In this document: positions 1-64,000 of the stretch, one piece after another | Layout: the number at the start of each line of letters is the position of its first letter | How positions within the stretch are numbered: the stretch's first letter is position 1 | Virus record (IMG/VR): IMGVR_UViG_3300035034_002381 | Coordinates: 1-64,000 of that record | Length of the DNA: 64,000 nt | Origin: a virus | Taxonomy: Duplodnaviria; Heunggongvirae; Uroviricota; Caudoviricetes | Direction: 5' to 3' (one strand) | The notes under the pieces: model-generated | Told to the model about the DNA's origin: nothing | Databases searched by the model: none | What the model saw: only the letters and a program-made list of their open reading frames with translations | Program-made: the position numbers and the translations under genes

Positions 1-186
1 AAAAACTTTACAAAAAGTAAAACTTTTTATAAAAATCTGTGTATACTTAAAACTTAAACAAATAATTTCGATGCAACAATCAATTTACATACAAAACTTT
101 TTCAACACTATTTTTAGTGTCCATGGGATTTATGTGGAAAAAGAAGAGGATTGGAGTTAACAAATATACAAGATATTTTAACATAA

Positions 187-222
187 GAAAAATCCCTTCT
201 ATTAATTTAGAAGGGATTTTTC
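187..222 (+). terminator. intrinsic terminator hairpin
   Basis: 10-bp stem aaatcccttc/gaagggattt (189-198/210-219) with a T-rich tail, just upstream of the first tRNA. Confidence 0.6.
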
Positions 223-228
223 TATTTG

Positions 229-302
229 GGGCCTTTAGCTCAGTTGGTCAGAGCAGTGCGCTCATAACGCAAAGGTCACTGGTTCGAGCCCAGTATGGCC
301 CA
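229..302 (+). tRNA. tRNA-Met(CAT), elongator or Ile2-type
   Basis: hand-folded cloverleaf: acceptor gggcctt/atggccc (1 mismatch), D gctc-agttggtca-gagc, anticodon arm gtgcg-ctCATaa-cgcaa, T actgg-ttcgagc-ccagt. Confidence 0.85.
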
Positions 303-308
303 CAACAT

Positions 309-347
309 ATTCAGATAAGGTTCTGGGTTCGAATCCCAGTCTGAATA
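309..347 (+). ncRNA. tRNA-like minihelix (acceptor-like stem plus T-arm only)
   Basis: 7-bp stem attcaga/tctgaat encloses taaggtt plus ctggg-ttcgaat-cccag; no D or anticodon arm; sits between two tRNAs. Confidence 0.4.
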
Positions 348-348
348 C

Positions 349-431
349 AGCACAAAGGCGAAACAGGTATTCGTAGCGGATTGTAACCCCGCTGTCTTTT
401 GACATTGTGGGTTCGAGTCCCACTTGTGCTA
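349..431 (+). tRNA. class II tRNA, anticodon GTA (Tyr)
   Basis: acceptor agcacaa/ttgtgct, anticodon loop ttGTAac, 14-nt variable arm tgtcttttgacatt, T gtggg-ttcgagt-cccac. Confidence 0.65.
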
Positions 432-436
432 CAAAT

Positions 437-510
437 AGTCATATAGCTCAATTGGTTGGAGCATCACGCTGATAACGTGAAGGTTATAGGTTCGAGTCCT
501 ATTATGACTA
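437..510 (+). tRNA. tRNA-Ile(GAT)
   Basis: acceptor agtcata/tatgact, D gctc-aattggttg-gagc, anticodon arm tcacg-ctGATaa-cgtga, T atagg-ttcgagt-cctat. Confidence 0.85.
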
Positions 511-511
511 C

Positions 512-586
512 GACGCGGATAAGGCACAGGTAGTCTTGACAGTCTGTAAAACTGTTATGTTATGGGTTCGAGTCCCATGCGCGTCA
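512..586 (+). tRNA. tRNA-like, anticodon GTA on a class I (short variable region) body
   Basis: acceptor gacgcgg/gcgcgtc (7-66 G.G), anticodon arm acagt-ctGTAaa-actgt, T atggg-ttcgagt-cccat; isotype uncertain. Confidence 0.55.
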
Positions 587-587
587 C

Positions 588-673
588 TGAAGTGTACCCG
601 AGCGGTTTGCAGGGACCAGACTGATATTCTGGGAGTATTTTACTCAACGTGGGTTCGAATCCCATCACTTCAA
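588..673 (+). tRNA. class II tRNA with Tyr-like D-arm but anticodon loop ctGATat
   Basis: perfect acceptor tgaagtg/cacttca, D ccc-gagcggtttgca-ggg, anticodon arm ccaga-ctgatat-tctgg, variable arm gagta-tttt-tactc, T gtggg-ttcgaat-cccat. Confidence 0.6.
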
Positions 674-679
674 CCATAT

Positions 680-753
680 CGCGGGGTGCCTGGAGAGGTT
701 CCAGATCGGGCTCATAACTCGAATTAACGTGGGTTCGACTCCCACTCCCGCAA
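680..753 (+). tRNA. tRNA-fMet(CAT), initiator-like
   Basis: C1.A72 mismatch (cgcgggg/tcccgca), anticodon arm tcggg-ctCATaa-ctcga, T gtggg-ttcgact-cccac, discriminator A. Confidence 0.8.
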
Positions 754-755
754 CT

Positions 756-828
756 AGGATAGTAGCTTAGTGGCAAAAGCACAACTTTTACATGGTTGAT
801 ATCGTGGGTTCGAGTCCCATCTATCCTA
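756..828 (+). tRNA. tRNA-Val(TAC)
   Basis: acceptor aggatag/ctatcct, D gctt-agtggcaa-aagc, anticodon arm caact-ttTACat-ggttg, T gtggg-ttcgagt-cccat. Confidence 0.85.
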
Positions 829-867
829 CAACATGGGGGAAGACAAAGGTAAATTTATTGAAGATTT

Positions 868-940
868 GGGGCTGTAGCAAAGTTGGTCTATGCGGTGGAT
901 TGAAGATCCATGGATGTCGGTTCGATCCCGACCGGTCTCA
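868..940 (+). tRNA. tRNA-Phe(GAA)
   Basis: acceptor ggggctg/cggtctc (three G.U pairs), anticodon arm gtgga-ttGAAga-tccat, T gtcgg-ttcgatc-ccgac. Confidence 0.8.
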
Positions 941-1020
941 CAAGATTAAAAAATAGAAATCATGAAAAAAACATTAGATTATCTTTAAAACCTAAAGATA
1001 TGAGCAATGGCATTGAACAT

Positions 1021-1093
1021 GGTGTACATAGCTTAGTGGTAGAGCATCGTCTTGTGGTGGCGAGGGGCGTGAGTTCGAATCTCATTGTACACC
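1021..1093 (+). tRNA. tRNA-His(GTG)
   Basis: extra G-1 opposite discriminator C, acceptor gtgtaca/tgtacac, anticodon arm tcgtc-ttGTGgt-ggcga, T gtgag-ttcgaat-ctcat. Confidence 0.85.
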
Positions 1094-1136
1094 CACTTTG
1101 GTCATTTTTGAATTTTGGATAAAAATTGAAAATAAC

Positions 1137-1166
1137 TAAAACTTTCTACATTTAGTATAATATAAC
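1137..1166 (+). promoter_or_regulatory. recurrent phage promoter-like motif (TAAAACTTT ... TATAAT)
   Basis: TAAAACTTT at 1137-1145 and tataat at 1156-1161, 35 nt upstream of the ATG at 1201. Confidence 0.5.
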
Positions 1167-1200
1167 CTTGGAAAATTAATAACTTAATCTAAACAAATCT

Positions 1201-2661
1201 ATGGTATTATTACAAATTATTGGAGTACTTGCAATTATTTTCGGTATTATTATGATGTTTTTACATCCTATTGCCAAACGAAAAGAACAGAAAATAATTG
1301 ACGAAAAACAAGCTGCCGAGGAGGCAAGAGAAAAAGGTCAATCATATAGACCTGATTTAAGATCATTAAGTAAACCTAACGCGTTTTCTTTATTATTTAC
1401 TAAAAGTAAATCCTGGTTAGTAATGGGATTAGGTTTAGTAGCAATACTAATTCAAGGATTATTCTTTTATAATCCTGCAGGGACTGCAACGGCAGTCCAA
1501 TATATTTGGGGTGGGGATGATCCTGTTACAACACAAGGGATCAAATTAAAATTGTATGGTAAAACGATACCCATCTCATTTGAGATAGCCATGCAGGATA
1601 TTATTGGTGAAAGCGAAGAATATGAAGAAGGAATTTATTATCGAAAAGGCCAACGAAGAGAATTTGCTGATGCGATTAAAGCAGATATTGCAGCATCTTT
1701 AATTGTTTCTGTTGATTACGCTAATGATTCTCTATTCTTGGATATGGCTGATAAAAATAGATCCGAGAAAAAATTGGTTTATGCTCGTATTTATCCAGTT
1801 TATGATCAAGCATTAAAGAATACTTGCAAGCTTATGGACGCCCAAGATTATATTTCCGGTGCATCCTCTCAGTTTGACTATTACTTGAAAGATCAAATGG
1901 AGAACGGTATGTATTTAACTGAGGAAGTTTATGAAGATGTTAAAACTATGCCTATGACTTTGGGTGACTCTCTATCAAGAACAGTTGCTGCGGGTGTGAT
2001 TAATGACGATAAACGTGAGAAGAAATATCGTATTCGTAAAGATCATAATGGTGAACCGATACGAGATGCATCTAACTCATTAAAGAGATATGGTTTAACT
2101 GTGCAACAAGCTGCTGTAACGAATATTGATTGGGAAGAATCCTTTGATGCTCGACTGCAACTACAAAAAGAACAAGTTGCACAAACTCAAATTGAGAAAC
2201 AAGAGGCGGAAAAGGAATACTATGCAACACAGAAAACTATTGCAAAGGGTGAAAGAGAAAAGGCTGAAGTGCGAGTAACATTGGAAAAGGCGCAGTTACA
2301 ACAAACGATTGCGGCGGAAACAAAAGCTAAATCTGCAAAATACAAAGAGCAGGAAGAGATTAATTTACTTGCTGCGGCTAAAAAGGAAGCTGAAAGAATT
2401 CGTGTGACTGCTGATGCTGATGCATATGAAATTATGAAAAAAGTTCAGGTAGGTATTACTCCCGAAACTGAGCTACAAATGAGATTGGATGCTGGAATTG
2501 CAGAAAAAGCGGCAATTGCTGGACCCACAGGTCTAAAACTACCTGATAATTTGACAATCATGACTATGCCAGGAAACGGAAAATCATCTGATGCTGGAAT
2601 TCTTGAATCAATTATCGGAGCCGAAATCTTAAAAGGTAACGGAAACATTAAAACAAAGTAA
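1201..2661 (+). CDS. membrane-anchored SPFH/band-7 (flotillin/HflK-like) protein, tentative
   Basis: 486-aa ORF; N-terminal TM helix LLQIIGVLAIIFGIIMMFL, a second hydrophobic segment, and a long Ala/Glu/Lys coiled-coil tail; family assigned by eye. Confidence 0.45.
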   Translation: MVLLQIIGVLAIIFGIIMMFLHPIAKRKEQKIIDEKQAAEEAREKGQSYRPDLRSLSKPNAFSLLFTKSKSWLVMGLGLVAILIQGLFFYNPAGTATAVQYIWGGDDPVTTQGIKLKLYGKTIPISFEIAMQDIIGESEEYEEGIYYRKGQRREFADAIKADIAASLIVSVDYANDSLFLDMADKNRSEKKLVYARIYPVYDQALKNTCKLMDAQDYISGASSQFDYYLKDQMENGMYLTEEVYEDVKTMPMTLGDSLSRTVAAGVINDDKREKKYRIRKDHNGEPIRDASNSLKRYGLTVQQAAVTNIDWEESFDARLQLQKEQVAQTQIEKQEAEKEYYATQKTIAKGEREKAEVRVTLEKAQLQQTIAAETKAKSAKYKEQEEINLLAAAKKEAERIRVTADADAYEIMKKVQVGITPETELQMRLDAGIAEKAAIAGPTGLKLPDNLTIMTMPGNGKSSDAGILESIIGAEILKGNGNIKTK

Positions 2662-2690
2662 AACTTTTTACTGTAAAAGGTATATAAATA
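2659..2690 (+). promoter_or_regulatory. TAAAACTTT ... TATATAAA promoter-like motif
   Basis: same bipartite motif, upstream of the ATG at 2715. Confidence 0.45.
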
Positions 2691-2714
2691 ATCAAATAAC
2701 AAAAACAAACCAAA

Positions 2715-3176
2715 ATGGTAGATTTCAACACAATCACAGAGAAAAACGAATCTGAAGCAAAAGCAAAATTCAGAGAAAATGGTACCGGAGTTAAAATGGG
2801 AACATTTGCTTCTGGTGACGAAAGCAAATGGGAAGATCTAATTAACACAGGTCTTTTCAGTAATCAAGCTATCAAAAACAGAATGCTTGACGTTGCACGC
2901 AGAATTAACACTATGTGTAATGACGAACTTTTAGGTAATCTTGACGTGGCTTTTACTGTTACTGATGCTCGTGATAATAAGGTGGAATTTACCTACATGG
3001 ATATTTATACTTTTTTACGAGCGGCATACCGTTACAGAAGTGAAACTAAGAATTATAGAGAAATGAAAGCTAGAAAAGCTGAACTTGAAAAATTCACTGA
3101 AGAAACTAAGACCGTAAAAGAAAAACGTGCTGAGGCACTCAAGGAACTTAAAGAACTTGAAAAGTCTCTTGCATAA
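2715..3176 (+). CDS. hypothetical protein with C-terminal coiled coil
   Basis: 153-aa ORF preceded by the promoter motif; no recognisable catalytic motif. Confidence 0.7.
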   Translation: MVDFNTITEKNESEAKAKFRENGTGVKMGTFASGDESKWEDLINTGLFSNQAIKNRMLDVARRINTMCNDELLGNLDVAFTVTDARDNKVEFTYMDIYTFLRAAYRYRSETKNYREMKARKAELEKFTEETKTVKEKRAEALKELKELEKSLA

Positions 3177-3334
3177 AAGTTTCTGTCTCTGGGAGACCTA
3201 ACACTGATGATGACAAGCGTCTTGAAAACCTATTTAATCCATAAACTTGGGAAGAAAATGAGAGTGAGTAACTCGAATGAATCGAATGTATGATTCAAAA
3301 GGTATTGGTAGGTTAATTCTTATCAATACCTCTA

Positions 3335-3428
3335 AAATTCTTCTTAGAATCCATAAAACTTAGCTCATTGGTTGGGCATTTGTATAAGAACAAAAGGAGC
3401 GGTTCAATTCCGTAGACTAGAAGAATTT
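3335..3428 (+). ncRNA. stem-closed tRNA-mimic RNA (Y-RNA/YrlA-like architecture), module 1
   Basis: 10-bp terminal helix aaattcttct/agaagaattt (3335-3344/3419-3428); encloses the CTTAGAATCCATAAAACT motif, D-arm-like gctc-attggtt-gggc, hairpin tttgt-ataaga-acaaa and T-arm-like gcgg-ttcaatt-ccgt. Confidence 0.4.
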
Positions 3429-3432
3429 AATT

Positions 3433-3556
3433 GCCGGGTTAGTGTAAGGGTCAACACACGTAAAGTAAACATAGTGAACTTTACGAATCACTTAGAATAA
3501 CTAACTATACAATCCATATGGAGGACGGATAACTGGTTCGAGTCCAGTGCCTGGCA
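3433..3556 (+). ncRNA. 124-nt tRNA-like RNA with a large insertion between anticodon-position hairpin and T-arm
   Basis: acceptor gccgggt/gcctggc, D gtgt-aagggtca-acac, 8-bp hairpin cgtaaagt/actttacg, 46-nt insert carrying CTTAGAATAACTAACT, T actgg-ttcgagt-ccagt. Confidence 0.4.
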
Positions 3557-3567
3557 CAAATTAAATT

Positions 3568-3620
3568 GCAGAGTGGTGTAGTGGCAGCACACGTAAACGC
3601 CGATTAGTGAAGCATTTACG
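3568..3620 (+). ncRNA. paralogous 5'-half tRNA-like fragment
   Basis: gcagagtggtgtagtggcagcacacgtaaa...tagtgaagcatttacg parallels the 5' half of 3433-3556 (D gtgt/acac, hairpin cgtaaa/tttacg); no T-arm follows. Confidence 0.3.
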
Positions 3621-3720
3621 TTACACTAAAAAATTGGCAAATCTCGTTCAAAAGAAATTTTCAAATGTAACAACAGAAATTGAAGATGTTGATGAATGGG
3701 TATATTTATATGTAAGAATT

Positions 3721-3752
3721 TAAAACTTTTTTCAAACTAAAGAATATAAAGA
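3721..3752 (+). promoter_or_regulatory. TAAAACTTT ... TATAAAG promoter-like motif driving the 3761-3894 RNA
   Basis: motif ends about 9 nt before the 18-bp terminal stem. Confidence 0.5.
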
Positions 3753-3760
3753 ACAATAAT

Positions 3761-3894
3761 ACCAATAAAAATTCGACTTAGAATACCTAAAACTAAAGTT
3801 TAAATTAGCTCATTGAGCATATTTTTTTTATAAATACGGTCTAGGTTAATCCCTAGAAATTCAAACGTTTAGTCGAATTTTTATTGGTTTTTTA
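3761..3894 (+). ncRNA. stem-closed tRNA-mimic RNA (Y-RNA/YrlA-like architecture), module 3
   Basis: perfect 18-bp terminal helix accaataaaaattcgact/agtcgaatttttattggt (3761-3778/3871-3888) followed by a T-run; encloses CTTAGAATACCTAAAACT, tagctcattgagca and T-arm-like tctagg-ttaatc-cctaga; has its own upstream promoter motif. Confidence 0.5.
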
Positions 3895-3900
3895 AAATAT

Positions 3901-3975
3901 TGCGGGGTGGACTGGAGTTGGATCCAGCTTGGTCTCATAAGCCAAATCACGGGAGTTCGAATCTCTCCCCCGCTA
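3901..3975 (+). tRNA. tRNA-Met(CAT) type, second initiator-like body
   Basis: acceptor tgcgggg/ccccgct with a T1.T72 mismatch, anticodon arm ttggt-ctCATaa-gccaa, T gggag-ttcgaat-ctctc. Confidence 0.75.
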
Positions 3976-4280
3976 CTTGTTAATAGGCATTTTATCAGTA
4001 ACACTGGAAGTTTTGGCCGAATAAATTAAAAAGTAAAATGTGTGTTCGTGTGTTAGTAAAGAGCTGCACGAATTAAATTTAATAAGTTCTGACTAGTGGT
4101 TTCGGTTTAATAGGGAAAGATACTTACCACTGAAAAAACTAAAATGTATACCCTGTAGATTTTCAATATTTATCTAACTAAATATTGCGTGTTAGAAAGT
4201 TCTAGATTAACTGTGCACAGGTTATTTAGTTCTTATAAATTTTAGAATGCACTTAACAATGTAGCGTTAATCTAAAAAAT

Positions 4281-4354
4281 GCCTCGGTAACTCAGTTGGT
4301 TAGAGTATCTGCTCGACATGCAGAAAGCCACAGGTTCGAATCCTGTTCGGGGTA
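4281..4354 (+). tRNA. tRNA-Val(GAC) with C at position 33
   Basis: acceptor gcctcgg/tcggggt (G.U rich), D actc-agttggtta-gagt, anticodon arm tctgc-tcGACat-gcaga, T acagg-ttcgaat-cctgt. Confidence 0.7.
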
Positions 4355-4384
4355 CTTATTCTACTTAGAATACTTAAACTTTAT

Positions 4385-4419
4385 AAATTGGTTCGATTCC
4401 AATTTTTATTGGTCTTTTT
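4385..4419 (+). terminator. T-arm-like hairpin terminator
   Basis: aaattgg-ttcgatt-ccaattt followed by ttattggtcttttt; its 3' flank repeats the aatttttattggt of the module 3 stem. Confidence 0.45.
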
Positions 4420-4528
4420 CTGTCAATTAAGTATCAAATAAATTTTTAATATATTGATTGATTTGAATATATTAAACAACCTCTCTTAGAAAATCTAAGT
4501 TAGAGAAGTTAAATCATCAAAAACAAAA

Positions 4529-6472
4529 ATGATGTCTACAAAAACAAAATCTTTATCAAAAGAAAGAGTTGCCTCTGTTTCAGGAGATAAACCAAGACTC
4601 CCAAGAACTCTTGAAACTCTTCAAGGTTTAAGAACAGCTCAAGGATTATCTGACGCGCAAATTGCGAATATGTTAGATAACGCATTATCAGAAACTTCAA
4701 GTAACCATATTATATATGTTCTTGAAAGATTAATGTTACACATTGGTGATGTGAGTCGACAACACAATATGTTGAAAGAATTGGGAATTAATTCTAAATC
4801 TGGTGGCGCACAAGAACGTGGGGTATTCCGATCTATTTTACGATGGTGGGAAAAAACTTTGCCTGAATCATTTGCAGAAAATCTTCGAGTATTCGCTGAA
4901 TTCTCAGTTTTGGAAAACTTGATGTTTTATGAACTTAAAACTGAAAGAGCAACTGGAAAATTAATTGGAAAGGAAATTTTGTTTCCTATGCCAAGTAAAG
5001 TACATGAATTTCTAGCGAACGAAATTCACAAAAATAGAAATGTGAATCTTATTGCTAAGCATTTACCAAAATATGACACTGGTAAAAGTCGAACCACTAA
5101 GAAAACCATGCATATTAAAGACGGTAAGGATAGTTTCATGTGGAAACTTCCTGAAGGTAAAGCTTGGGTTAAATTAAATGGTGATCTAATCGAAGGAGAA
5201 TCTGTTAAGATTACTCAAGGTGATGTAGTTTCATATCCTCGTGATAAATCTTCACATGTTTTAGAAAAACAAAGATTCGTTAATTCTTGGATTTCTAGTT
5301 TCTGTAAAGTTATGGGATGGTCAATTACTGATTATAACAATTTCCGTAAACAACAAAACACACCGGAACAAAAATTCTCAAGTAAACGTGTTTTAAACAT
5401 GCCGAAATCAGATTTCTGGAAAATGCTTGATGGTTTGACTTCTGGTCAAAGATACAGAGTTTCTAGAATGTTAGATTTCAATGCGGAAAAGTGGGGAGAA
5501 TTACCGAAATGGTATGATTTGTGGGAAGGTAACCAAGAAAAAGTAGCCGATAAACTTCGACAAGCTGCAGCTGATGGTGATACTGAAGCAACAGAAAAAT
5601 TGAAGAAAGAATTCAAGGTTAAATCTACTGGAAAAAACACTGTTGATTTATTGAAAGATATGTTAACAGGTAATCATGACGATAGATTCATTAACAACAC
5701 TTATCAATCTATGATTGAGAATATGGATATTGTTGCGAATGTTTTTCCAGTAATTGATGGTTCCGCATCTATGGATTGCCAAATTGGTGGAGGATGGAGT
5801 CCTCGAAGTTCTCGAAGTTCTACGGATAGACAACTTTCAAATAGAGCTGTCGCATATGCTATGGCAATTGCATTTTCTACTAGAAACCCAGTACCAGGAT
5901 TCCGTAACACGTTCGGATGGTTCTCCAGAAACTTTCACATTGTTGGAAAATCTAAGTATGTGAACAATGCACCTAATCAATACGTTGATTCTGGAAGTTA
6001 TACTAAAAAGGTTAATGAGTTCAATGTTTTATCTGAAACTAATACTTTCACTGAAAACTACTCAAACTTGAGAAAATCTGATCCAGGAGAAATATCATCT
6101 ACAAATATGGGTTCTGTGATTACTCACTTCACAAATTTAGTAGAAACTGGTAAATTTCATGTTGAGGATCTTCCATCTGCGTTACTTTTTATCACAGATA
6201 ATGAAAACAACACAGGAATTAGTCCGAAGGAAGCGTTGGCAATAGCTAACAAAATTGGATGGTCTCCATTGGTTATTTTCTGGGGGTTAACTAAAGTTCC
6301 AAGCAACATGATGAATCAGTATAAGGGAATTCCTAACTGCTTACTTGTTGGAGGATTTAATGAATCAGTACTTTCACAAGTACTTAGGGGTATTAAATCT
6401 GGTTCAGTTGATCCAGAGGATGAAATCTGGAGTATTGTCGAAAATAAAAGATATGCAGTAATTACTGAGTAA
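4529..6472 (+). CDS. Ro60/TROVE-like (or DUF2828-like) protein with C-terminal vWA domain
   Basis: 647-aa ORF; MIDAS-type DGSASM, SSTNMG, LLFITDNENNTG and VGGFNESVLSQV resemble, by eye, the Ro60 vWA motifs DVSASM, GGTDCS, TDNETFAG and CGFDTGALDV; helical N-terminal two thirds. Confidence 0.55.
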   Translation: MMSTKTKSLSKERVASVSGDKPRLPRTLETLQGLRTAQGLSDAQIANMLDNALSETSSNHIIYVLERLMLHIGDVSRQHNMLKELGINSKSGGAQERGVFRSILRWWEKTLPESFAENLRVFAEFSVLENLMFYELKTERATGKLIGKEILFPMPSKVHEFLANEIHKNRNVNLIAKHLPKYDTGKSRTTKKTMHIKDGKDSFMWKLPEGKAWVKLNGDLIEGESVKITQGDVVSYPRDKSSHVLEKQRFVNSWISSFCKVMGWSITDYNNFRKQQNTPEQKFSSKRVLNMPKSDFWKMLDGLTSGQRYRVSRMLDFNAEKWGELPKWYDLWEGNQEKVADKLRQAAADGDTEATEKLKKEFKVKSTGKNTVDLLKDMLTGNHDDRFINNTYQSMIENMDIVANVFPVIDGSASMDCQIGGGWSPRSSRSSTDRQLSNRAVAYAMAIAFSTRNPVPGFRNTFGWFSRNFHIVGKSKYVNNAPNQYVDSGSYTKKVNEFNVLSETNTFTENYSNLRKSDPGEISSTNMGSVITHFTNLVETGKFHVEDLPSALLFITDNENNTGISPKEALAIANKIGWSPLVIFWGLTKVPSNMMNQYKGIPNCLLVGGFNESVLSQVLRGIKSGSVDPEDEIWSIVENKRYAVITE

Positions 6473-6492
6473 TCTTAATTTTCAAATTACTA

Positions 6493-6522
6493 AGGAGAGG
6501 CATTTTTGCCTCTCCTTTTTTT
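6493..6522 (+). terminator. intrinsic terminator
   Basis: aggagaggc-attttt-gcctctcct followed by a T-run. Confidence 0.8.
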
Positions 6523-6527
6523 ATGTT

Positions 6528-6556
6528 TAAAACTATATCAATCTTAGATATATAAT
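6528..6556 (+). promoter_or_regulatory. TAAAACT ... CTTAGATATATAAT promoter-like motif
   Basis: near-identical 40-nt block recurs at 22859-22900. Confidence 0.55.
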
Positions 6557-6576
6557 ACAAATAAATTAAATTAAAT

Positions 6577-7140
6577 ATGAAAAATGTAAAAAACTTTCGT
6601 GAGTTTCTGAACGAGAATCGAGTCGAAAAGAGATTAGCTAGTCTGGACGCAGAATATACTATTGACAAAAAGTTGTGTAAACAATTAATGGATGTGGGAG
6701 AGCAAATAGATTATATATACAATAATTTAGATTTGCCACACTCTGACTTTGCCACTTCTAATTTTATACCACCCGAAATTGAAAACGATGATAAAACAGC
6801 GAGTGATTGGGTAGAATCTGAGAAGGCTCTTATAAGAAGTGAACTAAAATCTAAAGAATCTGAATATAAAAAAATTCTTAGAAAAATACAATCTAAACAT
6901 TCGTATATTAATGATGTAATTGAATATCTTAATCAAACTAATTTAGGTTTTACTTTAGAAAATACATTTATTGATAAAATAAACAGAAGAAATGATATCA
7001 TAAATACTGTTGTAATAAAAAGTTGGTATGGGTATGCTAAAGCTTCAAGAAAAGAATTAGAAAGATATAAAATAACACCTGAGCAACTTGCAGGTACTAT
7101 ATTATCAATGCGAGCAGTCGCTGATGAACTAACATATTAG
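6577..7140 (+). CDS. hypothetical protein with CTS-like N-terminal leader (MKNVKNFREFLNE)
   Basis: 187-aa ORF; leader resembles the T4 capsid targeting sequence MKTYQEFIAE. Confidence 0.7.
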   Translation: MKNVKNFREFLNENRVEKRLASLDAEYTIDKKLCKQLMDVGEQIDYIYNNLDLPHSDFATSNFIPPEIENDDKTASDWVESEKALIRSELKSKESEYKKILRKIQSKHSYINDVIEYLNQTNLGFTLENTFIDKINRRNDIINTVVIKSWYGYAKASRKELERYKITPEQLAGTILSMRAVADELTY

Positions 7141-7224
7141 TAATAAAGTACTAAGTGATATTTGTAAACAATTAAAAAATAAGAATATCGAATGTGGCTT
7201 TGATGATGCATTCGACCCTAGTTA

Positions 7225-7425
7225 ATGGAAAGTTTTAAAAGTATACTCGAATCTAAAGATTCTGATAAACTCGCAAAAGAGATCAATAATGCAATCATTA
7301 AAATTGATGATTCTATGTCATACAAAGATTTTGCAGCTGCAGTTATCAAAATAATGAAAGAAGAATACGGAGAACACCTATATACAGAATTCTTAGGAAT
7401 TTTACAAAAAAATCTAAAGAAATGA
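7225..7425 (+). CDS. small hypothetical protein (MESFKSILESK, weak CTS-like)
   Basis: 66-aa ORF; ATGA overlap with the next start. Confidence 0.6.
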   Translation: MESFKSILESKDSDKLAKEINNAIIKIDDSMSYKDFAAAVIKIMKEEYGEHLYTEFLGILQKNLKK

Positions 7426-7790
7426 AGACTTTTAAAGAATTTATAAACGAATCGGAATATATGGTGGTGAATGGAAAGAAAACGCCGAGATAACAGCTAG
7501 ACAATTATCTTCTGGGTTGGTTATTAGCATTGAACCTACAAAAATAAAAGTATTAGTTAGTACATCATCAGAACTAGATATCGATGTTTTAATGTCTAAC
7601 AATGATAAAATTGAATATAGAAGTTATAGACGACTCGCCGTATACAAAACCAGGATCTACACAAAGTTTTATTAGAATAAAACTGAATGGAAAAACTATA
7701 TATGAAGATAAAGGAGCTAATTATGCCGACGCACCAAGTGACGAGATTATTAGAGCTTATGAAGAGGTGTATAAAATTAGATCCAAATAG
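7422..7790 (+). pseudogene. frame-split CTS-family gene (MKTFKEFINESE...)
   Basis: the reading frame passes from frame 0 (7422-7493) to the -1 frame (open 7436 to about 7670) and back to frame 0 (7602-7790); only the first segment has a start codon. Confidence 0.35.
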
Positions 7791-7839
7791 GGAATACGTT
7801 TGCTTCTATACACAATAATTCAAAATATAAGACTTGAAA

Positions 7840-8004
7840 ATGAAAAGATTTTTTAGAGTTGCTAGTATTACATCATTAATTGTTCTGTGTCTATTCACAT
7901 TTTTAATGCACGCGTTTCCATGGGAATGGTCAACTGATATTAGATTATATTGCATATTCACAATGGTTTCTTCATCGATTGTCGCGTATTTCGTAAGCCG
8001 TTAA
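7840..8004 (+). CDS. small membrane protein
   Basis: 54-aa ORF below the track cutoff; two hydrophobic helices; followed by a strong terminator. Confidence 0.5.
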   Translation: MKRFFRVASITSLIVLCLFTFLMHAFPWEWSTDIRLYCIFTMVSSSIVAYFVSR

Positions 8005-8026
8005 TAAAATTTAACATATAGATAAC

Positions 8027-8056
8027 AGTGGGACTTTTATAGTCCCACTTTTTTTG
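8027..8056 (+). terminator. intrinsic terminator
   Basis: agtgggact-tttat-agtcccact followed by a T-run. Confidence 0.8.
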
Positions 8057-8091
8057 TTTATATTTATACTGAATTTAAAAACTCAAAATAA

Positions 8092-8265
8092 ATGTCAAGA
8101 GAAAATATGGATTATATGGGCGATGCAGTCTACGCAGAATACACGGGATGGTCAATTGATTTACGAGTCAATGATCATCGGAATCCTGTCGCTGTCGTTT
8201 TAGAAGAACTAGTCTTACAAAATTTAGTCGATTTTGCTAGACGAAAAGGTCTTAAAATCAAATAA
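8092..8265 (+). CDS. small hypothetical protein
   Basis: 57-aa ORF MSRENMDYMGDAVYAEY..., immediately upstream of 8274. Confidence 0.45.
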   Translation: MSRENMDYMGDAVYAEYTGWSIDLRVNDHRNPVAVVLEELVLQNLVDFARRKGLKIK

Positions 8266-8273
8266 ATTATGAA

Positions 8274-8636
8274 ATGAAAGTAATTTATTCTGCAGTTTTT
8301 GTTGATAAGTCTACCCTTATAAAAAAATTTAAACCGGTATTTGATAACATTCATGCTCATCACATGACTATTGAATTTAGACCAGAATCAACAGATAATC
8401 TGGATATTGACAAAAATTACAAATTGAAAATTATCGGTAGATTAATTACAGACAAAGTTGATGTTCTTCTTGTTGATGATGGAGGCATCAGTAAAAATGA
8501 ATTCCCACACATTACAATTTCTATAGCTGATGGTGTTAGGCCTTTCGAAAGTAATACCGAAATCAAAAATAATTATTCCAAAATAACTAAACTTCGTGGA
8601 GAAATAACAGGCAAAATCGGAGTTTTCACCGCATAA
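8274..8636 (+). CDS. 2H phosphoesterase superfamily protein (LigT/CPDase/Acb1-like)
   Basis: two H-x-T-x motifs (HHMTIEF and PHITISI) about 60 aa apart in a 120-aa protein. Confidence 0.6.
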   Translation: MKVIYSAVFVDKSTLIKKFKPVFDNIHAHHMTIEFRPESTDNLDIDKNYKLKIIGRLITDKVDVLLVDDGGISKNEFPHITISIADGVRPFESNTEIKNNYSKITKLRGEITGKIGVFTA

Positions 8637-8645
8637 ATCTTAACT

Positions 8646-8870
8646 ATGAAAAAGGTAACATTTCTAATTTTAATATTGTTCAACATTAATTTATGGGCAC
8701 AAGAACAACCAGATACAGTTTATGTTCTGAAAAGTTTTACAGTCAAAGGTGTGAGAGCTGATCCTAAAACACCGATCACACAAAAAACAATAGACAAGAA
8801 ATTTATTGAACGCAATTATTTTGGTCAAGAAATTCCTATTCTTTTAAATACCACACCATCAATAAATTAG
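8646..8870 (+). pseudogene. N-terminal fragment of a TonB-dependent receptor (signal peptide plus start of plug domain)
   Basis: MKKVTFLILILFNINLWAQ signal, then VKGVRADPKTPITQKTI...GQEIPILLNTTPSIN; stops after 74 aa, whereas full receptors are 700+ aa. Confidence 0.55.
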
Positions 8871-8949
8871 GTATGGAAAAATCTCAAGACTTTGAACCAA
8901 CCGAACCAGAAGAAATGTATTAAAATAATTGAAAATAACTCTTCCAGAT

Positions 8950-8982
8950 TAAAACTTTTTGATTACTTTTGTATATATACTG
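8950..8982 (+). promoter_or_regulatory. TAAAACTTT ... TATATATA promoter-like motif
   Basis: upstream of a 29-codon ORF and tRNA island 2. Confidence 0.45.
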
Positions 8983-9118
8983 TATATTTAAACAAACAAT
9001 AATGAAAACACAAATCAACATAACTACCAGTTATTCTTTAAGAAGCTTATGTACGTCGCTGAGACTATATGAGACAGGGTATCTATGTTGATCAAACATA
9101 TTTTTGATTACAAACTAA

Positions 9119-9150
9119 ACCCTGTCTATTTAATTAGACAGGGTTTTTTT
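9119..9150 (+). terminator. intrinsic terminator
   Basis: accctgtcta-tttaat-tagacagggt followed by a T7 run. Confidence 0.8.
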
Positions 9151-9154
9151 ATTT

Positions 9155-9245
9155 GGAAGATAAAGCAGCTGCATTGGAGCGGCGACTAGCCTTGAAAACT
9201 AGGTCTCGGAGAAATCTGGGTGGGGTTCGAGTCCTCTGTCTTCCT
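9155..9245 (+). tRNA. tRNA-Ser(TGA)
   Basis: acceptor ggaagat/gtcttcc, anticodon loop ctTGAaa, long variable arm, T gggg-ttcgagt-cctc. Confidence 0.75.
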
Positions 9246-9277
9246 CAAAGTTTTAGTTCATTGACATATTAATATTA

Positions 9278-9361
9278 GAGGATGCGGTAATGGTGGTTAT
9301 TACAGTATCTTGGAAAGGTACCGATCGTTTATTCGGTCAGGGTTCGACTCCCTCATCCTCT
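9278..9361 (+). tRNA. tRNA-Ser(GGA)
   Basis: acceptor gaggatg/catcctc, anticodon arm gtatc-ttGGAaa-ggtac, variable arm gatcg-tttatt-cggtc, T aggg-ttcgact-ccct; ends uncertain by 1 nt. Confidence 0.75.
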
Positions 9362-9365
9362 GCTA

Positions 9366-9488
9366 TGTTCTTCTTAGAATAACTAATTTATGTAAATGTG
9401 AGTTCGAATCTCATCAAATGCTTTTAGCATCTGTAGCCAAATGGTTAGGCAATATACTTGAAATATATAACAAACGATTAGAAGAACA
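9366..9488 (+). ncRNA. circularly permuted tRNA-like element closed by a 9-bp leader-trailer helix
   Basis: order: helix 5' strand tgttcttct, CTTAGAATAACTAATTT, T-arm gtgag-ttcgaat-ctcat, capped acceptor hairpin caaatgc-tttta-gcatctg, ta, D-arm gcc-aaatggtta-ggc, anticodon arm atata-ctTGAaa-tatat, helix 3' strand agaagaaca. Confidence 0.5.
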
Positions 9489-9492
9489 ACAT

Positions 9493-9565
9493 GCTTCCAT
9501 AGTATAAAGGTTCATTATTCCTGTTTTGTAATCAGGCGATATCGGTTCGATTCCGATTGGGAGCT
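9493..9565 (+). tRNA. tRNA-Thr(TGT)
   Basis: acceptor gcttcca/tgggagc, anticodon loop ttTGTaa (31-39 T.T), T atcgg-ttcgatt-ccgat. Confidence 0.75.
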
Positions 9566-9714
9566 CAATGAATATGATGTTTATTTAGATCCTAAAAATG
9601 ATTATCTTATTGGTATAGATAGTAAAAAAATTGAAAAGGTCGAAGAATTGTATAATGTGCGTAATAATAGACAAGGATAATTTATCTTGGAATGATATTC
9701 AAAATAAAATAAAT

Positions 9715-9795
9715 GTTTCAGTGGTGGAATGGTAGACACGTCGGTCTTAGGAACCGATGCCGAAAGGCGTGAGAGTTCGAGTCTCTCCTGGAATA
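9715..9795 (+). tRNA. tRNA-Leu(TAG), canonical class II
   Basis: acceptor gtttcag/ctggaat, D gtgg-aatggtag-acac, anticodon arm tcggt-ctTAGga-accga, variable arm tgccgaaaggcgt, T gagag-ttcgagt-ctctc. Confidence 0.8.
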
Positions 9796-9796
9796 C

Positions 9797-9876
9797 ACTC
9801 TGGTGGATTAGGTAAATTGGTACAGCTAAACGGCTTAGACCCGTATCCCTTCTGGGTTCGAATCCCAGTCAGAGTA
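9797..9876 (+). tRNA. atypical 80-nt tRNA, anticodon TAG (Leu codons), expanded D region, short variable region
   Basis: acceptor actctgg/tcagagt, D region tggattaggtaaattggtacagctaa, anticodon arm acgg-ctTAGac-ccgt, T ctggg-ttcgaat-cccag, A73. Confidence 0.55.
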
Positions 9877-9881
9877 CAAAT

Positions 9882-9961
9882 GCTCCTGTGGTTTATGTAA
9901 ATTGGCACAGCTAAGCGGCTTAAACCCGCAACCTTTATGGGTTCGAGTCCCATCAGGAGTA
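9882..9961 (+). tRNA. atypical 80-nt tRNA, anticodon TAA (Leu codons), same family
   Basis: acceptor gctcctg/caggagt, D region tggtttatgtaaattggcacagctaa, anticodon arm gcgg-ctTAAac-ccgc, T atggg-ttcgagt-cccat, A73. Confidence 0.55.
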
Positions 9962-10056
9962 CAAAAGTTTATCAACGTCTTGAGTCAAGTTGGATGATGA
10001 CAAAAAGGCTAACGGCAGAAGTGAATCCATCGCACTGTGTTACATAAACTTTATCT

Positions 10057-10129
10057 GGCCAGGATTCTCAATTGGACGGGACTCTGTCTTCTAAACAGAT
10101 GTTTGTGGGTTCGAATCCCATCTTGGTCT
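10057..10129 (+). tRNA. tRNA-Arg(TCT)
   Basis: acceptor ggccagg/cttggtc, D tctc-aattggac-ggga, anticodon arm tctgt-ctTCTaa-acaga, T gtggg-ttcgaat-cccat. Confidence 0.85.
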
Positions 10130-10135
10130 CTAAAC

Positions 10136-10209
10136 GCAGGTATACCTAAGTGGTTTAAAGGAGCGGATTGCAAACCCGTTATTCATTGGTTCGAATCCAA
10201 TTACCTGCT
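10136..10209 (+). tRNA. tRNA-Cys(GCA)
   Basis: perfect acceptor gcaggta/tacctgc, anticodon loop ttGCAaa, T attgg-ttcgaat-ccaat. Confidence 0.8.
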
Positions 10210-10214
10210 CACTT

Positions 10215-10297
10215 GGAAGGTAACTTGATGGTGATAGAGGTAGTTTGCTAAACTACTGGCCGTTTACTCGGTCGAGGTTCGATTCCTCTGCCTTCCG
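10215..10297 (+). tRNA. tRNA-Ser(GCT)
   Basis: acceptor ggaaggt/gccttcc, anticodon arm gtagt-ttGCTaa-actac, variable arm ggccg-tttact-cggtc, discriminator G. Confidence 0.8.
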
Positions 10298-10301
10298 CTA
10301 T

Positions 10302-10379
10302 GCTCCTGTGGATTATGTAAAAGCACAGCTAACACCTTGAGGAGGTGATCCTTTGTGGGTTCGAGTCCCGCCAGGAGTA
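10302..10379 (+). tRNA. atypical 78-nt tRNA, anticodon GAG (Leu codons), same family
   Basis: acceptor gctcctg/caggagt, D region tggattatgtaaaagcacagctaa, anticodon arm cacc-ttGAGga-ggtg, T gtggg-ttcgagt-cccgc, A73. Confidence 0.55.
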
Positions 10380-10382
10380 CAA

Positions 10383-10476
10383 AGAAGCAAAGAGTTAGTT
10401 AGGTTAGACTGGCTTGTTATGTGGTGAAATTGGTAAACGCGAGCGCTTTGGTGCTTAGTAACCTTAACACTTCTTA
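10383..10476 (+). ncRNA. tRNA-derived fragment (Leu-type D-arm, no T-arm) flanked by 6-bp complementary ends
   Basis: aagaag/cttctt ends; internal gtggtgaaattggtaaacgc resembles the Leu D-arms at 9715 and 10788. Confidence 0.3.
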
Positions 10477-10479
10477 TTT

Positions 10480-10553
10480 GCTGAGTTAGTATAGTCGGTT
10501 TATTACGATACCCTGGTACGGTATTAACACCAGTTCGATTCTGGTACTCAGCT
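10480..10553 (+). tRNA. tRNA-Thr(GGT)
   Basis: perfect acceptor gctgagt/actcagc, anticodon arm atacc-ctGGTac-ggtat, T accag-ttcgatt-ctggt. Confidence 0.8.
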
Positions 10554-10565
10554 CATGAAAAATAT

Positions 10566-10645
10566 GCCTCTGTGGATTATGTAAATTGGCACAGCTAACG
10601 GTTTCAAACTCCGATCTTTTATGGGTTCGAATCCCATCAGAGGCA
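10566..10645 (+). tRNA. atypical 80-nt tRNA, anticodon CAA (Leu codons), same family
   Basis: acceptor gcctctg/cagaggc, D region tggattatgtaaattggcacagctaa, anticodon arm cgg(t)-ttCAAac-(t)ccg, T atggg-ttcgaat-cccat, A73. Confidence 0.5.
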
Positions 10646-10661
10646 CAAGTAGGAGAAATTT

Positions 10662-10746
10662 AGTCCAGTGGCGAAACAGGTATACGCACAAGATTTAAGC
10701 TCTTGCTTCCATTGAGGAATTGCGGGTTCGATTCCCGCCTGGATTA
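10662..10746 (+). tRNA. tRNA-Leu(TAA), canonical class II
   Basis: acceptor agtccag/ctggatt, D gcga-aacaggtata-cgc, anticodon arm caaga-ttTAAgc-tcttg, long variable arm, T gcggg-ttcgatt-cccgc. Confidence 0.8.
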
Positions 10747-10749
10747 CTA

Positions 10750-10781
10750 AGTTAGTACGGGTTCGATCCCCGTCTTGGCTA
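10750..10781 (+). ncRNA. second tRNA-like minihelix (acceptor-like stem plus T-arm)
   Basis: agttag/ttggct (wobble-rich) enclosing acggg-ttcgatc-cccgt; no D or anticodon arm. Confidence 0.35.
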
Positions 10782-10787
10782 CTAAAT

Positions 10788-10899
10788 TTGACCGTGGTGA
10801 AATTGGTAAACACACCCTTAAATCAGGGAGTATGAGAATATGTACTTGAAGCTGACGCAGAACATCATACATATGTAGGTTCGAATCCTATCGGTCGAA
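10788..10899 (+). ncRNA. 112-nt tRNA-like RNA (Leu-type D-arm) with a roughly 46-nt extra arm
   Basis: acceptor ttgaccg/cggtcga, D gtg-aaattggtaaa-cac, weak anticodon-position hairpin ccct-taaatc-aggg, extra hairpin atatgta...tacatat, T gtagg-ttcgaat-cctat. Confidence 0.45.
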
Positions 10900-10904
10900 C
10901 AAAT

Positions 10905-10978
<74 letters not shown>

Positions 10979-10983
10979 CTATC

Positions 10984-11013
10984 TAAAACTTTATTCAATT
11001 TCCATAATATAAT
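10984..11013 (+). promoter_or_regulatory. TAAAACTTT ... TAATATAAT promoter-like motif
   Basis: immediately after the last tRNA, upstream of the ATG at 11035. Confidence 0.5.
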
Positions 11014-11034
11014 GTGTAACTAAACTTTATAGAA

Positions 11035-11205
11035 ATGGAAAAAATACTAATGTCTGAAATTTTGACTTATGACAACTTCGACGACGGTTTACCTGAAGAA
11101 TATGAATTTGTCGATTCTGAACAAACATATTTTGATGGTGAAAAAGGCTTTGTTAATATCGAAGCTATTATCAGAAGAGAATCAGACTCACAATTTTTAA
11201 AGTAA
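11035..11205 (+). CDS. small acidic protein; possible -1 frameshift extension to 11333
   Basis: 56-aa ORF ending caa ttt tta aag taa; T_TTA_AAG heptamer at 11196-11202; the -1 frame stays open for 43 further codons. Confidence 0.45.
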   Translation: MEKILMSEILTYDNFDDGLPEEYEFVDSEQTYFDGEKGFVNIEAIIRRESDSQFLK

Positions 11206-11260
11206 AATACACCGATTATGGAAAAGGTGAAAATGATCTTATGGAAAGTGTGGGCGAACC

Positions 11261-11326
11261 TGTAACTCAAAAATCCAAAACAATTTTCTACTATGTAACT
11301 CAAAAATCCAAAACAATTTTCTACTA
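11261..11326. repeat. perfect 33-bp tandem duplication
   Basis: tgtaactcaaaaatccaaaacaattttctacta occurs twice (11261-11293 and 11294-11326); encodes VTQKSKTIFYY twice in the -1 frame. Confidence 0.95.
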
Positions 11327-11598
11327 TGAATAGTATGACCTTTTTATTAGGCATTACGTATGTTATCGGATACTTTTTAAGTATCATAATCCTAAAAAGA
11401 TTTCACCATATTTTGGATATTCCAGATTATAATTCATATCCAAAATATAATGAATATTCAAGCAATGCACAAGCATACACAATGTGGTCAATTGTATGGC
11501 CGTTATTTTGGGTCTTAAAAATCATAGTTCTTCTTTTCGAAAAACTTATTAATTTAACTAAATATATACTAAATGGAAACTCAAGCTCAAGAAAGTAA
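11326..11598 (+). CDS. small membrane protein
   Basis: 90-aa ORF with two or three hydrophobic segments. Confidence 0.6.
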   Translation: MNSMTFLLGITYVIGYFLSIIILKRFHHILDIPDYNSYPKYNEYSSNAQAYTMWSIVWPLFWVLKIIVLLFEKLINLTKYILNGNSSSRK

Positions 11599-12508
11599 TA
11601 GAATAATCAAAGAAATTCATTCTTCTTTTTATTCAATGGATCAAGAAACTGATACATATCTTCAACGCCAAATTCAAGCTGCGTATGACGAATCTATCAA
11701 AGGCTCTTTAGAGAAGACTATCAAAAAATATGGTTTTAATAATGCCAAAAACTCTGACATTTTTGATAAAGCATTACTTGAAAGTCGGGAAGAATTAAAT
11801 GATGTCTTAAACGAATGTTCAGTGACATATCCAGGTAAAAAGTTTATTACTGATGAACAAATAGCACAGCTTTGTATCAAATATAATTTATTACTAACAA
11901 CACCAGATAGATTTATTGGTGAAATACCAGAACGTAATATCCAAGAGTTGAACGACTTTAATCCAAAAGGTAGCGAAAAAAAGGCGTTTTTTGATCCCAA
12001 AGTTTTTTATAAATTATATAACTTTATAAGAGAATATGAAGAGAAGCATTATTATATGAATAAAAATCTAAAAAAATCTATTGCAATGATTTATCGATCA
12101 TTTATGAATCATAGTAACATGGATTCAATACTTTTTCCAGATAATAATAAATATATTGTTCATGGTGTCAATGAAGATAAATCAATCACCACAACTGAAT
12201 TAGGTATTCAAACAGCAAAGAAAATATCTGAAGAATTATCTAAGAAAGAAAGAAATTCTGTACCTATTTTACCGTTGTTTTCACAAACTATGATAGCAGC
12301 GACATCTGATTTACTTGATATTCCTAAACTAGGATTGATCAAGAATAAAAGAAATGAACTTGTTTTAGGTCTTAATTCAAAACAATTTAAAGAAAATTTT
12401 CTACCTGATCCAATTGTACTACATAAAGTAAAACGTGGTGCTATTATTATAACTGCTTGGGGCTTGGAATCTCAAGATGAACTAGTATTCAATCCTATTA
12501 TTAATTGA
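11573..12508 (+). CDS. hypothetical protein
   Basis: 311-aa ORF; no motif recognised. Confidence 0.75.
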   Translation: METQAQESNRIIKEIHSSFYSMDQETDTYLQRQIQAAYDESIKGSLEKTIKKYGFNNAKNSDIFDKALLESREELNDVLNECSVTYPGKKFITDEQIAQLCIKYNLLLTTPDRFIGEIPERNIQELNDFNPKGSEKKAFFDPKVFYKLYNFIREYEEKHYYMNKNLKKSIAMIYRSFMNHSNMDSILFPDNNKYIVHGVNEDKSITTTELGIQTAKKISEELSKKERNSVPILPLFSQTMIAATSDLLDIPKLGLIKNKRNELVLGLNSKQFKENFLPDPIVLHKVKRGAIIITAWGLESQDELVFNPIIN

Positions 12509-12512
12509 TAAT

Positions 12513-12695
12513 ATGGAATATACGTGTATAAAGGTAGTAACTATTACAGAAGGTAATTTACCCCCTAGGATAGTAGTTGAATTGAAATCTGGAAATATTA
12601 AAATCGAAATAGAAATAAATGAAGACTTTGAAAAGGTCCCTGAAGATCTATTGAAACTTAAACCGGGCGAAACGTATTCGCTTTTAATAAATTAA
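12513..12695 (+). CDS. small hypothetical protein
   Basis: 60-aa ORF, tight spacing with its neighbours. Confidence 0.55.
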   Translation: MEYTCIKVVTITEGNLPPRIVVELKSGNIKIEIEINEDFEKVPEDLLKLKPGETYSLLIN

Positions 12696-12712
12696 TAAAA
12701 ACAAAACCCCTT

Positions 12713-14710
12713 ATGAAAAAACTATTACTATTATTAATGCTATTTTCTTCTGTGAATTTATTTTCACAAGAAAATTATTTGATCCTTGATACCATTGGTA
12801 TGGATCAATACGAAAAACAAATTTTTGAGGAAAAAGTAAATTCCCCAGAATCTAACGAAGAGATTTCATGTTTAACCTTATTTGCTGGATCCAGACATGA
12901 ATTTAATTCAAAGTTAAAATCAATTAACGAATCAAAAAGCAATGTTGATATTAACGAAACTATTAGAATTCCCGTTGTTTATCATATTATGCACATTACC
13001 AAATTTGGTCTTGGTGGAGTTCCTTTCGAATCAGGACTAATTAGCAAACAACAAGTGTGGTCTGCTTTGGATGATCATATTAAAGGATTCCAAGCATATG
13101 TTGGGACTCGTCAAGAAACGGGATATGATACTAATATAGAATTTTATTTAGCAAACCTGGATGAAGAAGGAAATTTATTTGACGGTGTTATTTATTATGA
13201 TATGGACACAGTCCCCTGGGTAACTACTGAGGAAAGAGAACAATTTTTTAATTTCGGAATGTTTGGTATTGGACTTGATGATTTCTTAATCAAAAATAAC
13301 ATTTCATTAGACCCTGATAGATATCTAAATGTTTACATTACTCCAGAGATTTCTGGTAATGATGGAGGTAATGGGATCCAAGGATATGCATTTTTTCCAG
13401 GTGGTACTCAAGCACTTTGGGGACAAACAAATTTATCAAATATAGTAGGATTACCTTCAGTAAACTATTATGATGCTGATTTTGATGGTATAATGGACGA
13501 AGGAGTGGGGCCTTTACTTAAACCCAGTGCTCAAGAAAATGATACCCATCCACACGAAACCGGACATAATTTCCGTCTTTATCATACATTCCAAGGACAA
13601 AGTTGTGCAATTGAAGGTAATTGTGATACCCAAGGAGATGGAATCTGTGATACGGAGCCAACCCCACGTAATACCCAATGTAATTATAATGGGTGTCCGA
13701 CTCCTACCCCCGTTTCTAATAAGAATTATATGTCATATTCAGAATGCAGGTTTGAATTTACCGAAGACCAAAACCATGAAATGCGATCTTCTTTCACTGA
13801 AGATCTACCATTACTTGTTAGCAGTATTGATTCGGGATTATGTTATATTCCAAGACAAACCCAAGTTGAAATGATCATCCCACAATCAAACGATATAACA
13901 GGATGTCCCGATTCTCCTTTCCTTTCTTTTACTGTAAGAAACCTAGGTCCTGAAGTTGATTCAACAGGAATCCCGGTTATGTTAACAAATCTTGTTATAG
14001 CTTATGGAAATGATTTGTCTAACGTTGACACGTTTGAATTTAATTTAAATTTAGGTCCTTTCCAATATGATGATTTAGTTTTACCTTCTGTAGATAATCA
14101 AAGTTCAAATAGAAAGATCAAATTACTTTCTGTTAACGGATTTCCGGTAGAAGATTCAAGCACTCTTTCTACTAATCTTCCAGTAGGACCTAATGAATTA
14201 ATTGTAGTTTGCCAACCAAACTGTTCATCAATACAAGATAATTATTGGAAAGTTACAAATTTAAATACTGGAACTATTGCATTCCAAAGTGAATATTATC
14301 CTGTTAATTATTCAGGACCTCCTATCGAAACAAGGATCTGTTTACCTGGAGGCAATTATCAATTTTCATTAATTGATGAATCTGAAAATGGTTGGAATGG
14401 TACTTTTTGTAATCCCGATTTTTTCGATGAACCATTTATGGAAGTTTATTACAATGGATCCTTATGTCAATCTATACAAGGTGATGAATTTAATAGTTCT
14501 GAGTGGTCATTTACAAATTGTAACACTAGTACTCAGGGACTGATTGAAAATGAAGAAGAACCTGTTTTAGAATATGAGTACTATACTCAACAAATGGAAA
14601 GAGTAGAATTTGAAGATATTGTTACAAACCAATTCTTTATAATTTATACTTATGAAAAATCTGAAAGTTCTAGAGAGTTGATCGATAGAGATTGGATCAT
14701 AAAACAGTAA
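12713..14710 (+). CDS. secreted zinc metallopeptidase, M43 (pappalysin/ulilysin-like)
   Basis: signal peptide MKKLLLLLMLFSSVNLFSQ; HETGHNFRLYHTFQG fits the M43 HExxHxxGxxH-type motif; Cys-rich; C-terminal strand-rich tail ending IIKQ resembles a T9SS sorting domain. Confidence 0.7.
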   Translation: MKKLLLLLMLFSSVNLFSQENYLILDTIGMDQYEKQIFEEKVNSPESNEEISCLTLFAGSRHEFNSKLKSINESKSNVDINETIRIPVVYHIMHITKFGLGGVPFESGLISKQQVWSALDDHIKGFQAYVGTRQETGYDTNIEFYLANLDEEGNLFDGVIYYDMDTVPWVTTEEREQFFNFGMFGIGLDDFLIKNNISLDPDRYLNVYITPEISGNDGGNGIQGYAFFPGGTQALWGQTNLSNIVGLPSVNYYDADFDGIMDEGVGPLLKPSAQENDTHPHETGHNFRLYHTFQGQSCAIEGNCDTQGDGICDTEPTPRNTQCNYNGCPTPTPVSNKNYMSYSECRFEFTEDQNHEMRSSFTEDLPLLVSSIDSGLCYIPRQTQVEMIIPQSNDITGCPDSPFLSFTVRNLGPEVDSTGIPVMLTNLVIAYGNDLSNVDTFEFNLNLGPFQYDDLVLPSVDNQSSNRKIKLLSVNGFPVEDSSTLSTNLPVGPNELIVVCQPNCSSIQDNYWKVTNLNTGTIAFQSEYYPVNYSGPPIETRICLPGGNYQFSLIDESENGWNGTFCNPDFFDEPFMEVYYNGSLCQSIQGDEFNSSEWSFTNCNTSTQGLIENEEEPVLEYEYYTQQMERVEFEDIVTNQFFIIYTYEKSESSRELIDRDWIIKQ

Positions 14711-14868
14711 ACAAACAATGTGGGTGTATAGAAATGTACACTCACATTCTAACTAAATTTTTATGTAGCAGATGATGAAGTAGCTAAGAATCAAAAATTA
14801 CGAAAATGGCTTGTGTTACCCAAATGGTAAACTGACTTTTCGGGGATTTCTTAAATCAAAAATAAAAC

Positions 14869-15075
14869 ATGGAAAAAGTAAGAATCGTTCAAGATGAAAG
14901 TAGTCATTGGTACATAATCCCTAATAAAAAATTGGAAGATTTTTATGAAGATTCTGTAAACATTGAAATGTGTGATAATGGGAATTTTGATAGAAAATGG
15001 GCGCAATATGCTACAGGCGGCAGCCCTAATAATATTCAATTATATGCAAATTTAGAAGTTTATTTTTCTATGTGA
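14869..15075 (+). CDS. small hypothetical protein
   Basis: 68-aa ORF. Confidence 0.55.
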   Translation: MEKVRIVQDESSHWYIIPNKKLEDFYEDSVNIEMCDNGNFDRKWAQYATGGSPNNIQLYANLEVYFSM

Positions 15076-15110
15076 ATTATTTTGATTATATTTAAACAAA
15101 TAAAATTGGT

Positions 15111-15422
15111 ATGGAAAGAAATGAATTTTTAGAACTTGATGGTTTAGCAGCAGAAACTGAAACACATGAATGGTTTTGGGACAAAAGTTCTACACTACTT
15201 GCTCACAAAAAATCTATAACTTCTAACGGTAGAGAAGACGATTCACTCGACGTTAAATGTATGGTTTGTAGGAATAAAGAAACTGGTGAGTATGACAGAG
15301 TTGTATTAAACAACAAAAACGAACCTATTTATGATACTAAAAGTTTAGAAAGTCTAGGTTTTTGGATTGATAAACATAAAGTAATTAAAAGATACCAAGA
15401 TCATGACAAAATTTCAAAGTAA
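15111..15422 (+). CDS. hypothetical protein
   Basis: 103-aa ORF. Confidence 0.6.
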   Translation: MERNEFLELDGLAAETETHEWFWDKSSTLLAHKKSITSNGREDDSLDVKCMVCRNKETGEYDRVVLNNKNEPIYDTKSLESLGFWIDKHKVIKRYQDHDKISK

Positions 15423-15603
15423 TTCAATAGGAACTGTAATGATACCCGACGGTACGTATTTAGGTACAGTCACTGGTTTTAGAGTTAAACTTAAAAGAGG
15501 CGGAACGATTTTAGAGTTTGAAGTCAAAGACAATAGTAATCAAAGTAATCTTCCTGTTAATATCATAGTTAATGGTATGCGGGCAAAAGTAATACAAACA
15601 TGA
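15403..15603 (+). CDS. small hypothetical protein
   Basis: 66-aa ORF; overlaps its neighbours and ends in an ATGA junction with 15600. Confidence 0.5.
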   Translation: MTKFQSNSIGTVMIPDGTYLGTVTGFRVKLKRGGTILEFEVKDNSNQSNLPVNIIVNGMRAKVIQT

Positions 15604-16139
15604 AAAACTGGAGATCAGTTGCTGATAAAGGTACAAAATTTGATTTAGTTGAATATACCAAAAAATTTCTTGGTGATTATAATCATAGCGATGTACATAT
15701 TTATGTAGGTTGCGATAGTCAAAATATTCGCAAGTCAAAATGGACTGGTTATGTTACTTGTGTAGCATTTCATATAGGTACAATTGACGGCGATGAATTT
15801 TATGGTAGAGGTGTTCACTTGATTTTTCAAACTGAAAAGTACAAAAAAATCAATGATAACTGGACTCGACTTTGGAAAGAAGTTGAAAAATCTATGGAAG
15901 CAGCAGAAACTTTAAGACAAGCTGGTATTTTAATTCACCAAGTAGATCTTGATTTTAACCAGGATGAACTTCATGATTCTAATAGACTAGTTTCGGCAGG
16001 TGTTGGATTATTTGTGGGTTTAGGTTATAAAGTTGCATCAAAACCTGATGAATTAATTGCATCCCGAGCGGCTGATCATATTATTCATCATACTTCTTGG
16101 AAGAATGTAAAAAGTCTAAATGTAAAAAGTCTAAACTAA
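15600..16139 (+). CDS. YkuK/DUF458-like RNase H-fold protein
   Basis: IYVGCDSQ, YVTCVAFHIG and VDLDFN...KPDELIASRAADH follow the remembered YkuK pattern (GTDSQ ... KP..aA..vAD); the 3' end carries a 15-bp tandem repeat (NVKSL twice, 16104-16133). Confidence 0.5.
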   Translation: MKNWRSVADKGTKFDLVEYTKKFLGDYNHSDVHIYVGCDSQNIRKSKWTGYVTCVAFHIGTIDGDEFYGRGVHLIFQTEKYKKINDNWTRLWKEVEKSMEAAETLRQAGILIHQVDLDFNQDELHDSNRLVSAGVGLFVGLGYKVASKPDELIASRAADHIIHHTSWKNVKSLNVKSLN

Positions 16140-16355
16140 TGGAGGAAAGAGATATTCGCATTTACATTTATGATCCAGGAAGTTTGAAAAAATTCCACCA
16201 AATCATAAACACAAACATAAAAGTATTGAGTCTGCAGAAGAACTAATAAAAAGGCTACAAGAAAACCCTAAATTTAGATTTGACAGGAGACAATTTGTGA
16301 TTACGGAATACACTGGAGTTTACCAATCATCAATAATCAAAATCATAAATCCTTT

Positions 16356-16688
16356 ATGAAAAAATGGGATGATATAAGAAACTCGATGTCTGGAAATTCA
16401 GATATTATAGAAGTTTGGAAGAAAGTTGTAGATAAACACCAAAATGAAGAAATTGAGTGGATTGAAAACCTTAGAAAACAAGGTTATAAAGCATCTCATC
16501 CTAATGACGGTTGGGTAGACAGAGAAAATAACAAAATACATCTGGTTTATCCACAATTCAACGATGGAATTGGTGTGAATGATAAACTAATGATTGGTAG
16601 TCCAAACAGTGATAATAATCGACCTGTGCGAATAACCGGCATTGATGAATTTGCAATGACATATTATTTATTTGAAGACTTAGAATAA
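16356..16688 (+). CDS. hypothetical protein
   Basis: 110-aa ORF followed by a terminator. Confidence 0.65.
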   Translation: MKKWDDIRNSMSGNSDIIEVWKKVVDKHQNEEIEWIENLRKQGYKASHPNDGWVDRENNKIHLVYPQFNDGIGVNDKLMIGSPNSDNNRPVRITGIDEFAMTYYLFEDLE

Positions 16689-16712
16689 CCATAACATATT
16701 ATCCTTTTCTTA

Positions 16713-16747
16713 ATGACCAAGATTCTAAGAATCTTGGTCATTTTTTA
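16713..16747 (+). terminator. intrinsic terminator
   Basis: 13-bp stem atgaccaagattc/gaatcttggtcat with loop taa and a T-run. Confidence 0.85.
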
Positions 16748-17058
16748 TGAGAAAAATCTATATATATAAACTAATAATATGTATGGACACAGAATCACAT
16801 AGCTCGTTTAGCGAATCTTTACAAGATAGAAATTACTATCTAGTCAAAGATTACTTACATGAACTAGGATTTTTGCCCTCACAATATTATATTAAAGATT
16901 ATCAGAATTCAATTGAAGTTGATTTTGATGATAATCAAGCCGTCTTTTATATTATAGAAGATATCAAAAAGACAAAATACATAGAGCATTTTGATGTTGA
17001 TTATAAAAAGCCGGCGAATTCAAGAAGACATACTGCAGTGTTTAATTTCACTCAGTAA
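16747..17058 (+). CDS. hypothetical protein (alternative start 16783)
   Basis: 103-aa ORF; the first ATG abuts the terminator T-run, so the internal ATG at 16783 (MDTESH) may be the real start. Confidence 0.55.
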   Translation: MRKIYIYKLIICMDTESHSSFSESLQDRNYYLVKDYLHELGFLPSQYYIKDYQNSIEVDFDDNQAVFYIIEDIKKTKYIEHFDVDYKKPANSRRHTAVFNFTQ

Positions 17059-17119
17059 AAAATGAGAATAAAAAAAATCATTTTATCCTTGATATATAAA
17101 AAAACAAATATAGAAAAAG

Positions 17120-19195
17120 ATGAACAAAGATTCTAATGTATTATTAATACTTGAAAGATCTTCATCAAATCTAGATGTTAACAAGGAATCGGGTGATTAT
17201 ATTCTCGAAGGTATTTTTGCTCAATTTGGAGTTGAAAACAATAACAAAAGGATTTATGAGGAAAAAGAGTATTTACCACATCTCGAATACTTAAAAAAGA
17301 AAATTTCAGAAAATCGATTGATGGGAGAACTTGATCACCCAGAAAAATTTGAAATTGCTTTAGACAAAGTATCTCACGTAATTGAGAATATTGAATATGA
17401 TCAAGCAAAACGCCAGATTAAAGGGCGTGTACGTATTTTAGATACGCCATCCGGAAAAATCGCAAAGAGTCTAATCGACTCTAATATTCCTATTAGTATT
17501 TCATCACGAGCTGCTGGTTCTGTGAGTGAAAATAAAACTGTTTCTATTAAGAGAATTTTTACTTATGATTTAGTTGCTGATCCAGGTTTTGAAGATGCAC
17601 AATTATCAAGAATAAATGAATCATTTGGTTTAGACAACGAAAATAATCTACAAATTTTTGATGCTTCTAGATGGGACAACAATTTTTCGTTTGATGAAAA
17701 AGAAAAAGAAAAGCCTGTTGAGGCAATAAAAGAAAATAAAGAAAATACTACAGATATGAAAGAATTTGTGACAATTGAAAGCATGGAACGCTATTCATTA
17801 ATGGTCAAAGAAGAAATTGCTAAAATCAATACACGATTAGAAACTCTGAATGAGAGTAATGCTAATTCTGATGAAACAGCAGAACTTAGAAAAACCGTTG
17901 ATAATTTAGTAGGGTATGTTAATGAAATGGCTACCGAAATTAATCAAAACAGAGAATACATGTCATATACTGCTGAAATGCTTGACGAAAGTATTTCTTG
18001 GTCAGAAAATGAGATCGGTAATCAAGTTACTAAATTAATTGAATATACTGAATCTGAATTGGCTGTTCATCTTGATGGTTTAATTGAACACAATAACTAT
18101 CTTGCAGAAAAATTAAACACGACTATTGGATACGTTAATGAAGAATTGGCTCCAATTTTAGATGAGTCTATTAATCACAATGATTATTTAGTTGAACAAA
18201 TTGCTAATAACCGAAAATATACTGAGTATCTTGCTGAAAATGCTGTAGACTCAACAAATTTTGATTCGTTAGTAGAATATACTGAACATGTATATGAAAA
18301 TGCTGCTGGAAAATTTGAAGGTAAAATTAATGAATCTGCAACTGCTGAGGATGTAATTAAAAAACATAAACTTAAAACACATCACGATGTTGCTAAGTTT
18401 ATAGGAGATTTTTATGATTTACCAGATACAATTAAAGGATCTACCGATAAATTCACATTTAAAGACGTTGAGGACAACGTAATTAAAGTTGATGGTAAAG
18501 CAGGAACAGTAGACGGTAAAAAATTATCTCTGGCGGGATTGGTTGATCTTATGTCAGGTGGTGATTTTGATCTTCTTATTGAAAATCAAGCTAATAAAAT
18601 TAACGAAAATAAAAACGTATCAACAGATATTGAAAATCGATACATGAGTATCAATGAAAAAATTGACGCGGCTCTTGAGCAGATCAAGAAAACAAAGACT
18701 GAAGAAATCACAGAGTCTAAACGTCATCCTTTCACCAAACTACTCAACGAAAGTAATAGAGCTGCTTTCACTGAGTTAGGAAAAACCGAAAAAGAAAAGG
18801 TTTCAAAAGCTCTAAATGAAAACGGTATTTTAAGTACTGTAAAACTTAACGAAAAATTCACTTCATTGTTAGAAGGTAATTTCGAAATTGTTGAAGAGCC
18901 TAAATGGTTATCTGAAGCACCAGACAAGTATAAAGCTATTTTTGAAAGTTTGAATGAGGAAACTCAGGATAAACTTAGAGCTCAAGCTTCATGGTACGAA
19001 GGTAAACTTAAATCTCCTTATCAAATCGAAAATTTCTGGGCAACTAGAGGACTGAACGAAGACGTTGAGTTGAAGAATCTGAAAGACGATGCTGATGTAA
19101 AACTTATTAAAGAAAGTAATGATAGATCTAAAGATCTGGGTTATTCTTCTGATCGAGTTGCTGCAATTAAACAAGGTCTGAAAAGATTCAAATAA
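17120..19195 (+). CDS. prohead core protease (T4 gp21-like) fused to a scaffold-like coiled-coil region
   Basis: LEGIFAQFGVENNNKRIYEEKEY...GELDHP...ISISSRAAGSV parallels T4 gp21 IEGIFMQAEVVNRNKRLYPKR...GELNHP...GVSSRGLGSL; acidic helical C-terminal 450 aa; sits directly upstream of the capsid gene. Confidence 0.8.
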   Translation: MNKDSNVLLILERSSSNLDVNKESGDYILEGIFAQFGVENNNKRIYEEKEYLPHLEYLKKKISENRLMGELDHPEKFEIALDKVSHVIENIEYDQAKRQIKGRVRILDTPSGKIAKSLIDSNIPISISSRAAGSVSENKTVSIKRIFTYDLVADPGFEDAQLSRINESFGLDNENNLQIFDASRWDNNFSFDEKEKEKPVEAIKENKENTTDMKEFVTIESMERYSLMVKEEIAKINTRLETLNESNANSDETAELRKTVDNLVGYVNEMATEINQNREYMSYTAEMLDESISWSENEIGNQVTKLIEYTESELAVHLDGLIEHNNYLAEKLNTTIGYVNEELAPILDESINHNDYLVEQIANNRKYTEYLAENAVDSTNFDSLVEYTEHVYENAAGKFEGKINESATAEDVIKKHKLKTHHDVAKFIGDFYDLPDTIKGSTDKFTFKDVEDNVIKVDGKAGTVDGKKLSLAGLVDLMSGGDFDLLIENQANKINENKNVSTDIENRYMSINEKIDAALEQIKKTKTEEITESKRHPFTKLLNESNRAAFTELGKTEKEKVSKALNENGILSTVKLNEKFTSLLEGNFEIVEEPKWLSEAPDKYKAIFESLNEETQDKLRAQASWYEGKLKSPYQIENFWATRGLNEDVELKNLKDDADVKLIKESNDRSKDLGYSSDRVAAIKQGLKRFK

Positions 19196-19213
19196 AAAAT
19201 AATTTCATAATAA

Positions 19214-21007
19214 ATGAAACTTTTAAACGAACAAAAGATCTATGATGAGTGGGCTCCTATGCTAGAGGAGGAAACTTCAATCAAAGATTCTTCAAAATTG
19301 GGATGGATGACTAAATATTGTCACTACCATTCATTAAATGAAGCATTCACTGCACCTGCAGCTGGATTGCTTAACACGCCAGGTATGGGTAATGTAACTC
19401 CTGCTGGAGCTGCTGCCGGTGGTGCTAATGCATTCTACGGAAGTACTACTACTGGTTCAGGAGATAAATTCCCTTCATTATTGCCACTATCTATTCAGGT
19501 AGCTGCAAGAACTGTAGGATTTGATATCGTTCCTGTTATTCCTATGAACGGACCTTCGGGGGTTCTTACATACATGGATTATGTCTATGCTGGTGGAAAA
19601 GGAGCATTCGGAGCACCTCCAGGTGCTGCAGGTGCTGCAAACCCAGGTCTTAACGCTTACGCTGACAAGCCGTTAGTATTCAAAATCCAACTTGTTGGAG
19701 ATGAGAAAACTGCTTTCGATGCTGCTGCTGCGGGTGATGAATTCTTATTTGCTTCTGGTGCACTTGCTGCAACTGGAAACACACTACGTGTTGCTAAAAT
19801 CGGTCCTTCTAGAATCGACGGTCACTCTATTTTTAGAGTAATTGGAGAATCTGGTGATGCTGATGCGACTGGCGGTGCAGCTGCTGCTGTAGCGACAACT
19901 CTTACATCGCCACAATCTATCACATTGGCTTCTGTATTTACAGGAACTGCTGCGATGATTACTGCGGCTGGTGCTTTAGTTGATGCTGCTGATTCAGTAG
20001 TTAATCGTCCAGAACTTGTTAAAGCTCTTGAAGATCACGTTCAAGGTTTTGCTGGTGCAGGTCCAAACGATGATGAAGCATGGTCAGGAAATGCGACTGA
20101 TGGTACTGTATCTTACGAACCAATGCGAAGAGGTGTAGGTGAAGAGCAGTACTTCAGAACTATGGGACTTCAAGCTTTCACGAAATTCATTGAAGCTGAA
20201 ACTTTCCAAGTTGCTGCTAATGTTACTACAGAACAAATTCAAGATTTACAACGTCAGTATGGAATCGATGTGATTGCAATGATCGAGAACTCATTAGTAA
20301 ATGATATCTCTCAATCTATTAACAAGCACATTCTTTCTAGAGCTTTCGCTCTTGGATGGGGTGCAAACCTTACATTCAGAGATGTTGAAGGTGCAAACCT
20401 TAACCTTGAATTGGTAAACACTGGAACTGGTGTTACTGCAACTCCTGCTTACATTGATAAGACTGGAGTAGGTACTGCATCTGTATATCCTGCTTTCCAA
20501 GAATTTGCTGGAGCTGCTGCTGCTGCATCATTGGAAAACCAAGCAACATTCCAACGAAGAGTATATTCTAAAGTACTTGCTGCTGGAAACGTTGTTACTC
20601 AAAGAGGACGTAGAGGACCTGCAAACTTCATTGTTACTAACCTTCAGTTAGCGACAGCGTTGCAAGATTCTGCACAATTCTCTTGGGCACCAATGGCAAA
20701 CACCATTAACCAAAACAACGGTTCGCTTTACCCAGTGGGTACTGTAGCCGGAATGACTGTTTATGTAGATCCTAACATGGGATTCTCTGATAACAGAATT
20801 CTTGTTGGACGTAAAGGTGCTGATGAAGAACCAGGACTTAAATTCATGCCTTACTTAATGGCTGAATCAATCCAAACAATTGCTGAAGGTACAATGGCTC
20901 CGAAAGTTGCCGTAAAATCACGTTATGCTTTAGTTGAAGCTGGACACCACCCAGAAACAATGTACTTTACTATTGCAGTAAATGTACCTGTAGGTGGATT
21001 AGTATAA
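19214..21007 (+). CDS. major capsid protein (T4 gp23-like)
   Basis: 597-aa Ala/Gly-rich ORF; VGFDIVPVIPMNGPSGVL, EQIQDLQRQYGIDV, GRRGPANFIVTN and MTVYVDPNM line up by eye with gp23 blocks; strong terminator downstream. Confidence 0.8.
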   Translation: MKLLNEQKIYDEWAPMLEEETSIKDSSKLGWMTKYCHYHSLNEAFTAPAAGLLNTPGMGNVTPAGAAAGGANAFYGSTTTGSGDKFPSLLPLSIQVAARTVGFDIVPVIPMNGPSGVLTYMDYVYAGGKGAFGAPPGAAGAANPGLNAYADKPLVFKIQLVGDEKTAFDAAAAGDEFLFASGALAATGNTLRVAKIGPSRIDGHSIFRVIGESGDADATGGAAAAVATTLTSPQSITLASVFTGTAAMITAAGALVDAADSVVNRPELVKALEDHVQGFAGAGPNDDEAWSGNATDGTVSYEPMRRGVGEEQYFRTMGLQAFTKFIEAETFQVAANVTTEQIQDLQRQYGIDVIAMIENSLVNDISQSINKHILSRAFALGWGANLTFRDVEGANLNLELVNTGTGVTATPAYIDKTGVGTASVYPAFQEFAGAAAAASLENQATFQRRVYSKVLAAGNVVTQRGRRGPANFIVTNLQLATALQDSAQFSWAPMANTINQNNGSLYPVGTVAGMTVYVDPNMGFSDNRILVGRKGADEEPGLKFMPYLMAESIQTIAEGTMAPKVAVKSRYALVEAGHHPETMYFTIAVNVPVGGLV

Positions 21008-21034
21008 GAAATATCTTAAACTATATAAATACCG

Positions 21035-21066
21035 AGAGGGGATCGAAAGATTCCCTCTTTTTTTTT
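21035..21066 (+). terminator. intrinsic terminator of the capsid gene
   Basis: agagggga-tcgaaaga-ttccctct followed by a T10 run. Confidence 0.85.
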
Positions 21067-21069
21067 GCA

Positions 21070-21100
21070 TAAAACTTTATTCAATATTGTATATATAATA
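21070..21100 (+). promoter_or_regulatory. TAAAACTTT ... TATATATAAT promoter-like motif for the endonuclease gene
   Basis: lies between the capsid terminator and the ATG at 21117. Confidence 0.5.
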
Positions 21101-21116
21101 TACAATTATTAGAGCC

Positions 21117-22802
21117 ATGAACACTTCAGTCAAAGATATTATAAAAAACGTAAAATCCACCAAAGGTTTAGCAGTAAAAATATCAAATTCAGAAAGTCTA
21201 AATAAAGAACTTTTAGAATTAACCAAATACCTACCAACAGACTCTAGTATATCTGAGCGCATTTATAATATCTTAAATAATATTGATGTACAAAGTCTTT
21301 GTATTTGTGGTGACACATTACCATTCATTAAAATTTCCAAAGGTTACAAAACTTCGTGTGGTAATAAAGAATGTAAGTCGCGAACACGGAGTAATATTAA
21401 TAAAGAATCCAGTAAGAAAATAGACTGGGGCGAATCGATCAATAAACAACAAAAAACCAATTTACAAAAATACGGTTATGTTTCTAATCTTGCATCACCT
21501 AAAGAACGAGAAAAACATAAAGTTATTCTTAAAGAATTGACTGGATATGAACACCCATTACAGAATCCTGAATCTAAAAAGAAAAGACATAACACTTGTA
21601 TAAAAAATCATGGTACATTAAATTTCATCCATTCAAATAAATCAATACAAACGTTACAAGCAAAATATAATACCACTGCCACTAATTGTGCTCAAATACC
21701 CGAAATTCAAGATAGATCTGCCAAAACCCAATCTATAAATGCTGATAAAGCTTTATATCAAAAAATTGATAAAATAAATAAAACTATAATAGATCTTAAT
21801 AAAACAAATGCTAATATTGAGTGTGTGGGTTGTGGTCGTATTATGAATATACATCGGCAAGCACTCAATTATTATATTCGAAATTCTATTGACAATTGTT
21901 GGTCTTGCAACCCTGATTTTTCACCATTTGCCAGTAACAAAGAAAAGATGATTGTTACATGGCTCACTGATATAGGTATCACAAATATTGACACAAATCG
22001 CCGGAGATTTGGTGGTAAAGAAATAGATATTTTCTTAAATGATTATAACCTAGGAATTGAATTCAATGGCACATATTGGCATAGTGAATTACACAAAGAA
22101 AAAAATTACCATTTAAATAAAAAAACATATATTGAGAACTTGGGTTTCAAGTTGATTAATGTTTGGGAAGATGATTGGGAAGATGATATAAAACGTAATA
22201 TAATTCAAAGCAGAATTAAAAATTTAATAAACCTAAATCACCGCAAAATATATGGGCGTAAATGTCAGATAGTTCAAATATCTAACAAAGAAGCTAAAGA
22301 ATTTTATACCAATAATCATATTCAAGGTCATGCTATATCAGAAATTAACTACGCATTAGTATATGATAATGAAATTGTTTCAGTCATGAGCTTTTCTAGT
22401 AAAAATAGATTTTTCATTAAGAAAAATAGGGATAATGAAATAGAGTTGACTAGATTTGCAAATTTGATAGGTGTAAGTGTTTTAGGTGGTTTCTCTAAAC
22501 TATTCAAACATTTTTTGAAAAATAATGACCATGATACCATTATTTCATTTGCAGAATTTGATTGGACTGATGAGACTAATAATGTTTATCTTATGAATGG
22601 TTTTAAATTTTTAGGGAATTCTGGACCATCGTATTCATGGGTTGTTAATGGAAAACGGTTTTCTAGATTTAACTTTTCTAAGCAAAAATTAATCAAAGAA
22701 GGTTATGATAAGAATAAAACAGAAGTCGAAATAATGCACGAAAGAAAATATTATCGAGCTTGGAATAGTGGTAACTTAAAATTTATTTATAATAAATTAT
22801 AA
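21117..22802 (+). CDS. free-standing homing-endonuclease-like protein (PD-(D/E)xK/Vsr-like core plus Hef-like C-terminal region)
   Basis: GGKEIDIFLNDYNLGIEFNGTYWHSE nuclease-like block; C-terminal IYGRKCQIVQISNKEAKEFYTNNHIQG resembles proteins annotated Hef-like; Cys-rich N-terminus; own promoter; inserted between the capsid gene and a relic of its 3' end. Confidence 0.5.
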   Translation: MNTSVKDIIKNVKSTKGLAVKISNSESLNKELLELTKYLPTDSSISERIYNILNNIDVQSLCICGDTLPFIKISKGYKTSCGNKECKSRTRSNINKESSKKIDWGESINKQQKTNLQKYGYVSNLASPKEREKHKVILKELTGYEHPLQNPESKKKRHNTCIKNHGTLNFIHSNKSIQTLQAKYNTTATNCAQIPEIQDRSAKTQSINADKALYQKIDKINKTIIDLNKTNANIECVGCGRIMNIHRQALNYYIRNSIDNCWSCNPDFSPFASNKEKMIVTWLTDIGITNIDTNRRRFGGKEIDIFLNDYNLGIEFNGTYWHSELHKEKNYHLNKKTYIENLGFKLINVWEDDWEDDIKRNIIQSRIKNLINLNHRKIYGRKCQIVQISNKEAKEFYTNNHIQGHAISEINYALVYDNEIVSVMSFSSKNRFFIKKNRDNEIELTRFANLIGVSVLGGFSKLFKHFLKNNDHDTIISFAEFDWTDETNNVYLMNGFKFLGNSGPSYSWVVNGKRFSRFNFSKQKLIKEGYDKNKTEVEIMHERKYYRAWNSGNLKFIYNKL

Positions 22803-22822
22803 TATATACAACATATATACTT

Positions 22823-22864
22823 GTTGAGGCGGGTCACCACCCAGAAACAATGTTCCCTCTTTTT
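22823..22864 (+). repeat. relic copy of the capsid gene 3' end fused to the distal half of its terminator
   Basis: 22823-22853 matches 20933-20963 at 28 of 31 nt, all three differences being synonymous third positions (VEAGHHPETM); 22853-22864 ttccctcttttt equals 21051-21062. Confidence 0.85.
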
Positions 22865-22869
22865 ATGTT

Positions 22870-22898
22870 TAAAACTTATATTAATCTTAGATATATAA
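22870..22898 (+). promoter_or_regulatory. TAAAACTT ... CTTAGATATATAAA promoter-like motif
   Basis: near-identical to 6528-6556. Confidence 0.55.
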
Positions 22899-22918
22899 AC
22901 TACATATAATCAAATAAT

Positions 22919-23111
22919 ATGAAGACATTTAATGAATACGAACAAATCAATGAATCTGGTAATTAAAACTGCACAAAAAATTCAAATAGATCTTAAGAAA
23001 TTTCTTGAAGATGTAGTAATACCAGCATCTAATGGATATGTTAGAAATGAAGGTGATGCAGCTTTATTGTTATACGATATACTTGCACAAAAATATGATA
23101 TTACAACATAG
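22919..23111 (+). pseudogene. frame-split CTS-family gene (MKTFNEYEQINES...)
   Basis: 15-codon ORF with a CTS-like start, then a 53-codon ORF (MNLVIKTAQ...) overlapping it in another frame. Confidence 0.35.
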
Positions 23112-23235
23112 ACGCTATGAATGACGACGAAAAAATATAGTTTAAGTTCCAAATTATAGATTTAGTTAAGAAAAATCCCAACAATGAAAAACTGGGTGAA
23201 AAGATTAGATCTTTTACTAAAAATATGATATAAAG

Positions 23236-23484
23236 ATGAAAAACATAAAAGATTTTGGTGAGTTTAAATTAAATGAAAAAAGAAATGAGGCACTGAAAAA
23301 GGTTAAAACATCTTCGACTGTGCTAGATAATTTTGTTATGGATGTATTAAAAACTCAAAAGCTTTATCAAAACGAAATTCCTAAGCTACTTGCTAATGAT
23401 AAAGAATTAATAACTGAATTCAAAGAAGGTCGACAAGCATTTAATGATCTTCGAATATTAAATGATATGCTTGCAAAGAAATAA
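23236..23484 (+). CDS. CTS-leader small protein (MKNIKDFGEFKLNE)
   Basis: 82-aa ORF. Confidence 0.65.
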   Translation: MKNIKDFGEFKLNEKRNEALKKVKTSSTVLDNFVMDVLKTQKLYQNEIPKLLANDKELITEFKEGRQAFNDLRILNDMLAKK

Positions 23485-23492
23485 ATAATACA

Positions 23493-23702
23493 ATGAAAAA
23501 CTTAAAAACATTTGAACAGTTTGTAACTGATAAGCTAATGGAAGGTGCAATGTCTGATATACATCTTATGGCTAAAAATTCTAAAACTATAGAAAATTTT
23601 ATAAAAGCTTTTTATAAAAAATACGATAATAAAGTCAAGAAGGGAAAAAGCACTGATGAATGGATAATCAGTCTATATAATGATATGGAATCAAAAACAT
23701 AA
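23493..23702 (+). CDS. CTS-leader small protein (MKNLKTFEQFVTD)
   Basis: 69-aa ORF; its first 30 nt are nearly identical to those of 23712. Confidence 0.65.
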   Translation: MKNLKTFEQFVTDKLMEGAMSDIHLMAKNSKTIENFIKAFYKKYDNKVKKGKSTDEWIISLYNDMESKT

Positions 23703-23711
23703 ATACCACTA

Positions 23712-24743
23712 ATGAAAAATTTAAAAACATTTGAACAATTTGAACTAGAAAATCTTAATGAGAAAGTGGGTTATAATCAAATTTCACACAAAAATAAAAG
23801 TTTTGTAGTTTATAATCATAAAGGAATTGAAGATTTATCTAAAAAATATAAAATTGTCAACCTAAAGAATTCTGTAGGACCTGATATAGAATTTCCTGCA
23901 ATAGCAGAATTAGATAATAATAAACCTTTTATTAGAAACATCTATAGACATGAGCTTGATAAATTAGAAAAAGGAATCTTTTTCGAATCCCATAATTTAG
24001 ACAAAGATGCTAAACTTTTTGAATCTGGAGCGATAACTAAAATTTTGACAGATGCAGGATTTATCAGTTTTGAAGACTCTGATGAATATGATTATGATAT
24101 AGGAATAGGTGGAGTAATTAACACTGTTGATCCAGGTATAGCTAAAGATATAGCAGATGAATTAAATGATAATGGTATATCTGCGAAAGCAAAAAGAGAT
24201 ACTGTAATTGTTGAATCTGTGAATGAGGGAATTTACGCTGATAAACTCGCAAAAGGATTATGGGATGGTGACATGGATTTTTCCGATTTAAGTAAAAGTG
24301 AACAAGACTTAATCGACAAGTTCGTCAAAAGAAATCTTGGTATCTTTAAAGACGAAAGATTTGAGATTCCCTTTCCTGATGAAGCTGCTGACACTGGAGA
24401 GTTTTGGGATGAAATTCAAAAAGATAAAGATTACTCAAAATTTGCAAAGGCTGTTAAAAAAGCAAGTTTGGGTGAAATTGAGTTTGTGAACGAATCTATT
24501 AATCAGATTCCTGGAGAAATACAATTTAATGTTGAACCACATACGTTTCTTAAAGATCCTAGAGAACTAGACAAAGCAGTAGCTGAAGTTGATAAATATT
24601 TAGCGGGCGGTAAAGAAAACATTGGCGGATTTATGATAGATCGATATTTAAAAGATTCTTTTGATCTTGATGCGTTTATTGACTCTGTGCATTTACATTA
24701 CCCTAGACCAATGATTCCTGAAATTCAATCCAAGAATCTATGA
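23712..24743 (+). CDS. CTS-leader protein (MKNLKTFEQFELEN)
   Basis: 343-aa acidic ORF. Confidence 0.75.
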   Translation: MKNLKTFEQFELENLNEKVGYNQISHKNKSFVVYNHKGIEDLSKKYKIVNLKNSVGPDIEFPAIAELDNNKPFIRNIYRHELDKLEKGIFFESHNLDKDAKLFESGAITKILTDAGFISFEDSDEYDYDIGIGGVINTVDPGIAKDIADELNDNGISAKAKRDTVIVESVNEGIYADKLAKGLWDGDMDFSDLSKSEQDLIDKFVKRNLGIFKDERFEIPFPDEAADTGEFWDEIQKDKDYSKFAKAVKKASLGEIEFVNESINQIPGEIQFNVEPHTFLKDPRELDKAVAEVDKYLAGGKENIGGFMIDRYLKDSFDLDAFIDSVHLHYPRPMIPEIQSKNL

Positions 24744-24937
24744 ATGAAGCTAGTCATAAAAATGATTTTCTTGATTTTTTCCGAGTTCCTGATTCTAAAA
24801 GGTTAAAATTTGCAATTTATAAATTTGATGGTAATGACGATATGGATGATTTATTTGATGATCTTAAACCTTATGCATCGACAGTTGATGAGGTTAGAAA
24901 CTATTATGAAATAGCAACAAAAACACGCGATAATTAA
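24740..24937 (+). CDS. small acidic hypothetical protein
   Basis: 65-aa ORF, ATGA overlap. Confidence 0.55.
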   Translation: MNEASHKNDFLDFFRVPDSKRLKFAIYKFDGNDDMDDLFDDLKPYASTVDEVRNYYEIATKTRDN

Positions 24938-25806
24938 TGAACTTTAAAACATATTCACATCTGAAGGAAATTCTTCATGAAAGTGAAAATTATCAAGAAG
25001 TAATACATGAAGCTTTTGAATGGATTGAGGATGATTCTATTTTTGAGGCATACGCGTGGGCTTTTATTAAAAGCCCTGTTAAAGTGACTAAAATGTTTAC
25101 TAATCAAAATAAGCTTACAAAATCTTTAATTAGTCAGGCTGTTATTGATATTGATCTACAGAATCGTAAAGAAGCTGCTAAAAAAATATCTGACCCACAG
25201 AAAGCCAAAAACCAGAGAGAAAAACTCCAACAAGCTCATGACATAAAGAAAAAGGGTTTATCCGATAAAATCAGTGGTATAAAACAAAGAATTGATGATT
25301 TAGCTGGTAGTGATTCTAAACTTCAAGAATTGGCTTCAAATTTAAAAACTAAATCTGGATTAGCTGCTGCAGAGAAATTAATTAAGGCAGCTGATGGGGC
25401 AGAACAGAAAGAATTACAAATTAAGATTAGAAAAAGTAAAGAAAAACTTTCGAGACAAGAAAACATTTTTAAAGAATATGAGTCTAATCTTTCTACTGAG
25501 GATAAAGCTAAAGGTCAAGAACAAGCTAAAACTGCTAAATCTGAAGACGATGGAAAATCTGATTCTACTAAAAAGGATGCAGAGTCTTCTATTGAGGAAA
25601 AAATCGAGGCGGAAAAGGATGCAATTAACGATTTAGTTAGAGAATTTAATGGGAAGAAAAAGAAAATTGCAGAAGCTAGAAAAAGATCGCATATTACACA
25701 AGCAAAATTTGATGAGTTAATGAAAAATCTCATGAAAGAAGGTCACCAAGAAAAAATTGATGTTCATAAAAAGAACATTATAGATTTAAAAAAGAATAGC
25801 AAATAA
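24937..25806 (+). CDS. Lys/Glu-rich coiled-coil protein (weak CTS-like start MNFKTYSHLKEILHE)
   Basis: 289-aa ORF, TAATG overlap. Confidence 0.7.
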   Translation: MNFKTYSHLKEILHESENYQEVIHEAFEWIEDDSIFEAYAWAFIKSPVKVTKMFTNQNKLTKSLISQAVIDIDLQNRKEAAKKISDPQKAKNQREKLQQAHDIKKKGLSDKISGIKQRIDDLAGSDSKLQELASNLKTKSGLAAAEKLIKAADGAEQKELQIKIRKSKEKLSRQENIFKEYESNLSTEDKAKGQEQAKTAKSEDDGKSDSTKKDAESSIEEKIEAEKDAINDLVREFNGKKKKIAEARKRSHITQAKFDELMKNLMKEGHQEKIDVHKKNIIDLKKNSK

Positions 25807-26081
25807 TGAAAAAGGCAAGAACATTTACAGAATTTAATGAGTCTATATCAAACGAAGAAGAACTAAATGAAGCAGTCGATGTATTTATCGCAATTGCTGA
25901 AGCTTTAGACGTAAGTTTAGATGTCGCAAAAATGATAGTAGCTTTGGCAGGAGTCACCGGAACAGTAACTTTCGCAGCAGCAATGACAAAAATCCAAGAT
26001 GTATTGGCAAAGAAAAATCCTAAATTATCTAAGAAATTAGGTGATATTACAAAAGGAGCAAATAACGCGAGAACACAATAG
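25806..26081 (+). CDS. CTS-leader small protein (MKKARTFTEFNES)
   Basis: 91-aa ORF with a hydrophobic central segment. Confidence 0.6.
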   Translation: MKKARTFTEFNESISNEEELNEAVDVFIAIAEALDVSLDVAKMIVALAGVTGTVTFAAAMTKIQDVLAKKNPKLSKKLGDITKGANNARTQ

Positions 26082-26085
26082 AAAT

Positions 26086-26505
26086 ATGGATGATATTAGC
26101 AATGGAGGTGGAATTCTCCAAAAAACAAAGATACTTACAGTAACAAATAAGATTGGTTATGCCAAGAATTCTGAGGGTGTGACTTCTGTATTTGCTAATA
26201 CTGATATTGGAGCAGGCGATCTTATCGAGGTTGCGACCCTTCTAGAAGTTTCAGATATGGTGATGACAAATAGAGAAATTGCTGATCATGTTTTTACAGT
26301 AAATCCAGAAAGTAAACAATATGCGATCGGTTTAGGATTTGCTTGTTTATATCAACATAACGATAAACCTAACGCCGAGTGGAATATACCTAGCGATAAA
26401 AAGGAAATCAGATTTACTGCTAAAGACGACATAAAAAAATCTGAAGAAATCACAATTTCATACGGAAAGAATTATTTCCTAAGTAGAGAAAAGAAAGAGG
26501 AATAA
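26086..26505 (+). CDS. SET-domain protein (putative protein lysine methyltransferase)
   Basis: FACLYQHNDKPNAEW resembles the NHSxxPN motif and EEITISYGKNYF the ELtxdYg motif; start moved to the ATG at 26086 because the track start at 26041 is GTG and overlaps the previous gene. Confidence 0.55.
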   Translation: MDDISNGGGILQKTKILTVTNKIGYAKNSEGVTSVFANTDIGAGDLIEVATLLEVSDMVMTNREIADHVFTVNPESKQYAIGLGFACLYQHNDKPNAEWNIPSDKKEIRFTAKDDIKKSEEITISYGKNYFLSREKKEE

Positions 26506-26562
26506 ATTTTGGAATAAGCTAAAACATTTGAGGCTTTCATGAATATAAACTAAAAGATATTC

Positions 26563-26973
26563 ATGAAAGCCTTTACTTATGTTATAGATATTGATGACAC
26601 TATCAATATTACCGATAGAGATGAAAATAATATAGGACTGTATTCTCAGTCTCGGCCGATACTTAAAGTTATCAATAAAATTCGAAGACTTAAAAAAGAA
26701 GGCCACAAAATCATACTTTTTACTGCTAGAGGTATGCGTACATTTAATAATGATGTCAAAAAAATCGAAGATTTTCATAGAGAAACACTCGTTAAATGGT
26801 TAAATGACCATGAAGTCCCTTATGACGAACTACAGTTCGGTAAACCATGGGGCCCCCATGTAATATATGTCGATGATCGTGCTGTTACTATTAACCAATT
26901 TGTTTTGGGTGGTCCCGAAAATCACAGAAGTTATACACACATTAACAAAACAGTTATAAATGATGAATTATAA
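26563..26973 (+). CDS. HAD-superfamily phosphatase
   Basis: motif I VIDIDDTI, motif II ILFTARG, motif III/IV K...YVDDR. Confidence 0.65.
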   Translation: MKAFTYVIDIDDTINITDRDENNIGLYSQSRPILKVINKIRRLKKEGHKIILFTARGMRTFNNDVKKIEDFHRETLVKWLNDHEVPYDELQFGKPWGPHVIYVDDRAVTINQFVLGGPENHRSYTHINKTVINDEL

Positions 26974-28660
26974 AGTAATTATTCCCGCGGCAGGGAAGGC
27001 ATCAAGACTCAAGCCTTTATCTTCTTCAATGTCAAAATCAATGGTGCCAGTAAATGGTAAACCAATAATTTCATATATTCTTGATCAACTGTTTGAACTA
27101 GGAAATCCATTTCAAATAGTTATTGTTGAAAATGAGCTCGGTGATATTCAAGATTTTGTTAAAAACGCATATCCAAATTATTATGAAGAATCCCGTATTC
27201 TTTTTGCAACTCAAAAAGAAAGGTTAGGTCCTTTGCATGCTATTGAAATTGGTGCAAATAGGTTTCCGGAAAATGATAACATGCCAATTATGGTTTGGCT
27301 CGGAGATACAATCTGTTTGGAAATGGGTGAGTTGCCAGTTAATGAATCTTTATTAATTACATCGCCTGTCGCCGATTATAAAAGATGGTGTTTAGTAGAT
27401 AACGAGAATGTCTTCTATGATAAACCAGATAACAAACCAAGCACTAACCAAGCTTTAATAGGTATATATTATTTCCATGATTTTAAGGCCTTCTACGAGG
27501 CCCTAGATAAGGGAATGCAAGCTCCTATGATTAAAGATGAACATCAAATATCGGCTTTATTAGAAGCATATAAAAAACAACATATATTCAAAATCAGAAA
27601 AACTGATGAATGGTTTGATTGTGGTGAGTTACATACATTTTATGAATCTAAAGCAAGACTTCTTGGAAGATCTGCCAGGTCATTTAATAGTCTAGAAGTA
27701 AATACATTCCATAACACAATTACTAAATCTTCATTAACATTCGAAGGTAAACTGAAAATTGAGAATGAAAAAAATTGGTATTTAGGTTTACCTGAGAATA
27801 TTCAGATTCTCACACCTAGAGTATTAAAATCAAATTCAGGTACGCTAGTTATGTCGCAAGAACCTGGAACACCTCTTAATGAAATGTGGCTTTATGAGGA
27901 TTTGACTGATGATACATGGAAAAGAATAATTGATAAAACGTTACTTATACACAATAAAATTTTCTATCAATCTAGATATATTCCTAAATCTTCTAAATTA
28001 GATAGATTTGCTGCAAGAAAGGAAATGTATCTGACTAAAAATATTGACAGATTGACAGAAATTTCATTCCTGCCTTTTGCACAGAAAAATATAAAAATGA
28101 TTCGAGATTTTGTGCGGGTTACTGGTGAATTATTAATTGAAGATGAAGGTCGTTGGTCGCCACATTTTCATGGAGATTCTCACATGGGTAATATTTTATT
28201 TGAACCTTTACAGGGAAGTATGAAATTTTTGGATCCACGTGGAAAGTTTGGAAATATCGTAGGCATTGAGGGCGATATGTATTATGATATGGCTAAAATT
28301 GCGCAAGATTTTCTTTTACGCTATCCTGAAATTTTATCTGGTCATTATCATTTTAGTGGAGATAATTTTGACCAGCTTGAATTTTATAGAAATGACGAGA
28401 GATCTAAAACTATGCTAAAACATTTCAGAAAAAGAATTGGTGAATATGGTTATATTCCTAATCTTGTTTTAATGTTAGCAACTGTGCTTATCATAACTTG
28501 TATACCTTTTCATAAAGACGATCCAGAAAGACAAAAAGCATTTTGGTATATGGCAGTAAATGTTATTAAAGAAAGAGGGTGGAATATCCAACTCGAAGAT
28601 CATCTCAAAAAACAAAAATTACAATTATCAGACAAGATACATAATCTATACAACTTATAA
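26960..28660 (+). CDS. bifunctional nucleotidylyltransferase (N-terminal) / APH-fold small-molecule kinase (C-terminal): LicC-LicA-like or MurU-AmgK-like
   Basis: N-terminal IIPAAGKASRLKPLS...KSMVPVNGKPII is an NTP-transferase signature; C-terminal HGDSHMGN (H-x-D-x4-N), FLDPRG and GDMYYDMAKI resemble choline/aminoglycoside kinase motifs. Confidence 0.65.
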   Translation: MMNYKVIIPAAGKASRLKPLSSSMSKSMVPVNGKPIISYILDQLFELGNPFQIVIVENELGDIQDFVKNAYPNYYEESRILFATQKERLGPLHAIEIGANRFPENDNMPIMVWLGDTICLEMGELPVNESLLITSPVADYKRWCLVDNENVFYDKPDNKPSTNQALIGIYYFHDFKAFYEALDKGMQAPMIKDEHQISALLEAYKKQHIFKIRKTDEWFDCGELHTFYESKARLLGRSARSFNSLEVNTFHNTITKSSLTFEGKLKIENEKNWYLGLPENIQILTPRVLKSNSGTLVMSQEPGTPLNEMWLYEDLTDDTWKRIIDKTLLIHNKIFYQSRYIPKSSKLDRFAARKEMYLTKNIDRLTEISFLPFAQKNIKMIRDFVRVTGELLIEDEGRWSPHFHGDSHMGNILFEPLQGSMKFLDPRGKFGNIVGIEGDMYYDMAKIAQDFLLRYPEILSGHYHFSGDNFDQLEFYRNDERSKTMLKHFRKRIGEYGYIPNLVLMLATVLIITCIPFHKDDPERQKAFWYMAVNVIKERGWNIQLEDHLKKQKLQLSDKIHNLYNL

Positions 28661-28670
28661 AAAACATACT

Positions 28671-28949
28671 ATGAGCAAAGATTTAGAAAAAGCTAGTGAG
28701 ACACTAGAAGAAACATTGACAGATATCCAAAAGGTGGCAGCTGCTAATTTTTATGATATTGTACAAATTAGTTTAGCCGATAAAGAAGGTAAAGTAGTTG
28801 GTAAAGCTTCTATGAAATATGAAGATATTTTAGCAATGACTAAGATGCATACACAAGATTCTTCACACGTTGTAGGAATGTTATTTCATGCAGTCGAATC
28901 AGAAACTCGTAACAAATTACGAGAAGAAAAAGAAAATGAAGCCAAATGA
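28671..28949 (+). CDS. hypothetical protein
   Basis: start trimmed to MSKDLEK to avoid a 100-nt overlap with the previous gene. Confidence 0.55.
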   Translation: MSKDLEKASETLEETLTDIQKVAAANFYDIVQISLADKEGKVVGKASMKYEDILAMTKMHTQDSSHVVGMLFHAVESETRNKLREEKENEAK

Positions 28950-29134
28950 TTTTTAAAGTAAGAGTAGAAGAAAAGAGCATAGAAGATGTTATAGAACTTA
29001 TTGAAACAGGAGAAGGGAAAAAAGGTCTCCAATTTGATCTATATAATGAAAAACCATATTTTTCACATGTAGAAATTTTCGTTAATACTGATGATTTCTA
29101 CACATTAAAGGATTATTTAAATGAACAAACCTAA
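28946..29134 (+). CDS. small hypothetical protein
   Basis: 62-aa ORF, ATGA overlap. Confidence 0.5.
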   Translation: MIFKVRVEEKSIEDVIELIETGEGKKGLQFDLYNEKPYFSHVEIFVNTDDFYTLKDYLNEQT

Positions 29135-31064
29135 GACTATATGTCTTGTTATGATTGTAAAAAATGAGGCAAAAAATTTACCTCGTTGTTTTTCTACGAT
29201 CAAACATATTATTGATTATTGGGTAATTGTTGATACTGGTTCAACTGATAACACACAGGAAGTTATACAGAAAGAGTTAGCCGATATTCCTGGTGTATTA
29301 ATGGAAAGACCGTGGGTCAATTTTGGTCATAATAGATCCGAATCTTTGGCTTTTGCTAAAAACAGAGCAGATTATCTTTTGCTTTGTGATGCTGATGAAC
29401 AAATTATACCTACACACAATTTTGACAAATCTGAGTTGACTCTTGATCAATATCATTTAAGATATAATGGGAGCTTAGATTATATGGTTCCTTATCTTAT
29501 TAAGTCTAATTTGGCTTGGAGATTTGTAGGAGTTACCCATGAATTTTTGACAGCAAGTGACACAAAATCTTCAGGTGAGATTAAAAGCCTTTCAATTAAA
29601 GATTGGGGAGATGGTGGAGCAAAATCTGATAAATTTGAAAGAGACATTAAATTGCTCGAACAAGGTTTGATTGATGAACCGAAGAATGTTAGGTATATGT
29701 TTTATCTAGCAAATTCTTATAAGAATACTAAGGATTTTGATAACGCAATCAAATGGTATAAAAAACGTATCGATGCAGGGGGTTGGATAGAAGAAGTTAC
29801 ATGTTCATATGAATATATGGGAGGATGTTATCAGCAGAAAAATGACCACGGGAATGCGATTAAAACATGGATAGATGGTTATGAATTTAATCCTTCTCGT
29901 GCTGAGTGTTTATATGAGGCAGGTAAATTACTTCGTGAAGAAAATAAGAATAGAATAGCTTACGAATTTTTACAAAAGGCTAAAGAAATTCCATATCCTA
30001 CTAACGATAGATTATTTATCAAAAGAGATGTTTATGAATATTTGATAGATTATGAACTGACTATTTGTGCATATTATGTTAAACCAGAATATGATATGAC
30101 CGAGACATTTAAAAGGCTAATCTTTTGGCCAAGTCATTTACAACAAAACATTATACAAAATTTTAAGTTTTGGGCTAAAGATTTGAATACACTTATAGGT
30201 CAAGAGGAAAGTATGATCTTGGCTAAAGATTTGATTAGTAATGATTTGGTTGAGGGTTTTACACCTAGTTCCCCATCAATTCTTTTTCATAAAAATCGCA
30301 AGTACATAAATGTGCGCCAAGTATCATATAAAATTGACGAAAATGGTAAGTATTTAGATCGTGCAAGTGGAGGTCATTGTAAACATGTGAATACAATTAA
30401 CACAATGTATTGGACTGATGGACCCTCATATGACACGGAAAATTTTAAACCCAATGATATTTCTACTAAACATGTGAATGGTATTGAAGATCTAAAACTA
30501 TATACACACAATGGAGTAATCAAATACACTGGGACAAAATGGTTGGATTATAACAAAATTTCTATAGTTATTGGTGAGTATACTAAAGAAGGTCTAGATA
30601 ATTATGCTATTCTAGAGTCTCCAGAAGGAAGGAATGTTGAAAAAAATTGGGTACCGTTTGGATTAGATAATGAAGAACTTTTTGTATATGATTGGAATCC
30701 AATAAAAATTGGAAGAATCAAAAATAATAAACTAGTAATCAAAAATTTAAAAACTAGTTTTCCTAACTTGCGTGGATCAGCTCCTGGTAAACTTATTGGA
30801 GATCATATCTATTTTTTATGTCATTTTGTAGAATATTCTACACCAAGAATTTACTATCATATCTTCATTAAAATGCATAAAGATAATTGGGAAAAAATCG
30901 AGATTTCTAAACCGTTTGTTTTTGAAAAACCACAAATAGAATATTCAGTAGGATTTGATTATAATATTAAGACTGATGATATACATATTGCATATAGTGT
31001 AAATGATTCGAATGCAAGAATCAAATCTTATTCACAAACACAATTTCAAAAACTTTTTACTTAA
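29121..31064 (+). CDS. GT2-family glycosyltransferase with TPR region and large C-terminal domain
   Basis: ICLVMIVKNEAKNLPRC...VIVDTGSTDNT...LLLCDADE is the GT2 (SpsA-like) pattern; TPR-like YMFYLANSYKNTKDFDNAIKWYKKRI. Confidence 0.65.
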   Translation: MNKPKTICLVMIVKNEAKNLPRCFSTIKHIIDYWVIVDTGSTDNTQEVIQKELADIPGVLMERPWVNFGHNRSESLAFAKNRADYLLLCDADEQIIPTHNFDKSELTLDQYHLRYNGSLDYMVPYLIKSNLAWRFVGVTHEFLTASDTKSSGEIKSLSIKDWGDGGAKSDKFERDIKLLEQGLIDEPKNVRYMFYLANSYKNTKDFDNAIKWYKKRIDAGGWIEEVTCSYEYMGGCYQQKNDHGNAIKTWIDGYEFNPSRAECLYEAGKLLREENKNRIAYEFLQKAKEIPYPTNDRLFIKRDVYEYLIDYELTICAYYVKPEYDMTETFKRLIFWPSHLQQNIIQNFKFWAKDLNTLIGQEESMILAKDLISNDLVEGFTPSSPSILFHKNRKYINVRQVSYKIDENGKYLDRASGGHCKHVNTINTMYWTDGPSYDTENFKPNDISTKHVNGIEDLKLYTHNGVIKYTGTKWLDYNKISIVIGEYTKEGLDNYAILESPEGRNVEKNWVPFGLDNEELFVYDWNPIKIGRIKNNKLVIKNLKTSFPNLRGSAPGKLIGDHIYFLCHFVEYSTPRIYYHIFIKMHKDNWEKIEISKPFVFEKPQIEYSVGFDYNIKTDDIHIAYSVNDSNARIKSYSQTQFQKLFT

Positions 31065-32362
31065 TGTACATTATAAAAAACAATAAACTTGAATCTACTG
31101 ATAATATCGATTTATTTTTTAATGAGATAAATGTTGGACAACATATTGCTAAATATGGATATTTCGAAAGTGACCTTATTAATTGGTTAAAGCTTACATA
31201 TAAAAATAATGATAAAATCTTTTTAGATTTAGGAGCGCACATAGGTTCATATTCAATAGAATTAGCAGAAAATTTTCATTCAGTTCATTCATTTGAACCT
31301 AATCCAACAGTCTATAATCATTTATGTGCTAATGTTGCATTAAAGAGATTATCAAATAGGGTATTTCCACACAGAGTTGCATTATCGGATAATAAATCTA
31401 AACAGCCATATTATGAGAGATCCAAAGATGGTGGAGGTAATGGAATTGAAGTTGTAAGAGAGAACGATAAGCACTCATTCTTTGTAGAATCTAAATGTTT
31501 AGATGATTATTCTTTCGATAAAGAAATCGGTTTGATTAAAATTGATATCGAAGGTCATGAGTATAAAGCTATTTTGGGTGCATATGAAACTTTGAAAAAC
31601 TCATATTTCCCACCTATAATTTTCGAATCTTGGGCGCAAAATACACACCCAGAATATTCACAAGAAATACTTTTAGAAATTCGTGATAAAACATTTGATG
31701 TATTAAAGGATTATGGATACACTGTTAAATCCATAAGTGGATATAATGAAATGTTTATTGCTGTTCAAGAGCGTGAAAAATCTCAAGAAGATATTATTGT
31801 TGAAGGTCTTTTGACAGATAAGTTAGACGTATGGCTTAACTCACCTGGAGGGACTCGAAGCAATTATATAGCCGATGTTCTAGAAAAAAGTAATTTAAGA
31901 GTGAGAAACGAATCCTGGTATAAGTATGGTTGTCATTGGACTTCTCCTTTATTTGAAAGGGAATTTAAAACTACAAGATTGTTTTGCTACACTAGCGATA
32001 TCGGACTCGCATTGACAAGTCAGTTAAATGCCAATACTATTGATAAACTGAATTTTGCAGATTTTTATAATGAACCATGGGATTTATATCGATGGATACA
32101 AAATATTAAAAAACAAGTGATTAACTGGTCGGATCCTGGCGTATTCTTTTTAAATACCGACTATTTAAATGATAAAGATATTCAGTCTGAATTTAAAACT
32201 CTTACTGGAGATAGTTTAGACATATCAGATTTCAGACTTGACCGTAAATCTAAAAAATTACATCCTGCATTAATACAATACATGGATGAGATTAATGAGA
32301 TTAATGAGTTATTAGCAAAATTACCTAATGCCGGTTTTGGCGGAGAAGTTGATGAAGGTTAA
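31064..32362 (+). CDS. FkbM-family methyltransferase with extra C-terminal domain
   Basis: DLGAHIGSYSIELAE...VHSFEPNPTVYNHLCANV...KIDIEGHE. Confidence 0.6.
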   Translation: MYIIKNNKLESTDNIDLFFNEINVGQHIAKYGYFESDLINWLKLTYKNNDKIFLDLGAHIGSYSIELAENFHSVHSFEPNPTVYNHLCANVALKRLSNRVFPHRVALSDNKSKQPYYERSKDGGGNGIEVVRENDKHSFFVESKCLDDYSFDKEIGLIKIDIEGHEYKAILGAYETLKNSYFPPIIFESWAQNTHPEYSQEILLEIRDKTFDVLKDYGYTVKSISGYNEMFIAVQEREKSQEDIIVEGLLTDKLDVWLNSPGGTRSNYIADVLEKSNLRVRNESWYKYGCHWTSPLFEREFKTTRLFCYTSDIGLALTSQLNANTIDKLNFADFYNEPWDLYRWIQNIKKQVINWSDPGVFFLNTDYLNDKDIQSEFKTLTGDSLDISDFRLDRKSKKLHPALIQYMDEINEINELLAKLPNAGFGGEVDEG

Positions 32363-32366
32363 AAAT

Positions 32367-32580
32367 ATGAAATTAGAAATTGATTTTAGTTTGAGCGATT
32401 TAAAAAATAATTGGAAACCAAAAATTAAGATTTGGTTATCATGGGAGTACTAAAGGTGATAAGATAGAATTTGAAATGTATTTTGATGAATATCACAGTG
32501 AATGGACTTCTTTTAAAGATAAAGCGTTTAAAGGATTTGTTCTTAAAAAAATAGATAGAATATTAGACGAAAATTGTTAA
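32367..32580 (+). pseudogene. frame-split small gene
   Basis: MKLEIDFSLSDLKNNWKPKIKI... stops at 32451-32453 while another frame continues GYHGSTKGDKIEFEMYFDEYHSEW... to 32580; the junction lies in an A-rich run. Confidence 0.3.
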
Positions 32581-32621
32581 AAGTCAAATATTTTGATTAT
32601 ATTTATCCTAAATTAATAACA

Positions 32622-32741
32622 ATGGAATATAAATATAATGAGCTGGAAAAACTTCTTATTCTTATGGGTAAAAAATATCCAAATGACCATGATCTTGGCA
32701 ATCAAGCGCGTAAACTTATTCAAAAGATCAAAGAAAAATAA
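32622..32741 (+). CDS. small hypothetical protein (possibly frame-split, continuing to 32817)
   Basis: 39-aa ORF after ttttgattatattta; another frame continues KFNPIADWRPLTEEELKSNLFKPPF and ends in a TAATG junction with 32817. Confidence 0.35.
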   Translation: MEYKYNELEKLLILMGKKYPNDHDLGNQARKLIQKIKEK

Positions 32742-32816
32742 ATTCAATCCAATAGCTGATTGGAGGCCGTTAACTGAGGAAGAATTAAAGTCAAATCTTT
32801 TTAAACCACCCTTTTA

Positions 32817-33455
32817 ATGAACATATTTGTTCTTGACGAAAATGTCAAAAAATGTGCCGAATATCATTGTGATAAACATGTTGTCAAAATGATTACTGAG
32901 CATAATCAAATTTTGGGTTCGATTTCTTATTTACGTAGAGGTATTTCTAAAAAATCGGAAATAACTGATGAATTTATTCAACAACATTTCCAAAATTTTC
33001 CTAGAAAAAAATTAGCAATTGATATGGATTCATTACCCATTGCTGATCATTCGCCACTTATCAAAAAATTATGGAATTTTGTAAAACCCGCAGAATTGTC
33101 TTGGCCGTACGGTATTGGTTATAAAAATCATCCATGTACACAATGGGCTAATGCGTCTAAAGAAAATTATGATTGGCTATGCTCACTCAATCTTGAATTG
33201 TGTAAAGAATATACTAAACGATATAATCGTCGACATGCTGGTGAGGATATTACTCAATGGTATATTGAAAACGCACCATATCTACCGAATTCTGGCATGA
33301 CTCCATTTGTTTTAGCTATGCCTGATGATTGTAAATCTGATGATCCAGTTGAATCTTATCGAATTTACTACATTTATCATAAATATAAATTTGCCAAATG
33401 GAAAACAAAAGTTCCAAATTGGTATATAAACGTTATAAAACATCAAGAAATATGA
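32817..33455 (+). CDS. conserved hypothetical protein (N-terminus MNIFVLDENVKKCAEYHCDKHVVKM)
   Basis: 212-aa ORF; the N-terminal block looks like a widespread phage and giant-virus family whose function I cannot name. Confidence 0.7.
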   Translation: MNIFVLDENVKKCAEYHCDKHVVKMITEHNQILGSISYLRRGISKKSEITDEFIQQHFQNFPRKKLAIDMDSLPIADHSPLIKKLWNFVKPAELSWPYGIGYKNHPCTQWANASKENYDWLCSLNLELCKEYTKRYNRRHAGEDITQWYIENAPYLPNSGMTPFVLAMPDDCKSDDPVESYRIYYIYHKYKFAKWKTKVPNWYINVIKHQEI

Positions 33456-34009
33456 CAATCAAACACAGAATAACTGATTCTGAAAATACCCATGTTATGC
33501 TCGACATAGAAACTTTGGGTACTGGTGCTAATGCAATCATTTTACAGATTGCAATGGTCAAATTTGGTCTTAACGATCAAAATGGTGAAACAATGAAAAC
33601 TATAGTTAATGTTTTTCCTTGTATCAAAGAACAACATGATGAAGGTAGAACAATGACTTTCGATACAGTTAACTGGTGGCTTGGTCCAGATCATGTGAGC
33701 ATATTAGCAAATCTGCGGAAACAGGAAACATCCAATTTGGTAGATGTTAGATCTCAAATAGCTAAGCACATGGAAGAATTTAGGAAATCGGGAGTTCATC
33801 TGTGGGCAAGGTCACCCAAATTTGACATCAAGATTTTAGAAGATTTTTTAGGAACAGATGTGCCAGAACATTCCCGAAGGCACCAAAGAGATGTTAGAGA
33901 ATATGAATTTATTTCGGGCGATCGCCCAGGTGCATCCCATGATGCAGAAGATGATTGTATTCAACAAATTATATTAGTCACTAATGTTATTCAAAGACTT
34001 TTTATATGA
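33452..34009 (+). CDS. DEDDh 3'-5' exonuclease (DnaQ-like)
   Basis: VMLDIETLG (Exo I) and ASHDAEDDC (H-x4-D Exo III); start set at the ATGA overlap with the previous stop. Confidence 0.65.
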   Translation: MTIKHRITDSENTHVMLDIETLGTGANAIILQIAMVKFGLNDQNGETMKTIVNVFPCIKEQHDEGRTMTFDTVNWWLGPDHVSILANLRKQETSNLVDVRSQIAKHMEEFRKSGVHLWARSPKFDIKILEDFLGTDVPEHSRRHQRDVREYEFISGDRPGASHDAEDDCIQQIILVTNVIQRLFI

Positions 34010-34122
34010 TAACCTCGATAGTAGAAATTATTAAAGAATCTCTAATTGGTAAATCAGTTATAGTTGCCGAGTATTACCCGGATAACAATGAGGGAAATTA
34101 CAAATTCTAAAATAAAGTTAAC

Positions 34123-35022
34123 ATGATATCAGAAGAAAAATTTCCCGATGGACAAATTAATTTTAAAGCAAATACAGAGGACATCAAAAGTCTTTTAACA
34201 CCACCATACATTTTATCAAATGATAATGCGATAAATTTTACAATTGATCTAAGTAACTGGGATAAATTTCAAACTTTGTTGGCAGCCAATGCAAAATTTA
34301 GACAAACGCACAAACAAATTAATTTACATATAGGTTATCTTTTTGGTTCAAGAAGTGACCGTAAATTTGAACATGACGGAATTAACTATTTTCGTGATGT
34401 AATTGCTAAAACAATCAATGATCAAAATTTCAACAAAGTTACTGTATTTGATCCACACTCACTTGCAGTAGAAAATGCAATTAATAATTGTGAGAGTATT
34501 CATCCGTTCCCACAAATCAATCACCATTTTTTAAATATGGTTGGAAATTTAGATTTATCTGAATATGAAATTGTTATAGCGTCTCCAGACCTTGGGGCAT
34601 ACAAAAAAGTCTTTGGAATTTTTGCTAAATTTTCCGAAAAATATCCAAACATACATTTTAATTTTATTTCCGCAAATAAAATTCGTAGTCTGTCTGGTGA
34701 TATTTCTATGGTTTTAAATCCACCATATAAAGAATTTGACAAATCAAAAAAACGAATTCTATATTTAATTGATGATATTTGTGATGGCGGGAGGACCTTT
34801 ATAGAATTTGCTAAACTTCTTAACGAAGATTTTGAGAAAAAGTATCTATATGTATCACATGGAATATTTTCTAAAGGTCTTGATCCATTATTAGAACATT
34901 TCGATAAAATTTTTACTACAAACAGTATTTCGAATACTTATATCAAATATCTAACAAACGATAATACCATTCTAAATTCTAACATTCTTTTTACCACATT
35001 TATTTCGCAACGCAATGAATAA
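34123..35022 (+). CDS. ribose-phosphate pyrophosphokinase (Prs)-like enzyme; candidate ADPR-pyrophosphate synthetase (Adps) of NARP1
   Basis: 299 aa; VFDPHSLAVENAI resembles the Prs DLHA loop, and YLIDDICDGGRTF is a type I PRPP-binding loop. Confidence 0.6.
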   Translation: MISEEKFPDGQINFKANTEDIKSLLTPPYILSNDNAINFTIDLSNWDKFQTLLAANAKFRQTHKQINLHIGYLFGSRSDRKFEHDGINYFRDVIAKTINDQNFNKVTVFDPHSLAVENAINNCESIHPFPQINHHFLNMVGNLDLSEYEIVIASPDLGAYKKVFGIFAKFSEKYPNIHFNFISANKIRSLSGDISMVLNPPYKEFDKSKKRILYLIDDICDGGRTFIEFAKLLNEDFEKKYLYVSHGIFSKGLDPLLEHFDKIFTTNSISNTYIKYLTNDNTILNSNILFTTFISQRNE

Positions 35023-35989
35023 AAAAGCAACAATTCTTCTTGGACTGCCATTAGCAGGCAAGTCGACTTATATAGGAAACAGAATAGAATATGGTGATTG
35101 GTCAGACACAGGATTAGTTTTAGTATCTGCAGATGATCTTAAAGAAAATCATGAAGATTATGATCCCGACCATGCGTATAAAATTCATGAGTGGTCAGTT
35201 AAAGAGGCCGAAAGGCAAATGAAAGAATACTCAGAATTTGGATCAAAACACATTATCATGGACGGTGGTGGCATTAACAATTCATATACTCGTAGAATTA
35301 TGTCTGATCTACGTTTAAAAGGTTATGAAATTGAACTTATACATATTAAAACGCCGCTCCAAGTTTGTCTTCTTAGAAATGAGAAGCGGGTCCGCAAAGT
35401 TCCAGTGCATGATATTGTAACAAAGGCAGCTCGAGAACGTAAACAATATGAGATACTTAAAGATGTTGTAGATAGTGTTACTATAGTTCCATATTTCACA
35501 AACAAACATATTTTTATAGATATGGATGGAGTTATTGCGGGACAGTCTGTCTTGCCAGAATTTGAAGGAAAAATAGATTTTGTTAATAGCGAAATTTTTA
35601 CTATTTTACCACCTGTTCATCAAGTTATTGATAAACTTAATAGTCTTGATTCTGAAAAACATACACTTTATATTTTATCAGCAACACCGAATTCATATTC
35701 GTATACTGAAAAACATGATTGGTTAGATAAACATTTTAACATACCAAGAGAACGCAGATTTTTTGTAAATGCTGGAAAGCATAAAGCAGAAATGTTAGAA
35801 AATCTAAGAATAAAACTCAAAACTGATAAACGTGATGTCACTCTGATTGAAGATACGCACTCGACACTTAAAGATGTTAGAGACCTTAGAATGAATCCAA
35901 TACATGTATCTGAATTTTTATCAAATGATTTTTTGCGAGATGAAGAATTATATGACTATAAATATTACGAAAACCCAAATAATAAATAA
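35015..35989 (+). CDS. P-loop kinase fused to HAD phosphatase (T4 polynucleotide kinase/phosphatase-like architecture)
   Basis: GLPLAGKST Walker A; IMDGGGINNSYTRR and RNEKRVRKVPVHDI parallel T4 Pnk ISDTNLNPERR and RNSKRGTKAVPIDV; C-terminal FIDMDGVIA is a DxDG HAD motif. Confidence 0.5.
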   Translation: MNKKATILLGLPLAGKSTYIGNRIEYGDWSDTGLVLVSADDLKENHEDYDPDHAYKIHEWSVKEAERQMKEYSEFGSKHIIMDGGGINNSYTRRIMSDLRLKGYEIELIHIKTPLQVCLLRNEKRVRKVPVHDIVTKAARERKQYEILKDVVDSVTIVPYFTNKHIFIDMDGVIAGQSVLPEFEGKIDFVNSEIFTILPPVHQVIDKLNSLDSEKHTLYILSATPNSYSYTEKHDWLDKHFNIPRERRFFVNAGKHKAEMLENLRIKLKTDKRDVTLIEDTHSTLKDVRDLRMNPIHVSEFLSNDFLRDEELYDYKYYENPNNK

Positions 35990-35995
35990 AAAGAT

Positions 35996-37714
35996 ATGAG
36001 AAAAATGAACGCTTTCTTAGCAACCGATGGTTATAAAACAGGCCATCACATAATGTATCCTGAAGGAACTATTGAGGTATATGATAATTTAACACCCCGC
36101 AGTTTTAAATACGCAATCAACAATGTCGAGTATGTTATTGCTGTGGGTCAAAAAATGGCAGTCACAGAAATCAACGATATGTTTAACGAAACATTTTTTA
36201 GACATGAAGATGTTGAAAGACTTGCCTTTCATTTATTTAGACAAGGATTACCTGAACAAAAAGCTAAAGAAACCGCAAGAAATAAAATTAAAGCCGAAGT
36301 ATGTAGTGAAATCAAAAAGGAGTTTTCGTTATATCTAGATATGAAATATGATGTTTCGCATATTGAAAGACTTTGGGATTTAGGATATCTTCCTGTAAAA
36401 ATAAAAGCTTTACCAGAAGGTGTAAAGGTCCCAATAAAGGTTCCTGTACTTACAATTGTAAATACTTTGCCAGATTTTTTCTGGTTACCTAATTTCTTGG
36501 AGACTATTATTTCTAATTTGTTATGGAAACCTATGACATCTGCAACTATTGCGTACGAGTTCAAGAAAACTTTGACTAAATGGGCAATGAAAACTGATAG
36601 CAAAAATGTTTCTATTGTAGAATTTCAGGCACATGATTTTTCAATGCGAGGAATGGATTCTATTTATGCTGCTGCTTCATCAGGTTTAGGTCATGCATCA
36701 TCATTCCTTGGAAGTGATACAATACCAGTAATTCATGCAGCAAGATATTATTATGGTGATCAAGGTCCTATTATACATTCTGTAAATGCTACAGAACACA
36801 GTGTCATGTGTGCTGGAGAAAAAGATAGTGAAATTGAAACATTCAGACGATTATTGCGTCTTTTCCCGACAGGAATCTTATCAGTAGTTTCTGATACTTG
36901 GGATTTATGGAAAGTGATAGTAAAATATCTTCCTGAATTAAAGGACGAAATTCTAAAAAGAGCAGGAAAACTGGTTATTAGACCTGACTCTGGAAATCCT
37001 GTTGATATTATTTGTGGTTTTGATCATAATAGATTTGATACACACGAAGAAGCAGAAAAATATTATAGAACTTATGGAATAAAAGATCCAAAATACTATG
37101 TAAAAAACGAATTCTTTACTGTAATTTCACATTCAGGCAACAATTTTAAATATGCAGATTTAGAAGAGACTCCTGCTGATAAAGGAGTCGTGCAATTATT
37201 ATGGGAAATCTTTGGAGGGCAAATAAATGAAGATGGATTCAAAGTTTTAAATGAACACATTGGCGCAATTTATGGTGATAGTATTAATTTCGAAAGAGCA
37301 AATCAGATTTGTGAGAGACTAGCCAGCAAAGGATTTGCGACTACAAACGTTGTACTTGGAATAGGATCCTTCACATATCAGTATAACACTCGTGATAACC
37401 ATGGATTTGCCGTTAAAGCTACTCATATAACTATTCAACATCCTGATGGAAAAATGGAAGAAAGAGACATATTCAAAGACCCACTAACATCGGTAGGTAC
37501 AAATAAAACTAGTGCTAAAGGATTTATTCAAGTACTTAAAGAAAATGGAGAGTATATTATGAGAGATCAGGTTAGTAGAGAACAAGAAGAAAATTCTTTA
37601 CTTACAATGATTTATTTAGATGGTAAAGTTCTTTCCGAAGACACACTCAAAAGTATTCGTAGAAATGTGAATAACGAATTGGCTGTTGAATTAGGATTAT
37701 ATGAAGTAGCATAA
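35996..37714 (+). CDS. nicotinamide phosphoribosyltransferase (NAMPT/NadV)-like enzyme; candidate Namat of NARP1
   Basis: N-terminus LATDGYKTGHHIMYPEGT matches the NAMPT TDSYK..H pattern; 572 aa, longer than typical NAMPT. Confidence 0.65.
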   Translation: MRKMNAFLATDGYKTGHHIMYPEGTIEVYDNLTPRSFKYAINNVEYVIAVGQKMAVTEINDMFNETFFRHEDVERLAFHLFRQGLPEQKAKETARNKIKAEVCSEIKKEFSLYLDMKYDVSHIERLWDLGYLPVKIKALPEGVKVPIKVPVLTIVNTLPDFFWLPNFLETIISNLLWKPMTSATIAYEFKKTLTKWAMKTDSKNVSIVEFQAHDFSMRGMDSIYAAASSGLGHASSFLGSDTIPVIHAARYYYGDQGPIIHSVNATEHSVMCAGEKDSEIETFRRLLRLFPTGILSVVSDTWDLWKVIVKYLPELKDEILKRAGKLVIRPDSGNPVDIICGFDHNRFDTHEEAEKYYRTYGIKDPKYYVKNEFFTVISHSGNNFKYADLEETPADKGVVQLLWEIFGGQINEDGFKVLNEHIGAIYGDSINFERANQICERLASKGFATTNVVLGIGSFTYQYNTRDNHGFAVKATHITIQHPDGKMEERDIFKDPLTSVGTNKTSAKGFIQVLKENGEYIMRDQVSREQEENSLLTMIYLDGKVLSEDTLKSIRRNVNNELAVELGLYEVA

Positions 37715-37755
37715 TGGAACAAGTTACATAATTTTCTAAAATAAACTGATTCTAT

Positions 37756-37790
37756 TAAAACTTTTCAAGTCTAGATTAATATAAAATATA
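37756..37790 (+). promoter_or_regulatory. TAAAACTTT ... TAATATAAAATATAATG promoter-like motif
   Basis: immediately upstream of 37791. Confidence 0.45.
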
Positions 37791-39107
37791 ATGAAAAGAT
37801 CTGGTATTAAAGTAGCGGTATTTCCCATGGGTTCAATTATCCGATTTAGGAAAGATGGAATCAAAAGATCGTTTGGTCGTTTAGAATATTATAATTTGAT
37901 TTGGGCGTTGGCCAGAAATCCAAGTATTTCGGAAATTTGGCTTTTACAAGTTTCTGATTGGGAACAATTGACTGATGATGAAAAAATTGATTTTGATCCT
38001 AGAAAAGTTATTCGTAACATTTATGCGGAATTTAAAGTAGACAAACCTAATAGTAAAAAACAAGAATCTTACGCTGATCTTTGGAACAAAATTTCTCATC
38101 TTAAGCAACCTGATTTTGCAATTGTATTTTCTACACAAGGTCTTACTAGAATTTCTATACCAAATATTATACCTAAAGTAAAAAATCCTGAAGAAAAAGC
38201 TAAATGTTTAGAAATGACAATACGCTATTGTTCTTCACAAATGTATTATCTAAACAATTCAGAAATTCCATATTTTTTGGTAGTTAATGATGGCAGATTT
38301 TTGTATACTAATACACATACAAAATATCTGGATATGTTTAATTTACCCAAAGAAATCATGGGATTTTACAAAAATGATGATTATATACTTCATCATTATG
38401 ATAAAATGCCGGATGATGGTGGCAAAATGACTACTGATGTTGTTAAGTTATCATACAGTAAAATGATTTGGCTTAATAATATCAGTGAAAAAATCATAGA
38501 CCCTGCCAACATAGAGAAAACTGAAAAGTTTTCTATTGTAGCTATGCAGGCAGCTTATGGTAAAGATAAACATGATCCTAGATATTCTATTCTAAAGGAG
38601 TGGTTTTTAGACGTAGATGGAAATGAAGATGTTTCGATTTATGGTAAATGGGGAGAATCTTATGTTAAAGATTATCAACATTTTAAAGGCTTAAAGCCAC
38701 ATACTGAAATTGATGAAATTTTCAAGAAAACTAGGTACACATTATTGATTCCAACAGAACCTTTATGGGTAACTACGAAAATATGTGAGATGTTGAAATT
38801 GGGTGTTGTCCCGTTTTTGCATCCTAGTTATGATGAAAAAAATCTATCATTTGGAGAGGATTCATTTTTTAGAGTAAAAAATCCGGAAGATTTAAAAAAG
38901 AAGATTTCATTTTTAGAAAAAAATCCAGATAAAAGAATCAAGCTCATACAAAAGGCTCAAGAAAAATATATGGAAGGTGTCACAAACGGAACTTGTGTCG
39001 TCGACGCAATTAATCCATATCTTCAACGGGCTAATATTGATGTAGAATTGCAACATGGATTTAGTGATGAACTAATTCGTAAGCGCAAAGTTAAAAAATT
39101 ATTTTAA
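37791..39107 (+). CDS. GT-B-like glycosyltransferase, possibly T4 beta-glucosyltransferase-like (tentative)
   Basis: 438 aa; C-terminal layout FSIVAMQAAYGKDKHDPRY...YTLLIPTEPLWVTTKICEMLKLGVVPFL...FFRVKNPEDLKKKISFLEKNP resembles the T4 BGT C-terminal half from memory. Confidence 0.4.
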   Translation: MKRSGIKVAVFPMGSIIRFRKDGIKRSFGRLEYYNLIWALARNPSISEIWLLQVSDWEQLTDDEKIDFDPRKVIRNIYAEFKVDKPNSKKQESYADLWNKISHLKQPDFAIVFSTQGLTRISIPNIIPKVKNPEEKAKCLEMTIRYCSSQMYYLNNSEIPYFLVVNDGRFLYTNTHTKYLDMFNLPKEIMGFYKNDDYILHHYDKMPDDGGKMTTDVVKLSYSKMIWLNNISEKIIDPANIEKTEKFSIVAMQAAYGKDKHDPRYSILKEWFLDVDGNEDVSIYGKWGESYVKDYQHFKGLKPHTEIDEIFKKTRYTLLIPTEPLWVTTKICEMLKLGVVPFLHPSYDEKNLSFGEDSFFRVKNPEDLKKKISFLEKNPDKRIKLIQKAQEKYMEGVTNGTCVVDAINPYLQRANIDVELQHGFSDELIRKRKVKKLF

Positions 39108-39110
39108 ATT

Positions 39111-40319
39111 ATGAAGAATAAATTTTCTAAGGATGGACATTGGAGATTCGGTACTATAGTTCCATTAATCGGGGGAATGACCATATCCAACCAACAAGCA
39201 ACCGGAGATAATCCGGACTTTTTAATATCTTATCCAGCGTTTGCAGGCAATGATTCTCATTGTGTTAATCATTTTAAAGATACCCCATATTATGTAGTCG
39301 ACCCAGAAACTAATGAATTACCTGAAGACGATACTTTTCAAAATGTAGATTTTGTGTCTGCAGTGTGCCCATGTGCAGGACTTTCTATGTTAAATACTTC
39401 TAAGAAAAGAGGATCTGATGCAGAAATGAATAATTGGATGTATAAATCTGCAGAATTAGTTTTAGAACAAATTAAACCCAAAGTTTTTTGGGGGGAGAAT
39501 GCACCAGGTCTATATACAAAATCTGGTGAAGGTGTAGTCAAAAAATTGAGAGAAATTGCTGAAAAGAATGGTTATGTACTTTCATTAGTCAAAACTAATA
39601 CCTTTTTACATGGTATACCACAACATAGAACTAGAACTTTTTACTTTTTTTGGCAAGGTAAACATGCGCCAATACTGAATTATACCGAGCGGGATGCACC
39701 AACTCTTAAAGAATATCTAGATCAAATTCCTGAAAATGCTTCTATGCAAGATGAAAAATTCGGCTTAGAAAGTATGAATAGTCTTTGGTTTAAATTCTTA
39801 AAAGATCAAAACATAAAAATTTCAGATGTACAAAAAAGTACGTGTAAATCAATTATGGATTATTGTGTAGCCGAAAAATTGATGCCGAAAATGGTTGATT
39901 GGGGTGAAGAAAATGGATATGATAAAATGGTCAGGACTGCTAAGCATATTCTACATAAACAATCTATGGGTAAAGGTTGGTGGGACGCTACACCATTAGT
40001 ACCAACAGATACTATTAATGCGCTGATTAGTAAGAATGCTGGAATTGTCCACCCGAACGGAGAAAGACCAATTAATACCCGAGAAGCTTTATGGTTAATG
40101 GGATTACCACATGATTTTACTATGGTCGATTATGACAATAGAAAAAATAGCAATCACATTTGCCAAAACGTACCGGTAACCACTGCAAAAGACTGGACAT
40201 TCGAAGTGATGAAATTTATCAATAAAGATATTGAAAAAATTGCAACGCCGTTTCTAAAACAAAACAATATCAAACAAAGAATAGATTTACAAGAAAATAA
40301 ATCCAAAGCACTTTTTTAA
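39111..40319 (+). CDS. DNA (cytosine-5) methyltransferase-family enzyme
   Basis: motif IV AVCPCAGLS, motif VI FWGENAPGL, motif VIII GIPQHRTRTFYF. Confidence 0.75.
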   Translation: MKNKFSKDGHWRFGTIVPLIGGMTISNQQATGDNPDFLISYPAFAGNDSHCVNHFKDTPYYVVDPETNELPEDDTFQNVDFVSAVCPCAGLSMLNTSKKRGSDAEMNNWMYKSAELVLEQIKPKVFWGENAPGLYTKSGEGVVKKLREIAEKNGYVLSLVKTNTFLHGIPQHRTRTFYFFWQGKHAPILNYTERDAPTLKEYLDQIPENASMQDEKFGLESMNSLWFKFLKDQNIKISDVQKSTCKSIMDYCVAEKLMPKMVDWGEENGYDKMVRTAKHILHKQSMGKGWWDATPLVPTDTINALISKNAGIVHPNGERPINTREALWLMGLPHDFTMVDYDNRKNSNHICQNVPVTTAKDWTFEVMKFINKDIEKIATPFLKQNNIKQRIDLQENKSKALF

Positions 40320-40321
40320 AT

Positions 40322-41761
40322 ATGAAACCTTTATTTGTAATAGAAGACGAAATACAAAATAAGTCTAATATATTCGAACTAATTAATCCACAAAAATTAG
40401 ATCCGAATAAAAAGACTATATTAATAATCACATACAAAAATTTTGCTGGTGATTTTGACTATATTTATGGATTTAATCACAAGATTATTGAATTATTAAA
40501 AGATCAATATAATATTGTATTTGCTGGAAAGGAAATTAAAAAGAATGTCATCGATATAGATAATTTCTATTTAATTGATATGAAAGGTTATACGAGTTTA
40601 AATCAGAATAGATTTAAGCGCAAAAAAGAAGATCCTAACAGTAACCAAATTAACAGAAATATTTTATGGGAAGAATTTGAATCTGCGTTCGGTGATTTAG
40701 AAATTGATTTAATTTTTTATGCGACACCAGAGTATGCGATTTTACCTCATGGTAAATCTTATCATAAAGATTTCAAAGAAATACAAAACGAAATTCATGA
40801 TTATGTAGGCGCAGATACTAAAAAGATTCAGCGTATTAACGAAATTATGTACGATATCTATGAAAATTATGATACCCATGCATCTATTTTAATGTTTTCT
40901 GCCTGGCATAAAAATGTCATGATGAACTTGCCGGTTTTTCTAAAAGAAAGAAATTCGTTTAAAGTCATTGCATTTTCTATTGATCCTGCAAATACTTATC
41001 GATATTTGGAACACCATGGAATAGAATGTACCAATTTTTATTTTGAAGAAGATAAACGTGGTACTCGCAATTTCGAAAAATTTCCAATAGCACATCTTCA
41101 ACATTTAATTTTTGAAAACAACGAAAATCCTACAGAAAAATATAGTTTAGAAAAAACTACAGATTTTTTCTTTATGGGAACGATTATTCAAGAAAAGGGA
41201 AGTAGAATGCAGATGTGGTATGAATTTTTATCAGATTTAAAATTAGACGATAAATCTAATTTTTGGATCCCAATTAAACATAATGGAATTTACCGAACTA
41301 AAAAACAAGAAACTAGTGGTCATACCAAAAAGGGTTTACAGATTATTGATGAAAAATTCACAGACATTAAAAATGCTATCATAAATCATCCCAATTTTTC
41401 TGGACATTTATTACCATCAGAAGTCAAAAAACATATTGTAGCTTATAAATATTCATTAGTATTGCGATGTGTTTCTATTTATGATAGTCTAAATTTTAGA
41501 CCTATTTATTATGTTTATTTAAACATTCTTCCATTTTTAGATCATATGTATGATCCAGATTATTTACAGATTCCTAAGAAATTTCAAGACAAATTAGCAG
41601 TATCTAATTCACGAGATATCGAGGATAGAATCAAATATTATAATCAAAATCCAAAAGAAAGAATTCAGTTATTAAAAGAAATGAGAGAGTTTTTTGAAAT
41701 AGACGAGTTTTTAGAAGATTGGAAAAACATAACACTAAAACATATAGATCATGCTAAATAA
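40322..41761 (+). CDS. paralogous GT-B-like glycosyltransferase (tentative)
   Basis: 479 aa; FFFMGTIIQEKGSR...KYSLVLRCVSIYDSLNFRPIYYVYLNILPFL...AVSNSRDIEDRIKYYNQNP has the same layout as 37791. Confidence 0.35.
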   Translation: MKPLFVIEDEIQNKSNIFELINPQKLDPNKKTILIITYKNFAGDFDYIYGFNHKIIELLKDQYNIVFAGKEIKKNVIDIDNFYLIDMKGYTSLNQNRFKRKKEDPNSNQINRNILWEEFESAFGDLEIDLIFYATPEYAILPHGKSYHKDFKEIQNEIHDYVGADTKKIQRINEIMYDIYENYDTHASILMFSAWHKNVMMNLPVFLKERNSFKVIAFSIDPANTYRYLEHHGIECTNFYFEEDKRGTRNFEKFPIAHLQHLIFENNENPTEKYSLEKTTDFFFMGTIIQEKGSRMQMWYEFLSDLKLDDKSNFWIPIKHNGIYRTKKQETSGHTKKGLQIIDEKFTDIKNAIINHPNFSGHLLPSEVKKHIVAYKYSLVLRCVSIYDSLNFRPIYYVYLNILPFLDHMYDPDYLQIPKKFQDKLAVSNSRDIEDRIKYYNQNPKERIQLLKEMREFFEIDEFLEDWKNITLKHIDHAK

Positions 41762-42398
41762 GATATTTAAAAGTTTGAGTAATTCTGAAAATGAAGCATT
41801 ATGTGTACAAAGAACTAATCTTTTATTCGAAGCATTAGATATTATAGAAAAACATAATGGGAAAGCTTGGTTAGATTGTGGTACTTTGTTAGGTGCGTAT
41901 AGAGATGGTGAATATATTCCATGGGACGTCGATGTAGATTTAGGAATTAATATCGAGGATGTTACTGAGGAAATGCTAAATGATTTCAGAGATAAATATA
42001 ATATACGACACGATAATGGAAACTTAGATCAATACAAATTTTGCTCATTTTATAAGAGAGATGAAAATGGTGATAATTACAAATTTAGAAGATGTAATTT
42101 ATGGATTGATTTACATATGTACTATCCAAATTATGATGGTACAAGAACTATGACAATTACTACAGGAAAAATTAGAGCACCTAAAAAAATCTTTCCAGCA
42201 CCTGCTGAATGTATCGAGAATTTAGAACAAATTGAATGGCAAGGTAGAAAAGTAAATATTCCTAGTAAAACTGTAAAATATTTAGAACAATGGTATGGAT
42301 ATGATTGGGACGTACCTAACGATAAATGGAAAATGTCTCCGAGTTGGTACGATAATCCAACAAATGACAAAATTATTCAAGGTAAAACCCTCTTTTAA
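41751..42398 (+). CDS. LicD-family phosphotransferase (phosphocholine/phospho-alditol transferase family)
   Basis: KAWLDCGTLLGAYRDGEYIPWDVDVDLGI matches the LicD signature W.d.GTLLGa.R...IPWDdD.D. Confidence 0.75.
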   Translation: MLNKIFKSLSNSENEALCVQRTNLLFEALDIIEKHNGKAWLDCGTLLGAYRDGEYIPWDVDVDLGINIEDVTEEMLNDFRDKYNIRHDNGNLDQYKFCSFYKRDENGDNYKFRRCNLWIDLHMYYPNYDGTRTMTITTGKIRAPKKIFPAPAECIENLEQIEWQGRKVNIPSKTVKYLEQWYGYDWDVPNDKWKMSPSWYDNPTNDKIIQGKTLF

Positions 42399-42416
42399 AC
42401 AAAATAAACAAAACAA

Positions 42417-43178
42417 ATGCATATATTAAATGAATATTTTGACAAGATTTATATTACCAACCTCGACTCGGCCAAAGATAGATATGAAAGATTATCTAAA
42501 GAACTGGATTCATTTGGCGTTGTTTATGAAAGATTCAAAGCATTGACTCCAGATGATGCAAGAAAGGTATTTGCTGAAAAAGGCCTAAAGATTCCTAAAA
42601 GTAATAGTGGAGCTCTTGGTTGCGCAACTTCACATTATATATGCTGTCAACAGGCTGCGAAAAATGGACTTAAAAGAATTTTGATTCTTGAAGATGATGC
42701 AAGAATAACCGATATAGATTTTAATCAAGAGACTCAAAATTTAGTTGAACAAATAAGAAAAACCGACTGGTTTTATCTAAAGCTTGGTTATAATATCACT
42801 AACCAGATGTTAGACGAAAATTTTGAGTTTCATAGAGTTTCAGAAAATTTGTTTAATCTTTCAAAAAGTTCTATGACCACCGCTATAGCTTTCAATATCG
42901 AAAAAATCGTAGAGGATGAGAATGCTTCCACAGTTTTTATTTCTGATCACGCATTAGAAAATAGTAAATTGAATATTCATATTGACCATAGATTGTTTAT
43001 GATGTGTAACGAATTCGGAATTCTACAATGCCATTATTATCCAGCAATATTTACTCAGACTGATGGGTATTCATACATAGGAAAAGAAGAAAGGAAATTC
43101 TCTAATATTGATAAAAGAACAAACAGAATATTCAAAGAGCATATACAATCTTCTAGCTCAACAAAAAAATTATTTTAA
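42417..43178 (+). CDS. glycosyltransferase family 25 (LgtB/Lic2B-like)
   Basis: FDKIYITNLDSAKDRYERL..., GALGCATSHY and ILILEDDARI. Confidence 0.65.
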   Translation: MHILNEYFDKIYITNLDSAKDRYERLSKELDSFGVVYERFKALTPDDARKVFAEKGLKIPKSNSGALGCATSHYICCQQAAKNGLKRILILEDDARITDIDFNQETQNLVEQIRKTDWFYLKLGYNITNQMLDENFEFHRVSENLFNLSKSSMTTAIAFNIEKIVEDENASTVFISDHALENSKLNIHIDHRLFMMCNEFGILQCHYYPAIFTQTDGYSYIGKEERKFSNIDKRTNRIFKEHIQSSSSTKKLF

Positions 43179-43196
43179 ACAAAGAAAATAGAAAAT

Positions 43197-43976
43197 ATGG
43201 AATTTTTAAATATACTACAATCGGAATTACAATCGGGATTTATTTACATACCTAATAGAGGCAATGCTGGGGATGTTGTCATTCAACAATCTACTATTAA
43301 ATTTTTTGAAAAAAATAATCTAAACTTCGAATTAGGAAAAAACACTACAACTTATGTTGGGGAAAATCTAGTTTATGGTGGGGGTGGAAATTTGATTGGA
43401 AAATACCAACCGGCTAAAAAATTCATAAAATTAAATGCGGAAAAAAATCATATAATGATATTACCGCATACAATTAAGAACAGCGAAAAGTCTTTAAATA
43501 TGCTGAATAAGGATTCTATTGTTTTTTGCAGAGAAAGAATATCTCATGAATATGTTAGTAAATTTATTGAAAAATGTTATTTACATAAAGATATGGCTTT
43601 TCATCTAGATTTAGAATCTTATAAAAAGGAATCTAAATATGAAGTAGGAAATATATTTAGAATGGATGTCGAATCTTCTAATAACGTTAAAAAAATTCCA
43701 TCTAATAATGTGGATATATCCAGTGTTTTTAATCGTAGAAATCAGCATACAAATTTAGAAGTAGCTCAAGCTGTATTTGATGATTTTGTTAATTATATAG
43801 CAGATTTCGAAATTGTAAACACAGATAGATTACATATTGCAATTATTGCTGCAATATTGGGAAAAAATGTTAATCTTTATCCTAACTCATATTATAAAAA
43901 TAAAGCCGTATATGACTATACATTATCGTTAGAATATCCCAACGTCAATTTTATCGATGAAGTAAAATATAGATGA
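43197..43976 (+). CDS. polysaccharide pyruvyl transferase family protein
   Basis: PNRGNAGDVVIQ, VYGGGGNL and NTDRLHIAIIAAILGKNV. Confidence 0.6.
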   Translation: MEFLNILQSELQSGFIYIPNRGNAGDVVIQQSTIKFFEKNNLNFELGKNTTTYVGENLVYGGGGNLIGKYQPAKKFIKLNAEKNHIMILPHTIKNSEKSLNMLNKDSIVFCRERISHEYVSKFIEKCYLHKDMAFHLDLESYKKESKYEVGNIFRMDVESSNNVKKIPSNNVDISSVFNRRNQHTNLEVAQAVFDDFVNYIADFEIVNTDRLHIAIIAAILGKNVNLYPNSYYKNKAVYDYTLSLEYPNVNFIDEVKYR

Positions 43977-43983
43977 TGCATTT

Positions 43984-44013
43984 TAAAACTTTTTATTAAT
44001 GTATTAATATAAA
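43984..44013 (+). promoter_or_regulatory. TAAAACTTT ... TAATATAAA promoter-like motif
   Basis: upstream of 44031. Confidence 0.45.
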
Positions 44014-44030
44014 CTTTAATATACTTTTTT

Positions 44031-44603
44031 ATGAAAACAATTATTATTGAAGGATGTGATAGAGTAGGAAAAGATACAGTTTGTAATGGAATAAAACTGA
44101 CTGCGGACTGTTTACTTTATCGACATTGGCTTAAACCTAAAGGTCAAACTAATGATGAAAGAGTTAATTATCAAAAGACAACATTTAAAAAGGAATTTGA
44201 TTTACGTAAATCTTTTTTGGATGATTGGTATCTTAATGATAATGATAAAAATTCTGATTTAATTCTTTGGAACAGAAGTCATATTGGAGAATATGTTTAT
44301 GGAAAACTATATCGAGACTATGATCCAAATTGGATTTATAATCTGGAAAATCTTTATAATTTTTCTGATAATAACATTTATTTGGTAATGTTATATGCAG
44401 ATCCAGATTTTTTGTGTGAGAATGATGATGGACATTCATTCAGTTCTGATATTGAAGGTAAAACGCAAGAAATCAATTTATTCCACGAAGCAGTGGATAA
44501 AAGTCTAATACCAAATAAAATAAAAATAAAAGTAAATGACGGAAAACGTTACCGAGACAGAAAAGAAATTAGAAAAGAAATTTTTGATCGAATCTTCAAT
44601 TAA
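44031..44603 (+). CDS. deoxynucleoside monophosphate kinase (T4 gp1-like)
   Basis: IIIEGCDRVGKDT resembles T4 gp1 FLSGVKRSGKDT; 190 aa; directly upstream of the hydroxymethylase. Confidence 0.6.
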   Translation: MKTIIIEGCDRVGKDTVCNGIKLTADCLLYRHWLKPKGQTNDERVNYQKTTFKKEFDLRKSFLDDWYLNDNDKNSDLILWNRSHIGEYVYGKLYRDYDPNWIYNLENLYNFSDNNIYLVMLYADPDFLCENDDGHSFSSDIEGKTQEINLFHEAVDKSLIPNKIKIKVNDGKRYRDRKEIRKEIFDRIFN

Positions 44604-45468
44604 TCAAAGATTCCAAGAACTTATTGAGCAGATTGAGATATCTGCAGAAATGAATGGTACAGTTAATCCACGAGATTTACTGGTTAAAGAATCACTACTT
44701 ACAGGATTTTCTATTGATCCAAGATATCCATGTATAGATTTCGAAGCAAGAAAATTCAACTATAAATATTTTGCTGCTGAGGTTGCATGGTATTTATTAA
44801 AAGATAATACAACAGAATTTATTTCTAAGTTTTCCAATTTCTGGAATAATATTACAAATCCAGATGGAACTATTAATTCTAATTATGGAAAAATTCTATT
44901 AACACAAATAAACAATACTATCACACCAATAGCATGGGTAGTAAATTCTTTAAGAAAAGATAAAAATTCTAGACAAGCAATTGCATATATTGGAAGTAAG
45001 GATTTTCAATATGAAGGAAATAAAGATTTTGTGTGTACTCAATATATTTTGTTTTTTATTCGAAACGATGAACTTCATATGAAAGTTCAAATGAGATCAA
45101 ACGATATTTTTTATGGATTATCTTATGATGCTCCTTGGTTTTCGTTAGTTCATCAAAATACATTTCTTGAACTAAAAGAATTATATCCAGAATTAAAAAT
45201 TGGAAAGTATTTTCATTTTTCTGATAACTCACATTTTTATCAAAGACATTTTAGTAAAGCTCAAGAAGTCTTACAAGAAGAGGTTAAGCTTGGTCCTAAA
45301 ATTGTTCTTGAGAAACCTTTATGGAGAACTTATGAAAATGGTAATTGCGTTATTACTGAAACGGCTAGTAATTATATAGATTTTTTCAATAAAAATTTAG
45401 GTGATTTATCCGAGTATAAAAACGAACAATTTAAAGAAGTTCTCAAAAAAATCGTAAAAATTAACTAA
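44536..45468 (+). CDS. deoxycytidylate hydroxymethylase (T4 gp42-like; thymidylate synthase superfamily)
   Basis: GTINSNYG, NSRQAIAYI, DFVCTQYILFFIRN (catalytic Cys), MRSNDIFYGLSYDAPW (Asp where ThyA has Asn) and NSHFYQRHF parallel T4 gp42 blocks; start uncertain (68-nt overlap; alternative ATG at 44650). Confidence 0.75.
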   Translation: MTENVTETEKKLEKKFLIESSINQRFQELIEQIEISAEMNGTVNPRDLLVKESLLTGFSIDPRYPCIDFEARKFNYKYFAAEVAWYLLKDNTTEFISKFSNFWNNITNPDGTINSNYGKILLTQINNTITPIAWVVNSLRKDKNSRQAIAYIGSKDFQYEGNKDFVCTQYILFFIRNDELHMKVQMRSNDIFYGLSYDAPWFSLVHQNTFLELKELYPELKIGKYFHFSDNSHFYQRHFSKAQEVLQEEVKLGPKIVLEKPLWRTYENGNCVITETASNYIDFFNKNLGDLSEYKNEQFKEVLKKIVKIN

Positions 45469-45532
45469 ACAAAAATTTTATAGTACCAATATTTTTTATT
45501 ATATTTGTACTGTAATTAAAAACAACACATAC

Positions 45533-46681
45533 ATGAATAATCAAAAAACAATCCAGGCGATTGAGGATAAATTCTCCGCCGCAATTGAACCGCTGAAAAA
45601 GCAAACTGTTCGTAAAGAAATTAATTTTAGAGACATTGAAATCAATGATTCTAAATTATATTTTCAAGATACACCACTTTCAAAAATTGCACAAAGAAAA
45701 ATTTTGAATGAGTTGCAAGTCAAAAGTGGATTTATCAATTATTCTGAAAAATTGGAAGATCGTGACTGGGAAATGATTTCTAAAAAACTTAAAGATGCAC
45801 AAGGTGATCGGGTTGTTTATGGAAATTTTGAAACCGACTCAGAAAACAAAGAAATTATCCAAAACGTTTTTGGTAAAAAACAAGACAAACCTGCTGCCGA
45901 TCCTGGAGATTATGATTTTTTCATAAACTCAATTACAGAGTCTTTAGGAAAATCTGAAATTGAATATGATTTGGGATCATTTAATTTTGATCAATACCGA
46001 AGAATTTTTGATTTATCCCTGCTAAACAGAGAATCAAGTATTGATATCTTTAAGGATGGAAAAGATATTTGGGATGGCGGTCATTCATTCACATTCAATA
46101 CTTCACAATTTTCTACTTCACCATTTTTCGAAAGATTGGTTTGTACTAATGGAATGAGAAGTCGCCAAAACATGTTTAGCTCTTCAATTAACCAAAGTAA
46201 ATTCAATGTTAAGAAAATATCCAGATTGATTGAAAAAAATATTTTGGATGGTACGGAATCTTTGAATGAAGCAATCATGATTCAAGCTAATCACTTGATC
46301 AAAAACAACATCTCAATTAATGAATTTGATATTTTCCGCAAGAAATTCATTACATCCGACGAAGAAAAACAACACCTTTTCGAAAAAATTCGTAATCAAT
46401 ATTTTGATGATAAGCCTTTCTATAAAGCTTATGGAGAAAATATTGCGGAAAAATCGAAAAAATGGAGATCAACCGCAAATTCAGGAATCAATGCATATCA
46501 ATTTTTTAATATGCTTACCTGGTTAGGTTCTCACCAAAAAGAAACTGGATTGTCTGACACAGTTTCTAGAGATATCCAACTAAGCGCCTCTAATCTGTTT
46601 TTCAAAGAAAATCTTGATTTGGAAGATGTGGCTGGAAATGTTAACGTGGATTATCCTGTTAATGATATTGCGTTCGCATAA
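45533..46681 (+). CDS. DUF932-like protein
   Basis: FFERLVCTNGM motif; 382 aa. Confidence 0.45.
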   Translation: MNNQKTIQAIEDKFSAAIEPLKKQTVRKEINFRDIEINDSKLYFQDTPLSKIAQRKILNELQVKSGFINYSEKLEDRDWEMISKKLKDAQGDRVVYGNFETDSENKEIIQNVFGKKQDKPAADPGDYDFFINSITESLGKSEIEYDLGSFNFDQYRRIFDLSLLNRESSIDIFKDGKDIWDGGHSFTFNTSQFSTSPFFERLVCTNGMRSRQNMFSSSINQSKFNVKKISRLIEKNILDGTESLNEAIMIQANHLIKNNISINEFDIFRKKFITSDEEKQHLFEKIRNQYFDDKPFYKAYGENIAEKSKKWRSTANSGINAYQFFNMLTWLGSHQKETGLSDTVSRDIQLSASNLFFKENLDLEDVAGNVNVDYPVNDIAFA

Positions 46682-46718
46682 GATTTTCTTTTCATAATTA
46701 ATCCATTCTGTGGATTAA

Positions 46719-46749
46719 AGCCCGAGCAAATTAATGCTCGGGCTTTTTT
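46719..46749 (+). terminator. intrinsic terminator
   Basis: agcccgagc-aaattaat-gctcgggct followed by a T-run; a second small hairpin lies just upstream. Confidence 0.85.
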
Positions 46750-46796
46750 ATGTTGTTTAAAAATTGATATATAATCTATAAAGAAAATAACATATA

Positions 46797-47360
46797 ATGA
46801 AAAATTTAAAATCTTACGAAAATTTTGAGAATCAACTTTTAGAAAATGGGTGGAGTGGTGAACATCTCGACGCAAATTTTAAACTTGATGGAAATGAAGT
46901 AATTGTGACTTTTGATAAAGCCATGACTTCAGCAGTCAAAAAAGTTCTTGCTGGAAAGAACGATCCTCTACTTGATACAGTAGAGGATGAGATCAGAATT
47001 CAATTAGGTAGAGAAATTGACTGGGATCAAGATGTTGAACCATCTAAATCAGGTATAGGAATGAGATTTGTGCTTGAACATATTCAACTTTTTGAAGGAA
47101 AAGCTTCGCCTGGTGGTGAAATAGAAATTAAAGAACTACAAGATTTGGTAGATGATTTACCTAAAACTGTAATTACACAAAACGCAGAGTACGACAGATT
47201 CGACAGAAATTTTAATTTTGAATTTACAATTAGTGGTGATAATTGGCAGATATATTATGACAAATTGGCCAAGTCACCATATTTATTAAATCTGGATAGT
47301 GGAACGGATAAAGAAATAGTTAATCCACTGGAATTACAAAAATTACTTAAATCATTTTAA
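46797..47360 (+). CDS. CTS-leader protein (MKNLKSYENFENQ)
   Basis: 187-aa ORF. Confidence 0.7.
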   Translation: MKNLKSYENFENQLLENGWSGEHLDANFKLDGNEVIVTFDKAMTSAVKKVLAGKNDPLLDTVEDEIRIQLGREIDWDQDVEPSKSGIGMRFVLEHIQLFEGKASPGGEIEIKELQDLVDDLPKTVITQNAEYDRFDRNFNFEFTISGDNWQIYYDKLAKSPYLLNLDSGTDKEIVNPLELQKLLKSF

Positions 47361-47361
47361 A

Positions 47362-47640
47362 ATGGAAAATGTAGACATGGGATTATGGGCAGTGAATGTA
47401 ACTGTTTATCAAGAAGATTCAAAAGGCAAAGAAAAGGGTGTTAGACATCCTTATCTAGTAAATGCAGCAAGCGCAAAGCATGCGATTGAAATTGTTGAAG
47501 AAGATTATAAAGGTTCACCACAAAAATGGAAAATATCAGCAATTAAAAAATCTAATGTTGTTGATGTATTAAACTATTCTGGTGTACAGAACCTCACGAA
47601 AAATACACAGCTTGATACTAGTTTAATGTTAAATGATTAA
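47362..47640 (+). CDS. hypothetical protein
   Basis: 92-aa ORF. Confidence 0.6.
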   Translation: MENVDMGLWAVNVTVYQEDSKGKEKGVRHPYLVNAASAKHAIEIVEEDYKGSPQKWKISAIKKSNVVDVLNYSGVQNLTKNTQLDTSLMLND

Positions 47641-47730
47641 TATATATTATATTAACAAGTATAACTGAGGTCATTCTAGGCCATCTAGATTTAACACAGA
47701 AGGTCATAGATATAAAATTTAATACACAAA

Positions 47731-47925
47731 ATGAAAAGTTTCAAAAAAGTCTTAGAAAACAAAGAAGCTGATAAGCTATATACTTTAAAACTGGACTTGA
47801 TCAGTTGGTGGAAAGAAAATTCAAGTAAACCAAATGTTATAAAAAAGAGAAAAAACATTCAAGGTAAAATTGATCAAGTAGTAAAATTATTAGATGAAGT
47901 TGTAGATGAAACTTATGAAAAGTAA
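47731..47925 (+). CDS. small protein (weak CTS-like MKSFKKVLENKE)
   Basis: 64-aa ORF. Confidence 0.55.
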   Translation: MKSFKKVLENKEADKLYTLKLDLISWWKENSSKPNVIKKRKNIQGKIDQVVKLLDEVVDETYEK

Positions 47926-47930
47926 ATTAA

Positions 47931-48263
47931 ATGGACACACAACAGTTTAACGAAATTGAAGAGATTAATCAGATTAAAGTTATTCCAAATGGTTGGCGAG
48001 AAGTTACAATTGAGTACGGAATTAAAAAGTATGGGACCAGTGCATCACTACTTTTTTGCTGGAGAGTAGAAAATACTAATTTAATTTTCGAGGCGCCATT
48101 AAATCAAGTTTATGAAGATTGTCAAGGTAAGTATGAAGAACATTTTATCAAAGTTTTGGAAGTCTTCTGGAAAGACTTCGTTGAGTGGAAATCACAAGGA
48201 TTCCCAAAACCCTGGATGCGAAAACACAAAGAGCAATTCGGAAAATACATATACACTTATTAA
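47931..48263 (+). CDS. hypothetical protein
   Basis: 110-aa ORF. Confidence 0.6.
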   Translation: MDTQQFNEIEEINQIKVIPNGWREVTIEYGIKKYGTSASLLFCWRVENTNLIFEAPLNQVYEDCQGKYEEHFIKVLEVFWKDFVEWKSQGFPKPWMRKHKEQFGKYIYTY

Positions 48264-48273
48264 AATTAAACAA

Positions 48274-48876
48274 ATGCAAGGACAATTATACCAATGGCAA
48301 AAAGGTGAATACATTGAACAATATTCTAAAGCTATCGATGTAGAAGAAGAAGGCGAGATGTCATTTCTGATTTTTGAAGATGGTAGAAGAATTAACATCG
48401 AACTTATTGAAGAATTTCTTATACCAGTAAATTCAGAAGACGAAGGTTATATTATCAGAGAAGAAGTTATAGATGATTTAGTAGAAATGAAAGGTAAAGA
48501 CGGTGGGATATATACTGTTCCTGGACCAGATCATGGTAAGCGTCGGATCACGAAAAAACCTAAAACCAAACAAGCCAAACCCATCATCACATCGACACCT
48601 AAACAACAAATTAAAGAGGAACCTAAAAATCTTTATCCTAATGATCCTATAATAGCACTCTTAGAAAAATCAAAAAAGGTCACCAAACCTATTAATATAA
48701 CATTACGTTTAGATATTATTACACAAGGTACATACGATCTGATTATTGACAATTTTGAAGATAGTGAAGAAAGCATTGTTGAATATTTGATTTCTTCTAT
48801 CGATAAAAAGGAATTAGTGGAAAGTATAAAGGTTCAACTTAAAGGTTCGTATTCGAAAACACCAATCACAGTATGA
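48274..48876 (+). CDS. hypothetical protein
   Basis: start trimmed to MQGQLYQ to remove the overlap with 47931-48263. Confidence 0.6.
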   Translation: MQGQLYQWQKGEYIEQYSKAIDVEEEGEMSFLIFEDGRRINIELIEEFLIPVNSEDEGYIIREEVIDDLVEMKGKDGGIYTVPGPDHGKRRITKKPKTKQAKPIITSTPKQQIKEEPKNLYPNDPIIALLEKSKKVTKPINITLRLDIITQGTYDLIIDNFEDSEESIVEYLISSIDKKELVESIKVQLKGSYSKTPITV

Positions 48877-49403
48877 AAGATAAAAATTTAAAATATGAAT
48901 CGAAGAGATTTAACGTTGTTAAAAAACAGGGTAGAGTTAAAATAGATTATAAAAAAATGACAGTTGGCGTTTTACCATATACTATTAAAGATGGACTCCT
49001 AGACAAAATTGGTATTCTGCATGAATGGAATCCTACAAGACAAGATGATTTTTGTCACACGATAATCACTGGTACTGTAGACCCAGAAGATACTGATTAT
49101 CTTTTTGCGGCAAAAAGAGAATTACTTGAGGAAGGTGGCATTAAAGATACTAATGACGATAATTGGATATTTTTAGGTTCATTTTACGTTTCAAAAGGCA
49201 GTAATGAAATGTGTCACACCTTTGCAGTAGATGTTACAGATCTAGAAATTGGTGAAGCAGTAGGAGATGGTTCTGATGCTGAAGAAAAATCTGAATTTTC
49301 TTTAATGGATTCAGGAAATGCAATTACAATTACTAATGAAAGTTTAGTCTTAGCCTCATTTCTAAGACTGTTTGACTTCTTTTATCAAAAGAATAATGGG
49401 TAA
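48873..49403 (+). CDS. Nudix hydrolase
   Basis: Nudix box GTVDPEDTDYLFAAKRELLEEGGI (G-x5-E-x7-REUxEExGU). Confidence 0.8.
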   Translation: MKDKNLKYESKRFNVVKKQGRVKIDYKKMTVGVLPYTIKDGLLDKIGILHEWNPTRQDDFCHTIITGTVDPEDTDYLFAAKRELLEEGGIKDTNDDNWIFLGSFYVSKGSNEMCHTFAVDVTDLEIGEAVGDGSDAEEKSEFSLMDSGNAITITNESLVLASFLRLFDFFYQKNNG

Positions 49404-49746
49404 TTATATCAATTCATATTTACATGAGAAATTGGATAATAAAATTCAATTAATACATGTTACCACACCTGAAATAGCTAAACAAATAAAAATTGAAGGT
49501 TTTATATCCAGGGGATATATAAATCATAAGTATTATTCAAATTTAGGAAATAACGGAATATATTTTTACGATAATAGAAGACAGGCACAATTTTATGCGG
49601 GACATTTAATGAGTAAAATTAATTCAAAAAAGTGGCACTTATATTTTGTGAAATATTGCGTGGATATACAATGCACAATAGTAAAATTGAAGATGGAATA
49701 TTTATCAAAACTGAAGATTTACCAAAAATTAAAATTAATGGTGTGA
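49396..49746 (+). CDS. hypothetical protein, probably frame-split near 49640 (alternative C-terminus to 49785); faint H-Y-E ADP-ribosyltransferase-like pattern
   Basis: LIHVTT, GIYFYD and, in the other frame, SKIEDGIFIK; the second frame (IFCEILRGYTMHNSKIEDGIFIKTEDLPKIKINGVTIESY) looks more protein-like than the track tail. Confidence 0.35.
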   Translation: MGNYINSYLHEKLDNKIQLIHVTTPEIAKQIKIEGFISRGYINHKYYSNLGNNGIYFYDNRRQAQFYAGHLMSKINSKKWHLYFVKYCVDIQCTIVKLKMEYLSKLKIYQKLKLMV

Positions 49747-49796
49747 CCATAGAATCATATAGCGAAATTTATTGATACCAATTAAAACAAAATTAG

Positions 49797-50012
49797 ATGA
49801 ACAGAAAAGATCGTAGAAATGCAGAAAGAAGCATGGGTTTATTAAAAGAGAATAGTAAAAAATCTTGGAGTGCCAGAAAAGAAATCTATGACAGAAAACG
49901 TAAGATTGGTAAAAAAATTCATAATGAGAATGTAGAACGTATCCATAATCAACAATTAGAAGAAGAGGATAGAAAGTACACCCAGCGAATGATTGATAAT
50001 ACAGAAGTCTAA
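49797..50012 (+). CDS. small basic protein
   Basis: 71-aa Arg/Lys-rich ORF. Confidence 0.55.
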   Translation: MNRKDRRNAERSMGLLKENSKKSWSARKEIYDRKRKIGKKIHNENVERIHNQQLEEEDRKYTQRMIDNTEV

Positions 50013-50015
50013 AAT

Positions 50016-50456
50016 ATGCAACTTAAAGATAAAAAAATTTATGTAACAACATTAAAAAAATCTAAACTTAGAAATAAATTTCTAAACTTCAGATTTTACT
50101 ATTTCATATCAGTCCCAGATATTATCAAGGAGTTAGGTGAAGACCCAGAAAATCTTACTGATCGAGGTATTTTTCTAGTTAATAATAAGATTGTTGAAGA
50201 TATTCATAATTGTTTAAAAAGAAAAAAGTATATGGCCATCATATATTCGAATCCTGATTTAAATTATGAAGCAATTAAGAATCTACAAGAAAAATACGCT
50301 GAACATGAAAATATTCTCAGCATATCATTCTTAGATTATAAAAATAAACCAGAAAATGTGGATCTTTGGCAATTATTCGAAGAAGTCATATTCTTTCCAG
50401 AAATGACAAAGAAAAAAATCATTGAATGTAAATCTATTCAAATAGAAGATATATAA
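50016..50456 (+). CDS. hypothetical protein
   Basis: 146-aa ORF. Confidence 0.6.
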   Translation: MQLKDKKIYVTTLKKSKLRNKFLNFRFYYFISVPDIIKELGEDPENLTDRGIFLVNNKIVEDIHNCLKRKKYMAIIYSNPDLNYEAIKNLQEKYAEHENILSISFLDYKNKPENVDLWQLFEEVIFFPEMTKKKIIECKSIQIEDI

Positions 50457-50462
50457 TTCATA

Positions 50463-51734
50463 ATGGCAATAAACTTTCCAATACCTACAGTCGTAGGACA
50501 GATTTATACAAGCGGTGCAAATTCATGGGAGTGGACAGGTCAAGCTTGGAAGGGACTTGGTACTGTTTTACCTGGACCTACAGGCCCTCCTGGGCCTAGC
50601 GAGTACATTCCGCCACCTAGAATTCCTACTATAGAATTAGGAGTTAGAAAGGCTATAAGAGAACTTGGTGAATTTGATAGCATTATGTACAGAATTCCTG
50701 AGATAGATTTTTATACAGAATTTCAAGCTTATAATCCTAAAATATTTCTATTCAGAAAAAACTTTAATAACAAGAGAAAATATGAAACAGATCCAAATGG
50801 TATAGGCACTACTATAAGAACTAATAGAAATGGATCATTCGGACGACCTAAACATATATTTGAATCTAGGAATCCAAATATTGTTAAACAGGCGGCAAAA
50901 AGATTTACTATTTTTGAATGTGATACTAATTTTACTCCATCTTGGGGCGATTCTTTTCCAGAACAAATCCAATTAGTCAATAGTGATTTTACAACGGCAG
51001 TAAATGTTGATGAATGGTTGGTTGATGGTGGAGTACTTGTTACAGGCACTGGAATATTTGTTGATAATAAGGAGACTTTTGAAACACCCGCTATTTCATT
51101 ACCAGCGTACGTAGATAATAACTCTAGAACTAAATTTTCTATACCTATAAAATTTTCAAGTATTCAAGATACAATTGAAATTATAGTTGAAGATGCAAAT
51201 TCTAACGAGATTTCTAGATATCAGATAGTTGAAGTGTTACTAGATACCTTTTATATACCGCTGTTTAATACTGGTGTGAATAATCCTGCCTTTGATATGT
51301 CAGAAATTAAGATTTATCTTAACGCTGATGGTGGATCTTTTGTAATTGAAAAGATTGGTCAACATCCTGATTTTCAAATAGGTAATGTTCCAGATACAAA
51401 TATGTATCAATGGAAAGATATGTTATTATTACCTGAACTAATTCCGTCCGATGCGTTCACTGTATCTAATCCAACATATAATTCAGGAGAACCCTCAAAC
51501 ACACAATTTTTCGATTCAAGCAAAATTGTGTGTGATTGGTATACTAGAGATCCTGGAGTTAGATGGTTATCTACATCAAGTAATGGTTCAAAACAATTTT
51601 TTAAATTTGCGATCGGAATAGAATATCAAAACAAATTATATTATGGACCAAAATCACCAGAGACTCTAGTATGTGAGTATAAAAGAGCTGACGGAATTGA
51701 TGATAATGCTCCTATAGCATTAAATATAAAATAA
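50463..51734 (+). CDS. tail fibre / receptor-binding-like structural protein
   Basis: N-terminus FPIPTVVGQIYTSGANSWEWTGQAWKG followed by the collagen-like GPTGPPGPS is typical of phage fibre N-termini. Confidence 0.55.
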   Translation: MAINFPIPTVVGQIYTSGANSWEWTGQAWKGLGTVLPGPTGPPGPSEYIPPPRIPTIELGVRKAIRELGEFDSIMYRIPEIDFYTEFQAYNPKIFLFRKNFNNKRKYETDPNGIGTTIRTNRNGSFGRPKHIFESRNPNIVKQAAKRFTIFECDTNFTPSWGDSFPEQIQLVNSDFTTAVNVDEWLVDGGVLVTGTGIFVDNKETFETPAISLPAYVDNNSRTKFSIPIKFSSIQDTIEIIVEDANSNEISRYQIVEVLLDTFYIPLFNTGVNNPAFDMSEIKIYLNADGGSFVIEKIGQHPDFQIGNVPDTNMYQWKDMLLLPELIPSDAFTVSNPTYNSGEPSNTQFFDSSKIVCDWYTRDPGVRWLSTSSNGSKQFFKFAIGIEYQNKLYYGPKSPETLVCEYKRADGIDDNAPIALNIK

Positions 51735-51740
51735 GAAATT

Positions 51741-51860
51741 AAAAATATTGGGTGGTTATTATATAGAACAAAAATATTGACCTATTACTATACGAAGCAA
51801 AACTTATTGGTTCGTTATTATACCGCCCAAAACTATTGAATAGTGTCTGTCACTTAAAGA
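51741..51860. repeat. four degenerate 29-30-nt direct repeats (iteron-like)
   Basis: each unit starts AAAA(A/C)T(T)ATTG and carries TTATTA(T)ATA-like cores, starting at 51741, 51770, 51799 and 51829; ends in hairpin agtgtct/agacact. Confidence 0.6.
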
Positions 51861-52005
51861 CACTTCCAAAATTGGGAAGCTTGAACCGAGTTAATTCTTT
51901 TTTTCCTCGAGAAAATTTCTTTTTAGAAAATTTTAGTCTTTCTTTCTTTTCTTTGCCAGGTTCCATACCCGAACTAAAGGAAGTATCATGTTTTTCTTCT
52001 GGCAT
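51850..52005 (-). CDS. possible small basic protein (only plausible minus-strand gene)
   Basis: 51-aa ORF MPEEKHDTSFSSGMEPGKEKKERLKFSKKKFSRGKKELTRFKLPNFGSVFK in an otherwise non-coding gap. Confidence 0.3.
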   Translation of the reverse strand: MPEEKHDTSFSSGMEPGKEKKERLKFSKKKFSRGKKELTRFKLPNFGSVFK

Positions 52006-52052
52006 ATGATTTATGATTAATTTAAGATATATATCTTAAATACACAGATTTA

Positions 52053-53924
52053 ATGGCAAACCCAAATTTTTCAGCCACCAGAAATATAACTAATGAGGTC
52101 GACCTTAATTCTCAAGAAGCACAAAATACTCTTGATAATTCTTCTGACCCAAGTGCACCAAGTTCACTTAATGAATCCAGATTAACCAATGATTCAAATA
52201 TTGGTAAAGGTGGTCCATATTCAAATCCAGGTAGAGCAAGTGGCGGGTGGCCTAATTTCAGAAGACCAGGCGAAGAGCCCGACGATATTGCAGCAATTGG
52301 TGCCGACAGTCTTATCGGAATGCCCTTTCCCGATGATGAAGGTGGTAACGGCTATACCATAACTGCGTTAAAAAGAGGACCAGATTCTACAGGAAACTTG
52401 AACGGTTTCGCCGATCCAAGAACATTTATTGATCGACCAGGTGAACAACCTTGGTATAATACTGATGGTGTAAATGCCAGAGAACCATTAACATCCGAAA
52501 TTATTAAATGGGCTCAAAACGGCCAAGGCAGTAGTGAAGGTGGCGGTCGGAACAAAAGGCCATATAAATACACTGATTTTGTTTTCGCGAAATATTGGAA
52601 CAAAATTCCAAATAACTATATGATGACTTTACGTAGGTTTCCATATCCTGTATTTGATAATTTGCAATTTCCTGGAGAGAATGGTGGTGAAGATGTATCT
52701 CCACAAAAATACTACGCGCCTATAGCACAGGCTATAACTTATATGGGAGATGAAACTGAAAACAAACTTTCGAATATAGTTTCGTTTGATGCGGGATTAC
52801 CTCATAGCGAATTAAAGGCGGAAGTCCATGAGATAACTGGTCAAAATCCAGGGGCTGGGTCTGGTCCAGGAGGCGGATTAGCTAGGGTTTTAGGAATACT
52901 TTCTGGTGAAGCAAATGCACAGACAATCATTCGAAATGGAGAAGCAGTAGATCCTTATACAAATGGACCATATATGAATAGAGTACAAGGTCCATTAAAT
53001 AGAATAGATTCAGTTAATCGAAGAGATCCAGGCCTAACGTTTGATCAAAAATTTGAATTAAAGTTTCATTATGTAGCTAGACCGATTGGTGGATCTAATA
53101 CCAAGGCAGTAATGTTAGATATATTGGCTAATTTACTTACGTTAACATATGCTGAAGCCTCATTTTGGGGAGGATCACATAGATTTACAGGCGGAAGGCC
53201 TGCTTATCCGTTTTTAGGTGGTGCTGCTGGAACAAACGCTTTATTCCAAGGTGATATGGGCGGGTTTTATGATGCACTAACAAATCAAATTGCTGACGCG
53301 GGAGCAAATATTTCCAGTATATTCGATTCATTATTGTCTGGAGATCCAATCGAAGGTCTTAAAAATTTAGCTGCTGGTGGTGCCAAATTAGGAATTTCTG
53401 CTCTAATGGCAGGTAAAAGGCCGATGGCTTGGCAATTACCTGCTTTACTTACGGGTAATCCAGTGGGAGAATGGCATCTGACTGTGGGTAATCCATTAAA
53501 TCCAATTATGGAAATTGGTAATTTGGTATGTACAAATATTAAAATAGAGTTTGGTGATGAGATGGGTCCTGATGACTTTCCACTTGAAATGACCGCTACA
53601 ATTTCACTTGATCATGGAATGCCTAGAGATAAAGCTTCGATTGAATCTATGTTTAACCGCGGAGGTGGGAAAATTTATTATGTACCGGATGAATACCAGT
53701 TTGGTACTGGGAAAAATAGTCTTAATGGTACTTCTGTGGATGCGGCCTCATCTCGAGATGCTACAGAACAAGGACAAACTGTTCATCAACGAACTTCTTC
53801 ACAGAGAAATGTAGAAGAAATCGATAGATTAATTACTAACGGAAAAAGAGATGTATCAGCAGTCTCTAAAAATTTATTAGAAACAGCCAAAATGGTTACT
53901 GGTTATGGGACTAATCAAGTCTAA
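52053..53924 (+). CDS. virion structural protein (baseplate/tail module)
   Basis: 623-aa Gly/Pro-rich ORF at the head of an overlapping structural operon. Confidence 0.55.
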   Translation: MANPNFSATRNITNEVDLNSQEAQNTLDNSSDPSAPSSLNESRLTNDSNIGKGGPYSNPGRASGGWPNFRRPGEEPDDIAAIGADSLIGMPFPDDEGGNGYTITALKRGPDSTGNLNGFADPRTFIDRPGEQPWYNTDGVNAREPLTSEIIKWAQNGQGSSEGGGRNKRPYKYTDFVFAKYWNKIPNNYMMTLRRFPYPVFDNLQFPGENGGEDVSPQKYYAPIAQAITYMGDETENKLSNIVSFDAGLPHSELKAEVHEITGQNPGAGSGPGGGLARVLGILSGEANAQTIIRNGEAVDPYTNGPYMNRVQGPLNRIDSVNRRDPGLTFDQKFELKFHYVARPIGGSNTKAVMLDILANLLTLTYAEASFWGGSHRFTGGRPAYPFLGGAAGTNALFQGDMGGFYDALTNQIADAGANISSIFDSLLSGDPIEGLKNLAAGGAKLGISALMAGKRPMAWQLPALLTGNPVGEWHLTVGNPLNPIMEIGNLVCTNIKIEFGDEMGPDDFPLEMTATISLDHGMPRDKASIESMFNRGGGKIYYVPDEYQFGTGKNSLNGTSVDAASSRDATEQGQTVHQRTSSQRNVEEIDRLITNGKRDVSAVSKNLLETAKMVTGYGTNQV

Positions 53925-54637
53925 TGAAATTAGAAAAAACTATAGATAATAAGAGGGTTTTTGAAAAACCTAATGGCGATCAAGTAATTGATTTGACTCA
54001 ACAAAATTATAATCCGGCGAATTTTACAAAAATCATAGATTATATCATAGTAAGTCAAGATTTGGCTATGCGCCCGGATTTAATTTCTATTGCAGCTTAT
54101 CGAGATATATCCGCGACTGATCTTATAATGAAACAGAATGCCATATCTAATCCTTTTTCGATTGATGAAGGTGAAATAATTTTTATTCAAGAAAGGAGAG
54201 AAATAAATCGCCAGTTTAAAGATGTTGGTCGAATAGCAGATAAAAATAGAGTACGTACACAATATATTGATTCTGATAAAGCACCTGGAATCGATGACAA
54301 TTTAGAAAAATTCAATATTAGACAAAAACCTAAACCTGGCATCAATAAACCAGTAGCTTTACCACCTAATTTTGCTAATTTTGGAGATGAAGAAATTAAA
54401 TTTAGAGGTGGAAAAGTCGTATTTGGAGAAGATATTACAGACAATAAAGAAGTTTGTGAGGAAGAAACATTATCAAAATCAGAGTTTTTGAAAAGACTTT
54501 CCAAAAATAGAATGACGAATACAAATAGAAGATCGATTGAGACTGCACAATCAACTTTTAGAACAGATCAGAACAATATTGATAACCCACCAAATAATGG
54601 AAATTTTAGAAATGGTGGTACTGAAGGAGGTAGATAA
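53924..54637 (+). CDS. LysM-like (tail protein X-like) structural protein
   Basis: DYIIVSQDLAMRPDLISIAAYRDISATDLIMKQNAISNPFSIDEGEIIFI resembles a LysM fold; TAATG coupling. Confidence 0.4.
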   Translation: MKLEKTIDNKRVFEKPNGDQVIDLTQQNYNPANFTKIIDYIIVSQDLAMRPDLISIAAYRDISATDLIMKQNAISNPFSIDEGEIIFIQERREINRQFKDVGRIADKNRVRTQYIDSDKAPGIDDNLEKFNIRQKPKPGINKPVALPPNFANFGDEEIKFRGGKVVFGEDITDNKEVCEEETLSKSEFLKRLSKNRMTNTNRRSIETAQSTFRTDQNNIDNPPNNGNFRNGGTEGGR

Positions 54638-56094
54638 TGGCACAAGAAGAAAAAAGTATAATACGTTCATTATTAGAACCAACAATTGCTTTAGATGAAC
54701 TTTCATTTGCGGATGTCGAAGAAGGTACAAATTCGGGTAATTTTAGAGGAGATAAAGTCCAAAAAACAATAGGTAATTTATTTCCTATGATAGTTATTAA
54801 CGACTATATTATTTCTGAGGAAGAGCTTGAAAGAATGACAATCGACACTACTGGATTTATTCCATTAATTACGATAAAAATGGTTTTGTCTCAAACGTCA
54901 ACATTTGTATCCAAAGCAATGCCCAAAGATGGTGATTTAATGAATGTCTTTGTACGAGCAAGATCAAACGAATTTAAACCTATACGCAATGATTATCTAA
55001 TCACAAACGTTTCAACATCTAAAAGTGTAACTCCTGACGGACATGGAATGTCTATTATTATAGGAGGCGAATTATTTATACCCAATTTATATGATGAAAG
55101 AATAGTTGCTAAGAATGGTTCTTCGTATGAGGCTATAAAAGAAATTGCGCAAGACTTAGGTTTAGGATTTGCGTCAAACGAATCTTTTACAGCTGACGAA
55201 CAAACATGGTTATGTGGTAACAATTCATATTATAATTTTATCCATCATATTACAGATTCTTCTTGGAAAAATGAAAATTCTTTTTTCCAATGCTTTATTG
55301 ATATCTATTATCATTTAAATTTTGTGAATGTGAACAATCAATTCAGTGATCAAGTTAGAATAGATGACGCGCTGGTCGATACGTTATTTTCACAAGATAC
55401 ATTAGAAGGAGAAGAAATAGCATTGACTATTGACCGTAAAGTATTCACAAATATTACTGATAAACAGGGAACACCCATGTGGATTAAGAAATATGCTATG
55501 ATTAACCAATCATCTGATTTGGCCAAAAAATATGGTTATAAAATGCATTGTGAGTTTTTTGAACAAAATACATTAGAGAAATGGGATATTTTTTCAGAAC
55601 CATTAATTGTAGAAAGTTCAGAAAATAACAAAATTCTATTAAAAGGTAGACCTAATGAGGATTTTTATAAAACTCAGATTAAAAAGAGATGGGCAGGTCT
55701 GCAATATTCATTACCCGAACATAATGTACATGATAAATATTTGTATGCACAAATTAATAATCTTATGAACAATACTGAGCTGAAAAAATTACAGCTCAAA
55801 ATTGAAGTACCTAGAGCAAATTTCAATATTTATCGGGGAGAGCGGGTGCCTTGTGTACTTATTTCAGTTGGTGATCCTAGGAAAACTCCGTATTTACAAG
55901 GAGAACAAGAATTGTCCGAAGGCGGAGATTTGTCATCACCGACTGCACCTGTTCTTGATAAATTTTTAAGCGGATACTATATGATTCAGGGTATGGTATT
56001 TTCTTACAAAACAAGAAATCCTGATTTACCGGAAGATCGAGCATTTTTCTCGGAGGATATTATACTTTCTAGAAGGGTTTGGCCTGTACCGTGA
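54637..56094 (+). CDS. baseplate hub-like structural protein
   Basis: 485-aa ORF between the LysM-like and spike genes; position-based call. Confidence 0.4.
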   Translation: MAQEEKSIIRSLLEPTIALDELSFADVEEGTNSGNFRGDKVQKTIGNLFPMIVINDYIISEEELERMTIDTTGFIPLITIKMVLSQTSTFVSKAMPKDGDLMNVFVRARSNEFKPIRNDYLITNVSTSKSVTPDGHGMSIIIGGELFIPNLYDERIVAKNGSSYEAIKEIAQDLGLGFASNESFTADEQTWLCGNNSYYNFIHHITDSSWKNENSFFQCFIDIYYHLNFVNVNNQFSDQVRIDDALVDTLFSQDTLEGEEIALTIDRKVFTNITDKQGTPMWIKKYAMINQSSDLAKKYGYKMHCEFFEQNTLEKWDIFSEPLIVESSENNKILLKGRPNEDFYKTQIKKRWAGLQYSLPEHNVHDKYLYAQINNLMNNTELKKLQLKIEVPRANFNIYRGERVPCVLISVGDPRKTPYLQGEQELSEGGDLSSPTAPVLDKFLSGYYMIQGMVFSYKTRNPDLPEDRAFFSEDIILSRRVWPVP

Positions 56095-56104
56095 TATATA
56101 ACTT

Positions 56105-59023
56105 ATGTCAGCAAATACTAAATATCTAAAAAGAAAGCATGTTTCTAAATTTTTGCAATCTGCACAATTTTTAGGAAAAAGAGGTGTCCTACATAATGAT
56201 TATGACGAACCTACATACGTTGGGTTCTGGGTAGAATTTGATTTTGTTGGCCCTTCATTAGATGATCCTGCGCTGATTAATTATAATCGGATGCCTAATG
56301 GACTTTTAGGTACTGAAAATGGTACATATTCGGCTGAAAAATATCTTAGAAGCATCAACGAGGATCGTAAGGCTGATATGATTAATGCGTTTAATAAACT
56401 TCTTCGAGATATTTCTAAAGAAACTCCGGATGCAATAGCATCAATATCGGGTTTGGATTCTCTGTATAAATTAGATCCGACAAAAAGTTGGAGAGCATCA
56501 GAAGCTGAAATTACATTGAATTTTGAAGAATCTATAGATAATCGCATCAACGCACTGTTTGATCTTTATCGCCAGGGTGCATTCGATGCGTCATTTATGC
56601 GTTGGGCATTACCGGATATTCATAGGTTTTTTAAAATGAATATTTATGTTACAGAGTTTAGAGCTTTCCATGTACCAAGAGGTAATAACGAAAGAGCAAC
56701 ACTAGAAGAAAATGAAGACTTTATAGATATAGGAGATCAAAATAGATCAGGTAAAAGTTTTTTGAATCAACAAGTTGATGGATACAAAACACAATTCAAT
56801 AATATCAGTGATTCAATTAATGAAAGAACTGCTACAGGACCTGATGGTAAAAGTCGTCTAGCAAGTGAAGTGAGTTCAGGATCATTTTTCAGTGCACAAA
56901 CGTCTGATGATATTTCAACTAACGATTATTTTTTGAAGGTTCTCGATAAGAATCTCACGATATTAAAATTTGAACTTGGTGACTGTGAAATTGTTTTACC
57001 TGAACTTGCACCTTCGTGGACACAAGAAATATCAAATCAAATTCATGGAGAATCTTTAACAGCAGCAATGAAGATAAAAATTGGTAATATTTGTGAGGTT
57101 AATGAATATTCAGCTTTAGGTGCTAGCTTATTTCAAGGTTTAGATAATTTAAGTGATTACGTTTTATCCTGTAAATTCAAAACACAGAAAACTGATATTG
57201 ATAAATATTTCGAAATTTTAGGTGATAGTTCTAAATCTACTGCGGACAGTGTCTATTCTGACGTTAATTATCCTTATGGTAAAGGACATTTAACAAACAG
57301 TGATAATGAAATTTTTAAAGGCATAGGCGAAAGATTGTTAGAAAATTCATTTACATTATTAGAATCTACTATACAAAATGCAGTGAGTGAAGAAGTTAAT
57401 GGTGTGTTTTTAGGAAATGTTTATAATTTTTCTGCTGCAAGTGCATTCAGAAGCTTATCAGCTGATCCAAGAGCAATTGGTGCATCACTTTCACAGATTA
57501 TTAATAACGCAAATGGGTCTGAGAATGGTGGAGAAATTCTAAACAACATTAACCTAGAAATCACAAGGGCACCAGACTTAATCAAAAATAATCCTAAACT
57601 TGAATTAAATTTTTCAGAAACTAGAGATCAGAATCCTGGAAGCGCAGATATTGAATCTGTTGACCCACAGGAACAAGACCCGGGAAATTCTGGCTTGACA
57701 CAAGTCGAAATTAATGAGTCTTCACCAGGTAACATTGGATTATTAAGCACACCCACCAATCCAGGTAATCCAGGATCAATAGATTTAAGAATACCAGAAA
57801 AAGCTCAGGCAAATCAAGAAAATGTAGATTTAAATTCTCCAGATTCTCCACAAGCCTCTCCACAAAACGCAGATCTAAATTTTACAGAGCCTCAGAATCA
57901 GAGTACAGGAAATATAGAATTAACACAAGTACCAAACTCTGAAGCTGACACGGGTAACATCGGATTATCCGATGTTCCAGTAAATGACATAAGTGAGCTT
58001 GGAAATCAAGATCTAAACTTTAGAGAGACTACAGACGAAAATCCAGGTAATGTTGATTTAGACGAAATTAGTATATCAGAAGGAAATTTAAGTAATGTTG
58101 GTTTAGACATTAATGAAGTGCAATCAGATACAGAAGATAATGTTGATTTAAATTATCCACCAATAAATGATGCTGATCAAAATAATGTACAACTCACACA
58201 AGTCGAGTCCTCTAATGATCAACCTAATAATGTTGGAATAGATTTTTCTGAATCTACTGATACAAATTTAGATAATCTCGAATTGAATTATCCATCAAAA
58301 TCTACAACCAAAGAAGAAAACGTGGGTTTAGATAATGTAGAAATAAAATCAGACAGACCTACAAATGTTGGTTTGGAAATTGATGAAAACATTAATGAAA
58401 CTGACAAAAACGTAGATCTCAATTATGTTAATAACAAATCTAGTGTTGACGAAAATATCAATTTATCTGAGGTCGAATTAAAATCAAAAAGACCACAATC
58501 TGTTGATTTAAAATTTAATACTAATCCTGAAGCTGAAAATGATAACGTAGACTTAGATTATCCTAAGAAGATTAATAAGGAAAATGAACCAGTTGAAAAT
58601 ATTTCATTATCCGAAGTTAATGATCCTAAAAATACTGTAAATAACGTTGACATTAATTATATAGAACAAAAGAAAAAGGAAAGACCTACAAAAATAGAAA
58701 TAGATGGTGATTATCTTAGAAAGGAAGCGCTAGGTAAAATTGAATTAAAAGGACAAGAATCAACAGGAAAAATTGACACGAAAGTAAATGTCAGTTATCC
58801 ACAAAAAGATAAGAATGAGCCTGGCAATTCCGGTATTGAATATGAATACACAACCGAGAAGGATGTTATAGGAAATACACAAGAAGAATCACCAGAAAAT
58901 GAGACTAATTTAGATAACAAAAACGCAGGTTTAAAATATAGAGATCATAAAACTTTTCCAAAAGAAGGAACAGAAATTCAGTCAACAAAACCTATTAAAA
59001 AGCCTAAGCGCAAAAACGAATAA
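56105..59023 (+). CDS. large structural protein with a highly repetitive acidic C-terminal half
   Basis: 972 aa; from about aa 500 roughly 25 degenerate 12-16-aa units of the type x-N-[VI]-[DG]-L-[ND]-[YF]... Confidence 0.6.
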   Translation: MSANTKYLKRKHVSKFLQSAQFLGKRGVLHNDYDEPTYVGFWVEFDFVGPSLDDPALINYNRMPNGLLGTENGTYSAEKYLRSINEDRKADMINAFNKLLRDISKETPDAIASISGLDSLYKLDPTKSWRASEAEITLNFEESIDNRINALFDLYRQGAFDASFMRWALPDIHRFFKMNIYVTEFRAFHVPRGNNERATLEENEDFIDIGDQNRSGKSFLNQQVDGYKTQFNNISDSINERTATGPDGKSRLASEVSSGSFFSAQTSDDISTNDYFLKVLDKNLTILKFELGDCEIVLPELAPSWTQEISNQIHGESLTAAMKIKIGNICEVNEYSALGASLFQGLDNLSDYVLSCKFKTQKTDIDKYFEILGDSSKSTADSVYSDVNYPYGKGHLTNSDNEIFKGIGERLLENSFTLLESTIQNAVSEEVNGVFLGNVYNFSAASAFRSLSADPRAIGASLSQIINNANGSENGGEILNNINLEITRAPDLIKNNPKLELNFSETRDQNPGSADIESVDPQEQDPGNSGLTQVEINESSPGNIGLLSTPTNPGNPGSIDLRIPEKAQANQENVDLNSPDSPQASPQNADLNFTEPQNQSTGNIELTQVPNSEADTGNIGLSDVPVNDISELGNQDLNFRETTDENPGNVDLDEISISEGNLSNVGLDINEVQSDTEDNVDLNYPPINDADQNNVQLTQVESSNDQPNNVGIDFSESTDTNLDNLELNYPSKSTTKEENVGLDNVEIKSDRPTNVGLEIDENINETDKNVDLNYVNNKSSVDENINLSEVELKSKRPQSVDLKFNTNPEAENDNVDLDYPKKINKENEPVENISLSEVNDPKNTVNNVDINYIEQKKKERPTKIEIDGDYLRKEALGKIELKGQESTGKIDTKVNVSYPQKDKNEPGNSGIEYEYTTEKDVIGNTQEESPENETNLDNKNAGLKYRDHKTFPKEGTEIQSTKPIKKPKRKNE
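57600..58830 (+). repeat. degenerate in-frame repeat array (NVDLNYP-type units)
   Basis: e.g. ENVDLNSP, QNADLNFT, GNIELTQV, GNIGLSDV, NQDLNFRE, GNVDLDEI, SNVGLDIN, DNVDLNYP, NNVQLTQV, NNVGIDFS, DNLELNYP, ENVGLDNV, TNVGLEID, KNVDLNYV, ENINLSEV, QSVDLKFN, DNVDLDYP, NNVDINYI. Confidence 0.8.
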
Positions 59024-59025
59024 AT

Positions 59026-59817
59026 ATGAGTACTAAAAACCAAGAAAAAAGATTATTATCCCAAGATCTTAAAGAGAAAAATTGGATTGGTGAAGTAGTA
59101 GAAAACGATGATCCCGAAATAGAATTCAGATGTAAAATAAAAGTCTTTGGACTATTTGATGATTTAGAAACAGATTCTATTCCCTGGGCATTTCCTGCTA
59201 ATCAAGGAATTTTTGCGTCTGAAGCGGGTGGTGCAGGTAGTGGTTCAGTTCCAAAAATCGGTACTTTACTCAAGGTGACTTTTGAAAATGGAGATATATA
59301 TTCTCCTATGTATCATGCAATACAAAATATTAACCCAGCACTTAAAGAAGAGATTAGAGATGATTATCTTGGATCACATGTGATTGCATATGATGAAGAT
59401 GCAGATTTAAAGATTTTATACCAACCTGATACCGGAATAAAAATCCATCTCAGAGATTCCCATGTTACAATTAATCCTGATGAAAGCATTACAATAGAAC
59501 ATAGGGATTCTTTAAGTATCATAGAACTTGTAGGCGATACAGTGAATGTAGTTACACAGAATAGAATAGAAATGACAGCAGATACGGATATTATTGCGAC
59601 TGCACCACAAGCTACTATTAATGGTACACAAAGAACTACGTTAGGTCCATTAGGTAATTTTGGTGCAGTAGGTTCTGAACCTTTATGGGCATTTCTAAAA
59701 AGTTTAGCAGCCGTAGTTGATGCTAAATGGCCTCCAACACCAGGTATTAATGCTGCAGCTGCAGCGGCAGGAGAAGTAGCAAGTACATCACTCAACAATA
59801 AAGTCTCAGTTCCGTAA
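59026..59817 (+). CDS. baseplate central spike protein (gp5/gpV/VgrG-type OB-fold)
   Basis: IGEVVENDDPEIEFRCKIKVFGLFDD...IPWAFPA...GSVPKIGTLLKVTFENGDIYSPMY is the classic gpV/gp5 N-terminal OB pattern. Confidence 0.7.
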   Translation: MSTKNQEKRLLSQDLKEKNWIGEVVENDDPEIEFRCKIKVFGLFDDLETDSIPWAFPANQGIFASEAGGAGSGSVPKIGTLLKVTFENGDIYSPMYHAIQNINPALKEEIRDDYLGSHVIAYDEDADLKILYQPDTGIKIHLRDSHVTINPDESITIEHRDSLSIIELVGDTVNVVTQNRIEMTADTDIIATAPQATINGTQRTTLGPLGNFGAVGSEPLWAFLKSLAAVVDAKWPPTPGINAAAAAAGEVASTSLNNKVSVP

Positions 59818-59827
59818 AAAATAAAAA

Positions 59828-62587
59828 ATGTCATTAGAACAAGCAACTTCAGAACTCAACAGATTATTAAACACTATACCAAATAGATCGGAAGAGATTC
59901 AAAATTTTATTGAGTTACAAAAAGAATCTTTCAGAAACATTGATGGTGAATTATTTCCTAAGACAGGATTTGAAGAATTATCTTCCGCTGAGTTATTAAA
60001 TATTATAGATCAAACTTATCCTGGGTTCAAAGAAAACTTTCAAGAAATATTCGATACAATTGTACCTGTCACAATTAACGAATTTGACTCTGATGTCTAT
60101 AGCGAAAAGGAAATTCTTGAAGTAATTGAAGATTGGAAGAAAGAATGTGCTATTAGATCGTTAGGTCAAGAAAATTTTTCTAAAGAAGAGATTATAGACT
60201 CTGTTAAAGAGTGTCGGCAACAAGTAGAAAATCCTATCATTCCGTTCACAAGACAAGAAATTATTAAGGCTGCATGTGAAAAAATTATAGAAGAATCGGA
60301 AGTAAATCCAGAAGCAGTCATTCCAGGAAACCCCGATATTGAAGATGTTATTGGTGTCGACACAATAGAACCTGAACTAGGAGTCCAAGAATTAGACAAT
60401 TTACTAGAAGCAATCAAGGATCCGACTGATGTGATAATTATCGGAAATACTTTAGACACAATCCTAGAAATTTTAGTAAAAGTTGGTGATCAAATCTCAT
60501 GTGCCACACCGTTATTTAGAACAGAATCTGGAATAATACCCGGAGGATTTGACTCAGGAGTTGTAAAAGAAATATTTGTGACTGTCGGAGATTCAATACA
60601 AAACACAGAATTAATTCACATAAATGTTCTTTCAAAAAGTAAGTTAGAAAAATCTTTTGCTGAATCTAAAGAACAGATATCAGAAATTCAACAAGCTGTG
60701 GCTCTAAAGGAACAACAATATCAAGCTGAAAAGAAATGGTATTTTTTAAGATTAGAAGAAGCTTGGTTATCAGGTCGCTATGAATCATATGAATATTATT
60801 TTTCTGGTTTTACTGAAGCATTACAAAGAAGAGATACAGAAAATCAAAGATTACAGGATTTAACACAAGAAATTACTGATATCGAAGATCAAATCAATAC
60901 ATTATTTCAGGGTTATGAAACTACATTTGGAACTGGATCATTACCATTAGCAACAAGACAAAATTTAAGAAGTTTAATAGATCTTAGAAATGTTATTTAT
61001 ATTCAGATTCAGGGTGCCGTTTCCATTATAAACCAAGCGAATGGTGAAATCTTACAATTAAGAAATGAACAATACATTTTTGCTGCTACTGAGGCTGATA
61101 TTAATGCGGAAATCACGTCCGAAACTTCTATTATTGACGATTCTATTTTTTCTGTAGATATTCAAGGTAATCCAGCACCGAATGGAAATTTTATTGTTAA
61201 TCCAATTTTTGATGGTGGTACCCAAGTTCAATTCTTTATTCCTTCACAAGAAACAGTGAATGCGTATCCATCATCAAGAACTTTGGCAAAAGGAGTTCAA
61301 CAAAGAATCGAAGAATTCACAAATGAATTAGGAATCAATAATACTATTTCTAGATATATGGACGATGACGATTATTCGTTTAGTTATAATTTATCGTTTA
61401 CACGATTCCCTATAGATATTGATGGAGATGACGATGACGCATGGATCGAAGCTGAAATTATATCTAGAGATAATAGGCGAGATAGATTGTCGGGACCCTT
61501 TCATAATTTACGAGTAGGATTTTATTTGTTTGTTACAGAATCTAGTGATACATTAAAATCTACACCAGCATGGAATATTGAAGTTAAGGAAAAGGAAAAC
61601 TTATTAAGACTAAATATTGATAGTGCTATTAATAATGCTGAAAATAGAATTCGAGATTATTCTAAACAATATGGCCACATTGCTATAAAACTTCAGGACG
61701 CGTTTTTAGAAATACCTGGCACTAGTACTTTAGATTCATTTAGAATTTCTCTAGAAAATAAAGGGGCTGAACGACAAGCAGCCGAAGAATTAGTCTCAAC
61801 TATTAGAGGTGGATTAGAATCAGCAGAAGAAAAAATTCAACAATTAGAAGAAACTCTGAATTCAATAGATAATAAGACTTGCGAATATTATAAGATTTAT
61901 TCCACAGAACTCAGAAATGATATTAATTTTAAATTATGTATTTGGCCACAAGCTACATCTTTAAACGGTAATGGTGGTAGTGAAAATGGAGTACCATTAG
62001 TAAATGAGGAAATTAATTATAGATCTAATCCAAGATCATTAGAAGAATCTCCACCAATAACTGATCTAGAATGGTGGAAAAAATTCTGTAATTTAGCAAC
62101 AATATTTAATTTAGTACCCATTTATTGGCCTATTGGATTATTAATTCCTAATCCTAGTGGTATACTCAAAATTCCTTTACCAGTTATTTGGAGACCTATA
62201 TTTGTATTACAGACTCCATTAGCATTGATTGTAATTGGAATTGCACAAGCCGGAGTATTACCTGGACCATTTGTTTTTGTACTAAATCCTAATGCGTTTA
62301 GTTTGGGGCCAGTAAGTTTAAATTCTTGTTGGTTTACTGGTGCAGTCAGACCATTCAAAAAAATTAAAAATAAACCAGGATCTCAAATTTTACCTATTGC
62401 ACCAATTATACAAATAGGATTGAACAAAATTGACATAAATCCGAGTGCTACTTCTTTGATTCCATTTATTAAGGATGATCTGCCACCATACGAAAGACTT
62501 TCTTTAAATAACATTCTATTTTTGTTATTCTTGAATAGTTGGTGTAGTGCTGGCAAGAAAAGCCAAGGATTTTTTACTAACCCCTAA
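59828..62587 (+). CDS. large virion protein (coiled-coil middle, hydrophobic C-terminus); possible tape-measure/hub-associated protein
   Basis: 919 aa; lipoyl-like barrel-sandwich segment VKVGDQISCATPLFRTES...VKEIFVTVGDSI; C-terminal hydrophobic stretch WPIGLLIP...LALIVIGIAQAGVLPGPFVFVL. Confidence 0.45.
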   Translation: MSLEQATSELNRLLNTIPNRSEEIQNFIELQKESFRNIDGELFPKTGFEELSSAELLNIIDQTYPGFKENFQEIFDTIVPVTINEFDSDVYSEKEILEVIEDWKKECAIRSLGQENFSKEEIIDSVKECRQQVENPIIPFTRQEIIKAACEKIIEESEVNPEAVIPGNPDIEDVIGVDTIEPELGVQELDNLLEAIKDPTDVIIIGNTLDTILEILVKVGDQISCATPLFRTESGIIPGGFDSGVVKEIFVTVGDSIQNTELIHINVLSKSKLEKSFAESKEQISEIQQAVALKEQQYQAEKKWYFLRLEEAWLSGRYESYEYYFSGFTEALQRRDTENQRLQDLTQEITDIEDQINTLFQGYETTFGTGSLPLATRQNLRSLIDLRNVIYIQIQGAVSIINQANGEILQLRNEQYIFAATEADINAEITSETSIIDDSIFSVDIQGNPAPNGNFIVNPIFDGGTQVQFFIPSQETVNAYPSSRTLAKGVQQRIEEFTNELGINNTISRYMDDDDYSFSYNLSFTRFPIDIDGDDDDAWIEAEIISRDNRRDRLSGPFHNLRVGFYLFVTESSDTLKSTPAWNIEVKEKENLLRLNIDSAINNAENRIRDYSKQYGHIAIKLQDAFLEIPGTSTLDSFRISLENKGAERQAAEELVSTIRGGLESAEEKIQQLEETLNSIDNKTCEYYKIYSTELRNDINFKLCIWPQATSLNGNGGSENGVPLVNEEINYRSNPRSLEESPPITDLEWWKKFCNLATIFNLVPIYWPIGLLIPNPSGILKIPLPVIWRPIFVLQTPLALIVIGIAQAGVLPGPFVFVLNPNAFSLGPVSLNSCWFTGAVRPFKKIKNKPGSQILPIAPIIQIGLNKIDINPSATSLIPFIKDDLPPYERLSLNNILFLLFLNSWCSAGKKSQGFFTNP

Positions 62588-62634
62588 TTGATATATACTA
62601 AATAAACAATTATCAATTTTTTAAAAATAACAAA

Positions 62635-63840
62635 ATGAATAACATTACTGAACAAGGAGATCCAGATTTTGACTGGGCAACATATGAATCGGAAGATTTT
62701 AAAGGTTATAACAAGGATATCCAAAAAATCTATCCAGAGTCTAGAGTTTTATGTAGAAAAGACTATGCTTTAGATTTATACGAGTTAATGCTGGATTATC
62801 CAGTCAAAATTAAAGATGTCCAAGATGGAGATATAGTACAAATAACCTCTATTGAACCTGTCGAGGAATACACAGTATTAGTTACGACATATAATGGATT
62901 ATCTTTACGAGTAGATTTAACTAAAGAAAAAAGGTTCTGCGGGTTTTACGATTTAACACCCGAAGATTTATGGGAAGTTTTACAATCACCAGAAAATCAA
63001 ACAGAAATATTGGAGTCTGAACCAGTGTATATCGAAATTAAGAATACATCACAAGGGATAATTGGAAGCTTATCTAAAGCTCGAGATCATAAAGTTCAAC
63101 ATGATTTTCTTGAAGAAATTAAAAGCCCTTCTAGTGCATATCAAGCAAAGGTTGTTGGATTAAATAAGGGTGGATTTTTTGTAAAGGTTCAAGGTATTGA
63201 CGCATTTCTACCAGGTGGATTAGCTGCGGCAAATAAAATTACGAATTTTGAATCTTATTTAGGTAAAGAAATACCTGTAATGATTGAAGATTACTTGAAG
63301 GATAATGATACATTCATTGTTAGTAACAAAAAATATTTAGATCATATTTTACCAGGTAAAATTGCAAATTTATCCTTAGATAAGGAATATAAAGGTACAG
63401 TTACTGGTACTGCAAAGTTTGGTATTTTTATTGAATTTGATGAAATTTTTACTGGACTGATCCATGTTTCTAAAATGATTAAAGAAACCAAAGAACTTTT
63501 TAAGAACAGGGAAATTAAAGCAGGAGATGAAATGTATTTCTGGATCAAAGAAATCACTGATACTAACAAGATTATTTTGTCTGAAGAAAATCCTATGCTT
63601 AAAAAGATTGCGTTTGATCAATTCAAAGAAAGTAGTGTAGGAATGATTAAAGAAGGTAAAGTTATCTCAAACAAACCCTTTGGGACATTAGTCAAAATGG
63701 AAAAAGATATCATAGGATTAATTTCTAAAAAGGAATTAAAAACAAAAAATATTTTTCCTGAAGTAGGTGGAACTATTATGGTGACTGTGGATGATATCAA
63801 GAAAAATAAAATTTATCTTTCATTACCTAATGAAGCCTAA
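62635..63840 (+). CDS. S1-domain RNA-binding protein (ribosomal protein S1-like, three S1 repeats)
   Basis: YQAKVVGLNKGGFFVKVQGIDAFLPG, YKGTVTGTAKFGIFIEFDEIFTGLIHVSKM and IKEGKVISNKPFGTLVKMEKDIIGLISKKEL. Confidence 0.7.
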   Translation: MNNITEQGDPDFDWATYESEDFKGYNKDIQKIYPESRVLCRKDYALDLYELMLDYPVKIKDVQDGDIVQITSIEPVEEYTVLVTTYNGLSLRVDLTKEKRFCGFYDLTPEDLWEVLQSPENQTEILESEPVYIEIKNTSQGIIGSLSKARDHKVQHDFLEEIKSPSSAYQAKVVGLNKGGFFVKVQGIDAFLPGGLAAANKITNFESYLGKEIPVMIEDYLKDNDTFIVSNKKYLDHILPGKIANLSLDKEYKGTVTGTAKFGIFIEFDEIFTGLIHVSKMIKETKELFKNREIKAGDEMYFWIKEITDTNKIILSEENPMLKKIAFDQFKESSVGMIKEGKVISNKPFGTLVKMEKDIIGLISKKELKTKNIFPEVGGTIMVTVDDIKKNKIYLSLPNEA

Positions 63841-64000
63841 ACATTATACACAGAATGAAATTTTAGAAGGTTCTAGAATAGGAATCGAGTTTGAGTTTTA
63901 TACCAAAATTTCACCAAATAAAGTAGGAAAAATGCTTTCTGAAAAATTAGGTAAAAACGTGGTAGTACCAAAATCTATTACCGAACTTGAGAAAAAAGAA
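63830..64000 (+). CDS. hypothetical protein, 3'-truncated by the window edge
   Basis: ATG at 63830 overlaps the S1 gene end; MKPKHYTQNEILEGSRIGIEFEFY... stays open to position 64000. Confidence 0.5.
   Translation, partial: MKPKHYTQNEILEGSRIGIEFEFYTKISPNKVGKMLSEKLGKNVVVPKSITELEKKE

What the first reader, a model, noticed from the sequence alone, without database searches (positions are those of the whole stretch)
10788..10899. Oversized tRNA-like genes with roughly 46-nt insertions before the T-arm (also 3433-3556, with a half-copy at 3568-3620)
Seen in sequence: both genes have good acceptor, D and T arms. However, they have an abnormal anticodon-position hairpin (ccct-taaatc-aggg; cgtaaagt-11 nt-actttacg) followed by about 46 nt that can form its own hairpin (atatgta/tacatat). 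Lengths are 112 and 124 nt. The insert at 3433-3556 carries the CTTAGAATA motif.

Inference: these are not group I introns, which would be much larger. They could be tRNA-derived regulatory RNAs, hosts of small insertion elements, or substrates of an unknown processing pathway.
Basis: seen in the sequence. Interest (0 to 1): 0.5.

Follow-up and report, generated by a model that had tools for sequence, protein, structure and literature searches.

The report
Phage tRNA mimics with extra arms
Two oversized tRNA-like genes in a large phage's tRNA cluster are real, conserved non-coding RNAs: one carries a stem-loop module shared with a family of small RNAs that sit just upstream of a hidden Ro60-type RNA-binding protein gene, resembling a Y-RNA system, and the other is a leucine-tRNA look-alike with a non-decoding anticodon loop and a giant conserved extra arm.

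Summary
Both elements exist as described and are not chance or debris, but they are two different things.

**E2 (3433-3556)**
- It is a complete tRNA scaffold with a 52-nt insert on the 5' side of the anticodon arm, not before the T-arm.
- Removing the insert in silico gives a canonical 72-nt cloverleaf.
- The insert is a conserved module: a hairpin ending in CU, followed by UAGAAUAA.
- The same module also occurs free-standing. It is then closed by a strongly covarying 7-9 bp stem around small hairpins, acceptor-less tRNA bodies or permuted tRNAs.
- Such units occur at about 1.9 per kb in the 1 kb upstream of ORF 4529-6472 and its homologues, against about 0.05 per kb elsewhere.
- Best reading: a new, topologically permuted Y-RNA-like family partnered with a cryptic phage Ro60.

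**E1 (10788-10899)**
- It is a tRNA-Leu-derived RNA with a 6-nt loop (UAAAUC) and a 41-nt arm.
- An orthologue in a diverged phage shows 11 compensatory pairs and a 25/29-identical loop.
- It is conserved, cannot decode normally, and its function is unknown.

The half-copy at 3568-3620 is a deletion remnant.

The parts
10788..10899 (+). E1: a tRNA-Leu-like non-coding RNA of 112 nt. Acceptor 10788-94 / 10892-98; D-arm 10797-10813; discriminator A at 10899.
   Evidence: Rfam tRNA 35.7 bits. An orthologue at L164 1561-1672 and a near-identical copy at L001 17784-17893. All 25 pairs are kept and 11 change on both sides. Model R1 scores 134-139 bits for these three only; the next best hits are tRNA-Leu(UAA) genes at 39 bits.
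10815..10828 (+). E1 hairpin at the anticodon position: CCCU / UAAAUC / AGGG, a 4-bp stem with a 6-nt loop.
   Evidence: L164 has CCUU UAAAUC AAGG. One pair covaries (C-G to U-A) and the 6-nt loop is identical. No canonical 7-nt loop can be drawn.
10830..10870 (+). E1 enlarged arm: a 6-bp stem GUAUGA/UCAUAC closing a 29-nt loop (10836-10864), followed by a 4-nt linker (10871-74) and the T-arm (10875-91).
   Evidence: The stem covaries at two pairs (GA/UC to AG/CU). The loop is 25/29 identical between lineages whose neighbouring protein is 59% identical. All window-versus-L001 differences inside E1 lie in this loop or the linker and T-stem edge.
3433..3556 (+). E2: a tRNA scaffold of 124 nt carrying the CUUAGAAUA module. 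Acceptor 3433-39 / 3549-55; D-arm 3442-57; nt 27-28 = 3459-60; the rest of the anticodon arm 3513-27 (loop 3516-22); variable loop 3528-31; T-arm 3532-48.
   Evidence: Own scan. Removing 3461-3512 in silico gives a 72-nt sequence that ARAGORN calls as a tRNA; the same works for 15 of 19 family members. It is 99.2% identical in L001, and the single difference falls at predicted anticodon position 34 (3518, A versus U).
3461..3512 (+). E2 insert (52 nt). It holds the module hairpin AGUGA (3473-77) / UCACU (3488-92), followed by UAGAAUAA (3493-3500) and an A-rich tail. An alternative 8-bp hairpin can form between 3459-66 and 3478-85.
   Evidence: The same layout ((U)UAG-stem-loop-stem-CUUAGAAUAA) occurs in E2-type genes of L007, L009, L010, L012, L016, L018, L021, L023, L026 (two copies), L030, L036, L040 (two copies) and L004. 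The stem sequences differ between them: AAG/CUU, UG/CA, GUGG/CCAC, AGA/UCU, AAAG/CUUU.
3568..3627 (+). Truncated second E2-type copy: the 5' 60 nt only.
   Evidence: 100% identical to L001 8725-8784. L001 continues with the module, an anticodon arm (CG|insert|ACA pairing with UGUCG, loop CUCAUAA), a T-arm and the acceptor 3' strand. The window lacks L001 8785-9055.
3338..3425 (+). Free-standing module unit (E3): closing stem UUCUUCU / AGAAGAA, then UAGAAUCCAUAAAAC, then a tRNA body (D, anticodon and T arms) with no acceptor stem.
   Evidence: Rfam tRNA 22 bits for model positions 6-65. A 7/7 partner preceded by U-AG. The minimum-energy fold gives exactly this layout.
3772..3877 (+). Free-standing module unit: closing stem AUUCGACU / AGUCGAAU around degenerate hairpins.
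   Evidence: 8/8 partner at +94. Fold z-score -2.3.
4479..4508 (+). Mini module (CCUCUCU UAGAAAAUCUAAGU UAGAGAAG) 20 nt upstream of the Ro60-like ORF.
   Evidence: Equivalent units overlap the start codon in L036 and L037.
4529..6472 (+). Ro60-like protein of 647 aa: an N-terminal helical ring plus a C-terminal vWA domain with the MIDAS motif DGSGSM.
9368..9486 (+). Free-standing module unit that encloses a circularly permuted tRNA: T-arm, an acceptor hairpin closed by UUUUA, D-arm and anticodon arm. The closing stem is GUUCUUCU / AGAAGAAC.
   Evidence: Read directly from the sequence. 8/8 partner at +107. Fold.

Best explanation
The window comes from a large T4-like phage known only from metagenomes. 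Both elements are genuine, selectively maintained, tRNA-shaped non-coding RNAs, but they are of two kinds.

**E2 (3433-3556)**

E2 is a complete tRNA body with natural tRNA ends. A 52-nt module has been grafted onto the 5' side of its anticodon stem.

*Shown:*
- The module is a short helix ending in C-G and U-A pairs, followed on the 3' strand by single-stranded UAGAAUAA and an A-rich, G-poor tail.
- The same module is the signature of a multi-copy RNA family. Members occur 3-5 times within about 1.5 kb upstream of ORF 4529-6472 in every related phage examined.
- In the free-standing members the helix is the 5'/3' closing stem. The interior is a pair of small hairpins, an acceptor-less tRNA body or a permuted tRNA.
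- E2 is the circular permutation of that plan: the helix is capped by a loop and the RNA ends sit at the acceptor stem.
- The ORF folds like Ro60.

*Inferred:*
- These RNAs are the Y-RNA equivalents of this cryptic Ro60.
- The helix plus UAGAAUA internal loop would be the protein-binding site. It would correspond to the stem plus CGAA bulge of bacterial and phage Y RNAs.
- The tRNA-shaped part would be the effector or mimic domain, as in YrlA. It could bring tRNA-handling enzymes, or a tRNA-like substrate, to the Ro ring during infection. This would plausibly serve tRNA quality control or repair for the phage's own large tRNA set.

**E1 (10788-10899)**

E1 is a separate, lineage-restricted RNA derived from a class II tRNA-Leu.

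*Shown:*
- It keeps the acceptor stem, discriminator A73, a Leu-type D-arm and the T-arm.
- Its anticodon-position hairpin has a conserved 6-nt loop, so it cannot decode normally.
- It has a 41-nt arm whose 29-nt loop is conserved in sequence.

*Inferred, weakly:* it acts as a tRNA mimic that displays this loop to a partner. Whether that partner is the Ro-like protein is open.
For: **E1**
- It exceeds the Rfam tRNA gathering score.
- The orthologue L164 1561-1672 lies next to a protein 59% identical to window ORF 11573-12508.
- Across the three known copies all 25 pairs are kept and 11 change on both sides, including 6 of 7 acceptor pairs. None of 500 shuffles reaches this. Sliding the partner strand drops pairing to 31-54%.
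- The 6-nt loop is identical and the 29-nt loop is 25/29 identical.
- Apart from the three copies, the best hits of model R1 are tRNA-Leu(UAA) genes.

**E2**
- At least 17 distinct oversized tRNA-like genes of 108-137 nt, with different acceptor stems, all carry the motif.
- In-silico removal of the insert restores a 5/5 anticodon stem in 18 of 19, and ARAGORN of 19 as tRNAs.
- In four members the insert splits the stem at positions 28/29, with covariation: CG..UCC/GGACG, CG..ACA/UGUCG, GC..UCC/GGAGC.

**Module family**
- There are 45 unique exact CTTAGAATA sites on the gene strand across the 44 loci, against only 2 found on the other strand.
- 50 of 58 strict sites have a complementary partner, and the base before the partner is U in 84% of cases against 30% in controls. 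The closing stems use 18 different 5-mers.
- RNAalifold recovers the closing stem with 6 of 8 pairs compensatory.
- Unit density is 1.94 per kb in the 1 kb upstream of the ORF, 0.56 per kb in the next kb, and 0.13 per kb or less elsewhere within 10 kb on either side.

**Protein**

**Precedent**
- Y RNAs lie next to Ro60 genes in bacteria and phages, contain tRNA-like domains, and M. smegmatis YrlA is cut by RNase P and receives CCA (PMC4201824).
- Thermus phage phiLo has two Y-like RNAs upstream of its Ro60, each with a 5'-3' stem and a CGAA bulge (PMC12135203).
Against: - No binding or expression data exist. The RNA-protein link rests on position and analogy.
- The motif CUUAGAAUA is not the GNCGAAN0-1G / CGAA motif of known Y RNAs.
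- Rfam YrlA does not match any of these units. Its only weak hits straddle adjacent ordinary tRNAs.
- The protein has no sequence-detectable TROVE domain.
- All loci were fetched through the Ro-like gene, so I did not test whether the module occurs in phages that lack that gene.
- Most E2-type members keep canonical anticodon loops with U33 and R37, which a pure mimic would not obviously need.
- Two motif-bearing tRNA-likes present in L001 are missing or truncated in the window, so individual copies are dispensable.
- E1 lacks the motif. The core C0 and U2 positions are not kept, and L164 has GGAAUA. E1 lies 4.3 kb downstream of the ORF, so placing it in the same system is conjecture.
Confidence: 0.55

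Rival explanations
1. The E2-type genes are true decoding tRNAs interrupted by a new kind of protein-dependent mini-intron of 37-58 nt at non-canonical positions (26/27, 28/29, 31/32). The CUUAGAAUA module would be the recognition handle for excision and religation. This might involve the Ro-like protein together with phage RNA-repair enzymes such as the Pnkp-like ORF at 35015-35989.
For: - Removing the insert gives perfect 70-73 nt cloverleaves, and ARAGORN of 19 as tRNAs.
- The anticodon stem is maintained across the insert by covariation.
- Most predicted loops have U33 and R37.
- The only window-versus-L001 difference in E2 is at anticodon position 34.
- A kinase/phosphatase ORF resembling polynucleotide kinase-phosphatase, and a 3'-5' exoribonuclease, lie in the window.
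Against: - The same module closes RNAs that can never become tRNAs: small two-hairpin RNAs, acceptor-less bodies and permuted tRNAs. Those tRNA bodies also have canonical anticodon loops, so such loops do not imply decoding.
- Some members have odd loops: A33 in L007, C33 or G33 in L026a, and C37 in L009.
- Anticodons at the syntenic position vary freely (UCC, UAG, AUG/UUG, AAU, AAA, UAC, UAU, UGA), and some have A34.
- No uninterrupted homologue of any exon pair was found in the 400+ loci held.
- No splicing endonuclease or ligase was seen in the window.
- No bulge-helix-bulge motif is evident by inspection.
Confidence: 0.15
2. CTTAGAATA is a DNA-level or processing signal: a phage promoter, or an endonuclease site that separates tRNAs from mRNAs. 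The oversized tRNA-likes merely happen to contain it.
For: - The motif is strictly strand-specific and followed by an A-rich, G-poor stretch.
- It often sits 9-10 nt after a tRNA 3' end, and 15-140 nt upstream of the Ro-like start codon.
- TAGAAT resembles a -10 hexamer.
Against: - The 7-9 nt immediately upstream of UAGAAUA covary with a distal partner. They are therefore transcribed and paired, which a -10 element would not require.
- The acceptor stems of the E2-type genes enclose the motif, so it lies inside the RNA.
- The distance from the motif to any candidate -35 sequence varies from 11 to 20 nt.
- In the 53 kb of protein-coding sequence the motif is essentially absent from intergenic regions. 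The only near-match is TGAGAATAA at 17063.
- Cleavage at the motif is not excluded and could coexist with the main explanation.
Confidence: 0.1
3. Both elements are decaying pseudo-tRNAs and recombination debris in a highly dynamic tRNA array.
For: - The array contains clear fragments: the half-copy at 3568-3627, a 5' fragment at 10405-10479, a 3' half at 10748-10781 and T-arm-only hairpins.
- The window and its 99% relative differ by indels that remove motif-bearing copies.
Against: - E1 has 11 compensatory pairs, and its loops are conserved more strongly than its stems between diverged phages.
- E2-type genes and module units recur with covariation in every lineage sampled, down to 41-48% protein identity.
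Confidence: 0.05

Closest known systems
Bacterial and phage Y RNAs of the YrlA type (Rfam RF02553; Chen et al. 2014, PMC4201824; phiLo Yrl1/Yrl2, PMC12135203)
   Same: - They are encoded in tandem directly upstream of a Ro60-type gene.
- They are about 60-135 nt long.
[quoted passage not shown]
- Phage examples are known.
- M. smegmatis YrlA is even cut by RNase P and given CCA, so it ends up with tRNA-like termini.
   Different: - Rfam YrlA gives no match.
- The motif is CUUAGAAUA, not GNCGAAN0-1G.
- In E2 the topology is permuted at the gene level. The ends are at a 7-bp acceptor stem with a discriminator base, the protein-binding-type stem is capped, and it emerges at tRNA positions 26-29 instead of replacing the anticodon loop.
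- An intact anticodon arm is retained.
- The partner protein is Ro60-like only by fold.
- Up to 5-7 units occur per locus, with very varied interiors.
Intron-containing tRNA genes (archaeal bulge-helix-bulge introns at non-canonical positions; bacterial and phage group I introns in tRNA)
   Same: An intervening segment interrupts a tRNA gene. Removing it restores a canonical cloverleaf. Insertion positions vary among genes.
   Different: - At 37-58 nt the insert is far too short for group I, and no ribozyme family matches.
- No bulge-helix-bulge motif is seen.
- The insert lies on the 5' side of the anticodon stem.
- The identical module also occurs outside any tRNA exon context.
Class II tRNA-Leu (for E1)
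   Same: - A 7-bp acceptor stem and discriminator A.
- A 3-bp D-stem with an 11-nt D-loop of the type (A)AAUUGGUAAA.
- A canonical T-arm and an extra arm between the anticodon and T arms.
- After E1's own three copies, the best hits of model R1 are tRNA-Leu(UAA) genes.
   Different: - The anticodon hairpin has 4 bp and a 6-nt loop, conserved as UAAAUC.
- The extra arm is 41 nt, a 6-bp stem with a 29-nt sequence-conserved loop, instead of about 13-21 nt.
- A 4-nt linker precedes the T-stem.
Phage T4 stable RNAs C and D (species 1 and 2) encoded in the T4 tRNA cluster (recalled from memory, not checked here)
   Same: RNAs of about 120-140 nt and unknown function, co-encoded and co-processed with phage tRNAs in a T4-type genome.
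   Different: No sequence or structure comparison was made. No Ro60 association is known for T4.
Circularly permuted tRNA genes (Cyanidioschyzon merolae) and two-piece or permuted tmRNA
   Same: Units such as 9368-9486 have the T-arm and 3' acceptor strand upstream of the 5' acceptor strand, D-arm and anticodon arm.
   Different: Here the acceptor is closed by a 5-nt loop and the ends pair in the module stem. There is no evidence of maturation into a tRNA. ARAGORN finds no tmRNA.

Membership tests
tRNA (Rfam RF00005), applied to E1 | Score at or above the family gathering threshold | tested here: met
   35.7 bits against a threshold of 29, matching model positions 1-71, with a 43-nt insertion in the variable region.
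tRNA (functional decoder), applied to E1 | A 5-bp anticodon stem with a 7-nt loop, U33 and a purine at position 37 | tested here: not met
   The stem has 4 bp and the loop 6 nt (UAAAUC), conserved in the L164 orthologue. No insert removal restores a canonical arm. ARAGORN without the intron option finds nothing.
tRNA (cloverleaf), applied to E1 | Acceptor, D and T helices supported by covariation, and tertiary-contact nucleotides present (U8, A14, G18G19, T-loop UUCGAAU) | tested here: met
   All pairs are kept. Pairs changed on both sides: 6 of 7 in the acceptor, 1 of 3 in the D-stem and 1 of 5 in the T-stem. The tertiary-contact nucleotides were read from the sequence.
tRNA, applied to E2 | Recognised as a tRNA by standard tools | tested here: not met
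   Neither ARAGORN nor Rfam gives a hit on the native sequence. It is called as a tRNA only after in-silico removal of 3461-3512.
Y RNA / YrlA | Encoded next to a Ro60 orthologue gene | tested here: met
   E2 lies 973 nt upstream of ORF 4529-6472. Module units reach 1.94 per kb in the first upstream kb against about 0.05 per kb elsewhere. The ORF model matches Ro60 best.
Y RNA / YrlA | The partner protein has a TROVE domain detectable by sequence | tested here: not met
   No Pfam, NCBIfam or PDB-sequence hit to TROVE or Ro60, apart from one family member hitting vWA_Ro60 at E = 0.005. The similarity is structural only.
Y RNA / YrlA | A stem formed by the RNA's 5' and 3' ends that carries the conserved GNCGAAN0-1G (CGAA) motif | tested here: not met
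   Free-standing units do have a 5'/3' stem with a conserved internal-loop motif, but the motif is CUUAGAAUA. In E2 the stem is capped and the RNA ends are at the acceptor.
Y RNA / YrlA | A tRNA-like domain with D and T arms | tested here: met
   E2, E3, the unit at 9368-9486 and many units in other loci have D and T arms.
Y RNA / YrlA | Match to the Rfam YrlA covariance model | tested here: not met
   The only hits are 21.8-24.6 bits (gathering score 69) and straddle pairs of ordinary tRNAs. Nothing matches at E2, E3 or E1 proper.
Y RNA / YrlA | Physical binding to Ro60 | not testable with these tools
   This needs EMSA, co-purification or structure determination.
Group I intron in tRNA | A ribozyme core of about 200 nt or more (P1-P9) | tested here: not met
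   The inserts are 37-58 nt and no Rfam intron hit was found.
Archaeal-type tRNA intron | A bulge-helix-bulge motif at the exon-intron boundaries, and a splicing endonuclease | tested here: inconclusive
   No 3-4-3 bulge-helix-bulge could be drawn by inspection for E2, L026b or L040b. No formal search was run. No EndA-like ORF appeared among the 37 window ORFs scanned, but only 64 kb of the genome is held.
tmRNA | A tRNA-Ala-like domain (G3:U70), a tag reading frame and pseudoknots | tested here: not met
   ARAGORN finds no tmRNA. E1 has G3-C70 or A3-U70. The short ORF in the E1 loop is not conserved: in L164 it stops after 2 codons.

The most novel reading that the evidence does not exclude
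The E2-type genes are working tRNAs that carry a protein-recognised mini-intron at positions 26-32. This would be a new bacterial-virus tRNA splicing or "handle" system. The cryptic Ro60 homologue would bind the CUUAGAAUA module on precursor or damaged tRNAs and license their excision, ligation or repair. The free-standing units would be competitors or regulators of that pathway. E1 would be a leucylatable but non-decoding tRNA used off the ribosome.
Probability: 0.1. Interest if true: 0.85.

Novelty: new variant of a known kind. Interest (0 to 1): 0.62.

Why it matters
**A hidden Ro60 family.** If the reading is right, a whole clade of uncultivated T4-like phages carries a Ro60/Y-RNA system that sequence-based annotation misses on both sides. 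The protein has no TROVE hit and the RNAs match no Rfam family. The protein family already has 95 clusters at 38-99% identity.

**Natural topological variants.** The RNAs are natural circular permutations of the Y-RNA plan. The same protein-binding-type module is joined in different ways to whole tRNAs, acceptor-less tRNA bodies and permuted tRNAs.

**An open question becomes testable.** This variety offers a way to ask what the tRNA-like half of bacterial Y RNAs is for.

**Phage tRNA arrays.** The system would tie Ro60 to phage tRNA arrays and RNA-repair genes, which bears on phage counter-measures against host tRNA-cleaving defences.

**Annotation.** E1 adds a conserved tRNA-Leu derivative that standard tools either miss or mislabel. 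This is a caution for tRNA counts in phage genomes.

Tried and rejected
1. **Group I intron or known ribozyme.** Rfam scans at E <= 1-10 over 1-12000 and over both elements gave only tRNA-type hits.
2. **tmRNA or mini-tmRNA.** There is no ARAGORN tmRNA call, no Ala identity pair and no conserved tag frame.
3. **Close relatives in reference phages.** Megablast of 1-12000 found nothing. tblastn of the Ro-like protein found no match in 50,697 records.
4. **Single-protein searches of viral contigs.** They found nothing. An alignment-based search was needed.
5. **CTTAGAATA as a general promoter.** Rejected: the motif is absent from intergenic regions of the 53-kb coding part, and the nucleotides upstream of it covary with a partner.
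6. **More E1 orthologues.**
   - The patterns GGTGAAATTGGTAAAC, GAAGCTNACGCAGAA and ACTNGAAGCTNACGCAGAA were searched in viral contigs, and the last also in genome contigs. They gave only chance hits apart from L001 and L164.
   - Loci found through the RNaseH-like neighbour gave only other oversized Leu-like RNAs.
   - The neighbouring 311-aa protein has just two homologue clusters.
7. **An antisense target for the E1 loop in the window.** None was found.
8. **Uninterrupted homologues of the E2-type exons.** None was found.
9. **ARAGORN with the intron option.** It gives inconsistent, mostly spurious solutions, for example E2 as Tyr(AUA) and E1 as Phe(GAA).
10. **MAFFT plus RNAalifold on the in-silico spliced set.** It recovers the acceptor, anticodon and T helices but misregisters several anticodon stems. 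I rely on the rule-based parse instead.
11. **E1 as a member of the CUUAGAAUA family.** Rejected: the invariant C0 and U2 positions are not kept, and L164 has GGAAUA.
Full report
**Setting**

- The first 11 kb of the window hold two tRNA blocks with 21 ARAGORN tRNAs, all on the + strand.
- Downstream lie phage genes: a prohead protease, a Gp23-type major head protein, a homing endonuclease, NAMPT and others.
- There is no nucleotide match to deposited phages. The only protein similarity is weak, to Lak, Tenacibaculum and Flavobacterium phages.
- A 99% relative (L001) and many more distant relatives exist in metagenomes.

**Checking the observation**

- Both elements sit at the stated coordinates with the stated lengths.
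- ARAGORN misses both.
- Rfam's tRNA model accepts E1 at 35.7 bits (gathering score 29). It places about 43 nt as an insertion in the variable region and aligns a shortened anticodon hairpin.
- E2 gets no Rfam hit. The neighbouring 3359-3415 body scores 22 bits.
- My own scan required a 5-bp T-stem, a T-loop, a 7-bp acceptor and a D-arm. It recovers E1 (111 nt) and E2 (123 nt) as the only oversized candidates in the window.

**E2 is a member of a widespread class**

- The same scan was run over 44 loci fetched through homologues of ORF 4529-6472. It found oversized tRNA-like genes of 108-127 nt directly upstream of that ORF in diverged phages, and all of them contain CTTAGAATA or a one-base variant.
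- A motif-anchored search raised this to at least 17 distinct sequences with unrelated acceptor stems, including GGGGGGU, GCGGAUG, AGGGGUA, GGAGGGA, GCGGCGU and GCCGGGU.
- A rule-based parse shows that the extra 37-58 nt always lie on the 5' side of the anticodon arm.
  - In some members the insert sits between nt 26 and 27.
  - In E2, L001 copy 2, L026b and L040b it splits the stem after nt 28.
  - In L040a it sits at the loop edge.
- After removing the insert, 18 of 19 have a 5/5 anticodon stem, and ARAGORN of 19 as ordinary 70-73 nt tRNAs.
- For E2 the layout is as follows.
  - CG at 3459-60 plus UCC at 3513-15 pair with GGACG at 3523-27.
  - The anticodon loop is AUAUGGA.
  - The variable loop is GAUA.
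  - The T-arm is 3532-48.
- The single difference between the window and L001 in E2 is at predicted position 34.

**What the insert is**

- Around CTTAGAATA the conserved positions are AAAU-n-n-C-(A/U) upstream and an A-rich, almost G-free tail downstream. There is no -35-like block.
- Exact sites number 45 unique contexts on the gene strand, against only 2 found on the other strand.
- In E2-type genes the CU of the motif and the 3-4 nt before it pair with a segment a few nucleotides upstream that is preceded by (U)UAG. The stem sequences differ between genes: AAG/CUU, UG/CA, GUGG/CCAC, AGA/UCU, AAAG/CUUU.
- In many other sites the partner lies 40-112 nt downstream instead.
  - The 7-9 nt ending in CU pair with a segment that starts with AG and is preceded by U.
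  - Eighteen different 5-mers are used in these closing stems.
  - Examples are UUUCACU/AGUGAAA, ACUCACU/AGUGAGU, CGUCGCU/AGCGACG, ACCCUACU/AGUAGGGU and GUUCCUCU/AGAGGAAC.
- Of 58 strict sites, 50 have a partner, and the preceding base is U in 84% of cases against 30% for control sites.
- RNAalifold on 13 such units predicts the closing stem with 6 of 8 pairs compensatory.
- What is enclosed varies.
  - Two small hairpins, giving an RNA of about 65 nt.
  - A tRNA body with no acceptor stem: window 3338-3425, L007 9749-9849, L008 9018-9136.
  - A permuted tRNA whose acceptor is closed by a loop: window 9368-9486, L040 689-810, L036 101-217.
- E2 is therefore the circular permutation of the free-standing plan. 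The module helix is capped and the RNA ends are at the acceptor.
- Because the nucleotides just upstream of UAGAAUA covary with a partner, the motif is part of an RNA structure and not merely a -10 box. It is also essentially absent from intergenic regions in the remaining 53 kb.

**Link to ORF 4529-6472**

- Module units occur at 1.94 per kb in the 1 kb upstream of this ORF and its homologues, at 0.56 per kb in the next kb, and at 0.13 per kb or less elsewhere within 10 kb on either side. Some near-duplicate loci are included in these counts.
- In L036 and L037 a unit spans the start codon. In the window a mini unit lies 20 nt upstream of the ORF.
- The protein family has 95 clusters at 38-99% identity.
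  - It shows no Pfam, NCBIfam or PDB-sequence similarity to TROVE.
  - It has an invariant DGSGSM MIDAS motif.
  - vWA hits appear in 8 of 23 members, and one member hits vWA_Ro60.
- The AlphaFold model has pLDDT 84 and pTM 0.82.
  - Its top Foldseek PDB matches are Ro60 structures aligned over about 660 columns.
- So the N-terminal ring, and not just the vWA domain, is Ro60-like.

**Comparison with known biology**

- Bacterial and phage Ro60 genes are flanked by Y RNAs.
  - These consist of a 5'/3' stem with a conserved GNCGAAN0-1G motif and, in YrlA, a tRNA-like domain.
  - M. smegmatis YrlA is cut by RNase P and receives CCA (PMC4201824).
- Thermus phage phiLo has two Y-like RNAs upstream of its Ro60. 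Each has a stem flanking a bulge with CGAA, and they assemble with host PNPase (PMC12135203).
- A review of jumbo phages notes TROVE proteins with "a tRNA-like partner" in a subset of them (PMC7824862).
- The family here fits this logic: position, modularity, a tRNA-like domain and several paralogues.
- It differs in motif, in failing the Rfam YrlA model, in the variety and permutation of topologies, and in the divergence of the protein.
- I therefore say it works like a Y-RNA system and call it a new variant. I do not file it as a YrlA member.

**E1 is something else**

- It has no CUUAGAAUA module. Its best approximation, AUGAGAAUAU, lacks the invariant C and U.
- Its D-arm (GUG AAAUUGGUAAA CAC) and discriminator A are of the tRNA-Leu type. 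Apart from E1's own three copies, the best hits of model R1 are tRNA-Leu(UAA) genes.
- The 99% relative L001 differs from the window within E1 by two substitutions and a 2-nt deletion. These all lie in the 29-nt loop or at the linker and T-stem edge.
- The decisive datum is the orthologue at L164 1561-1672, found through the neighbouring protein, which is 59% identical.
  - Every acceptor pair differs from E1 on at least one side, 6 of 7 on both sides, and all remain paired.
  - The D, hairpin, arm and T stems each show compensatory changes.
  - The 6-nt loop UAAAUC is identical.
  - The 29-nt loop GAAUAUGKACUWGAAGCURACGCAGAAYA is 25/29 identical.
- Overall, 100% of cells pair and 11 of 25 pairs change on both sides. 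None of 500 shuffles reaches this, and sliding the partner strand gives 31-54% pairing.
- This rules out a pseudogene.
- No canonical anticodon loop can be restored, so E1 is not a normal decoder.
- No further orthologues were found, and the loop has no antisense target in the window.
- Looser analogues exist.
  - L004 17952-18054 has a 4-bp hairpin, then GAGAAUAU, then an 8-bp hairpin.
  - L419 and L420 carry 150-nt Leu-like RNAs with arms of about 85 nt.
- The function of E1 is open.
  - E. coli LeuRS does not read the anticodon (established knowledge, not tested here).
  - A leucylatable non-decoding tRNA mimic is therefore conceivable.

**The half-copy**

- Window 3568-3627 equals L001 8725-8784.
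- L001 continues with the module, an anticodon arm (CG|insert|ACA pairing with UGUCG, loop CUCAUAA), a T-arm with a bulged U and the acceptor 3' strand.
- The window lacks L001 8785-9055, which also removes the start of a 94-aa ORF.
- Another motif-bearing tRNA-like gene, L001 5925-6037, is also absent from the window.
- Individual copies are therefore dispensable.

**Verdict**

- The interpretation "tRNA-derived non-coding RNAs" is supported. "Same class" is not.
- The most likely mechanism for E2 is a Y-RNA-like partner of a cryptic phage Ro60 (about 0.55). Rivals are a mini-intron (0.15), a processing or promoter signal (0.10) and debris (0.05).
- E1 is a conserved tRNA-Leu mimic of unknown function.

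Noticed in passing
window 9797-9875, 9882-9961, 10302-10380, 10566-10645: Four paralogous 79-nt tRNA-Leu-like genes with anticodons UAG, UAA, GAG and CAA. They have a short variable region but an unusually long D region (GUGGAUUAUGUAAAUUGGCACAGCUAA). ARAGORN calls only one of them, and Rfam scores them at 24-34 bits. L164 carries orthologues at 2-81, 885-966 and 1351-1430.
   Followed up: partly
window 304-348: A "minihelix": a perfect 7-bp acceptor stem (AUUCAGA/UCUGAAU) directly enclosing a T-arm, with no D or anticodon arm. It lies between tRNA-Met and tRNA-Tyr.
   Followed up: no
window 10405-10479 and 10748-10781: tRNA fragments. The first is a 5' fragment that shares 18 nt (GUGGUGAAAUUGGUAAAC) with E1. 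The second is an isolated T-arm plus 3' acceptor strand just upstream of E1. Both are conserved in L001.
   Followed up: partly
window 4364-4410; L025 524; L028 9886; L004 16357; L036 106: CTTAGAATA directly after a tRNA 3' end, followed 14-25 nt later by a lone T-arm or by an acceptor plus T-arm minihelix. The window copy has no closing-stem partner.
   Followed up: partly
L036 1121-1183, L037 725-788; window 4479-4508: A module unit encloses or immediately precedes the start codon of the Ro60-like gene. This suggests the protein could bind its own mRNA leader (autoregulation).
   Followed up: no
window 35015-35989 and 33398-34009: One ORF has a P-loop kinase domain (AAA_33 / Zeta_toxin / KTI12) plus an NT5C/HAD phosphatase domain, resembling polynucleotide kinase-phosphatase. 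The other is an Rv2179c-like 3'-5' exoribonuclease. Both are candidate RNA-repair or RNA-turnover partners.
   Followed up: no
window 3359-3415; L001 16383-16463; L004 7481-7555 and 19568-19656; E2-type loops in L009, L010, L012: Many predicted anticodons begin with unmodified-type A34 (AAG, AAC, AUU, AAU, AAA, AUG), which is unusual for bacterial-type tRNAs.
   Followed up: no
L004 14326-14396: ARAGORN predicts a suppressor tRNA (anticodon UUA, reading UAA) in a relative's tRNA array. This hints at stop-codon reassignment or suppression in that lineage.
   Followed up: no
L419 4605-4752; L420 12337-12486; L004 17952-18054; L025 4322-4531: Further oversized tRNA-like genes without the module. 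Two are 150-nt tRNA-Leu-like RNAs with structured variable arms of about 85 nt. One is a 103-nt RNA with GAGAAUAU and an 8-bp hairpin. One is a 210-nt candidate.
   Followed up: partly
window 1135-1165, 3722-3760, 8945-8990, 10985-11020 and others: The motif TAAAACTTT recurs and is followed 12-15 nt later by a TATAAT-like hexamer, upstream of gene blocks. It is probably the phage's host-type promoter signal. The generic sigma-70 scan found no more sites than shuffled sequence gave.
   Followed up: no
window 21117-22802: A 561-aa homing/HNH endonuclease ORF (phrog_3339) lies immediately after the major head protein gene. Relatives such as L004 have several HNH and GIY-YIG genes interspersed among their tRNAs.
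   Followed up: no

Follow-up and report, generated by a model that had tools for sequence, protein, structure and literature searches.

The locus behind the major capsid gene of the window, that is, of the whole 64,000-nt stretch of DNA analyzed, raises the question of why a short piece of the capsid gene's own 3′ end recurs beyond the next gene. The window derives from an uncultured, T4-like phage. Thirty-one nucleotides that encode VEAGHHPETM in the capsid gene (20933–20963, GTTGAAGCTGGACACCACCCAGAAACAATGT) are repeated at 22823–22853 as GTTGAGGCGGGTCACCACCCAGAAACAATGT, with 28 of 31 positions matching, and a 561-aa ORF (21117–22802, plus strand) lies between the two copies. The second copy, called the relic here, is most likely a scar of the entry of this endonuclease gene. 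The reading that a free-standing homing-type gene of the Hef/EDxHD kind resides here, and that the capsid-end repeat with its half terminator is a repair scar, is given a probability of roughly 60%. The features are listed in Table 1.

Table 1. Features at the capsid–endonuclease locus, in window coordinates.
Feature	Position	Strand	Basis or remark
Major capsid gene, 597 aa, Gp23 type; conserved neighbor and probable target gene	19214..21007	+	Pfam Gp23, E 4e-35
Resident functional copy, codons VEAGHHPETM plus T	20933..20963	+	Sequence comparison
Complete intrinsic capsid terminator	21034..21068	+	Strong hairpin (stem of 11 bp, −17.6 kcal/mol, z −4.0); TTCCCTCTTTTT, the 3′ arm with T-run, starts at 21051
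Endonuclease-gene promoter region	21063..21116	+	TATATATAA at 21090–21098; part up to 21097 kept in L022
Segment missing in L022, 2579 bp	21098..23676	.	Endonuclease ORF, relic, 59- and 82-aa ORFs, most of 69-aa ORF
Endonuclease ORF, N-terminal part, aa 1–275	21117..21941	+	Pfam DUF7487, invariant cysteines, AF2 model
EDxHD/Vsr-like nuclease domain, aa 276–371	21942..22229	+	Family profile versus PDB 3R3P (I-Bth0305I)
Mom-like GNAT domain, aa 372–561, and stop codon	22230..22802	+	Foldseek, Pfam Mom, hhalign
Spacer of 20 nt from endonuclease stop to relic	22803..22822	+	Last 4 nt (ACTT) may be relic
Relic of capsid codons VEAGHHPETM	22823..22853	+	Non-coding; no in-frame start; frame differs from endonuclease ORF
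Half terminator, 3′ arm and T-run only	22853..22864	+	87 nt separating the elements in the resident copy absent here
Promoter block of next gene, conserved T-run and ATGTTTAAAAC...GATATATAA	22858..22931	+	Also at 6517–6560

The repeat and its surroundings

The two copies differ at three positions (GAA/GAG, GCT/GCG, and GGA/GGT), each a synonymous third position, exactly as the initial annotation had described. Of the 90 possible single substitutions in these 10 codons, only 19 are synonymous, which gives p of about 0.009 for a set of three random changes without an amino-acid replacement. When up to three mismatches were allowed, the 31-nt segment was found in the window at these two sites only. 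The genome is AT-rich with many short repeats, so that a chance similarity or an assembly chimera has to be considered. However, none of 100 dinucleotide-preserving shuffles gave a match to the segment at 3 mismatches, and the partner 12-mer described below directly adjoins the relic. Furthermore, a Logan contig from another sample (SRR7141805_1664, L018) is identical to the window across 19537–28802; as this contig was assembled independently, the repeat is not an assembly artifact. The probability that chance or a chimera produced it is negligible.

The wobble positions of the relic should be noted. Their states are natural states of capsid alleles, and GTTGAGGCGGGTCACCACCCA is found exactly in L023 and L001. 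The relic is only 1 nt away from the clade consensus, while the resident copy departs from the consensus at two synonymous sites (GAA and GGA) where the relic keeps it. Since genuine capsid alleles have these same states, the two copies diverged at a time when each still coded. The relic may extend 4 nt further to the left, judging from the ACTT directly before GTTGAGGC, which matches the Leu codon CTT of L020 and L021 at this place.

The capsid ORF is uninterrupted to the C-terminal GGLV common to relatives, and the full terminator, a promoter motif, and the 561-aa ORF follow in the order read earlier. The window contains just two occurrences of the 12-mer TTCCCTCTTTTT, one at 21051 in the capsid terminator and one at 22853 after the relic; the described jump from the copy into the distal half of this terminator is thus real. 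The relic and the half terminator together form no comparable hairpin (z −0.4). The conserved promoter block reported behind the copy is also present, since 22858–22900 is nearly identical to 6517–6560, and at 6508–6560 a full terminator precedes the block. The motif [AGT]ATATATA[AC] is found 16 times on the plus strand and four times on the minus strand, mostly 10–45 nt before ORF starts. The endonuclease gene is free-standing, lying between conserved genes with its own promoter motif and start codon. A search of 20500–23300 for group I and group II introns gave no match, and an intron- or intein-encoded endonuclease was ruled out from this result and from the complete capsid ORF upstream.

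Nuclease and Mom-like domains of the 561-aa protein

The first 275 residues contain two Cys4-type clusters (C62/C64/C81/C86 and C239/C261/C264) around helical DUF7487 repeats and presumably form the DNA-binding region. In the central domain, the family profile matches 3R3P with E values of 4.5e-5 to 7.5e-6, pairing D304, N317, H322, and D352 with D196, N208, H213, and D222, respectively. E276, D304, H322, and D352 are invariant in an alignment of 17 homologues, as are D304, H322, and D352 in one of 52 sequences. The match to the Pfam MTES_1575 REase profile is weak and below its cut-off. The protein matches PHROG 3339 'homing endonuclease' at E 7e-105, and blastn gave DNA-level matches to Campylobacter phage genes annotated 'Hef-like homing endonuclease'. 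Hef-type enzymes have been assigned to the EDxHD family (PMC3239194). Judging from these profiles, the homing-endonuclease-like ORF of the initial annotation encodes a predicted Hef-type EDxHD nuclease with intact catalytic residues. The protein shares a Vsr-like core, the conserved E, D, (N), H, and D residues, and carriage by a phage with Hef (phage U5) and I-Bth0305I, and Hef is likewise free-standing. In contrast, I-Bth0305I is intron-encoded and about 266 aa long, with N-terminal NUMOD repeats and a C-terminal nuclease, whereas the nuclease of the window protein is central, after a Zn-ribbon and the DUF7487 repeats and before the Mom-like domain of about 190 aa.

This C-terminal domain was unexpected and had been missed by the first reading. 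Its AF2 model (pLDDT 89.9) gave phage Mu Mom (8BV8, E 1e-6) as the top Foldseek match. Pfam Mom (PF25680) matches 10 of 20 C-terminal domains of the family, the window's own domain being below the threshold. In Mom, R111, S124, D149, and R151 are essential (PMC13219725). A weak hhalign alignment (E 0.027) places R446, S460, and Y491 at R111, S124, and Y159 of Mom, respectively, and puts Glu at D149 and Asp at R151; unlike Mom, the window protein thus seems to have no equivalent of R151.

The combination of a nuclease with a Mom-type GNAT domain is also seen in Mom+REase fusions of jumbo phages, which have been read as restriction with protective modification (Iyer et al. 2021, PMC7824862). This link suggests that the annotations 'Hef-like homing endonucleases' and Mom+REase fusions describe one family. 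By the same interpretation, the ORF might serve the phage mainly as a weapon and less as a homing element: it would be a single-chain restriction-modification-like system, in which the REase-fold nuclease attacks host or competing phage DNA and the Mom-like domain modifies the phage's own adenines. The counterparts of R111, S124, and Y159, which are catalytic in Mom, would suit such a function, as would long-term purifying selection (codon-position identities with L020 of 77, 85.5, and 52.9%), but the Asp in place of the essential R151 would not, and the literature treats Hef as a homing enzyme (PMC2988022 reference B41; PMC3239194). Moreover, the lineage behaves as a site-specific mobile gene. 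It is patchily present beside one conserved gene, with sites empty or filled among 99% identical genomes, single loci hold several diverged gene copies, and flanking duplication scars are seen. Since these observations together point to mobile homing behavior, a weapon as the main role is unlikely. Such a role would alter the function of the gene, not the origin of the relic, and is compatible with mobility.

The capsid site in related phages

An endonuclease family member starting at most 1.5 kb past the capsid stop occupies 12 of 85 distinct related capsid loci, on the same strand in 11 of the 12. Relatives without the gene might have carried the duplicated segment as well; a capsid-end duplicate was found in none of the 73 endonuclease-free capsid loci examined, and in only two of the 12 capsid-adjacent cassettes. 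Among the four closest homologues in a search of 5.8 billion proteins, three are capsid-adjacent (P0122, 73%; P0124, 41%; P0125, 40%). The endonuclease lineage is specialized for the position immediately 3′ of the major capsid gene of Gp23 type, and the locus defines a Hef-type lineage tied to this flank in many uncultured phages.

A duplicate is also found in a distant relative, L060, and in the independently assembled L061. Behind the endonuclease gene of both, the capsid 3′ end, (M)YYTLSFALDGVDII with the stop codon, is repeated over 48 nt without a mismatch; next come intergenic DNA that has diverged and a terminator of allelic sequence. On sequence comparison, this arrangement is an uneroded version of the displaced capsid end of the window. 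One position, between ATG and TAC, is both the end of the window relic and the start of the L060 duplicate.

Near-identical contigs (99.4%) allow an empty site (L208) to be compared with filled ones (L064 and L216). In L064, which has the cassette, 24 nt covering the loop, 3′ arm, and T-run of the terminator are duplicated. The same cassette in L216 has a different left junction with a 101-nt duplication. From this comparison, illegitimate junctions that duplicate flanking DNA recur in the family. L216 is a single contig and carries a second odd duplication.

The sole near-identical (99.4%) endonuclease-free relative of the window found was L022. Because L022 retains the endonuclease promoter and the resident allele, it is a secondary deletion and does not represent a naive empty site, which was seen in no relative of the window phage itself. 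The age of the gene can be estimated from L020. The DNA identity between the window and L020 is 71.8% for the endonuclease gene versus 81.8% for the capsid gene, and the third-position identity is 53% versus 65%. Since the endonuclease genes have diverged as much as the capsid genes, the gene is an old resident that predates the split between the window and L020. In L020, the DNA behind the endonuclease gene folds into a hairpin that makes a good terminator (−16.6 kcal/mol, z −3.5). The window half terminator equals the 3′ arm of this hairpin, GTTCCCTCTTTTT, and so might derive from a terminator belonging to the endonuclease gene and not from a displaced one of the capsid gene.

Possible origins of the relic

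The gene of the window is a clear example of a mobile-element type already known. In the preferred course of events, double-strand-break repair or recombination would have been resolved on one side by homology inside the capsid gene, so that a relative with the endonuclease supplied a capsid 3′ end together with terminator, promoter, and endonuclease gene, while the other side would have been joined illegitimately. The recipient's own capsid 3′ end and terminator would have been stranded downstream of the endonuclease gene. A deletion of 87 nt, starting directly behind ATGT and reaching to the terminator 3′ arm, would then have reduced this non-coding copy to 31 and 12 nt. We infer this order of events, as well as the foreign copy, the nuclease activity, and the target. 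A second, later event must be assumed, since a neutral relic as old as the gene should carry changes of the non-synonymous type; what the relic records is probably not the first arrival but a re-invasion or recombination at a later time. The initial annotation had proposed that the cassette brought a foreign capsid-end allele and that the displaced resident end suffered a deletion. The displaced copy holds, being seen uneroded in L060/L061. Which copy is foreign does not follow from L022, which carries the resident allele but is a secondary deletion. The HHPETM-coding stretch may be the cleavage target, the shared boundary between ATG and TAC being the sole hint.

The contrast between an old gene and a young-looking relic would also be explained if the endonuclease gene had already been in place with its own terminator, as in L020, and a later break in that terminator had been healed with about 31–35 nt copied from a co-infecting relative's capsid gene. 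This patch would have taken the place of the 5′ arm and loop, and the relic would be a local repair, not a trace of cassette arrival. The good terminator of L020 and its identical 3′ arm argue for such a patch. However, two illegitimate junctions within 31 nt would be required, and the capsid 3′ end as the source is left unexplained, the same region being duplicated with its terminator in L060. In addition, the block after the half terminator is the next gene's native upstream region, as at 6508–6560. We consider this origin rather unlikely. That the relic has been kept as something useful, either a downstream homology arm for entry or a binding or decoy site of the endonuclease, is very unlikely: 10 of the 12 capsid-adjacent cassettes do without such a copy, 31 nt is short for a homology arm, and in L022 the relic was lost along with the gene. 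The unchanged first and second codon positions of the non-coding relic would fit a use, as would the L060 duplicate, identical at 48 of 48 positions amid diverged intergenic DNA. The boundary shared by the two remnants points in the same direction. Against a use, the window and L060 keep non-overlapping parts of the capsid end.

With the entry scar as the preferred reading, the locus would be a sequence-level record of a free-standing homing endonuclease gene entering and leaving a phage genome beside an essential gene. It would show capture by homology at one junction, illegitimate joining at the opposite one, and erosion of the stranded end, and then later loss through the 2.6-kb deletion, after which the next gene reuses the endonuclease gene's promoter. 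A speculative and quite unlikely extension is that the EDxHD domain would cut between CCAGAAACAATG and TAC of endonuclease-free capsid genes and the Mom-like domain would modify the carrier's adenines there, the capsid-end duplicates being entry remnants of a mobile 'cut and protect' element that acts as a single chain. If so, a carrier could keep a near-consensus target uncut, and duplicates would be left when the cassette enters a cut essential gene and brings a replacement end. Self-protection by the Mom-like domain is now a concrete testable question, and the consensus, resident, and relic alleles are ready-made natural substrates for target mapping.

Free-standing endonucleases cut a neighboring conserved gene and spread by co-conversion, and in T4 the space between genes 23 and 24, right behind the major capsid gene, is occupied by segD (PMC2988022 and its Table 1). 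Like segD and other Seg and Mob genes, the window gene is free-standing and intergenic beside an essential gene, has a late-type promoter motif, and is patchy among relatives; however, Seg and Mob enzymes are of the GIY-YIG or HNH families and the window enzyme is EDxHD. A leftover duplicate of the gene 23 end at segD is unreported in the literature searched, as is a duplicate-leaving entry route for phages in general, though such a route is known in fungal mitochondria. In Allomyces, atp6 is reported (Paquin et al. 1994) to have a similar partial C-terminal duplication beside an endonuclease ORF. In cob and atp6 of Endoconidiophora resinifera, the gene is followed by endonuclease ORF(s) and a partial C-terminal second copy (PMC6279837). 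The fungal architecture is the same as in the window and L060. Unlike the window, the fungal cases involve organelle genomes, LAGLIDADG or GIY-YIG enzymes, and much longer duplicates, whereas erosion has left 31 nt of the window relic, joined to a half terminator.

In work on nuclease genes at boundaries of genetic exchange, homing endonuclease genes were seen to cluster near essential genes such as that of the capsid (Barth, Dunham and Seed 2023, PMC10448857). Comparably, in two genome pairs, each of one carrier and one non-carrier of the endonuclease gene, identical tracts adjoin its site; these tracts are SNP-free over about 750–880 nt, but SNPs are patchy elsewhere too, and the association with the site is not a clean one. 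The published study concerns the T5orf172 and HNH families, and duplication scars of flanking genes are not its subject.

The capsid-end repeat and the half terminator

The window sequence, from an uncultured phage, corresponds to the ENA contig ERZ27315366 k141_21517. The 31-nt segment behind the endonuclease ORF (the relic) matches the resident copy in the capsid gene at 28 of 31 positions, and the three differences (GAA/GAG, GCT/GCG, and GGA/GGT in the resident and relic copies, respectively) are all located at synonymous third positions. A segment search of the window with up to three mismatches gives these two sites only, and a match appears in none of 100 shuffled sequences. Since only 19 of the 90 possible single substitutions in the ten relic codons are synonymous, the probability that three neutral changes are all silent is approximately 0.009.

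Features of the capsid locus
Feature	Position in the window	Remark
Prohead protease/scaffold gene	17120-19195	T4-type head module
Gp23-type major capsid gene	19214-21007	T4-type head module
Resident copy of the VEAGHHPETM codons	20933-20963	inside the capsid gene
Full capsid terminator	21034-21068	
Endonuclease ORF (561 aa)	21117-22802 (+)	directly behind the capsid gene
Mom-like GNAT domain	22230-22799	aa 372-561; structure model and fold search
Relic	22823-22853	
Half terminator	22853-22864	3′ arm and T-run only

The relic abuts the 12-mer TTCCCTCTTTTT, which is present in the window only at 21051 and 22853. At 21051 it forms the 3′ arm and T-run of the terminator of the capsid gene, and this terminator folds into a strong hairpin (−17.6 kcal/mol, z −4.0). 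Fold computation gives no comparable hairpin for the relic and half terminator together, and pairing of the relic with TTCCCTC to complete a terminator hairpin is ruled out, since the fold is absent (z −0.4). Read-through of the endonuclease ORF into the relic is also ruled out, because the reading frames differ. The block 3′ of the half terminator is nearly identical to 6517-6560. The repeat with synonymous-only differences, the half terminator, and the promoter block described in the initial annotation are thus borne out in full. L018, a Logan assembly from a different sample, is base-for-base identical to the window over 19537-28802, and the repeat is therefore not an assembly artefact.

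Family and domains of the endonuclease

The 561-aa protein has a PHROG match, 3339 'homing endonuclease' (E 7e-105), and its nuclease region has DNA-level matches to Campylobacter phage genes annotated as 'Hef-like homing endonuclease'. The homologue profile aligns with the catalytic domain of I-Bth0305I (PDB 3R3P; E 4.5e-5 to 7.5e-6), where the active-site residues D196, N208, H213, and D222 correspond to D304, N317, H322, and D352 of the ORF, respectively. In a family alignment of 17 sequences, E276, D304, H322, and D352 are invariant; of these, D304, H322, and D352 remain so in an alignment of 52 sequences. The phage Hef type is counted in the EDxHD family by the paper defining that family (PMC3239194). 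Judging from the PHROG 3339 match, the 3R3P profile, and the invariant residues, the gene, previously described as endonuclease-like, is a member of the Hef/EDxHD kind.

A search of NCBIfam gives no matches. No close relatives are found in cultured phages, as blastn against 50,697 phage records gives short 68-73% matches only, and exact-protein look-ups for the capsid, endonuclease, and 59-aa proteins return the source contig and one identical contig, nothing else. The window contains no further copies of the endonuclease gene. No match to an intron family is found here, and the capsid ORF lies complete upstream of the gene, which rules out an intron or intein and means that the gene is free-standing. 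The strand-biased motif [AGT]ATATATA[AC], found at 16 sites on the + strand and at 4 on the − strand, is situated 10-45 nt before many ORF starts, including those of the endonuclease ORF and the next gene, and fits a candidate promoter motif.

The C-terminal part of the protein should be noted. The structure model is of high confidence (pLDDT 89.9), and the last approximately 190 residues adopt a GNAT fold, with phage Mu Mom as the top Foldseek match (8BV8, E 1e-6). The Pfam Mom profile matches half of the C-domains in the family. Sequence profiles of the C-domain give no direct match to Mom in the PDB, so that the kinship comes from the fold search and the Pfam Mom profile only. In a weak profile alignment, R111, S124, and Y159 of Mom pair with R446, S460, and Y491, and an Asp occupies the position equivalent to the essential R151 of Mom. 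This Mom-like domain is the least expected feature of the locus and could not be seen in the initial annotation. Mom+REase fusions in jumbo phages have been interpreted as modification plus restriction (Iyer et al. 2021, PMC7824862); these fusions and the 'Hef-like homing endonucleases' appear to be one family. The Mom-like domain lends support to a low-probability but interesting interpretation, namely that the element would protect its own target through DNA modification.

Occupied and unoccupied loci in relatives

The survey covered 85 distinct related capsid loci with downstream sequence. A member of the endonuclease family starts within 1.5 kb of the capsid stop in 12 of them, on the same strand in 11. 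In a search of 5.8 billion proteins, three of the window protein's four closest homologues are also capsid-adjacent, and in one locus (L042) a smaller DUF7487 plus REase-like ORF lies on the opposite strand at the same place behind the capsid gene. This patchy but site-faithful distribution is as expected of a homing gene. Among the 12 occupied loci, a capsid-end duplicate is found in the window and L060 only. None of the 73 endonuclease-free loci carries one, in agreement with the initial annotation. In L051 and L023, two relatives that lack the endonuclease gene (identity 83% over the C-terminal part and 71%, respectively), the order is capsid, terminator, promoter, and next gene.

L022 (JGI Ga0307983_1000289) is 99.4% identical to the window and lacks a 2579-bp segment (21098-23676) comprising the endonuclease ORF, the relic, and three small ORFs. 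It is ruled out as a naive empty site and is a deletion derivative of an endonuclease-carrying ancestor, since it retains the endonuclease promoter region (21063-21097) and the last approximately 20 nt of the 69-aa ORF; the resident capsid allele is also retained. The junction (L022 5940-5960) lies in TATATAAT-like motifs with approximately 3 nt of microhomology, and the deletion puts the promoter of the endonuclease gene ahead of a 343-aa gene. Other indels between the two sequences are a 243-nt in-frame deletion at 18355-18597 (protease/scaffold of 691 versus 611 aa), a 198-nt loss at 24260-24457, the size of a 65-aa ORF, and a 128-nt insertion at 16686.

Two more distant relatives carry the gene. 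In L020, the capsid is 85% identical and an endonuclease gene of 73% identity occupies the same place; in L021, the capsid is 76% identical and the C-terminal half of the endonuclease 39%. The DNA identity between the window and L020 is 71.8% for the endonuclease genes and 81.8% for the capsid genes, and the identities by codon position in the endonuclease gene (77, 85.5, and 52.9%) indicate purifying selection. Since its divergence is at least that of the capsid genes and selection is purifying, the gene is old and maintained in the lineage.

The stranded capsid end proposed in the initial annotation is found uneroded in L060 and L061, which are independent assemblies with an endonuclease 40% identical to that of the window. 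Behind their endonuclease gene, the last 15 capsid codons and the stop codon are repeated as a perfect 48-nt copy, followed by a diverged intergenic stretch and an allelic capsid terminator (AAACTGGTTCCTTTTTTT vs AAACTAGTTCCTTTTTTT). As for the other part of the proposal, that one copy is foreign, the sliding identity of the window capsid gene against L020 and L021 gives no clear breakpoint of a chimeric gene, and either copy may be the foreign one. The contigs L208, L064, and L216 are 99.4-99.9% identical. L208 is an empty site. In L064, a 24-nt duplication comprising the loop, 3′ arm, and T-run of the terminator flanks the cassette, with only a half terminator 3′ of the endonuclease gene, as in the window. 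The same cassette is present in L216, where the left junction differs, lying at +42 of the next gene, and a perfect 101-nt duplication (5888-5988 / 7691-7791) flanks the endonuclease gene. Caution is necessary with L216, which also contains a 159-nt tandem duplication inside its capsid gene (5043-5200); the contig either is partly faulty or represents a true rearranged variant. Of 86 distinct family loci, 6 have strong direct repeats on their flanks (E <1e-5). These repeats and the arrangements in L060/L061, L064, and L216 indicate that homologous capture on one side with an illegitimate join on the other, whereby flanking DNA is duplicated, is recurrent in the family.

The left boundary of the L060 duplicate is ATG|TAC, after the conserved HP.T codons, the position where the window relic ends. 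This common breakpoint hints at a candidate cleavage target, as does the strong nucleotide-level conservation of this capsid stretch. Between the window and L022, 20221-21097 is free of SNPs and the 850 nt before it contain nine; between L064 and L208, the final 750 nt of the capsid gene are SNP-free and the 1515 nt before them contain 15. In both pairs with and without the gene, the SNP frequency in the preceding 0.85-1.5 kb is approximately 1%, SNPs being patchy elsewhere too. The SNP-free tracts are a third hint and would fit gene conversion confined to the surroundings of a cut in the 3′ part of the capsid gene, or an exchange boundary at the endonuclease gene. No single silent change divides carriers from non-carriers in the capsid allele comparison; GAG to GAA is ruled out as a marker, since GAA is also found in the endonuclease-free L025, L003, and L032.

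Proposed formation of the scar, and the surrounding variable region

The relic differs from the clade-wide consensus GTTGAGGCTGGTCACCACCCAGAAACAATGTA at one base, while the resident copy carries two derived silent changes. The wobble states of the relic (GTTGAGGCGGGTCACCACCCA) are found exactly in the L023 and L001 capsid alleles. Since they are those of real capsid alleles, the copies diverged in different lineages, at a time when both were coding. The simplest scenario would begin with a break in the capsid 3′ region of one genome. The broken left end would invade an endonuclease-carrying relative and copy its capsid end, terminator, promoter, and endonuclease gene. The new DNA would then be joined without homology to the unresected right end, leaving the recipient's capsid end and terminator stranded, and an 87-nt deletion with 1 nt of microhomology would cut the stranded copy to 31 + 12 nt. 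An uneroded relic behind the endonuclease gene would continue ...ACAATGTACTTTACT..., and a true empty junction would read GGGGATCGAAAGATTCCCTCTTTTTATGTTTAAAAC.

The main rival explanation is that the relic was made by a filler-DNA patch in the terminator belonging to the endonuclease gene itself. The hairpin following the gene in L020 speaks for this explanation, being a good terminator whose 3′ arm equals the half terminator in the window. The 5′ arm of that terminator (L020 11560-11606) is made by the last six endonuclease codons (RRELSQ*), and its loop holds GTGGATTAGT, which matches the final codons of the capsid gene exactly. A candidate second relic in L020, consisting of GTGGATTAGT and TCCCTCTTTTT after the endonuclease gene, is ambiguous, since each match is weak (E 0.17 and 0.04) and the stretch folds as the terminator. 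As for the date of the break and invasion, the endonuclease gene is old in the lineage and the relic is unchanged at first and second codon positions; the scar therefore probably derives from a later re-invasion or recombination, not from the first arrival.

It is well established that free-standing endonuclease genes occur next to essential phage genes; T4 segD, between genes 23 and 24, likewise lies behind the major capsid gene (PMC2988022). Such genes are enriched in capsid neighbourhoods (PMC10448857). Partial C-terminal host-gene duplicates behind endonuclease ORFs have been described in fungal mitochondria (PMC6279837), and a full-text literature search found no such duplicate reported next to the capsid gene of a phage. 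As a by-product of endonuclease gene mobility, the scar is informative but ordinary.

Many loci, including L057, L075, L080, L084, L088, L093, L098, L102, L104, and L134, contain two or three diverged family copies within a few kb, in tandem or convergent arrangement. In L119, the 3′ end of the endonuclease gene recurs as a 25-nt copy immediately upstream of the gene, which suggests that one endonuclease copy was replaced by another.

The gene after the relic (22919-23111) looks frameshifted. Its ATG at 22919 opens a 15-aa frame, MKTFNEYEQINESGN*, which is the N-terminus typical of the local gene family, and a 59-aa ORF runs from 22932 in another frame. This family of small genes, starting with MKN(L/V)K.F.EF, is represented at 6508-6577, 22858-22932, 23236, 23493, 23712, and 46730-46797. 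Several are preceded by the same module (T-run, ATGTTTAAAAC, and GATATATAA), which suggests that gene-plus-promoter units were repeatedly duplicated in the variable region behind the capsid gene. Precomputed Pfam matches for the source contig also place a SET-domain protein (PF00856, 26041-26505) and a Peptidase_M43 protein (upstream of 17000) near the head module.

Follow-up and report, generated by a model that had tools for sequence, protein, structure and literature searches.

A candidate T4-type capsid-targeting leader on small, variable genes of a large tailed phage

Introduction

In phage T4, a capsid-targeting sequence (CTS) heads the internal proteins IPI, IPII, IPIII, and Alt (Mullaney & Black 1996; reviewed in PMC9026906, PMC3012670). 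Mutagenesis of the CTS assigned targeting to residues 4 and 7 (Y, F) and processing to residues 8 and 10 (I, E), and Asp at the position of the leader Glu blocked processing, not targeting (PMC9026906). At the internal-protein loci of T-even phages, genes have been swapped between T2, T4, T6, and relatives, and the CTS alone was retained (PMC3012670, PMC9026906). Inner-body and ejection proteins of phiKZ, 201phi2-1, and SPN3US carry propeptides with several redundant sites each, and many internal proteins are ejected by these phages (PMC5694885, PMC7411985, PMC10052503). P1 Dar is one of several virion-packaged anti-restriction systems whose proteins are placed in the head and travel with the DNA (PMC9024508, PMC12810830), and polyvalent proteins have been described in phages and conjugative elements (PMC5512222).

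We analyzed a 64,000-nucleotide stretch of a Caudoviricetes record (IMGVR_UViG_3300035034_002381, positions 1 to 64,000), referred to as the window. An initial annotation had noted a gene family starting with a T4 CTS-like leader and had read it as a diversifying arsenal of packaged and ejected proteins. Judging from sequence comparison, the shared N-terminal peptide is fairly likely to be a T4-type CTS, i.e., a short cleavable propeptide, marking variable packaged cargo in a distant clade of large phages.

Results

Leader genes of the window

All eleven N-termini listed in the initial annotation were found in place on the + strand. The leaders comprised 9-17 residues at the extreme N-terminus and were carried by about a dozen small genes. 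Two of the eleven ORFs (7422 and 22919) were frame-broken stubs, which are pseudogenes or assembly frameshifts, and the ORF at 24740 had been overlooked. The genes are listed below and are named by their first coordinate; a slash marks the cleavage-type junction.

6577..7140, + strand: class-1 leader gene, 187 aa, MKNVKNFREFLNE/N; preceded by a terminator and a GATATATA box
7225..7425, + strand: class-2 leader gene, 66 aa, conserved small protein, MESFKSILE/SKDSDKL
7422..7673, + strand: broken class-1 leader gene, MKTFKEFINE/SE..., 23 aa, stop at 7493; reading resumes in the -1 frame to 7673
22919..23111, + strand: broken class-1 leader gene, MKTFNEYEQINE/SGN, 15 aa, stop at 22966; body in the +1 frame, 22932-23111
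23236..23484, + strand: class-1 leader gene, 82 aa, MKNIKDFGEFKLNE/K; predicted mature part basic, pI 9.5
23493..23702, + strand: class-1 leader gene, 69 aa, MKNLKTFEQFVTD..KLME/G
23712..24743, + strand: class-1 leader gene, 343 aa, MKNLKTFEQFELENLNE/K; modular polyprotein-like body with internal SVNE/G and FVNE/S junctions
24740..24937, + strand: 65-aa ORF starting MNE/AS, split-off C-terminal module of the 343-aa gene
24937..25806, + strand: variant leader gene, 289 aa, MNFKTYSHLKEILHE/S
25806..26081, + strand: class-1 leader gene, 91 aa, MKKARTFTEFNE/S...ELNE/A; central segment hydrophobic
46797..47360, + strand: class-1 leader gene, 187 aa, acidic ORFan, MKNLKSYENFENQLLE/N; terminator and GATATATA box upstream
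47731..47925, + strand: class-2 leader gene, 64 aa, MKSFKKVLE/NKEADKL

Class 1, MK[NT](xK)x[FY]x[EQ]F..NE, comprised eight members (6577, 7422, 22919, 23236, 23493, 23712, 25806, and 46797). Class 2, M[EK]SFKxxLE[SN]K[DE]xDKL, comprised 7225 and 47731, which were 62% identical across the first 16 residues. A third variant, MNFKTY..., was found in 24937, and its homologue in contig L031 starts MNFNTY...ETLNE/D ahead of the same conserved domain. The bodies had been described as mutually unrelated, and this was borne out by all-against-all BLASTP, in which similarity was mostly limited to the first ~18 residues; two pairs (23236/23493 and 23493/46797) gave longer weak alignments, both beginning at the leader.

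Comparison of the leader with the T4 CTS

The resemblance to the T4 CTS was upheld at the residue level. T4 ipI starts MKTFKEF... and ipII and ipIII start MKTYQEFIAE/A, while 7422 reads MKTFKEFINE/S, its initial seven residues being identical to those of ipI. The core common to the window and IMG/VR leaders, [FY]xxF[LI]xE, retains the four positions that are functional in T4 mutagenesis (targeting and processing). The targeting aromatics, [FY]xx[FY], were present in 8/8 class-1 leaders and in 24937 (F3, Y6), and a processing site, hydrophobic-x-E, was located within residues 9-17 of every window member. In 23493, Asp replaces the usual leader Glu, and the following hydrophobic-x-E site (KLME/G) lies at residue 17.

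The window thus shares with T4 a leader of 10-20 residues at the extreme N-terminus with near-identical sequence, an aromatic pair spaced i, i+3 and followed by hydrophobic-x-Glu, a gp21-family protease and a gp23-type capsid protein within one genome, and unrelated, poorly conserved cargo. It differs in that the commonest form, MKNLKTFEQF(L)NE, is three residues longer (MKN-LK-TFEQFLNE) and Asn is strongly preferred before Glu. In addition, the scaffold is joined to the protease, some cargo consists of several modules with internal junction sites, and the phage is placed in a distant clade. Cargo genes are also far more numerous, at 8-12 in the 64 kb of the window and as many as about 16 within 14 kb in a relative. 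In the literature library searched, the T4 CTS itself was the only match to the leader strings.

A leader pattern lacking the Met matched six times in the six frames of the window, each time right behind the start Met of an ORF. Using a position matrix built only from the leaders of other contigs, window leader sites ranked as the top 4 of 59,279 six-frame positions. The leader codons vary synonymously among window leaders, and conservation therefore acts on the peptide and not on the DNA. Chance or a compositional artefact as the origin of the leader was rejected on these three grounds.

Upstream DNA

A promoter-like box was located ahead of leader gene 22919:

22890..22897, + strand: GATATATA promoter-like box

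Other GATATATA boxes stand ahead of leader genes or the protease (6547, 17091, and 46766), and the tail/baseplate region has additional copies ahead of 50463, 52053, 56105, and 62635. The window contains 11 copies on the + strand and one on the - strand; 8/11 were placed <=45 nt upstream of a start codon, for which only 5.5% of positions qualify. The box is common to the protease, tail-region genes, and three leader genes (6577, 22919, and 46797), and represents a putative "late" class, as judged solely by which genes follow it. A sigma-70 promoter scan did not rise above shuffled sequences, and the longer upstream word TTTATGTTTAAAAC was not enriched.

The three leader genes with the box have a similar upstream terminator-plus-box segment, and homing-endonuclease-linked exchange was seen beside the cluster, as expected if the shared N-terminus were a 5' cassette (promoter and first codons) copied at the DNA level by recombination or duplication, the peptide itself having no function. 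However, no relation was seen among the upstream regions of the remaining leader genes, and synonymous codon changes distinguish the leaders. The leader also outlasts divergence of the body: six distant homologues of 6577 (body identity 25-37%) keep 4-10 of 12-13 leader positions, corresponding to 54-77% leader identity in 5/6 and 33% in the most diverged, with E13 invariant. Finally, the leader is retained across contigs of 22-45% GC. Cassette copying was rejected as hardly credible.

Protease, scaffold, and capsid genes

Upstream of the main leader cluster, the following genes were identified:

17120..19195, + strand: prohead protease (gp21 family) fused to a scaffold/core region (Pfam and PHROG)
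19214..21007, + strand: major capsid protein, gp23-type (Pfam Gp23, 4e-35)
21117..22802, + strand: homing-endonuclease-like gene, 561 aa, between the capsid gene and the leader cluster

The gp21-like protease reported at 17120 was confirmed by a match to Pfam Peptidase_S77 (5.3e-12, cut-off passed, residues 17-139), together with matches to Peptidase_S80 and the PHROG head maturation protease (3e-40). This product is presumed to be both the processing enzyme and the docking partner of the leaders. The main cluster, which had been placed right behind the capsid gene, does lie downstream of it, but the homing-endonuclease-like gene intervenes. The capsid protein was 40-43% identical to those of LR756500 and Lak phages and 31% identical to that of PTm1.

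The motif that terminates the leaders, hydrophobic-N-E, is also enriched 7-10-fold in the scaffold and recurs at the predicted capsid propeptide junction. In the scaffold region of the 17120 product, hydrophobic-N-E occurred 12 times (1.8 expected), and [LI]NE occurred 10 times (1.0 expected). The predicted propeptide junction of the capsid protein is HSLNE/AF at residue 43; LNE/[AS] is kept at the same position in relatives with 53-71% identity, and [LI]NE is found twice in the capsid N-terminus, including this junction. A second hydrophobic-N-E was overrepresented in residues 14-25 of the leader proteins (5 observed, 1.1 expected). All nine scaffold homologues tested were about 2-fold enriched in hydrophobic-x-E; in the scaffold of L002, hydrophobic-N-E was not enriched, and the sole leader found in that contig ends VLE. 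As a point against the CTS reading, cleavage-type sites showed at most weak depletion in the cargo bodies: the observed/expected ratio of hydrophobic-x-E was 0.99, compared with 1.15-1.18 in controls, and hydrophobic-N-E was not depleted.

phiKZ and SPN3US are likewise large phages with a gp21-related protease cutting after Glu in a short motif. Their propeptides are mostly >100 residues long, have no shared portable tag, and are cut at (S/A/G)-x-E (PMC5694885), whereas the tag of the window is short (9-17 residues), shared, and T4-like, with a hydrophobic P3 and hydrophobic-N-E.

The leader in related phages

Among large viral contigs of IMG/VR, the same leader was found on 66 unique proteins, with the pattern at the ORF start and few open codons upstream. 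The leader proteins fell into 34 unrelated body families (60 proteins in the body-family count). F7 and F10 were invariant in 60 IMG/VR leaders, an invariance partly built into the search pattern. The contigs with the leader span 22-45% GC, and in nine leader loci the protease-scaffold gene was within about 10 kb. The strict leader pattern had 0 matches in 596 Gb of bacterial and archaeal genomes and thus gave no clue to a host or prophage.

Known families were recognized behind the leader in these relatives. Among leader-tagged proteins, Tad3 was matched (4.8e-22), and an Acb1-like protein scored 27.3 bits against a cut-off of 27, with five more found (best E 1.7e-7); GNAT and DUF285 were other leader-tagged cargo. 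A tblastn match to the 2H-phosphoesterase region of Maribacter phage Molly began at query residue 39, beyond the leader. In locus L056, about 16 of 27 consecutive genes were leader-tagged, a zeta-toxin-like kinase among them. In L002, a leader gene lies directly upstream of the protease-scaffold and capsid genes; T4 genes 67 and 68 occupy the same position.

This last arrangement would suit leader proteins that act as accessories of the prohead core or scaffold, in the manner of T4 gp67, gp68, and gp22, and are targeted to the core and cut by the protease into peptides that are lost or kept as small internal peptides, with no effector delivery. The 343-aa protein is acidic (net charge -21) with several internal hydrophobic-x-E sites, and the 289-aa protein is Lys/Glu-rich, basic (predicted mature pI about 9), and scaffold-like in appearance. 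Homologues of the conserved small protein 7225 (48-54% identity) adjoin leader genes in four further leader-rich loci (L056, L060, L068, and L086), as a core component would. However, core parts should be conserved, and most leader genes are ORFans that differ between 99%-identical strains. Moreover, the leader of relatives is found on folded enzymes and inhibitors (Acb1-like, Tad3, GNAT, and kinase), which is sensible only if these proteins survive. We regard this explanation as improbable for the family; some members, such as the 343-aa and 289-aa proteins, may nonetheless be of core or scaffold type and end up degraded instead of ejected.

The many different cargoes of L056, which include enzymes with ordinary cytoplasmic roles, make it conceivable that the tag acts outside the capsid. 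The leader would then be a general N-terminal module of the clade that might enhance initiation of translation in hosts without Shine-Dalgarno pairing, might serve as a docking helix for some other phage factor, or might, as a propeptide, keep the protein inactive in the producing cell. The AAA/AAT-rich codons 2 and 3 and the A-rich upstream regions would suit initiation in a low-GC host. Translation effects do not explain why F..F and NE are conserved despite synonymous changes. Such effects also leave unexplained the identity to the experimentally defined T4 signal at exactly its four functional positions, the match of the terminal motif to the scaffold-enriched site and the capsid propeptide junction, and the excess of a second hydrophobic-N-E. 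A role outside the capsid was judged as unlikely as the accessory explanation.

Strain variation and module boundaries

The claim of a diversifying arsenal was supported in that the gene set varies between strains; its anti-defence part found no family match in Pfam or PHROG among the window proteins. Most differences from a 99%-identical strain were leader genes, or modules with xNE/ sites at their boundaries, that had been gained or lost. In this strain (L027), the 343-aa gene and the 24740 ORF form one fused gene (...PESMNE/ASY...); measured against L027, a 14-nt insertion and an 18-nt deletion in the window separate 24740 from 23712. Module boundaries at xNE/ sites were observed for a 198-nt module, for the split MNE/A module, and for an 83-aa scaffold insert ending KINE/. 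The INQIPGE domain has xNE/S in front of it every time.

A 2.6-kb segment that includes the homing-endonuclease-like gene (21117..22802) is missing in L027.

In lineages at 52-55% capsid identity, the post-capsid genes carry different, weaker leaders, which counts against the CTS reading. In profile-profile comparison, the post-capsid proteins of the window were unrelated to five post-capsid families of that lineage (all probabilities <=3.3%). By synteny, no comparable class-1 leader cluster was found around the capsid genes of LR756500, Lak-A2, and PTm1. The cargo set is accessory and has a fast turnover.

The internal-protein loci of T-even phages likewise combine a conserved leader with swapped bodies, differences even between very close strains, and an arms-race-like setting. 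Turnover in the window additionally affects modules within one ORF and within the scaffold gene, with a homing endonuclease adjoining, and no window cargo is homologous to any T-even internal protein.

Function of the cargo

The leader proteins of the window matched no Pfam or PHROG family at a meaningful score, nor any known anti-defence family (Acb1, Tad3, and others in Pfam), and had no homology to the mature parts of T4 IPI, IPII, and IPIII in Pfam/PHROG. The 343-aa protein had no tblastn match in 50,697 phage records. Among 5.8 billion proteins, window cargo retrieved strain variants or itself only, and 46797 retrieved itself alone. The structures predicted for 46797 (single sequence) and 23712 (4-sequence alignment) had mean pLDDT values of 35 and 37, respectively, and were unusable; no cargo function was therefore assigned. 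Because meaningful Pfam/PHROG matches were lacking, an anti-defence role of the window proteins is a proposal drawn from analogy. A specific tie to GmrSD, the restriction system blocked by injected T4 IPI*, or to glucosyl-hmC DNA gained no support here.

The proposed role resembles that of P1 Dar, as anti-defence proteins would be loaded in the head and delivered with the DNA. Loading in P1 follows a dependency hierarchy between proteins (Hdf, DarA), with no common cleavable N-terminal tag. Polyvalent proteins share with the multi-module cargo several effector modules per polypeptide, co-delivery with DNA, and processing by a protease. They are very large, their enzymatic domains are recognisable, and they bring processing peptidases of their own, whereas the modules of the window are ORFans of 60-90 residues bounded by prohead-protease-type sites.

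Discussion

We infer docking, cleavage, retention, ejection, and function of the window proteins on the model of T4. If the leader is a T4-type CTS, the leader genes would be transcribed together with the head and tail genes, and the aromatic pair [FY]-x-x-F would dock each protein on the scaffold core, which is fused to the gp21-family protease, during prohead assembly. After closure of the shell, the protease would cut after the Glu of hydrophobic-x-Glu, here mostly hydrophobic-Asn-Glu. This cut would remove the leader, and multi-module proteins would also be cut at their internal junctions. The freed cargo would be retained in the head with the DNA and enter the next host cell alongside it.

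Because known anti-immunity proteins of related phages carry the same tag, the leader probably marks proteins that are injected with the DNA. Judged by analogy to T4 IPI* and to the leader-tagged Tad3 and Acb1-like proteins of relatives, many of the cargoes probably act in host takeover or anti-defence.

Should the tag function as it does in T4, it would provide a sequence rule for predicting packaged and injected ORFans of uncultured large phages, a class otherwise found only through virion proteomics. It would also yield a short list of fast-evolving host-takeover or anti-defence candidates, consisting of those in the window and at least 34 further body families, with Acb1-like and Tad3 homologues already among them, and inhibitors of CBASS and Thoeris would possibly be delivered ready-made. 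The capsid-loading signal would then be of ancient origin, with hardly any change between gp23/gp21-type phages that are only very distantly related, and might be used generally to load foreign proteins into the heads of other phages.

A broader reading, which we hold only tentatively, is that the leader is a portable head-loading code shared by a whole clade of large to huge phages related to LR756500, the Lak phages, and PTm1. These phages would pre-load dozens of interchangeable effectors, including Acb1-like anti-CBASS proteins, Tad3 anti-Thoeris proteins, and small polyproteins cut by the protease at hydrophobic-N-E. Under this reading, immunity that relies on signalling would already be disabled by the time phage gene expression begins, and the 13-residue tag would be a sequence-only handle for mining anti-defence proteins from metagenomes.

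Leader genes and their likeness to T4

All the N-termini that the initial annotation had listed as resembling the T4 capsid targeting sequence (CTS) were found at their coordinates, and the likeness itself was borne out. The leader of gene 7422 (leader genes are named by start coordinate) reads MKTFKEFINE/S, where the slash marks the predicted cut after Glu; in the T4 record, ipI begins with MKTFKEF, and ipII and ipIII begin with MKTYQEFIAE/A. The commonest leader in the window, MKNLKTFEQF(L)NE, corresponds to the T4 CTS with three extra residues, and the leader peptide MKNLKTFEQFLNE has the aromatic pair F7/F10. According to a review of Black's work, residues 4 and 7 of the T4 CTS mainly determine targeting and residues 8 and 10 processing; with Asp at position 10, the CTS still targets but is no longer processed (PMC9026906). 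The leaders conserve [FY]-x-x-F-[LI]-x-E, which comprises exactly those four functional positions. The 23493 leader has Asp at the equivalent of T4 position 10, followed by a second site, KLME/G.

In the six frames of the window, the leader pattern without Met gave six matches, each immediately after a start Met, and a matrix trained solely on the leaders of other contigs ranked the window leader sites 1-4 of 59,279 positions. A chance origin of the shared leader is ruled out. The leaders differ at synonymous codons, and the upstream DNA is unrelated for most of them; the copying of a DNA cassette, as another source of the shared leader, is disfavoured and was judged highly improbable. The bodies were correctly described as unrelated, as the proteins are essentially dissimilar past approximately residue 18.

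Two of the listed genes, 7422 and 22919, do carry the leader, but their ORFs stop after 23 and 15 codons, respectively, and reading resumes in another frame (7422-7673 and 22919-23111). These frameshifts a few codons past the leader, at about 7480 and about 22960, represent either decaying genes or assembly errors; decay, if real, would fit rapid turnover. ORF 24740 (MNE/AS...), absent from that list, is a further member of the set and is a module split off from the 343-aa gene at 23712. A SET-domain protein (26086-26505; Pfam 4e-11) adjoins the leader cluster downstream and has no leader of its own; counterparts of 34% identity are located next to leader genes in two related viral loci (L001 and L003).

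Head genes and probable cleavage motif

The cluster had been placed directly after the capsid gene; it lies downstream of it, but a homing-endonuclease-like gene intervenes.

17120-19195, + strand: 691-aa protease-scaffold protein, N-terminus matching Pfam Peptidase_S77 (T4 gp21 family) and Peptidase_S80
19214-21007, + strand: major capsid protein, Gp23 family (Pfam)
21117-22802: homing-endonuclease-like gene, 561 aa, directly 3' of the capsid gene, weak Pfam matches to MTES_1575 REase and DUF7487

The N-terminal Peptidase_S77 match confirmed the gp21-like protease proposed at 17120, and the C-terminal stretch of the product is long and scaffold-like. In the scaffold part, [LI]NE was observed 10 times, compared with 1.0 expected from shuffles. 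The capsid protein N-terminus contains two copies, one of which is the junction HSLNE/AF at residue 43, kept in relatives as LNE/[AS]. Hydrophobic-x-E was enriched approximately 2-fold in all nine protease-scaffold homologues examined, and Asn predominates at P2 in the window, two related loci (L033 and L065), and Tenacibaculum phage PTm1. In the related locus L002, the scaffold has no hydrophobic-N-E enrichment, and the sole leader found ends in VLE. From the motif enrichment in the scaffolds and the capsid junction, we infer that the protease cuts after hydrophobic-x-Glu with a preference for Asn, the same motif in which the leaders end. Cleavage-type sites are at most weakly depleted in the cargo bodies, which is a weak point of the targeting reading. 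That the leader proteins are core or scaffold accessories, degraded rather than delivered, appears unlikely as a general account but may well apply to some members.

Promoter-like box

The box GATATATA occurs in 11 copies on the + strand and one copy on the - strand of the window. Eight of the 11 lie at most 45 nt 5' of a start codon, a location for which only 5.5% of positions qualify.

6547, 17091, 22890, 46766, 50448, 52026, 56093, and 62590, + strand: GATATATA(A) boxes, 10-45 nt upstream of start codons

Often preceded by a hairpin and a T-run, the boxes stand upstream of the protease-scaffold gene, four tail/baseplate-region genes (whose neighbours match tail-sheath and baseplate PHROGs), and leader genes 6577, 22919, and 46797. 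The box is probably the late promoter of the phage, its class being assigned from the neighbouring genes only. A box common to leader and virion genes would allow their co-expression, as a packaging signal requires. No + strand terminator was found between 22919 and 26500.

Strain variability and modules

Contigs L027-L030 are approximately 99% identical to the window, and the differences cluster in the leader-gene system. They do not contain a 2.6-kb segment of the window that comprises the endonuclease gene and 22919, 23236, and 23493, with its junction at the microhomology TATATAAT. In the third tRNA group, L027 has two additional leader genes, beginning with MKNIKSFEEFLYE/G and MKNFNDFLNE/G. 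Compared with L027-L030, the 343-aa gene of the window has an additional 66-codon module, and its last module is detached. The protease-scaffold protein itself has an 83-aa scaffold insert (18363-18607), missing from L027, which is preceded by KINE/SATAEDV and terminates in KINE/; with a cleavage-type site on either side, it resembles a cargo module lodged in the scaffold.

A conserved 'INQIPGE' domain of more distant relatives has xNE/S before it in every case, but the N-terminal modules ahead of it differ. In phages whose capsid proteins are 52-55% identical to that of the window, five genes behind the capsid gene start with other short leaders that end in hydrophobic-x-E, and no homology between these five genes and those of the window was detectable. 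The cargo proteins are ORFans except for 6577, which has six distant homologues with a body identity of 25-37%; leader identity is 54-77% in five of them and 33% in the most diverged.

The homing-endonuclease-like gene, missing from L027, is followed by a remnant (22819-22860) that encodes LVEAGHHPETM; it duplicates the 3' end of the capsid gene and is fused to the right arm of that gene's terminator. With the capsid 3' ends of another lineage (L013-L025) the remnant shares 97% identity, and with the window's own capsid gene only approximately 27/33 positions, a pattern suggestive of an exchange between lineages that is linked to the endonuclease. LR756500 and Lak-A2 likewise have homologues of the endonuclease-like gene 3' of their capsid genes, and in PTm1 a homing endonuclease annotated as Hef-like occupies the equivalent post-capsid position.

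Genome context and host

The window covers nearly all of one 64,373-bp metagenomic contig, with all long ORFs on the + strand and a GC content of approximately 31%. The phage is present in samples ENA ERZ27316648 and ERZ27317844 and JGI 3300031269. The nearest capsid proteins in the phage collection were those of the uncultured huge phage LR756500 (43%), Prevotella Lak phages (40%), and PTm1 (31%). As the regions 5' of start codons are rich in A with no obvious Shine-Dalgarno sequence, and one secreted peptidase carries a Bacteroidota-style signal peptide (12713-14710; 665 aa, Peptidase_M43 domain), the host likely belongs to the Bacteroidota. The 2.3-kb segment carrying this peptidase gene is missing from L027.

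Three tRNA groups (229-1094, 3901-4355, and 9277-10979) comprise 21 tRNA genes in total, and a 486-aa membrane protein with an SPFH/Band 7 domain (1201-2661) is flanked by tRNA groups. Precomputed Pfam matches on the strain contig assigned the genes at 26960-33455 to an NTP-transferase fusion protein, a family-2 glycosyltransferase, Methyltransf_21, Pyr_excise (T4 denV-like), and an Rv2179c-like exonuclease; the block may act in DNA or virion glycan modification.

Leader-tagged cargo in other viruses

IMG/VR was searched with a degenerate DNA pattern for MK[NTK]xKxFx[EQ]F[LIF]NE. The 77 stretches retrieved, most on contigs of 60-256 kb with a GC content of 22-45%, corresponded to 66 unique proteins, all with the leader at the ORF start, and the 60 complete proteins sorted into 34 unrelated body families. 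A stricter pattern retrieved seven viral stretches and had no match among bacterial and archaeal genomes totalling 596 Gb. The protease-scaffold gene was nearby in nine leader loci and the capsid gene in four.

The tagged cargo of these relatives included Tad3 (4.8e-22), Acb1-like 2H phosphoesterases, GNAT acetyltransferases, DUF285 repeat proteins, and a zeta-toxin-like kinase. On the 80-kb contig L056, placed by its helicase in the same broad clade as the window phage, approximately 16 consecutive genes (2861-10817) begin with MK[KH][IV]KL[FY]E[EQ]F.NE. This array, which includes Tad3, an Acb1-like 2H phosphoesterase, a zeta-toxin-like kinase, and DUF5824, resembles an anti-defence island with the tag on nearly every gene. 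Such a density of leader genes would suit a tag that works outside the capsid, to which we assign a small probability.

Proposed role and novelty

We consider it fairly likely, from sequence comparison, that the leader serves a distant clade as a capsid targeting propeptide of the T4 type, marking variable cargo. The tagged proteins would be loaded onto the scaffold core, the leader would be trimmed off by the gp21-family protease, and the freed cargo would probably be injected. If this is right, the mechanism would be the one known from T4. The precedent of T4 IPI* (PMC3012670) and the Tad3 and Acb1-like cargo of the relatives make an anti-defence role of the cargo plausible. The window's own leader proteins gave no meaningful match to Pfam or PHROG families, and none was assigned a function.

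Variable IP loci are already known in T-even phages (PMC3012670, PMC9026906), and no paper in the library searched contains the leader strings. What would be new is the occurrence of a tag almost identical to that of T4 in large phages of a remote clade, the scale of its use, the module junctions, and its attachment to known anti-CBASS and anti-Thoeris families.
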